Shown: positions 1-25,369 of the stretch, piece after piece | Position numbering within the stretch: position 1 is the stretch's first letter | Layout of the letters: every line of letters begins with the position of its first letter | Assembly (NCBI GenBank): GCA_937942935.1 | Contig: CALDGT010000155.1 | Span: 1 to 25,369, forward strand | From: an uncultured Chloroflexota bacterium | GTDB taxonomy: Bacteria > Chloroflexota > Anaerolineae > Aggregatilineales > Phototrophicaceae | DNA: 25,369 bases | Direction: 5' to 3' | The notes under the pieces: generated by a model | Told to the model about the DNA's origin: nothing | The model's input: only the letters and a program-made list of their open reading frames with translations | Databases searched by the model: none | Program-made: the position numbers and the translations under genes

Positions 1-79
1 GAAACACCAAAACGAGTAAAAATCCACTGACAGCAATACTAATAAAAATCCCAAGCCAAAAGCGTTTTTTGCGGAACAT
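1..79 (-). CDS. 5' end of a membrane protein (partial, runs off left edge); possibly lysylphosphatidylglycerol synthase TM/flippase-like family
   Basis: Not in the ORF track. My translation from ATG at 79 gives MFRKKRFWLGIFISIAVSGFLLVLVF (basic N-terminus plus a hydrophobic helix), open to the edge. AAGGA SD at 90..86. The family guess rests only on the N-terminal pattern. Confidence 0.65.
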   Translation of the reverse strand, partial: MFRKKRFWLGIFISIAVSGFLLVLVF

Positions 80-168
80 AGGGCATCCTTTTATTTAGGC
101 GATTATCCCCTGCCTCAAATCAGATGAGATAATTGGTACGTCTTATAGATGATACGGCAATAATTTTT

Positions 169-245
169 AACCTCATCCCCCCGCCCCTTCTCCAATCTGG
201 AGAAGGGGAGAAAACCTCATTTTGAGGGGACTTAGGGGTGAGGTT
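169..245. repeat. REP-like/small dispersed palindromic repeat cluster downstream of asnS
   Basis: Perfect 11-bp stem CCCCTTCTCCA(184-194)-ATC-TGGAGAAGGGG(198-208). Small hairpin CCTCA-TTT-TGAGG (215-227). Outer arms AACCTCATCCCC (169-180) and GGGGTGAGGTT (235-245). The reverse complement of 224-238 matches 11064-11078 at 14/15. Confidence 0.7.
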
Positions 246-293
246 ATTAACACCATTTATCCCGTCCTCATGGGTTAGGGATAGTGAATAAAA

Positions 294-1634
294 TCATGGG
301 GTTTTACGGCTCAACATACGCGCATACGGAATCGTCTCGCGGATATGAGGCAATCCACACAGCCATGCAACGGTACGTTCAATCCCCAAACCGAAGCCCG
401 CGTGCGGAACACTGCCGAATTTGCGTAAATCCATATACCATGTGTAATTTTCGGCGGGTAATTTATGGTCGGCGATGCGTTTTTCCAGCAAATCATGGTC
501 ATAAATGCGTTCACTCCCGCCGATAATTTCGCCATAGCCTTCTGGCGCGAGCAAATCCACACTCCGACATACCTCTGGGCGACCTTCGACGGGTTGCATA
601 TAGAAGGCTTTCACGGCGGTGGGATAATGATAGACGAACACGGGAGTATCAAACATTTGCGTAAGCGCGGTTTCATGTGGGCTACCAAAATCTTCGCCCC
701 ATGTCATCTTGAGCAAGGGTTTTTGTTCATCATCGTCTGGCAACGAGTTATAAAGGTCTTGCAACCGTTGGACAGCTTCATCATAACTAATCCTCGCAAA
801 TTTGGATGTGACATTCTCCAATTTGGTCGTATCGCGTTCTAAAATTGCCAATTCTCCGCGATGTTTTTCCAATACTTGCGACACCACATAGCGCACCATG
901 TTTTCTTCGACATCCATCAATTCTTCGAGTGAACAGAAGGCGATTTCGGGTTCAAGCATCCAAAATTCGGCTAAATGACGACGGGTTTTCGATTTTTCGG
1001 CGCGGAATGTTGGACCAAAGCAATAGACCTTGCCGAATGCCATCATATTGGCTTCGTTATAGAGTTGCCCTGTTTGCGCCAAAAATGCGGGTTCTCCATG
1101 ATAATCAATTTCAAATAACGAGGTGGTATCTTCGCCTGCGGATGGGGTGATGATGGGGGTATCTACTAACAGATAACCATTATCATCCAACCAATTCCGC
1201 ATGGAACGGATGATGGTTGCGCGGATACGCAAAATTGCCCATTGGCGCGATGAACGCAACCACAGATGACGGTTATCCATCAAAAATTCGACACCGTGTT
1301 CTTTGGGGGTGATGGGATAATCTTGTGCCATTTGGATGAGCGACACCGATTTCACGCCCACCTCATACCCACCCGGATAACCGGGTGCGCGGTCATCTTT
1401 GCGGACAACACCCGTGATGCTGATGGATGATTCTTGGGTCAATTTGCGTGCGAGTTCAAATTGGTCTTCTGAGACATCATTTTTGAACACCACACATTGA
1501 GCAATACCAGACCCATCACGTAATTTAATAAATTCCAGTTTGCCCTTGCCTGTGCGGTCATAAACCCAGCCGCGCAGGGTAATTTCTTGCCCATCATATT
1601 GGGAAATGTCTTTAATGAGGATTGTTTGTGCCAC
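294..1634 (-). CDS. asnS: Asparagine--tRNA ligase
   Basis: OB-fold anticodon domain (LRGWVYDRTGKGKLEFIKLRDGSG), class II motif 2 (FRAEKSKTRRHLAEFWMLEPE), motif 3 (PHAGFGLGIERTV), and LAQTGQLYNEA as in AsnRS. Start moved from 1730 to GTG at 1634, which has an AGGAGA SD 7 nt upstream. Confidence 0.95.
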   Translation of the reverse strand: MAQTILIKDISQYDGQEITLRGWVYDRTGKGKLEFIKLRDGSGIAQCVVFKNDVSEDQFELARKLTQESSISITGVVRKDDRAPGYPGGYEVGVKSVSLIQMAQDYPITPKEHGVEFLMDNRHLWLRSSRQWAILRIRATIIRSMRNWLDDNGYLLVDTPIITPSAGEDTTSLFEIDYHGEPAFLAQTGQLYNEANMMAFGKVYCFGPTFRAEKSKTRRHLAEFWMLEPEIAFCSLEELMDVEENMVRYVVSQVLEKHRGELAILERDTTKLENVTSKFARISYDEAVQRLQDLYNSLPDDDEQKPLLKMTWGEDFGSPHETALTQMFDTPVFVYHYPTAVKAFYMQPVEGRPEVCRSVDLLAPEGYGEIIGGSERIYDHDLLEKRIADHKLPAENYTWYMDLRKFGSVPHAGFGLGIERTVAWLCGLPHIRETIPYARMLSRKTP

Positions 1635-1673
1635 GAAAATTTCTCCTAAAAAGGTTGTTTGTGTATGGCGGTT

Positions 1674-1682
1674 ATTATAGCA
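1674..1682 (-). promoter_or_regulatory. Extended -10 promoter element for asnS
   Basis: TGCTATAAT on the minus strand, 40 nt upstream of the GTG start. Confidence 0.6.
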
Positions 1683-1714
1683 CGGGGATATAGACAAGGG
1701 GCAGATAGGATTAA

Positions 1715-1744
1715 TTGCACAATATAGCAATATATTGTTATAAT
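1715..1744 (+). promoter_or_regulatory. Sigma70-type promoter for the TIR gene
   Basis: TTGCAC (1715-1720), 18-nt spacer, TATAAT (1739-1744) with a TG extension at 1736-1737. AGGGAG SD-like at 1758-1763. Confidence 0.65.
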
Positions 1745-1775
1745 CGTGTAATAAGTTAGGGAGATTTTTGCCATT

Positions 1776-4352
1776 ATGAGTGATGTATTTATATCATATT
1801 CAAGAAAAGATAAAATATTCGCACGAAGATTATTTGACCGCCTAAAATCTGAAAAATACTCTAGTTGGGTTGATTGGATCGGAATTCCTTATAGTTCAGA
1901 GTGGATGAATGAAATTCGTGAAGGAATTATACAGACTGACAATTTTGTGTTTATTATTAGCCAAGACTCCCTCATAAGTAAAGTTTGTAATCTTGAACTT
2001 GAAATTGCCCGCCAACATAATAAGAGAATTATTCCAATTGTTCGAAGCGAACCAAATATTAAACTAATTGCAGGAGAGTGGTTCGGTAAAGAATGGGAAT
2101 CTATAGCACGTACGAATTGGGAAAAACTTACCAAGTTAAATTTTATTTTCTTTCGTAAAAAAATAGGATTTGATTGCGAGTTTGATGAAAACACAGGTGA
2201 AATCATCAATCCTGATTGTGATGATATAAATAGTGATGCTGATAATTTTGAGACTCGATTCACAGAATTATTGAAAACAGTTAGAGAGAATCCTCAACAT
2301 GCCCGTCAACATACACGTTATTTATTACGAGCTGAGGATTGGAAAACAACCGGCGAGAATGAAGATAGCTTGCTTATTGGAAGTGAAATTGGAAAAGCAG
2401 AAATATGGTTAAGAGAGTGGGAAAAATCAAAAATAGAGCGTGCATTGCAAATGCCCCCGCTAGAACCTATTGAGCCGATACCACTCCCATTACACTATAA
2501 TTATATTTCAGCAAGCCGAAGAGCAGATTCTATACGCATAGAACAATTAAACAATATTCGAGAACAAATTAAACAAGCAGAAAATCGTGCGGAATCCCTT
2601 CGTTTAGCAAGTGAATCAAGTAATATCTTGAATGAGGCATCTTTATTCCCCCCAGATTACGATACCCACAGAGATTTTGAACTAGCCACATTATTAGCCA
2701 TACAAGCATTGAATACCAGCTATACTGCTCAAGCAGATGAAGCATTAGTTAGAGCATTAGATAAATTAATTCCAACCAAAAACTCTATGGAACACATTGG
2801 TTTAATAAGTCAGGTTATATATAGCCCGGATGGAAATTTTATTATATCTGCTTCATGGGATAAAACTTTGTGCTTATGGAACGCAAATACAGGTGAAAAA
2901 ATTCATAGTTTTAATGGGCATACAGATGATGTAAATGCAGTAGCATGTAGTCCCGACGGGAATTTTATTGTATCTGCTTCATCAGATAAAACTTTGCGTT
3001 TATGGGAAATCAAAACAGGCAATACTATACAAATCCTTAGAGGACATGTTACCAGCGTAGATGCTGTAGCATTTAGCCCAAATGGGGAGTTTATTACATC
3101 TGGATCATTTGATGGTATGATTTGTATATGGCATTCAAGAACTGGTGAATTAATTCACTCATTTAAAGAGAATTCAGTTAAAGCGAAAATTAATAGCATC
3201 ACTTATAGCATAGATGGTAAAATGATTATTTATACATCATGGATTTATATTTATATCCATGATGCTCTAACATTTGAAATAAGAAATATACTTAACGGGC
3301 ATGATTTGGATGTTTTTTGTATTGCTTGTAGCCCTAATGGAATTCATATAGCATCAGGTTCTTATGATGATACCATACGGATATGGGATTTAAAAACAAA
3401 AGAGACTATTAAAATTATTAAGCCAAATATCGCTGGTATAGATTGTATTGCTTATAGCCCAAATGGACAAAAATTAGCCTTTGCATCTCAAATAGGTAAA
3501 ATTCAAATATTAGATACCTTAACGTGGGATATTCAGCGTATCATTGGTGGTCGTTCATATAAACTGGCATTCAATCCTAATAAGCCACAAATAGTTGTAT
3601 CTACTTTTGATAACATGGTGAAGATATGCGATACAGATTACCATAATTTGATTTCTTATGCTTGCACAAAAGTATCGAGAGATATTTCCATTCAAGAAAG
3701 ACAACACTATTCAATTTTGAATTATACCCCAGTATGTCAAAGGTTCGAAAGCAAGTTCCGCGACATTATTCATCAATTGTTTGAGCGTGGCTTAATTTCT
3801 GGAGAAACCGGTTATGAGTCAGTAAGTTATGAGAATATTTCAGCTAATAAGTTCGAGGAATCTAATCAATCTTCGATAATTTTATATCCAATATCATATT
3901 ATAATGATCGTAATGATTTAGAGTGTATTATATGTACGAGCTTTATTATTAATAATAGCCCGCTTGAGTATGGATGTGGCTTTGCCATAAGATTTGATGA
4001 AAAGGATTTCTATGCAATTTTTATAAATACAGAAAAACATCTTTTATTTTCAGCATACATATCTGGTAAATGGGAGAATATAAAAAACATAGATATAAGT
4101 AGCACAATCAATAACAAAGATTTAAATACGAAGCTAATGTTGATTGTAAAAGGGGAAATATTTCAAACCCTAATAAATGATGAGGTAATAGCAGACTTTT
4201 CTGATAGTCGGCTAAAAAGTGGATATATATCGCTTTTTATTCAAAAATATAATAGATATGACACAAGGGATTTTCTATTTACAGATACATGGGTGTGGGA
4301 TTCAACACCATTTTCAAAACTTCCATTAATACCCATGACAGTTCAAGGTTGA
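1776..4352 (+). CDS. TIR-domain protein with helical linker, 7 WD40 repeats and a C-terminal ConA-like/DUF1080-like beta-sandwich
   Basis: N-terminal TIR_2 signature (DVFISYSRKD...W.D..GIP....W..EI..GI...D.FVFIIS..S..S.VCNLELEIA). Seven WD40 repeats from about nt 2787 to 3640 (e.g. GHTDDVNAVACSPDGNFIVSASSDKTLRLWE). C-terminal GCGFAIRFDEKDFYAIFI...W...NTKLMLIVKGEIFQTLINDEVIADFSDSRLKSGYISL. No Walker A motif. Confidence 0.9.
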   Translation: MSDVFISYSRKDKIFARRLFDRLKSEKYSSWVDWIGIPYSSEWMNEIREGIIQTDNFVFIISQDSLISKVCNLELEIARQHNKRIIPIVRSEPNIKLIAGEWFGKEWESIARTNWEKLTKLNFIFFRKKIGFDCEFDENTGEIINPDCDDINSDADNFETRFTELLKTVRENPQHARQHTRYLLRAEDWKTTGENEDSLLIGSEIGKAEIWLREWEKSKIERALQMPPLEPIEPIPLPLHYNYISASRRADSIRIEQLNNIREQIKQAENRAESLRLASESSNILNEASLFPPDYDTHRDFELATLLAIQALNTSYTAQADEALVRALDKLIPTKNSMEHIGLISQVIYSPDGNFIISASWDKTLCLWNANTGEKIHSFNGHTDDVNAVACSPDGNFIVSASSDKTLRLWEIKTGNTIQILRGHVTSVDAVAFSPNGEFITSGSFDGMICIWHSRTGELIHSFKENSVKAKINSITYSIDGKMIIYTSWIYIYIHDALTFEIRNILNGHDLDVFCIACSPNGIHIASGSYDDTIRIWDLKTKETIKIIKPNIAGIDCIAYSPNGQKLAFASQIGKIQILDTLTWDIQRIIGGRSYKLAFNPNKPQIVVSTFDNMVKICDTDYHNLISYACTKVSRDISIQERQHYSILNYTPVCQRFESKFRDIIHQLFERGLISGETGYESVSYENISANKFEESNQSSIILYPISYYNDRNDLECIICTSFIINNSPLEYGCGFAIRFDEKDFYAIFINTEKHLLFSAYISGKWENIKNIDISSTINNKDLNTKLMLIVKGEIFQTLINDEVIADFSDSRLKSGYISLFIQKYNRYDTRDFLFTDTWVWDSTPFSKLPLIPMTVQG

Positions 4353-4362
4353 AATAATCTAT

Positions 4363-4391
4363 TTGCACCCCATGAAAGAGTCGGTTACAAT
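4363..4391 (+). promoter_or_regulatory. Sigma70-type promoter for the downstream plus-strand genes
   Basis: TTGCAC (4363-4368), 17-nt spacer, TACAAT (4386-4391). Confidence 0.7.
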
Positions 4392-4418
4392 CAGGGAAAA
4401 TAACCGAATTATTTTTTT
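4381..4418 (+). terminator. Possible terminator of the TIR gene, or an operator overlapping the -10
   Basis: Inverted repeat TCGGTTA (4381-4387) / TAACCGA (4401-4407) with a 13-nt loop, followed by ATTATTTTTTT. The long loop makes the call uncertain. Confidence 0.35.
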
Positions 4419-4429
4419 GGAGCATGACT

Positions 4430-4735
4430 ATGAATAACACTTCTTCTAATTATCACATGGATTATTTTGATGTAACCCAACATTGGCATTCCGATTCCGA
4501 AAGATATGCGGGTGGGGATGCGCTGGTGACATTGCTCACACAAGGTTGGGAAATTCAACGCGAAGTCGGCGTGGAAGACCGTTTTTTTGCGGGATTGCGC
4601 TCGGTTTCAGTGTACCATCTGACGTTGGTGCGCGATGGTGAAGTCATGAGAATGCCTGTCATCCGCAACCCATATATTAATCGGCTCATCCGCATGGGGA
4701 GTTATGTGCAAGTGAATGTCGAGGATTTGAAATAA
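4430..4735 (+). CDS. Small hypothetical protein (about 101 aa)
   Basis: ORF-track ORF 4424-4735. GGAG at 4419-4422 is correctly spaced (7 nt) for the second ATG at 4430. It has a good promoter and a natural-looking globular sequence. Confidence 0.8.
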   Translation: MNNTSSNYHMDYFDVTQHWHSDSERYAGGDALVTLLTQGWEIQREVGVEDRFFAGLRSVSVYHLTLVRDGEVMRMPVIRNPYINRLIRMGSYVQVNVEDLK

Positions 4736-4765
4736 TTTTATCAGTGTCACAAAGGGGAATATGAC

Positions 4766-5839
4766 ATGCTAAAAATTGCAATATTGTTCATCATCATCAG
4801 TTTTAGTCTCTCGTTAGTCGCGCAAGAGACATCTGAGGAATATTGCACGCTATCCGATGTTACTGTTGAGCAAGATACCCTCATCGCTACCCTTGCGGGA
4901 GATGGTGAACTCACAGCGACAGCACTCGAAATCGTCACGGGGAATGTGGCTGAAAATGTGAATGTGCGCTCATTACCCTCTCGGAGTGGCTTGGTAGTAG
5001 CCGTCATCGAAGGCGGAAACACCGCAGAAATCATCGGACGTGACCAATCTTCTGAATGGCTACGAGTCAATGATGAGGATGGAGGGTGGGTTTTTGCCGA
5101 TTTGGTGAGCAATTTATCGGCAGAAATTGCTGATTTACCCGTTATTGGCAGTAGCAACACGGTTATTCCAACCCTTTTGGAATATACCCCCACAGAAGAA
5201 AGTGATTGCCTCGCATATCTTCATCTGCAAACCACCAAGCCTAGCCAAATCATCATCGGTGATAAAACCTATGTGTTATCTGAAAACACATCTCTGGTTG
5301 TCATCAATAATGATGTGGTAGCGCATGTGTTGGCAGGTGATATTAAGCTATTGGTGGATGCTGAGATATTTTATATCCCCGCAGGTGCAAAATTGACCCA
5401 AGAAACAGTGGATGATGTGGTTGTTTATGAGGCTGTTCCCTACGAAACGGATGAAATCGTTGCGCTTGGATTGCCAGAAACCATCACCATCGCAGACCCA
5501 ATCGCCCAAGCGGATTTAGACGCATTCATCGCCGAAGCCAGTTTTGTGCCAACCCCTGCCCCTGTGACCACCACCAATAATAATGGCAATAATCCAGAAT
5601 CAACCGAAACAGTCGCCCCATCATCACCCAATCGCGTGGTGGTATCATTCGCCTATAGTATCGGCATCACATCTGTTCCCGGTGGCGGGCAAATGGAAGT
5701 TATTGGCGAGGTGCAACCGGGTACAGCAGGTACAATTTTAGAAGTCCAATATGTAGGGGCTGGTACATTTTATTATATCCAATTTGATACAGGGCAAATT
5801 GGTTGGTCAGAAGCGTCTTTCTTTAGTCCCGAAAGTTAG
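4766..5839 (+). CDS. Secreted acidic SH3b-domain protein
   Basis: Signal peptide (MLKIAILFIIISFSLSLVAQE). SH3b motif NVNVRSLPSRSGLVVAVIEGGNTAEIIGRDQSSEWLRV...GWVFADLV. Pro/Thr/Asn linker, then a second SH3-like C-terminus (GEVQPGTAGTILE...YYIQFDTGQIGWSEA). Confidence 0.8.
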   Translation: MLKIAILFIIISFSLSLVAQETSEEYCTLSDVTVEQDTLIATLAGDGELTATALEIVTGNVAENVNVRSLPSRSGLVVAVIEGGNTAEIIGRDQSSEWLRVNDEDGGWVFADLVSNLSAEIADLPVIGSSNTVIPTLLEYTPTEESDCLAYLHLQTTKPSQIIIGDKTYVLSENTSLVVINNDVVAHVLAGDIKLLVDAEIFYIPAGAKLTQETVDDVVVYEAVPYETDEIVALGLPETITIADPIAQADLDAFIAEASFVPTPAPVTTTNNNGNNPESTETVAPSSPNRVVVSFAYSIGITSVPGGGQMEVIGEVQPGTAGTILEVQYVGAGTFYYIQFDTGQIGWSEASFFSPES

Positions 5840-5865
5840 GCATATCCCAGAATAAGGATAAATCA

Positions 5866-6558
5866 ATGGATGCAAAAACACTCGCGGGCATGATTGACCA
5901 TACCCTCCTCAAGCCAGAAGCCATGCCCGAACAAATTGAGGTGCTATGCACAGAGGCGATGCAATACGGATTCGCCTCTGTGTGTGTGAATGGGATTTTT
6001 GTGCCACTTGCGGCGCAAAAATTGGCGGGTAGCCCTGTGAAAGTGTGTACAGTGGTCGGATTTCCACTCGGTGCAATGCACACCTCTGCCAAAGTGTATG
6101 AGACGCAAGTCGCACTCAAACACGGCGCAACCGAAATTGATATGGTGCTATCGGTGGGCAACCTGAAAGCCGATAATATCAGCGCGGTGCATCATGATAT
6201 TTCGTCCATCGTGGCAGAATGTCACCTAAAAGGCGCCATTTGCAAGGTGATTTTAGAAACATGCTTATTAACCGATGCCGAAAAAGTCGTGGCATGTCGC
6301 GTCTGTGTGGATGCGGGGGCAGATTTCGTCAAGACCAGCACCGGATTTTCCACAGGTGGCGCGACAGTAGATGATATTCGGCTCATGCGGAACACGGTTG
6401 GGGCAGATATGGGTGTGAAAGCCAGTGGCGGAATCCGCAATTTGGCGACTGCACTCGCCATGATTGAAGCAGGCGCAAATCGGTTAGGGGTGAGCGCAGG
6501 TGTTGCCATCATCAAAGAATTAGGCGGTGGTGTGGCACTCGGCGGGGATGGATATTAA
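5866..6558 (+). CDS. deoC: Deoxyribose-phosphate aldolase
   Basis: IDHTLLKPEA, VCTVVGFPLGA, GATEIDMV, KVILET, ADFVKTSTGF (Schiff-base Lys), VKASGGIR, GANRLGVS. Confidence 0.97.
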   Translation: MDAKTLAGMIDHTLLKPEAMPEQIEVLCTEAMQYGFASVCVNGIFVPLAAQKLAGSPVKVCTVVGFPLGAMHTSAKVYETQVALKHGATEIDMVLSVGNLKADNISAVHHDISSIVAECHLKGAICKVILETCLLTDAEKVVACRVCVDAGADFVKTSTGFSTGGATVDDIRLMRNTVGADMGVKASGGIRNLATALAMIEAGANRLGVSAGVAIIKELGGGVALGGDGY

Positions 6559-6573
6559 CACCCCTCAATTTCG

Positions 6574-6582
6574 TGCTATAAT
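6574..6582 (+). promoter_or_regulatory. Extended -10 element upstream of the GT2 gene
   Basis: TGCTATAAT, 41 nt upstream of ATG 6624. Confidence 0.55.
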
Positions 6583-6623
6583 CGGTGAATTCATTGAATA
6601 GCACTTATCTTGAGGATTTCTAC

Positions 6624-7370
6624 ATGCAAGAAAATACATCCACTGCCACAAATACCGCCAAAACAGGGGCTAAACGCCTAACCTTAACGGTGGTTATCCC
6701 CTGTTACAACGAAGAACATTTCATCGAAAAAGTGATTGAGCGTGTGCGTGCGGTTGAATTGGCAGACCAAATCGTCATCGTGGATGATGGTTCAACAGAC
6801 AAAAGCCGAGAAATTTTGCGCCGTCTCCAAGAAGACCCACGCAATGATGACCTCGAAATTTTATATCATGACCGCAATCAGGGCAAAGGCGCGGCACTCG
6901 TGACTGGGTTTAAGGCGGCGCGGTGTGATGTGATTCTCATCCAAGATGCAGATGAAGAATATGACCCGCGTGATTATCCAGTATTGCTCAAGCCATTAGA
7001 AGAAGGCATTTCTAAAGTGGTATATGGCTCGCGCTTTTTGGGCGGTCCGCGCAAGGCGATGAACTTTTGGAATATGGTCGCCAACAAATTGCTCACCCTC
7101 GCAACAAATGTCTTATACAATGCCATTTTGAGCGATATGGAAACCTGTTATAAAGTTTTTCGGCGCGAAGTCGTCCAAGATATGGTCATCCGCGCACGGG
7201 GATTTGAATTTGAACCCGAATTCACCGCCAAAGTGCTGAAAAAAGGGATTCGGATTTATGAAGTCCCGATTTCTTATAATGGGCGCGAGTGGGAAGAAGG
7301 CAAAAAAATCAAATGGCATGATGCCCCCAAAGCATTGTGGGCGCTCATCAAATATCGGTTTGTAAACTAA
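6624..7370 (+). CDS. Glycosyltransferase family 2, DPM1-like (polyprenyl-phosphate glycosyltransferase)
   Basis: VVIPCYNEE, IVIVDDGSTD, NQGKGAAL, IQDADEEYDP, VVYGSRF, SDMETCYKVFRR, FEFEPEFTAK, YEVPISY. Start moved from 6585 to ATG 6624 (GAGGA SD at 6612-6616). Confidence 0.92.
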   Translation: MQENTSTATNTAKTGAKRLTLTVVIPCYNEEHFIEKVIERVRAVELADQIVIVDDGSTDKSREILRRLQEDPRNDDLEILYHDRNQGKGAALVTGFKAARCDVILIQDADEEYDPRDYPVLLKPLEEGISKVVYGSRFLGGPRKAMNFWNMVANKLLTLATNVLYNAILSDMETCYKVFRREVVQDMVIRARGFEFEPEFTAKVLKKGIRIYEVPISYNGREWEEGKKIKWHDAPKALWALIKYRFVN

Positions 7371-7377
7371 TCAGATT

Positions 7378-9378
7378 ATGACGAATAAATCCACATTCAG
7401 ACGGTCTTTTTTGCTGATGACCCTCATCTCGATGGGGTTATTGCTGGCGATTGCATTCGATTTGAGCGAATGGTTGCGCGGGGGGTACGGTTGGCGTTGG
7501 GGATATATCCGCACACCATACCCACGCATGATTGTTTTGGGATTGCTCATTATTGGCTATCTCATTGTGATATGGCAATTGCAAAAAAGACGGTTGTGGA
7601 TGTTATTTTTGGGTGTGATGCTCGGTGCAACGGTCATCGCATGGGGCGCGGCATATTTGCGTGATGGTGATGCACTGTTCACCATGCTTGTCCGCACCCT
7701 ATCTACAGGCGCAACCGCCCCGCAACCCGTTGGGGTGTGGCTTAATTCTGCCGAAGCAGAACCCTTATGGCGTGATTGGTCTATGCTCATGCCCAACCTA
7801 CCCCGTCATGTGGCACTCAGCCCACCCGGTGCGCCGTTTTGGTATGCGTTGCTTGAATCGGTTTTCAATGCCTTTCCAACATCCGTCACAGAAGCCTTAC
7901 GCGCACCATTATTCCCCTATCAATGTCAGATTTATAGCTTCACACAATATAGCCCTGCCGAGTGGTCAACTGCTTGGTTTGGGATTACGATGCCGTTTTG
8001 GGCAAGCCTAATTGTCATCCCGTTATTTGCCACCGCCAAACAATTTTTTTCTGATGAAGCGTCACGGCGCATCATCATTGCATGGGCGCTTGTGCCAAGC
8101 ATCGCCCTATGGGGTGGGTCTTGGAATAGTTTATATCCACTATTCGCCATCACCAGCTTTTTATATTTACACTTAGGCATTACCTATAGCGCCAAAAATG
8201 GCTTACGGCGGGCGCGTAGTTTGCGCTATTTGCTCATCAGTGGATTTATTGCGGGAATTGCTAGTTTTATCAACTTTGCATTCATGCCCATGTTTTTATT
8301 GTTTGGGCTATACACCCTCATCAGCGCATTTTGGGGGCAAAAACCAGTTCGCTCCTCGCGCTTATTTCATGCCGAGATGGTTGGCATCATTTTTGGCTTG
8401 GGGATGATAAGTGTGTGGGGAATTTATTGGCTATTCACGCGAGAAACACCCCTCGAAATTTTGAATGTGGCGCTCGATGACCATTTAGAGCTAGACCGCA
8501 ATTATTGGTTTTGGGTGGTGGTACACGTTTGGGATTGGGTTTTATTCGCGGGGATTATGTGGGCGCTCCTCAGTTTGTATGGCTTATTCTGGGGATTGCG
8601 TGGACGCGAAAAAGGGGCGATTCAACCCATTTCATTGCTCAGTTTGGCGTTATGGCTCACGGTACTCATCACCACATTAAGCAATACTGCCCGTGGCGAG
8701 ACGGGGCGGGTTTGGTCTTGGATGATACCGTTTTTACTTTTGAGCGCGTATGATGGCATCACTCGTTTGGTGAATCATCCCAAAGAACGGCACATGAGCC
8801 TTGCCGATTCTTGGTGGGTAGTCAATTGGGTGCAGGCGACTGCAATTGTTTTACTGGGTAGTTTTTTGAGCGTCTTTAACACAGAATTACCCTTGCCAAT
8901 GCCACGCCCTAACCCTATCGAAAATACGATTCCCATACAAGCTACTTTCACCCGTGTGGACGATAATGCCACATTTCGGTTAACTGGATGGCGCGGGGAA
9001 TATGACCCAGACCAAAATGCCCTCATCCTCTCGCTCAATTGGATGAGCGACCAACAAATTTATGATGTGTTGTGGTTTGGGGCGACACCTGTCAGTCCAG
9101 ATGGGACGGCAGGTGATATGGTGATATGGCAACCGGGTGATTATATTGAGCAACTCAACCCCGAGCAACGCCAACAATTTTTGACCACTTGTTGGCGACC
9201 CGATGCAAACCCAATTGGCGATGTTGTGGTTATCCCATTGCCAGAAAATCCTTTGTCTGGTGATTGGTGGGTGAGCATTGCCATATTTGGGGATAAAGAC
9301 CAACCCGAAGGGCGTTTGTTGGTGAATGGGAGCGAATTACAAATAGGAATTGGTGGAATAGCAGTGGGTAGCCAATAA
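7378..9378 (+). CDS. Multi-pass membrane protein, probable GT-C superfamily glycosyltransferase
   Basis: About 11-13 hydrophobic segments, a large first extracytoplasmic loop, an ARGETGRVW motif before a late TM helix, and a C-terminal soluble beta domain. It starts 7 nt after the GT2 stop. The GT-C call is inference. Confidence 0.6.
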   Translation: MTNKSTFRRSFLLMTLISMGLLLAIAFDLSEWLRGGYGWRWGYIRTPYPRMIVLGLLIIGYLIVIWQLQKRRLWMLFLGVMLGATVIAWGAAYLRDGDALFTMLVRTLSTGATAPQPVGVWLNSAEAEPLWRDWSMLMPNLPRHVALSPPGAPFWYALLESVFNAFPTSVTEALRAPLFPYQCQIYSFTQYSPAEWSTAWFGITMPFWASLIVIPLFATAKQFFSDEASRRIIIAWALVPSIALWGGSWNSLYPLFAITSFLYLHLGITYSAKNGLRRARSLRYLLISGFIAGIASFINFAFMPMFLLFGLYTLISAFWGQKPVRSSRLFHAEMVGIIFGLGMISVWGIYWLFTRETPLEILNVALDDHLELDRNYWFWVVVHVWDWVLFAGIMWALLSLYGLFWGLRGREKGAIQPISLLSLALWLTVLITTLSNTARGETGRVWSWMIPFLLLSAYDGITRLVNHPKERHMSLADSWWVVNWVQATAIVLLGSFLSVFNTELPLPMPRPNPIENTIPIQATFTRVDDNATFRLTGWRGEYDPDQNALILSLNWMSDQQIYDVLWFGATPVSPDGTAGDMVIWQPGDYIEQLNPEQRQQFLTTCWRPDANPIGDVVVIPLPENPLSGDWWVSIAIFGDKDQPEGRLLVNGSELQIGIGGIAVGSQ

Positions 9379-9459
9379 ATAGACCAATAGACTAGCAATC
9401 GTAGCCTAAGCGACTTGGAAATGATGAACTTTCCGCTTATAGTGGAATAAATGATATTT

Positions 9460-9468
9460 TGCCATAAT
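9460..9468 (+). promoter_or_regulatory. Extended -10-like element
   Basis: TGCCATAAT 19 nt upstream of ATG 9488, flanked by a 9-bp inverted repeat (9425-9433 / 9469-9477). Confidence 0.4.
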
Positions 9469-9487
9469 GAAAGTTCAGTAGAGTGCT

Positions 9488-11044
9488 ATGTTCACCCAAA
9501 AATTTGCCATCATCCTATTCATCATTCTATGGTTTATTCCTATCAGCTCGGTTGATGCACAATCATCAGATGCGCCGAATTATCAGATTCGGGTGTTATC
9601 GAATGCACAACTCTCGGCGGATGAAACCACATTCACAGTGAATGTAGCGATTCTTAATATCGGCAAAGATGCCACGGTCGCCGCAACTGTTCAATTATAT
9701 CCATTCACCACACCCGATACCGTTTTGGCACAAAGCCCATTAGGTGCATTACGATTTAGCGAGGTGCGCGAGGTATCGCTGACATTTGCTGTTAGGCAAT
9801 TGCCCGCAGGCGAACAAGTGCCATTAGGTGTGCGCGTATTATTGAGCGAGGAGTTACAAACCACCTTGCTCGATAACACAACATCCTTCAGCATCACCGT
9901 CCCATTATATGATGGTGAGCAAAGTATCACCCCAATTGTGACAACACCACAACCCACTATACCTAGTCCATCATCAGAAACACCATTACCAAATGGGGTC
10001 ATCAAAATTCCAATCATCAATGTGACTATCAATTTGAACGATGAGAATCAACGCTTACTACTCGCGGGGATTTTGGTGGGGATTGTCGTCCTCATCCTCA
10101 TCCTGCTGATGATTATCCGCATTTTATTTCGCAGAACACCCTTATTCGGGAGTTACAAACCACCCTATAGCACCGTGAGTCAGTATGACCGCAACAGCAC
10201 ATTAGGGCGTAGGCAATTGTGGCAACAACACGCCCAAAATAATAGCGTACAGTATCCGTGTCGCATGGGGACATATCATGCTCGCAAATTATTGTTGGGT
10301 ATCAATGGACGTTATTTAGAAGGGTGGAAAATCACATCCCTCCGCATGATGCAATATGATATGTATGGCAGAATTACCCGTAGCCAAGTTCTAGCAAATC
10401 AAAAATGGGTTGCCCGACTCAATAAAACCGCGCATAAAGGGGCAAAACTCAAGCCCAAACAAATTTCACGCCGTGTTGCGCCGATTGCTAAATGGATGGC
10501 GGGGCAATTCAAAAAACGCCTTACCCCAAAAACCGCTCTGCTTTCGATTGCATTGGATGTCCGCCTAGAAGGAAAACATGGTGAAGTACGCATCGTATTT
10601 GAATTGCACGAGTGCCATCAGGGGATGCCCGCATTATTAGACCAATGGGACCCAGAAATGGTGATTGTGGGGCGTACTTTGCACGAAAGTTATACCTATA
10701 CACTCACAGGTCAAAATAATACGGAGACGTATCGGCAATTCCGCAAGCGGTTGCATAGCGATATTCAACAAGCCCTCGCCGATTTATGCCAAGTGGTAAC
10801 AGTCTCGCGCCCAGAACAAGTCATATCGCCACCCAATTTCTTAAATCCGCCGACGCATCCAACCAGCACCACTACCCAACGCGGATTCACACATATTTCG
10901 CCCAAAACACCCACTCAACCCATTACAGAGCGGTTGATTATTGAAGTGCCAACCGAGCATAATGTTTTGCCTATTGCCCCACCCTTACCCGATTTTGAAG
11001 GATTTTCTGATGAAACCCAACAAAGCAACCCAATGGATGACTAA
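9488..11044 (+). CDS. Single-pass membrane protein: signal peptide, CARDB/Ig-like ectodomain, P/T linker, TM helix, basic cytoplasmic domain of unknown function
   Basis: Signal peptide ending VDA|Q. CARDB-like pattern (FTVNVAILNIGKDA...LGALRFSEVREVSLTF...DNTTSFSITV). TPQPTIPSPSSETP linker. TM LLLAGILVGIVVLILILLMII followed by RILFRR. Confidence 0.75.
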   Translation: MFTQKFAIILFIILWFIPISSVDAQSSDAPNYQIRVLSNAQLSADETTFTVNVAILNIGKDATVAATVQLYPFTTPDTVLAQSPLGALRFSEVREVSLTFAVRQLPAGEQVPLGVRVLLSEELQTTLLDNTTSFSITVPLYDGEQSITPIVTTPQPTIPSPSSETPLPNGVIKIPIINVTINLNDENQRLLLAGILVGIVVLILILLMIIRILFRRTPLFGSYKPPYSTVSQYDRNSTLGRRQLWQQHAQNNSVQYPCRMGTYHARKLLLGINGRYLEGWKITSLRMMQYDMYGRITRSQVLANQKWVARLNKTAHKGAKLKPKQISRRVAPIAKWMAGQFKKRLTPKTALLSIALDVRLEGKHGEVRIVFELHECHQGMPALLDQWDPEMVIVGRTLHESYTYTLTGQNNTETYRQFRKRLHSDIQQALADLCQVVTVSRPEQVISPPNFLNPPTHPTSTTTQRGFTHISPKTPTQPITERLIIEVPTEHNVLPIAPPLPDFEGFSDETQQSNPMDD

Positions 11045-11045
11045 T

Positions 11046-12983
11046 ATGAAACTATCAACATCCCCCCTAAATCCCCTCTCTGCTTGGAGAGAGGGTTTTC
11101 GCTTATGGATTTATCCATTCAGTTATAAACCCATTTTGATGTTCATCATTATCCTATTAGCTATCCCATATAGCCTATTTGCACAAGATGAAGCCCCTAT
11201 AGATACCGCACTAGAGACTTTACGAACCTTACAAACAACACACATCCCACAAAATGACCCCATTAACCTCGCCTATCGGTTTTATGAGGTAGAAGCGCCA
11301 CCAGCACCTGTTCAGACGATACCGTATCAACGCGGAGACCAAGATGAATTTTGGGTATCTGATAATAATAGTGGCACAACACGCCGTCTCAATGCCACAC
11401 TAGAAGCCGTTGGGCAATTCGCCTATTTTTGGATAGAAGATGGCGAACCAGTGAATGAAGATGATTTGCATGATTTGGCTGTGACATTTGATGCCGAAAT
11501 TTATACCCAAGTCCGCGATATTTGGGGGTCTGAACCCCTTTTGGGTGTAGATGGTGATGCACGGTTACATATTTTATTTGCGCGTGGATTAGGAGCAAGT
11601 ACCGCCGCTTATTTTGCGCGTCGGCATAATTATCCAGAGGCAGTTTTGGCTCATTCTAATGCTCGTGAGATGTTCTTCGTCAATTTATCGAATATACCAA
11701 CAGTGAATAGCTCGTTTTTACAAAGCACACTTGCCCATGAATTTCAGCACATGATTCGCGCCAATACCACCCCAAATGAAGATGCGTGGCTCAATGAAGG
11801 ATTTTCGACATTTACCGAAGGCTACTTAGGATATGAAGCGGCAGGGCGGTATCCCAATGAGTTCTTGCGTGAACCCGATACCCAACTTACTGTGTTCGGA
11901 GTCGCCCCAAATCGGTTGGCAGAATATGGCGCGGGTTATTTATTTGTCAATTATCTTTATGACCGCTTTGGGCTAGAAGCGGTACAAGCCCTATCAAATA
12001 ACCCACTGAATGGCATGTTTGGGGTGGATGAAGTCACACAAGCGTTTGGAAATGTATCGAGTGATGAATTTTTTGCCGATTGGGTGGTGGCGAATCTGGT
12101 GCAGGATGGTCGGTGGGAATTGGGCTATCAACAACCACGCGGACTGATGCCACCTCATATTCACCGAGCAAGCGGAAAATGGTTTAATACCACACAATCA
12201 TTATCACAATATGCCACCCACTATTATGAATTGGCAGATGCAGAAGATTATTCACAGATTGAAATTGTACTGAGCCTGCCCGATATTGCCCAACTCGTCC
12301 CCATAGAAGCCTATAGTGGCGAAAAATTTTGGTATAGTAACCGTGGTGATATTAGTCACACCCGTTTATATCGTGAATTTGACCTCACCGCCGTCACCAG
12401 CGCTACCCTTACCTATCAATTATGGGCAAATTTAGAAGAACAATGGGATTATGGGTATTTGCTCATCAGCACTGATAGCGGGGCAACATGGCAAACACTC
12501 CAAACAGAACACATGACAACCGATAACCGCTTAGGGAATTTGTATGGCGAGGCGGGATATAGCTTTTCTAGTCATAAATGGCTAAAAGAGCAAATTATAT
12601 TAGATGAATTTGTGGGGCAAAAGGTCATCATCAGCTTTGAACTCATCACCGATGACGCCATTAATTATGAGGGAATGGTTTTAGATGATATTGCCATCCC
12701 CGAAATTGATTATTATGCCGATTTTGAAACCGATAATGGCGGATGGATAAGCGAGGGATGGGTTTGGGTGACAAATCAAATTCCGCAACAAGCATGGGTG
12801 CAAGTGATTCAATATTACCCGACAGGTATCCAAATTGACCGTTGGTTGTTGCCAAATAACCCAACCATATCAATTGGTTTATTAGATGATGTGGAATCGG
12901 TGGTGATGGCAATTTCACCCATCGCTCCTGTTACCACCGTCCCGACCAATTATGAGTTAGCCGTTGAATTGCGAAACGATTAA
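11046..12983 (+). CDS. Secreted zinc metalloprotease, immune inhibitor A-like (M6/M30-type)
   Basis: HExxH motif (LAHEFQHMI) with a downstream WLNEG third ligand. C-terminal InhA-type beta-sandwich (FWYSNRGD...FDLTAVTSATLTY..W..LEEQWDYGY..ISTDSGATW). Hydrophobic signal MFIIILLAIPYSLFA|Q. Start placed at ATG 11046, 1 nt after the upstream stop; 11139 is an alternative, and the ORF-track start at 10941 overlaps the previous gene. Confidence 0.85.
   Translation: MKLSTSPLNPLSAWREGFRLWIYPFSYKPILMFIIILLAIPYSLFAQDEAPIDTALETLRTLQTTHIPQNDPINLAYRFYEVEAPPAPVQTIPYQRGDQDEFWVSDNNSGTTRRLNATLEAVGQFAYFWIEDGEPVNEDDLHDLAVTFDAEIYTQVRDIWGSEPLLGVDGDARLHILFARGLGASTAAYFARRHNYPEAVLAHSNAREMFFVNLSNIPTVNSSFLQSTLAHEFQHMIRANTTPNEDAWLNEGFSTFTEGYLGYEAAGRYPNEFLREPDTQLTVFGVAPNRLAEYGAGYLFVNYLYDRFGLEAVQALSNNPLNGMFGVDEVTQAFGNVSSDEFFADWVVANLVQDGRWELGYQQPRGLMPPHIHRASGKWFNTTQSLSQYATHYYELADAEDYSQIEIVLSLPDIAQLVPIEAYSGEKFWYSNRGDISHTRLYREFDLTAVTSATLTYQLWANLEEQWDYGYLLISTDSGATWQTLQTEHMTTDNRLGNLYGEAGYSFSSHKWLKEQIILDEFVGQKVIISFELITDDAINYEGMVLDDIAIPEIDYYADFETDNGGWISEGWVWVTNQIPQQAWVQVIQYYPTGIQIDRWLLPNNPTISIGLLDDVESVVMAISPIAPVTTVPTNYELAVELRND
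11062..11095. repeat. Second copy of the REP-like palindromic repeat
   Basis: CCCCCCTAAATCCCCTCTCT-GCTTGG-AGAGAGGG, with an 8-bp stem at 11074-11081 / 11088-11095. 14/15 identity to the reverse complement of 224-238. Confidence 0.65.
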
Positions 12984-13366
12984 ATTTCCCAGACCGGTAT
13001 GCCCGATAAAATTTTGTGTAACTGGTCTGGAAATTTACTCAAACTGAGTGGTTTGCCCAAAAAGCTATGAAATCCTGCCCTGCGGGCGGTATCTATTTCG
13101 CTATTGTGAACGGTGTATGCCACAATCGGGATATTAGCGAGGTTGGGTTTGGATTTGAGATAATCTAAAATTTCAAATCCATTGTGATTGGGCAATTCCA
13201 AATCTAAAAAGATGACATCCACTTTGTCGAGGGTGTTTAGGGTTTCATCTAAATTGATGACAAATTGAATCGCCGTAAATTCGACCCCCTGACGCGCCAA
13301 CATCATGGTTAAAACTTCGATGTTCGTTTTGCTATCGTCAATGATAAGTGCATGTGGTGTTGACAT
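12980..13366 (-). CDS. Stand-alone receiver-domain response regulator (REC3)
   Basis: ALIIDD, IFLDLEL (phospho-Asp), AYTV (Thr), LGKP (Lys). No output domain. AAGGA SD. Confidence 0.93.
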   Translation of the reverse strand: MSTPHALIIDDSKTNIEVLTMMLARQGVEFTAIQFVINLDETLNTLDKVDVIFLDLELPNHNGFEILDYLKSKPNLANIPIVAYTVHNSEIDTARRAGFHSFLGKPLSLSKFPDQLHKILSGIPVWEI

Positions 13367-13399
13367 ATCTATAATCCTTTGTATTCATGTTGATAAAAA

Positions 13400-13801
13400 T
13401 TAGTCCCAAACTTCTTGACCTTCTAGGACAGATAATAATTTATGATTGAAGGTCTGAATATTGAGTGGCTTGTTGATGAATCCCGCAAAACCACGAGCGC
13501 GGGCTTTGGGGATTTCGATTGCAGGGTCAGATGCCGACACTGCTACAATCGGAATATGATTAAAATAGGGGTATTGGCGGATAATATCAAACACATCATA
13601 CCCACTGATATTGGCAGGGAACATTAAGTCTAAGAGGATAATATCAGGATGAGCAAGTTTGATTTTAGAGACGATGAGTTCTGGAAATCCCCATTTATCA
13701 AATTCAATTTTTGCCCCAGCCGATCCGACAATCATTTGGACAACATCTCGATTATTGGCATCATCTTCGATATAAAAAATCACTTTGCCTTCTAACATCA
13801 C
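13400..13801 (-). CDS. Stand-alone receiver-domain response regulator (REC2)
   Basis: FYIEDD, ILLDLMF, AVSA, INKP. No output domain. The start may be ATG 13798. Confidence 0.93.
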   Translation of the reverse strand: MMLEGKVIFYIEDDANNRDVVQMIVGSAGAKIEFDKWGFPELIVSKIKLAHPDIILLDLMFPANISGYDVFDIIRQYPYFNHIPIVAVSASDPAIEIPKARARGFAGFINKPLNIQTFNHKLLSVLEGQEVWD

Positions 13802-13830
13802 TATCCCTTTCCTAAAAGGCTCAAATAAAT

Positions 13831-13854
13831 AGGCATGATGGGTTCATCATGCCT
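13831..13854 (-). terminator. Intra-operon hairpin, weak intrinsic terminator-like
   Basis: Perfect 10-bp stem AGGCATGATG-(4 nt)-CATCATGCCT, followed on the minus strand by ATTTATTT. Confidence 0.55.
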
Positions 13855-13866
13855 TACTAAGGCAAT

Positions 13867-14271
13867 TTAGCTAATATGCCAAACTGTCTCGCCAGTGATA
13901 ACCCGTTGTATGAGGTCGGGAAAAGTCTGAATACTCAATGGTTTAGCAATCGCGCCATCAAAACCAGCCTCTCGTAATTGCTCTACTTCTTCATTCATCA
14001 CGCTTGCAGTGAGGGCGATAATCTTTGCACGAGCAAATTGGTCATTTTGGCGGAGCATTTTTAACATTTCAAAACCATCGTGTGGTGCGACATGAATATC
14101 TAACAAGATGATATTGGGGCGGTTTTCTAACCGACTCACTCGCCCTATAAAATCTTTGCTATCTTCAAAAATAGTCAGGTTATGAGACCCAACACCATTT
14201 TCAATGATAATCCGCATAATTTCACGACTCATGGGGTCGTCTTCAACGTATAGATAATAATTTTCTGACAC
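13867..14271 (-). CDS. Stand-alone receiver-domain response regulator (REC1)
   Basis: LYVEDD, ILLDIHV, ALTAS, IAKP. GTG start with an AGGAG SD. Confidence 0.93.
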   Translation of the reverse strand: MSENYYLYVEDDPMSREIMRIIIENGVGSHNLTIFEDSKDFIGRVSRLENRPNIILLDIHVAPHDGFEMLKMLRQNDQFARAKIIALTASVMNEEVEQLREAGFDGAIAKPLSIQTFPDLIQRVITGETVWHIS

Positions 14272-14339
14272 CTTTTGATTCTCCTAAAATCTGTGCTGAT
14301 GAGATGAATTTTGCATGATATTGCTAAAATACCGACAGC

Positions 14340-17189
14340 CTAACGATTAGTTGATATTGCAAAAGATTGTTGCATTTCTAAGACGAGTACCTCAGACCGA
14401 ATGGGCAAGGTCAAATAGAAACTCGCACCCTGCCCCGCATCACTTTCTAGCCATAATTTGCCACCATGCGCCTCGACTAATTTCTTGGTGATGGGCAACC
14501 CTAAGCCTGTCCCGCCCGCATGTCGAATACCGTGTTCAGTTTGGCGGAATGGCTCAAAAATAATTTCTTGGTCATCGGGAGAAATGCCCGGTCCCGTATC
14601 TATCACCGCAAATAACAACTCTTCTTGGCGTTTTTTTACACTTAAGGTCACACTCCCTTTTTCTGTGAATTTGCAAGCATTAGAGAGCAAATTGAGCAAA
14701 ATTTGGCGAATCCGCCGTTTATCGCCAACAATAAGAGGCAAATCTGCGTCTACATCTTGTATGAGGGTGACAGGCTTGTCTTGTAACAATGTTTTGCCTG
14801 TGGCGATAATCGTATTGAGTTCATTAGTCAGGTCTATATTTTCTTCGATGAATAATTTCATCATGCCTGCCTCGATTTTGGTCATATCCAAGACATCGTT
14901 GATGAGTGAAAGTAAATGTTTTGCGCTATCCAAAGATTTGCCGAGTGCATCTTTTTGCTTATCATTCACCACACCCAACATCCCCAACGACACGAATTCG
15001 GTAAAATTGAGGATAGCATTTAGTGGGGTACGGAGTTCATGACTCATGCTCGCCAAAAATTGGCTTTTCATTTGGTCAACTGCCCGTAATTGGTCGGCAA
15101 TTTTGACTTGTTCATCATATAAACGTGAGCGTTCTAAGGCGGCGGCGACCAAATCACTCAAACCACGAATAAGGCGTTTATCGAATGGTGTAAAGTGATA
15201 CAGGGTTGGGCTTGAAAAATTCAACCGCCCAATGACCCGTTCCCCCAAAACACAATCGGCGATTAAAATAGATTGAATCCCAAATGATTTATAGAGTTCG
15301 GTATCGGCTTTGTTTTCAACGAAAGCGCTATTGGTATCTTCAATCAGGAGCATATGCTTTTCATAAGTTTCGGTGCGTAATAATGGGACGAGTGTATCGG
15401 TAGCATCTGATGTTTTTTCGCCCGGAATTAAGATGGCGACCACTGTCGCTTGTTTGGCAGTCTTAAAATCAAAATGGTCTGGGACTAACAGCGTGGTCAT
15501 AAAATCGAATGGACCAAACACATTGGCAAACGCATCTAAAATTTGGGTATATGTGACAGCACCGTTAATTTCTTGGCTTAACCGATAAAACATTTCGGTC
15601 TCTTTTTGGGCTTCCAAAACTTGTAAGGTCGCTCGGCGTGCGGTGATATTTTCTGCCAGCCGTGGAGAGAGCAACTCTATCATGGTGCGAAGGGATTCTG
15701 GAAAAATATGATAATCACGCCAATTGATGACCATGAAGGCTTCATGTCGTTCTTGGGTACGTAATGGGATGATAATCATCGCCGAAAAACCGACTTTATT
15801 GACCACATCCATTTCAATTTCGCCCAACAAATTGGTTTTATGCACATTCTCAATATACAGAGGAAAATCGGTATTCAAAATTTTATTGATGAGTGGAAAT
15901 TCTTCGGGCGTGTAATTGAGCAAGCGGTTAAATGTGCTAAGCGGGATATTTTCGCCTTTATCATTTTGAAGCGCAACTGTCCTCAACTGTGTTACTTCGC
16001 CATCCTCATAATCCACATACATCAAAGCAGTACGGGTGGGCATGTGTTGAACCAAGATGGCGCTAAATGCGACCAACAAATCATCTTCGCTTTGGGCGCT
16101 ATTCATTGCATCGCTAATATCTGCCAATAATTCTGCCTGAAAACGCGCATCTTCAATAGCACGGAGCGCCATAATTTTGTCTGTTACATCTCTGATGATG
16201 ATAAGTGTGCCAGACCGTTGATTCGCTTCATCTAAAATTTCGCTGGTGGTTAGTTCATAATAACTTTGTTTATCCCCATTCAAAATTTGTAATTCTTTTT
16301 GGATGCTATGTGTGGTGATATGGGGAGCTAACCATGATAAAACATCACTCAAAAATTTGCCGAGCGCGGCAATTTCACTAAAAAACATGGCTTGTGCGCG
16401 TGGATTAATATCTAAAATGCGCTGGTCATTATCTATGACAATGACTGCATCATTCATCGCCTGCAATACCCGTTCACGGGCAACTGGCACAAGACTAAAA
16501 AACCGATACCGAAAAAGCCCAATCGCCACAAAAATATTGCCAATACCAAATGTTATTGGTTGAAAATCGCGTTGACCATTGAGGGTTATATCAAAAATGA
16601 ACGAAAAACTGGTAAATAAGGGGATAATCAGACCGATAAGGATAAACCATAACTGTGTGCGGAGTAGGTCTTTCACTTTGCGATTATAATTGAGCAATAA
16701 AGTGACGCCCGCAAAACTGAGGGCATAGGAATACATAGCGAGTAACCCCAATGCCATCCCCAAATCATAATAGAGTGCATTAAATGGTGGGTACTCAAGC
16801 AGGCGATAGTCAATCGCTACCAAACCATGTAAATCGTTGGTAAATGCCAATATCGTGCCGACAATCGGAAAGATAGATAATCCAACAGCTAAAGCGACTA
16901 ATTGCTTATCGGTGATGGTCGTGGTATATGCTAAGGCAAATATCACTATCGAAACTGGCACTAAAAACGAACCAAGATATTGAAAATTATCCCAAAAAAT
17001 TTTGGCTTCTAGGGTCGGAGCAGACAGCTCAAAAATATAGCCCAACGTCCATTGAGCTTGACAAAAGGCATATATAGCAAAGGTGAATGTCCCTCGAATC
17101 TGCCGATTTTGAAAGGTATATACCCCAATCACGACAGAGATGATGAATGACAAAGCATAAAGTAAGATAGGTAAGCCAAATTCTAACAT
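14340..17189 (-). CDS. Sensor histidine kinase: HisKA_7TM-like N-terminus, PAS, two GAF-like domains, HisKA, HATPase_c
   Basis: Seven N-terminal TM helices (WTLGYIFEL...KIFWDNFQY). PAS (MNDAVIVIDNDQRILDINPRA...IIRDVT). H-box FLASMSHELRTPLN, N-box QILLNLLSNACKFT, G1 DTGPGI, F-box IFEPF, G2 GGTGLGL. No receiver domain. Confidence 0.95.
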   Translation of the reverse strand: MLEFGLPILLYALSFIISVVIGVYTFQNRQIRGTFTFAIYAFCQAQWTLGYIFELSAPTLEAKIFWDNFQYLGSFLVPVSIVIFALAYTTTITDKQLVALAVGLSIFPIVGTILAFTNDLHGLVAIDYRLLEYPPFNALYYDLGMALGLLAMYSYALSFAGVTLLLNYNRKVKDLLRTQLWFILIGLIIPLFTSFSFIFDITLNGQRDFQPITFGIGNIFVAIGLFRYRFFSLVPVARERVLQAMNDAVIVIDNDQRILDINPRAQAMFFSEIAALGKFLSDVLSWLAPHITTHSIQKELQILNGDKQSYYELTTSEILDEANQRSGTLIIIRDVTDKIMALRAIEDARFQAELLADISDAMNSAQSEDDLLVAFSAILVQHMPTRTALMYVDYEDGEVTQLRTVALQNDKGENIPLSTFNRLLNYTPEEFPLINKILNTDFPLYIENVHKTNLLGEIEMDVVNKVGFSAMIIIPLRTQERHEAFMVINWRDYHIFPESLRTMIELLSPRLAENITARRATLQVLEAQKETEMFYRLSQEINGAVTYTQILDAFANVFGPFDFMTTLLVPDHFDFKTAKQATVVAILIPGEKTSDATDTLVPLLRTETYEKHMLLIEDTNSAFVENKADTELYKSFGIQSILIADCVLGERVIGRLNFSSPTLYHFTPFDKRLIRGLSDLVAAALERSRLYDEQVKIADQLRAVDQMKSQFLASMSHELRTPLNAILNFTEFVSLGMLGVVNDKQKDALGKSLDSAKHLLSLINDVLDMTKIEAGMMKLFIEENIDLTNELNTIIATGKTLLQDKPVTLIQDVDADLPLIVGDKRRIRQILLNLLSNACKFTEKGSVTLSVKKRQEELLFAVIDTGPGISPDDQEIIFEPFRQTEHGIRHAGGTGLGLPITKKLVEAHGGKLWLESDAGQGASFYLTLPIRSEVLVLEMQQSFAISTNR

Positions 17190-17281
17190 GGTAATCCCTA
17201 TGGTGTGTTGATTTTACATATTGTATGGTGAATGGTGATATGAATGTAACTGCCTGAGTAGAGAGTTTTTTGATGCGATAT

Positions 17282-17301
17282 ACCTGTCTAATTGGACAGG
17301 T
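17282..17301. promoter_or_regulatory. 20-bp near-perfect palindrome, putative LuxR/NarL-family operator
   Basis: ACCTGTCTAATTGGACAGGT has one mismatched pair and lies 92 nt upstream of the kinase start. There is no U-tract after it on the minus strand. Confidence 0.5.
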
Positions 17302-17325
17302 TAAAACAATTATCTCTATGGCTTG

Positions 17326-17967
17326 TCAAACGAGATTATTTTTTGCCGCCAAGACAATTGCTTCTGAACGTGTGGTGACACCCATTTTTTCGAGGATATT
17401 ATTGATATGAAATTTGACTGTAGATTGACTGATAATTAACTTGTCGGCAATTTCGGGGTTATTCTCACCTTTTGCCATCAGGCGCAACACTTCTAACTCG
17501 CGCGTGGTCAAATCAAAATTGCGTACAACAAGATTTTCTTGGGTTGACTTGAGCAAAACAGATGTAATTTCTGCGGAAAAGACCGATGCACCTGTCATAG
17601 CAGTGCGAATGGCGCTAATCAAATCGCCAGAGAGTGACCCCTTGACCACATATCCTATCGCCCCGCTATCGAGCATTGCCCGCACACTATCATCATCCTG
17701 AAAACTCGATAAAACCAACACCTTAACATCCTTAAAATGTTCATGGATTTTGCGCGTGGCTTCGATGCCATCAATATGAGGCATCACAACATCCATCAAA
17801 ATCAAATCGGGGAGCAATTCTTCACATAGGCGCAATGCCTCTAACCCATTATTCGCTTGCCCTATCAATTCTATATCGGGGGCAATCTTGAGGATGGTCG
17901 TCACAGCTTGATGAACCCAAATATGGTCATCAACCAGTAAAATGCGAATTTTGGATTGTTTTGTCAT
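17326..17967 (-). CDS. NarL/LuxR-family DNA-binding response regulator
   Basis: REC domain (ILLVDDH, ILMDVVMP, VLSS, YVVKG) plus a LuxR-type HTH (LTTRELEVLRLMAKGENNPEIADKLIISQSTVKFHINNILEKMGV). Confidence 0.95.
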   Translation of the reverse strand: MTKQSKIRILLVDDHIWVHQAVTTILKIAPDIELIGQANNGLEALRLCEELLPDLILMDVVMPHIDGIEATRKIHEHFKDVKVLVLSSFQDDDSVRAMLDSGAIGYVVKGSLSGDLISAIRTAMTGASVFSAEITSVLLKSTQENLVVRNFDLTTRELEVLRLMAKGENNPEIADKLIISQSTVKFHINNILEKMGVTTRSEAIVLAAKNNLV

Positions 17968-18073
17968 GTGTAATATTTACTCGCATCAGAAATCCTATTG
18001 CATCCATTATATCCCAAACCGATAATAATGTGCTTGAACTGTTAAATTAGACGAAAGAATGAGGAATTTTTTC

Positions 18074-19033
18074 ATGAGTAAACACATTCTGGTCACAGGC
18101 GGGGCGGGTTTTATTGGCAGTCATATCACCGACTTGCTCATCGAAAAAGGCTACCGTGTGACCGTATTCGATAATGAAAGCACAGGCAATCGTGACTTTG
18201 TGAACCCTAAAGCCACATTTATTCACGGAGATGTGCGTGATGAATCTGCGTTAGCAGAGGTCTTCAAAACAGGGATTGATGTCGTATTGCACATCGCAGG
18301 ACAAGCCTCTATCCGTTTGTCATTTATGCACCCTGAAGCTGATTTGAATGTGAACACATTGGGGACAATTAATGTCATCAAGCAATGTATTGCACACAAA
18401 GTCCCGCGCTTGCTGTTTGCCAGTTCAATGACAATTTATGGCACACCTCAAATTGCCCCCACCCCAGAAACGGCTTATCCCGCCCCTGTATCGTATTATG
18501 GGGTGACAAAATATGCCGCCGAGCGATATGCTCATATCACTGCAACGCGCAAAGATTTAGATTTTGAATTCAATGTGACCTCTTTCCGCATGTTTAATGT
18601 TTATGGGGAACGCCAAAGCCTAACCAATGCGTATCAGGGGGTATTTGCCATTTTTATGGGAAATGTCTTGCGGGGTGAGCCGATTAATATTCATTCTGAT
18701 GGCGAACAATCCCGCGATTTTGTGCATGTGCGTGATGTCGCCCGCGCATGGGTTGAAGCGATAGATAATCCCAGAAGTTATGGTGAGGTGATTAACATCG
18801 GCACAGGTCGCCCGATTAGTGTCAATCGGTTATGCGATTTAGTCTTAGATGCGTTTGGATATTCCCGCGAGACTTATACCGTCAAACATCATCCCGCCCA
18901 ACCGGGTGATATTCGTGTGTCATCTGCCGATGTGGATAAAGCCAAGACATTACTCGATTGGCAACCCACCATCGTGTTTGAGGATGGCATGAAAGAGACC
19001 ATTTTATGGGCAAAAGGGGTTATGCAAAAATAA
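18074..19033 (+). CDS. NAD-dependent epimerase/dehydratase (extended SDR, GalE/WcaG-like)
   Basis: ILVTGGAGFIGS, HIAGQAS, FASS, catalytic YGVTK (YxxxK), FRMFNVYG, SRDFVHVRDVA. Start moved to ATG 18074 (GAGGA SD at 18061-18065). Substrate not determinable. Confidence 0.92.
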   Translation: MSKHILVTGGAGFIGSHITDLLIEKGYRVTVFDNESTGNRDFVNPKATFIHGDVRDESALAEVFKTGIDVVLHIAGQASIRLSFMHPEADLNVNTLGTINVIKQCIAHKVPRLLFASSMTIYGTPQIAPTPETAYPAPVSYYGVTKYAAERYAHITATRKDLDFEFNVTSFRMFNVYGERQSLTNAYQGVFAIFMGNVLRGEPINIHSDGEQSRDFVHVRDVARAWVEAIDNPRSYGEVINIGTGRPISVNRLCDLVLDAFGYSRETYTVKHHPAQPGDIRVSSADVDKAKTLLDWQPTIVFEDGMKETILWAKGVMQK

Positions 19034-19037
19034 ATGC

Positions 19038-19064
19038 GGATGTGGCGGATTTTCCGCCATGTCC
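19038..19064. terminator. Hairpin between convergent genes (likely bidirectional terminator)
   Basis: GGATGTGGCGGA-TTT-TCCGCCATGTCC forms a 12-bp stem with two G:U pairs between the stops at 19033 and 19065. Confidence 0.65.
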
Positions 19065-20384
19065 TTATCGCCACACCGCAAATTGATACACACTATAGCT
19101 GGCAGGAAACAGTGACCAACCTGCCCGTCCGCGTGGTGGATGTGCATTGAGGGCGCGAATTCTGCCATAGCGGTCTATACTTTGCCATGTGAGCATGGTT
19201 TCATCTTCTAGCCACACATACGAAAAGACATCGAGTGCCAATACTTGGGGATAATCAGTTTGAGAGAGAATATCGGCTAAATTTACCATCACAACATCGC
19301 GTCCATAGCGTAGGCGTTCTGTCCGATTCACCTGATAGGTCATCATCGGACTAGTCCCCACCCAACGCGGATTTCGACCATCAAAGATAACCTCATGCCC
19401 CTCTGTGCCATCCCGACTCGCTACATAAATCGGCGCGAATCGGTCTGCCTGATTCACATCCGTTTGGATGAGCAACCAGTCTTCATCACCCGACCAGCGC
19501 AAATCTACCGCCGTATTGATGGGATAACGGTCTGTGCCGATGCGATACGCCTGATTTTTGGCGAAATCCCATGTATAAACCGATGAAAAACCGCCCTGCT
19601 GGGCAATCGTTGCAATCCATTCCCCACTCGGCGACCAATACCCCACCCCTGCCTGAATATCACTCAAAATGGGCGTCGTGGTACGGGCAGATACATCATA
19701 AATCAATAATTGATTTTGGGCGGTCAACGCCAATTTATCCCCAGTTGGCGACCAACGCATGGCACTATATTCCAGAGCGATGCTAGGGCGCGAAAATTGG
19801 CGTGTTTCGATGTTGATAATGACCACCGCGCCATCATCAATGAGGCTCACAAATTGTCCATTTGGCGACCATGTATATTGAACTAATCCGAGTATGGTCG
19901 GCTCATATAATCGGGTCACACGATTATTTTGTATATCCCACAAATGAAGCCCATTCAATTCGGTCGAGGTGGTGATTGGGCTACAGTGAAAAGTAACATA
20001 ACGGCTATCTGGCGACCAGCGAATCATATCACGCGGGGGAGCGCATAAATCGTAACTGATAGGAAAGAGGGTGAGGGTATACATGGTTAAATCGAGGGCA
20101 AAAAATGCGATTTGAGCGCCATTGTCATCTGTGACGAGCGCAGACTGACCATCTGGGGAAAAAATGAGTTGCCAATCGGTCTCGAATGGCGCAGATTGCA
20201 CCACATATAAGCGCCTGTTTATATCGGCAACGCCAAATGAGCGATTTTCATCGCGTAGGTGAGTCAAATATCCAACCACGCGGGTGGTTGGGATAGTTGT
20301 GCCAATCAGCACCGCCACAAGACAAATAACCGCGCTCACCGCGCTAATAAAGATACCTAACCGTAAAATGATTTTCGTTATCAT
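19065..20384 (-). CDS. Membrane-anchored PD40/TolB-like beta-propeller protein (last copy of the array)
   Basis: N-terminal TM helix then G.TIPT. Eight W/F-SPD-type blade motifs (FSPDGQ, WSPDSR, WSPNGQ, WSPTGD, WSPSGE, WSGDED, WVGTSP, WLEDET). Confidence 0.85.
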   Translation of the reverse strand: MITKIILRLGIFISAVSAVICLVAVLIGTTIPTTRVVGYLTHLRDENRSFGVADINRRLYVVQSAPFETDWQLIFSPDGQSALVTDDNGAQIAFFALDLTMYTLTLFPISYDLCAPPRDMIRWSPDSRYVTFHCSPITTSTELNGLHLWDIQNNRVTRLYEPTILGLVQYTWSPNGQFVSLIDDGAVVIINIETRQFSRPSIALEYSAMRWSPTGDKLALTAQNQLLIYDVSARTTTPILSDIQAGVGYWSPSGEWIATIAQQGGFSSVYTWDFAKNQAYRIGTDRYPINTAVDLRWSGDEDWLLIQTDVNQADRFAPIYVASRDGTEGHEVIFDGRNPRWVGTSPMMTYQVNRTERLRYGRDVVMVNLADILSQTDYPQVLALDVFSYVWLEDETMLTWQSIDRYGRIRALNAHPPRGRAGWSLFPASYSVYQFAVWR

Positions 20385-21685
20385 CGCACAAACTCAAATG
20401 CGCTCACTGCTTGGAGACCGCGTGTCACCGAATATAAGGATTTTTGGGATGAATAAAAATTAAAATGCCCAAATGGATGATTATTGAGGATGAATCCCCA
20501 ACCGCCTTCATCTGGCAACCATCGGATATTATGAATCAGTTTACCAGAAGTGATAATGTTTTGGCGAAATTGAGTGAGCGATTCGTCCCATGTGGCAATG
20601 CCAAAATAAGTTGTATCCATTATGTCATTTCTGATAGAGTATGCCACTTGTTGGCTATCAGATGACCATTGCGGATAAGCATACGCACCATCTACCAGCA
20701 ATATCAATTCAGAATGTGTGGGTGGTGAGACATAATAAGCAATATCGGGGGTGGATGTTGCCATATTCGACAATACCCCAAATGTCACCCAACGACTATT
20801 CGGCGACCATGTAGTAGCAGTAGCAGACACGGGTTTATCTTCAAATGGGGTTAATAACACCAATTCGGAGGTAGTAAGGTTGAATGTATATGCCAGTGAC
20901 CCCGAAACAAATGCGAGCCATTCTCCGTTGGGGGATACCTCTGGGGTTTGCGAAATCATCATGTCATCAATCAAAACCGCTTGCGACTGAGTGGCAAAAT
21001 GATACCGTTCAATCGAATTTAGGCTCATCATCAACACCGATTCGCCATCCCCTTCCCACGCGATAAATCGGTAGTATTGGTCTATTGGGCTGATTCGTTG
21101 CTCATTTTCGCCTGTGATGTCCACAATCCGCACCGAATTTTGGACATCCAGCGCCACACGGCGCATATCTGGCGACCAATTTTTGTCATCTACAAATTGT
21201 GTTTGAGAATAGAATAGGTGAACATTGCCTGTCTCAAAATCGAGTACATAAACCCCGCCCATCAGACCACCCTGAATATTGGTACGGCACGAGAAGGTGA
21301 TATGACGGTTATCTGTTACCCAATGTTCGCCAATCACATCACAATTTGGGAAGGTATCGGCTAAATGCACCATGCGCCCTGTAAAAATATCCCACACCGA
21401 AAATGTCGTTTCGGCATTGGTGACGGTTGCTAAGATGACACGATGACCATCGCCAGATAAATGAACAAAGCCAATTTGTGAAACAGGTAACTGAATGGGG
21501 ATATGCACCCGCCGATTCATATCGAATAGGGTGATATAATCTGCCCGCGCAAATTTGAGTGTGACCAACTGAGTCGGAATTATTTTGCCAAGCGCCAGCG
21601 CCGCCACACATAAAATCATCATCGGCATTATCATCAAGCAGATAAACCGTATTATCAGGCGGGTCTGTAAAAGAGGCGTATTCAT
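20381..21685 (-). CDS. Membrane-anchored PD40/TolB-like beta-propeller protein
   Basis: TM helix plus GKIIPTQ. Eight blades (LSGDGH, WVTDNR, WSPDMR, WEGDGE, VSPNGE, WSPNSR, WSSDSQ, WLPDEG). ATGA overlap with the next gene. Confidence 0.85.
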   Translation of the reverse strand: MNTPLLQTRLIIRFICLMIMPMMILCVAALALGKIIPTQLVTLKFARADYITLFDMNRRVHIPIQLPVSQIGFVHLSGDGHRVILATVTNAETTFSVWDIFTGRMVHLADTFPNCDVIGEHWVTDNRHITFSCRTNIQGGLMGGVYVLDFETGNVHLFYSQTQFVDDKNWSPDMRRVALDVQNSVRIVDITGENEQRISPIDQYYRFIAWEGDGESVLMMSLNSIERYHFATQSQAVLIDDMMISQTPEVSPNGEWLAFVSGSLAYTFNLTTSELVLLTPFEDKPVSATATTWSPNSRWVTFGVLSNMATSTPDIAYYVSPPTHSELILLVDGAYAYPQWSSDSQQVAYSIRNDIMDTTYFGIATWDESLTQFRQNIITSGKLIHNIRWLPDEGGWGFILNNHPFGHFNFYSSQKSLYSVTRGLQAVSAFEFVR

Positions 21686-23034
21686 CGCACAAATTCAAAT
21701 AGATTCACATGAATAAGCTCATCCAGCAAGAAAACAACATCTTCTGCCCCGCGCAAATATGCCAATAGGGTATCGTATGGTTTACGTGGTTGTGTTGTGA
21801 TAAACGCTAACGCCTCATTATTTGGCGACCAGCGCATATAATCTGATTCCCATTTTAATTCATGTGGGGTTGTTGGTGACTCTAATGAGACCATTCTCAA
21901 TGATTTGCTCTGTGAATAAAGGCTATAAGCAAATTGGGTGCTATCGGATGCCCATAATACGTCATAAAGCAAAATATCTGTCAAAAAGGTGGCATCTGTC
22001 CCATCTGGGCGTATCAGATGGGATTGTGGTTGGTTTTGTTTTTGGGCAGAAATCACAATCCATTCGCTGTTCGGAGACCACCAAAACCGAGTCCAAATCG
22101 AATTGGGTATATCATCCGATTCAAACGAAGCCAATTCTAAATGGGTTGTTTGATGTGTCGGCAGGTGAACGGTATAGGTTTCGCCAATTTTCGTATCTGA
22201 GAAAAATAAAATCACCCATTCCCCATTCGGCGAAAATATCATATAAGTTCCAAACGGGTCTGAATAAGCATTGACTTCTGTGCTGATAATGTCCCATGTT
22301 TGGGTGCCGATGTCATAACGGGCTAAGGTATTTTTGGAGAGTGTCAACAAAGACCGATTATCAGGATGCCATCTCATGAGAAAGGGGTCTGGTGGTGGGG
22401 TTAATTCAACCGTCTTGGCTTCATCTACATAGCGCATCACCAAACTGCCCTTTTCTAAATCTAAATTGGCAACCATACGCCCATCATTGGTTGTTTGGGT
22501 CAAGGTGGCAGGGCGCTTGCCCATGTTAAAATTATTATAGGTGCCGATAAATCGTATTTCATTGGTCTCAAAATTGAACATATAGGAGTCGGTTTGATTC
22601 GATTCAGAACATCCAAAATAAACCAACTGATTATTATTGAGTGTAGATTGATAACTCGCTTTTGCCGATTCTGCACAAATACCCTGCGGTAACTGAATCA
22701 CCCGCCCACCCAATATATCCCAAATCACCGAATGTTCCGAATCATCTTCTTGTTGATAATCTACTTTGGCAAACTGCCCATTCGAGGAGAAAGAGACCAT
22801 CAAAATTCTATCTGGTGAGACATTGATAGGATAATCGAAAAACATAAATTGATTGCTATAGGCTTCTAAAAGTGCCAACTGGCGCTTTTCTGAACTTGCG
22901 ATAACCACATCGGCGACAATCAATTGGGTGGGGATAAATGAAGCCAAATAGAGTGTGATAACCGCCATGATAGCCATCATAAAACTCATCAAAATCGTTA
23001 GTCTCATAATCAAGCGGATTTGAAAGTTCATCAT
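21682..23034 (-). CDS. Membrane-anchored PD40/TolB-like beta-propeller protein
   Basis: TM helix plus SFIPTQ. Blades FSSNGQ, two degenerate ones, WHPDNR, FSPNGE, WSPNSE, WASDST, WSPNNE. ATGA overlap. Confidence 0.85.
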   Translation of the reverse strand: MMNFQIRLIMRLTILMSFMMAIMAVITLYLASFIPTQLIVADVVIASSEKRQLALLEAYSNQFMFFDYPINVSPDRILMVSFSSNGQFAKVDYQQEDDSEHSVIWDILGGRVIQLPQGICAESAKASYQSTLNNNQLVYFGCSESNQTDSYMFNFETNEIRFIGTYNNFNMGKRPATLTQTTNDGRMVANLDLEKGSLVMRYVDEAKTVELTPPPDPFLMRWHPDNRSLLTLSKNTLARYDIGTQTWDIISTEVNAYSDPFGTYMIFSPNGEWVILFFSDTKIGETYTVHLPTHQTTHLELASFESDDIPNSIWTRFWWSPNSEWIVISAQKQNQPQSHLIRPDGTDATFLTDILLYDVLWASDSTQFAYSLYSQSKSLRMVSLESPTTPHELKWESDYMRWSPNNEALAFITTQPRKPYDTLLAYLRGAEDVVFLLDELIHVNLFEFVR

Positions 23035-24350
23035 CTCTCCAGAAAGTGATATTCCACAACTAAATTGGGTGGATAACTGATTCGGTGAATTTCTCCTGTA
23101 GCTATATCGAAATAGGCAAGATACGACTTCATAGTATCTTTATCTTGTGCCACAACAAAGCCTAATTTATCGGGGGTTAGCCATTGTTCCGCGAAAATAA
23201 GTTGTTCAATCACCTTAAATACGGTAAATTGCGCCTTAGCTTCATCCCACCGCCAAATATGCAAATAGCCCGTGGAATCTTCACTAAAGGTTATCCATTG
23301 GCTATCGGATGACCACTTAGCAAGCCGTTGATTAAATTGCATATTCGTGCGATGCAATAACACAAATTCAGATTTATCTGGTCTGGTGAGATAATAAACC
23401 CGTTCCCCACGGCTATACCCAATCATGATGAGCCACTGGCTATCTGGCGACCATACTAATGATTCCGGTTGTATCACATCATCCCCAAAAACCGATAAAT
23501 CATATACTGTGGCGGTTGGCAAATGTAGGATATGTGGTTTGGGATTGCTCAAGCCGAGTGATAATGAAAGCCATTGGTTATCAGGGGAGATTTTCATCGG
23601 CTGATAATTACTAATATTCAACTCTTCTGCCAAAATCTCTAATGTGTTTGTCGGAAGGGTGTATCGCTGAATATTTTTAACCCCTTGAATGAGCAATGAT
23701 TGGCTATCCGATTCCCACCCGATAAAACTCGCCCACATATTCGGCGGGGTGACAGGTTGCTCGTAGCTCCTATCTAAACTCGCTACACTCATACTGACTC
23801 TACCGGTAATCACAACATATTGACCATCTGGTGACATCATATCCATCATAATGAGAGGGGTAACGATAGATTGGCGTGTTTCAAAATCAAAAAAATAAGT
23901 GCCTTGTGTTAATCCGCCATAGCAAGTATAGGCAACGCGCCGACTATCGGGCAACCAAGTTGGTTGAAACATATCACAAGGTGGAATCTCGGCAAAATCG
24001 CCAGAAAAAATATCCCATACAAAGGAACTTCTGGGCGCATCTAAATTGGGACTCATTAGACCATAAATCAATAACACACGCCGACCATCTGGCGAGAGAC
24101 TTATAACAGGAGCATTGCCTTGTTCGGGCAATTGAACATAAGAGGTGGGGATATGAATCGGTAAATTGCGATTCATATCGAAAATGGTTATCCGTGATAT
24201 ATTTTGTGTTGGCAAATATGTGATAGCAGAGACCCATTGTGTTGGGTTGGCAGTGCCGATAGCGAGTGCAATTAAACAAAATAATCCAATAGGAAATAAG
24301 ATGAACATCATCAAGCGAATTACAATGCGTGTTTGTATGAGCATTTTCAC
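23031..24350 (-). CDS. Membrane-anchored PD40/TolB-like beta-propeller protein
   Basis: TM helix plus GTANPTQ. Eight blades (LSPDGR, WLPDSR, MSPDGQ, WESDSQ, ISPDNQ, WSPDSQ, WSSDSQ, WLTPDK). GTG start overlapping the upstream TGA. Confidence 0.85.
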   Translation of the reverse strand: MKMLIQTRIVIRLMMFILFPIGLFCLIALAIGTANPTQWVSAITYLPTQNISRITIFDMNRNLPIHIPTSYVQLPEQGNAPVISLSPDGRRVLLIYGLMSPNLDAPRSSFVWDIFSGDFAEIPPCDMFQPTWLPDSRRVAYTCYGGLTQGTYFFDFETRQSIVTPLIMMDMMSPDGQYVVITGRVSMSVASLDRSYEQPVTPPNMWASFIGWESDSQSLLIQGVKNIQRYTLPTNTLEILAEELNISNYQPMKISPDNQWLSLSLGLSNPKPHILHLPTATVYDLSVFGDDVIQPESLVWSPDSQWLIMIGYSRGERVYYLTRPDKSEFVLLHRTNMQFNQRLAKWSSDSQWITFSEDSTGYLHIWRWDEAKAQFTVFKVIEQLIFAEQWLTPDKLGFVVAQDKDTMKSYLAYFDIATGEIHRISYPPNLVVEYHFLER

Positions 24351-25369
24351 CTCAAAAAGGAAAATCCCACCACACTATCGCGTAGGTTGGTGAGTGTGCG
24401 AATGTCTCCGTTTTGTGTTCGGTAGCGTAATTGTTGTGGTTGCGGATAATGAATAAATACCATGCCAGACCCATCGGGCAACCATTGGGGCGATTGCGAA
24501 TAAGGGCTAATCACTTCGGCGGGCAAGAACGAGGTCATATCCCATAATAGCAATTCAGAATAATAGGTATTGCCCATTTCATCATAGACACTATAACTCA
24601 CTTGTGTGCCATCGGGCGACCAAATAGGGATAGATTCCACATTCTGCGCTAATTCCATCACCACAGAGGCATCTGGGCGGGCTAAATAATACATATTGCC
24701 CTCACGAGATTCGATGGTGGTACTCATCATCACCCATTGGCTATCGGGCGACCATCCCACCCACGTCACATTATTAATCTTGGTGTCGGTGGTTTCGAGC
24801 AAGTGTAATTCGCCTGTGCCTAGATGCAAGGCATACGCACGCGGACGGCGCTCATTTGTGACCAATGCCAACCATTCCCCATTCGGCGATAGAACTGGGG
24901 TGATACTGGTCTCAAAATCATCTAAAATCACAGTGAATTCACCTGTCGAAAAATCATAACGTTCTAGCGTCTTTACACCACGCAACAAGACCGATTCACC
25001 ATCGGGATACCATGCGACAAAGGTGAATCGTCTGCCTTGTGGGGTGATGGTCATAAAATCTTCGCCATGCACACCCACAATATGTACACTGCCTTCATCA
25101 TTAATCCCCACTCGCATAAAATTGGGCGACCATTGATATGCTAAAATGAGACTTGGTTTGTTATAGAGGGTATAAACCAGCCCTGTCTCAAAATCGAGTG
25201 TATACATCCCGCCAATTGTGCCATCGAGTGGATTACTACGACATTGAAACAACACATGCCGATTATCTGCCAACCAACGCCACCCACTAGCAGAGCAATT
25301 GATATAGTCTAGGGGCAAATCCACCACGCGCCCAGTCGTAATTTCCCAAACCGAAAATGCCGCCTGATT
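24347..25369 (-). CDS. PD40/TolB-like beta-propeller protein, 5'-truncated by the window edge
   Basis: The frame stays open beyond the ORF-track start (25327) to the window end (NQAAFSVWEITTGRVVDLP, matching TTFSVWDIFTGRMVHL of the 20381 paralog). Seven blades are visible. Confidence 0.85.
   Translation of the reverse strand, partial: NQAAFSVWEITTGRVVDLPLDYINCSASGWRWLADNRHVLFQCRSNPLDGTIGGMYTLDFETGLVYTLYNKPSLILAYQWSPNFMRVGINDEGSVHIVGVHGEDFMTITPQGRRFTFVAWYPDGESVLLRGVKTLERYDFSTGEFTVILDDFETSITPVLSPNGEWLALVTNERRPRAYALHLGTGELHLLETTDTKINNVTWVGWSPDSQWVMMSTTIESREGNMYYLARPDASVVMELAQNVESIPIWSPDGTQVSYSVYDEMGNTYYSELLLWDMTSFLPAEVISPYSQSPQWLPDGSGMVFIHYPQPQQLRYRTQNGDIRTLTNLRDSVVGFSFLR

What the first reader, a model, noticed from the sequence alone, without database searches (positions are those of the whole stretch)
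19065..25369. Array of at least five highly divergent, translationally coupled, membrane-anchored 8-blade beta-propellers
Seen: the four complete copies are 434-450 aa and share one plan: a basic N-terminus (R-L/I-x-x-R in three of them), one TM helix, G/S-x-x-P-T(Q), eight PD40-like blades, and a terminal hydrophobic strand ending in Arg. The truncated fifth copy fits the same blade pattern. There is no catalytic domain, and the primary sequences have diverged strongly. The most similar pair by eye (20381 and 24347, e.g. GGVYVLDFETG versus GGMYTLDFETG) is not adjacent. Established: arrays of diverged membrane-tethered paralogs occur as immunity-gene repertoires and as variable surface receptors. 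Inference: a diversified extracytoplasmic binding repertoire (toxin immunity, phage or partner recognition, or subunits of a hetero-oligomer) of an uncharacterised family. The operon head lies outside the window.
Basis: partly seen in the sequence, partly recalled or inferred. Interest (0 to 1): 0.7.

Follow-up and report, generated by a model that had tools for sequence, protein, structure and literature searches.

The report
Operon of membrane-anchored nine-bladed propeller paralogs
An uncultured wastewater filamentous bacterium (Anaerolineae) has an operon of five old, diverged copies of a membrane-tethered, non-enzymatic propeller protein that its whole genus inherits in fixed order, so it looks like specialised surface binding proteins rather than a fast-changing immunity or receptor repertoire.

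Summary
The five tandem minus-strand genes are real: 439, 434, 450 and 439 aa plus a truncated copy, with 4-bp start/stop overlaps at all four junctions. Each has a short basic N-terminus, one roughly 22-residue membrane anchor and a non-catalytic PD40-type propeller.

AlphaFold2 models of two copies (pLDDT 86 and 88) fit nine-bladed propellers best. That is eight signature blades plus a closing blade built from three N-terminal strands and the C-terminal strand.

The operon head, missing from the window, was found on contig C158 and in relatives. It is simply the first propeller gene, with no toxin, secretion, ECF-sigma or transporter gene upstream.

All eight arrays examined in this Anaerolineae genus sit at the same locus and hold 3 to 6 copies (one array is cut by its contig ends). 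The copies fall into six old paralog classes in collinear order. Two classes are present in every array and four are variable. Orthologs track the species tree and are under purifying selection (dN/dS 0.08-0.32).

Function remains unknown. My best reading is a set of side-by-side extracytoplasmic binding platforms with class-specific membrane-distal faces. It is an uncharacterised, genus-restricted branch of the PD40 superfamily, of modest interest.

The parts
24347..25369 (-). c1: class A (core) propeller gene. It is 5'-truncated by the contig end, with 340 codons present. The missing N-terminus is most likely the 51-aa fragment at the start of contig G000:C158.
   Evidence: (90% identical to gene 2 of L025).
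23031..24350 (-). c2: class B (accessory) propeller gene, 439 aa, GTG start that overlaps the c1 stop by 4 bp.
   Evidence: 80% identical to L025 gene 3; dN/dS 0.25.
21682..23034 (-). c3: class C (accessory) propeller gene, 450 aa, with an ATGA overlap onto c2.
   Evidence: 84% identical to L025 gene 4; dN/dS 0.19.
20381..21685 (-). c4: second class B (accessory) propeller gene, 434 aa. AF2 model: helix 4-35, then nine four-stranded blades, closed by C-terminal strand 427-432. Conserved Cys at 115 and 133.
   Evidence: (dN/dS 0.21).
19065..20384 (-). c5: class D (core) propeller gene, 439 aa. It is the last gene of the operon in all eight arrays and sits on a long stem branch. AF2 model pLDDT 87.7.
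   Evidence: 89% identical to L025 gene 6; dN/dS 0.12.
19034..19064 (.). 31-bp spacer between c5 and the convergent NAD-dependent epimerase gene. It holds a short 6-bp-stem hairpin (about 19044-19058), a weak candidate bidirectional terminator.
   Evidence: sequence read directly. The consensus scan did not list it.

Best explanation
The locus is a self-contained operon of five anciently diverged paralogs of one protein type.

Each protein is a type II (N-in/C-out) single-pass membrane protein. Its whole extracytoplasmic part is a non-catalytic, nine-bladed PD40-type beta-propeller. The propeller is closed by its C-terminal strand and probably stabilised by one disulfide.

The operon is specific to one genus of wastewater/bioreactor Anaerolineae (Chloroflexota) and is inherited vertically at a fixed locus (epimerase / array / membrane protein / CoaBC).
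- Class A near the head and class D at the tail are present in every array.
- Four accessory classes (Z, B, C, E) are kept or lost by lineage, always in the same order.
- Every copy is under purifying selection. The copies differ most in the loops of the membrane-distal face.

Inferred mechanism: the proteins sit side by side on the outer face of the cytoplasmic membrane as binding platforms. Each class recognises a different envelope or extracellular ligand or partner through its distal face. Co-transcription and start/stop overlaps ensure they are made together.

Inferred origin: the array arose by amplification of a single ancestral propeller gene. In sister genera that gene is coupled to a roughly 200-aa three-TM partner gene, which was not found in this genus.

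Shown: anatomy, fold model, orthology, selection, distribution and context. Inferred: topology, disulfide, binding function and class-specific ligands.
For: Anatomy:
- ORFs and overlaps.
- Only sub-threshold or marginal PD40, DPPIV_N and TolB-propeller matches, and no catalytic domain.

Fold:
- AF2 models have pLDDT 85.9 and 87.7.
- My blade map of the c4 model gives nine blades with 1+3 closure.

Topology:
- The N flank carries 1.9 K/R against 0.1 D/E. The C flank carries 1.2 against 1.1. The hydrophobic span averages 22.6 aa. Each ectodomain has two conserved Cys.

Operon head and context:
- Relatives show the first propeller gene preceded by a divergent gene of about 330 aa, with nine predicted TM helices in the G000 copy, and then CoaBC.
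- That membrane gene also precedes CoaBC in six other Anaerolineae loci that lack the array, so it is not array-specific.

Distribution:
- All 5 same-genus genomes carry arrays. Other genera have single copies or only generic PD40 hits.
- Of 80 Anaerolineae CoaBC neighbourhoods, only the same-genus one carries the family.
- There are about 22 full-length clusters in 1.84 billion representatives.

Evolution:
- A rooted tree of 40 members resolves classes D (100/100), A (95/99), B (99/99), C (100/99), E (100/100) and Z (93/97), with within-class branching repeated across classes.
- Orthology to L025 is collinear.
- dN/dS is 0.08-0.32 in three species pairs, against 0.02-0.14 for neighbouring genes.
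- Between paralog classes, distal-face loops are 15% identical with 14% gaps, against 36% for the membrane-side loops. Between close orthologs the two faces are equal at 84%.

Ancestral module:
- All five single-copy outgroup loci have an overlapping homologous gene of about 200 aa.
- That gene was not found in five genus genomes, three of them at least 98% complete.
Against: - No ligand, partner or phenotype is known for any member. The binding function is inferred from fold and family alone.
- The fold and blade number rest on AF2 models, not on a solved structure.
- No expression data could be obtained.
- Start/stop overlaps and fixed gene order fit a stoichiometric complex as well as they fit independent receptors.
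- The N-terminal anchor carries conserved residues (Arg13, a Cys, Gly, Pro-Thr). These could mediate contacts within the membrane rather than mere anchoring.
- The top/bottom face assignment assumes the usual propeller strand topology. It was not checked on coordinates.
- Absence of the 200-aa partner gene is 'not found with these queries'.
Confidence: 0.5

Rival explanations
1. The paralogs are subunits of one membrane-anchored hetero-oligomeric extracytoplasmic complex. Classes A and D form an obligatory core and the accessory classes are exchangeable. Translational coupling sets the stoichiometry.
For: - All four junctions in the window are 4-bp overlaps.
- A and D are present in 8 of 8 arrays, and gene order is invariant.
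- The anchor segment carries conserved residues.
- In sister genera the single-copy gene is always coupled to a small membrane protein. This suggests the ancestral propeller worked in a complex.
Against: - Subunit number varies from 3 to 6 between species, and accessory classes come and go.
- The anchor is the least conserved part between orthologs, at 63% identity.
- Several junctions in relatives are not overlapped and have gaps of 47-66 bp.
- The overlaps may simply be inherited from the duplicated unit.
Confidence: 0.2
2. The propellers are substrate-capturing, gating or anchoring modules. They work in trans with secreted or membrane peptidases, in the way the propellers of S9 peptidases and tricorn protease work in cis.
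For: - The nearest sequence families are DPPIV_N, PD40 and Tricorn propellers.
- An InhA-like metalloprotease gene lies about 6 kb away and is present at the same position in the close relative L025.
- An earlier scan note (e1-1437793) reports conserved metalloprotease plus anchored-propeller cassettes in Chloroflexota. This is a lead only and was not tested here.
Against: - No peptidase gene lies in or next to the operon in any of the eight arrays or the five single-copy loci. The one exception is an unrelated S9 peptidase two genes away in L115.
Confidence: 0.1
3. This is a diversified immunity or recognition repertoire (anti-toxin immunity, phage or partner recognition) evolving in an arms race.
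For: - It is a tandem array of strongly diverged membrane-tethered paralogs whose copy number differs between species.
- dN/dS is 2-7 times that of housekeeping neighbours.
Against: - Orthologs are one-to-one and collinear, and every pairwise dN/dS is at most 0.32.
- No face-specific substitution excess is seen between close orthologs.
- The locus is fixed and present in every genome of the genus searched.
- No toxin, secretion, ECF or mobile-element gene lies nearby.
- There are no PADLOC matches.
Confidence: 0.05

Closest known systems
Stand-alone PD40 / 'TolB family' / 'DPP IV N-terminal domain-containing' propeller proteins of bacteria (Pfam PF07676, PF00930), including uncharacterised clusters in Chloroflexota and Cyanobacteriota
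   Same: - PD40-type W-S-P-D/N blade signature.
- Non-catalytic stand-alone propeller of 370-460 aa.
- ESM Atlas neighbours score 0.92-0.95 by features and TM 0.55-0.65 by structure. Some clusters carry the eIF2A (nine-blade) Pfam family on all members.
   Different: - Only two whole-protein PD40 scores (c2, c1) and one DPPIV_N score (c4) clear Pfam's curated cut-offs. The other matches are below threshold.
- The family itself is confined to one small Anaerolineae clade.
- It differs in its type II anchor with a P-T motif and in its arrays of 3-6 old paralog classes.
TolB of the Tol-Pal system
   Same: PD40 propeller on the extracytoplasmic side, acting as a protein-binding platform. It is the best NCBIfam match, TIGR02800 at E 1e-9 to 1e-2.
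   Different: - Scores are 14-37 bits against a cut-off of 343.
- No TolB N-terminal domain was listed.
- Nine blades rather than six.
- A membrane anchor instead of a cleaved signal peptide.
- No tol-pal genes nearby.
- I take the host to be a monoderm-type Chloroflexota. This is my own knowledge and was not tested here.
DPP4 / DPP6 / DPP10 (S9B family type II membrane proteins)
   Different: No alpha/beta-hydrolase domain at all, nine blades rather than eight, bacterial origin, and 10-17% identity.
Nine-bladed propellers of eukaryotic eIF2A and eIF3b
   Different: About 10% identity. These are cytosolic translation factors. PF08662 scores below its cut-off (17 bits against 20.5). The resemblance is in geometry only.
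Single-copy propeller plus ~200-aa three-TM partner module of sister Anaerolineae genera (uncharacterised)
   Same: Same propeller family, with full-length alignment and 20-33% identity. These serve as the outgroup in the tree.
   Different: One propeller gene only, always overlapped by a homologous small membrane-protein gene. That gene was not found in the array-bearing genus.

Membership tests
PD40 / DPPIV_N beta-propeller superfamily | Repeated PD40-type blades detectable by profile | tested here: met
   - PF07676 whole-protein scores pass the 20.9-bit cut-off in c2 (31.7 bits) and c1 (25.6 bits).
- PF00930 scores 23.9 bits in c4 against a cut-off of 22.
- c5 and c3 are below threshold.
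- A profile of the family retrieves more than 98,000 PD40-repeat proteins at E<=1e-10.
TolB (Tol-Pal) | Equivalog score to TIGR02800 / NF002183 | tested here: not met
   14-37 bits against cut-offs of 343 and 405.
TolB (Tol-Pal) | Six-bladed propeller preceded by a TolB N-terminal alpha/beta domain | tested here: not met
   The models show a TM helix followed directly by a nine-bladed propeller. Pfam listed no TolB_N match.
TolB (Tol-Pal) | Encoded with tolQRA / pal / cpoB | tested here: not met
   The neighbours are an epimerase, a two-component system, a roughly 330-aa polytopic membrane protein and CoaBC.
S9B dipeptidyl peptidases (DPP4-like) | C-terminal alpha/beta-hydrolase domain with a Ser-Asp-His triad | tested here: not met
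   The proteins end with the closing propeller strand, and there is no Peptidase_S9 match.
eIF2A / eIF3b nine-bladed propellers | Family-level sequence match (PF08662) | tested here: not met
   17.0 bits (c5) and 13.2 bits (c1) against a cut-off of 20.5. The similarity is in fold only.
Polymorphic-toxin immunity gene arrays | Array lies downstream of, or next to, a toxin or secretion gene | tested here: not met
   The operon head was identified in seven relatives' arrays (G001, G002, G004, G005, L025, L112 and the same-genus MAG L031) and on G000:C158. It is preceded by a divergent membrane-protein gene and CoaBC.
Polymorphic-toxin immunity gene arrays | Rapid turnover or diversifying selection of copies between close relatives | tested here: not met
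   One-to-one collinear orthologs with dN/dS 0.08-0.32. Presence/absence differences appear only between species.
Anti-phage defence systems (PADLOC) | Match to a known defence protein model | tested here: not met
   0 families for all five proteins at E<=0.01.
LpqB-type lipoprotein propellers | PF10647 (Gmad1) match and a lipobox | tested here: inconclusive
   - Pfam listed no PF10647 match at E<=1.
- The conserved Cys lies inside the hydrophobic span, mostly without a lipobox context (read by eye).
- Some ESM Atlas neighbour clusters carry PF10647 on 16-23% of members.

The most novel reading that the evidence does not exclude
The paralogs assemble into one modular, membrane-anchored extracytoplasmic propeller complex. 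Classes A and D form an invariant core and the other classes are lineage-specific exchangeable subunits. In this genus the complex replaced an ancestral two-protein unit of a propeller plus a small three-TM partner. That would be a new kind of envelope machine in monoderm-type Chloroflexota.
Probability: 0.15. Interest if true: 0.6.

Novelty: new member of a known kind. Interest (0 to 1): 0.3.

Why it matters
Anchored PD40 propellers without a catalytic domain are very common in bacterial genomes and almost entirely unstudied outside TolB. This locus gives a clean natural series. There is a single-copy form with a small membrane partner in sister genera, and 3-6 ordered paralog classes (two universal, four optional) in one genus of filamentous Anaerolineae that live in wastewater reactors. 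The series could be used to ask what such propellers bind and whether paralogs subdivide that role. It also adds probable bacterial, membrane-anchored examples of the rare nine-bladed propeller geometry. As it stands the finding is descriptive. It has no known function and no link to a larger open question.

Tried and rejected
- Complex prediction on class A plus class D ectodomains (alignments A2, A3): no verdict, score 0.00. The tool says this is evidence neither way.
- The search for related loci with c5 in genome contigs: no confirmed relative.
- Exact-match search for the window's last 49 bases in metagenome contigs, to bridge the C155-C158 gap: no match.
- Exact look-up of c2 in the assembly collection: not on record.
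- RNA evidence: no RNA holder was listed for the whole array or for c5 alone.
- Literature searches ('nine-bladed beta-propeller bacterial'; 'PD40 Chloroflexi propeller'): nothing relevant.
- Earlier scan notes by sequence: none.
- Homology between the ~200-aa partner and the 328-aa divergent membrane protein: none.
- The divergent 328-aa membrane protein as an array partner: rejected, because it accompanies CoaBC in other genera that lack the array.
- Lipoprotein reading of the conserved anchor Cys: rejected by eye, since there is mostly no lipobox context.
- Consensus promoter and terminator scans: counts no higher than in shuffled sequence.
Full report
**Observation.** The window is a complete 25,369-bp contig (C155) of an 88%-complete, 1,304-contig metagenome-assembled genome.

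Between 19065 and 25369 the minus strand carries five consecutive ORFs. Four are complete, at 439, 434, 450 and 439 aa. The fifth has 340 codons and runs off the contig. I number them c1 (24347-25369, most upstream) to c5 (19065-20384).

Every junction is a 4-bp start/stop overlap: ATGA three times and GTGA once. Pfam and NCBIfam give only PD40, DPPIV_N, Tricorn and TolB-propeller matches, mostly below the curated cut-offs, and no catalytic domain. Paralog identity is 17-38%. The best pair, c4 and c1, is not adjacent.

**Fold.** I modelled two copies with AlphaFold2, using alignments of 26 and 24 family members.
- c4: pLDDT 85.9, pTM 0.77.
- c5: pLDDT 87.7, pTM 0.83.

Mapping the strands of c4 gives nine four-stranded blades. 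The ninth is the closure blade: its inner strand is the C-terminal strand (427-432), and its other three strands are residues 40-65.

**Topology.** Across 39 family members:
- the hydrophobic span averages 22.6 residues;
- the short N-flank carries 1.9 K/R and 0.1 D/E;
- the C-flank carries 1.2 K/R and 1.1 D/E;
- each ectodomain has exactly two Cys, both conserved, on neighbouring strands of blade 3.

This favours a type II signal anchor with the propeller outside. That is an inference, not a demonstration.

**The operon head and copy number.** Same-genus genomes and metagenome contigs hold the array in the same synteny. The order is three CheY-like receivers, a 7TM histidine kinase, a LuxR-type regulator, a convergent epimerase, the array, a divergent polytopic membrane protein of about 330 aa, CoaBC, and further on DnaN.

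The first propeller gene is the head of the operon, only about 60 bp from the divergent gene. No toxin, secretion, ECF-sigma or transporter gene lies upstream. The divergent membrane protein also precedes CoaBC in six other Anaerolineae loci that lack the array, so it is not a specific partner.

In G000 itself, contig C158 starts with the first 51 codons of the head gene, followed by that membrane protein and CoaBC. After a 14-residue leader, the fragment resembles class A N-termini at 51-58% identity. By my count from the sequences, it resembles the alternative class Z at about 33%. It is therefore probably the missing start of c1, which would make the G000 array exactly five genes. A close relative (L025) has six.

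**Taxon and habitat.** CoaBC of C158 is 94% identical to that of an 'Anaerolineae bacterium' MAG (isolate Prado090). Its other best matches are Anaerolineae, Aggregatilineales and Phototrophicaceae MAGs. Runs that hold the array are bioreactor, wastewater and activated-sludge metagenomes.

**Distribution.**
- All five other genomes of the genus have arrays. Other genera of the family have single copies or only generic PD40 matches.
- Of 80 Anaerolineae CoaBC neighbourhoods, only the same-genus one contains the family.
- A profile search of 1.84 billion representatives returns a flood of generic PD40-repeat proteins. Only about 22 are full-length, single-stretch proteins of 410-455 aa, and nearly all are this genus's paralogs or the single-copy outgroups.

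**Evolution.** A maximum-likelihood tree of 40 members, rooted on seven single-copy outgroups, resolves six paralog classes.
- D is the last gene in 8 of 8 arrays (support 100/100, long stem).
- A is in 8 of 8 arrays (95/99).
- B is in 5 arrays, with one or two copies each (99/99).
- C is in 4 arrays (100/99).
- E is in 2 arrays (100/100).

The order along the operon is always Z, A, (B or E), C, B', D. G000 reads A-B-C-B'-D. Within classes the branching repeats the same species groupings, as vertical inheritance predicts.

G000 c1-c5 are collinear orthologs of L025 genes 2-6.

| Pair | aa identity | dN/dS |
|---|---|---|
| c1 / gene 2 | 90% | 0.08 |
| c2 / gene 3 | 80% | 0.25 |
| c3 / gene 4 | 84% | 0.19 |
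| c4 / gene 5 | 79% | 0.21 |
| c5 / gene 6 | 89% | 0.12 |

Neighbouring genes give dN/dS of 0.02-0.11. Two other species pairs give 0.13-0.32 for the propellers, 0.045 for CoaBC and 0.14 for the divergent membrane protein.

All copies are therefore under purifying selection. They are more relaxed than housekeeping genes, and the accessory classes are generally more relaxed than the core classes (class A in the G005 pair is an exception).

Between paralog classes, the loops of the presumed membrane-distal face are the most diverged (15% identity, 14% gaps), against 36% for the membrane-side loops that carry the S-P-D/N-G turns. Between close orthologs the two faces are equally conserved at 84%, and the anchor is the most variable part at 63%. 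This is the pattern of old specialisation, not of a current arms race.

**Ancestral state.** All five single-copy outgroup loci have a homologous gene of about 200 aa that overlaps the end of the propeller gene. Its product has three predicted TM helices and two invariant Cys, and it has no Pfam family. Neither a single sequence nor a profile of it finds anything in five genomes of the array genus, three of them at least 98% complete. It is also rare in the order, with weak hits in 6 of 121 genomes. The array genus therefore seems to have lost the partner and multiplied the propeller.

**Interpretation.** The structural, evolutionary and contextual parts are well supported. The function is not.

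I commit to the following model (confidence about 0.5 for the whole statement, and lower for the functional part alone). The proteins are non-enzymatic binding platforms on the outer face of the membrane. They are made together, and each class has its own distal binding surface.

Rivals:
- A hetero-oligomeric complex of the paralogs (0.2).
- Modules that work in trans with peptidases (0.1).
This last reading fails its own stated refutation test, has no toxin or defence context, and is kept alive only by the between-species presence or absence of the accessory classes.

The single complex prediction allowed returned no verdict and is not used as evidence.

**Comparison with known families.** This is a new, genus-restricted family within the PD40/DPPIV_N propeller superfamily.
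- It is not TolB: scores are far below cut-off, there is no N-terminal TolB domain, it has nine blades rather than six, and there is no tol-pal context.
- It is not an S9B peptidase, because it has no hydrolase domain. It does share the type II anchor-plus-propeller layout of DPP4, DPP6 and DPP10.
- It resembles eIF2A and eIF3b only in nine-blade geometry.

**Verdict.** Novelty: a new member of a known kind. Interest is modest (0.3). The locus is well defined and tidy, and it is a good natural series for studying anchored propellers, but it has no demonstrated or strongly implied new mechanism.

Noticed in passing
L023:7867-9715, L024:5945-7860, L114:4001-5913, L115:2855-4715, L116:180-2076: In sister genera the single-copy propeller gene is always overlapped (1-8 bp in the three metagenome loci, more in the two genome loci by the ORF calls) by a homologous gene of about 196-202 aa. 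Its product has three predicted TM helices and two invariant Cys, and no Pfam family. The gene was not found in the array-bearing genus. This is an uncharacterised two-gene module.
   Followed up: partly
L023:6348-7745 (-) and L114:2409-3821 (-): Orthologous TIR + WD40 proteins (56% identical) are divergently adjacent to the single-copy propeller/partner module in two different outgroup lineages. The window's own TIR-WD40 gene (1776-4352) is not their ortholog (22% identity).
   Followed up: partly
G000:C158 (L030) 2-154 (-), 214-1200 (+), 1216-2463 (+): This small contig of the same assembly carries the 5' end of the propeller operon. Its 14-aa leader, beginning (M/V)DGYNARIEPV, is shared with the first array gene of L025 (there a class Z copy) and, more loosely, with the head gene of a same-genus MAG. 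The contig also carries the divergent 9-TM protein and CoaBC.
   Followed up: yes
L025:3413-4759 (+): The closest relative (distal copy 89% identical) has a sixth, very fast-evolving class Z copy at the head of the array (terminal branch 2.1 substitutions per site). Copy number therefore differs even between close relatives.
   Followed up: partly
window 12980-17967 (-): A HisKA_7TM/PAS/GAF histidine kinase, three stand-alone receiver proteins and a LuxR-type response regulator sit in synteny with the array in the close relative L025 and, by ORF layout, in same-genus genomes. No functional link to the array could be tested.
   Followed up: no
window 9488-12983 (+): A 518-aa ORF without Pfam matches overlaps by about 100 bp the start of a 680-aa InhA-like (MAM domain, Peptidase_MA_2) metalloprotease ORF. 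The protease start is probably further downstream (it is 652 aa in the relative).
   Followed up: no
Pfam confirms the TIR and WD40 parts.
   Followed up: partly
window 19034-19064: A short hairpin (6-bp stem, 3-nt loop) lies in the 31-bp spacer between the convergent c5 and epimerase genes. It is a weak candidate bidirectional terminator, and the consensus scan did not pick it up.
   Followed up: no
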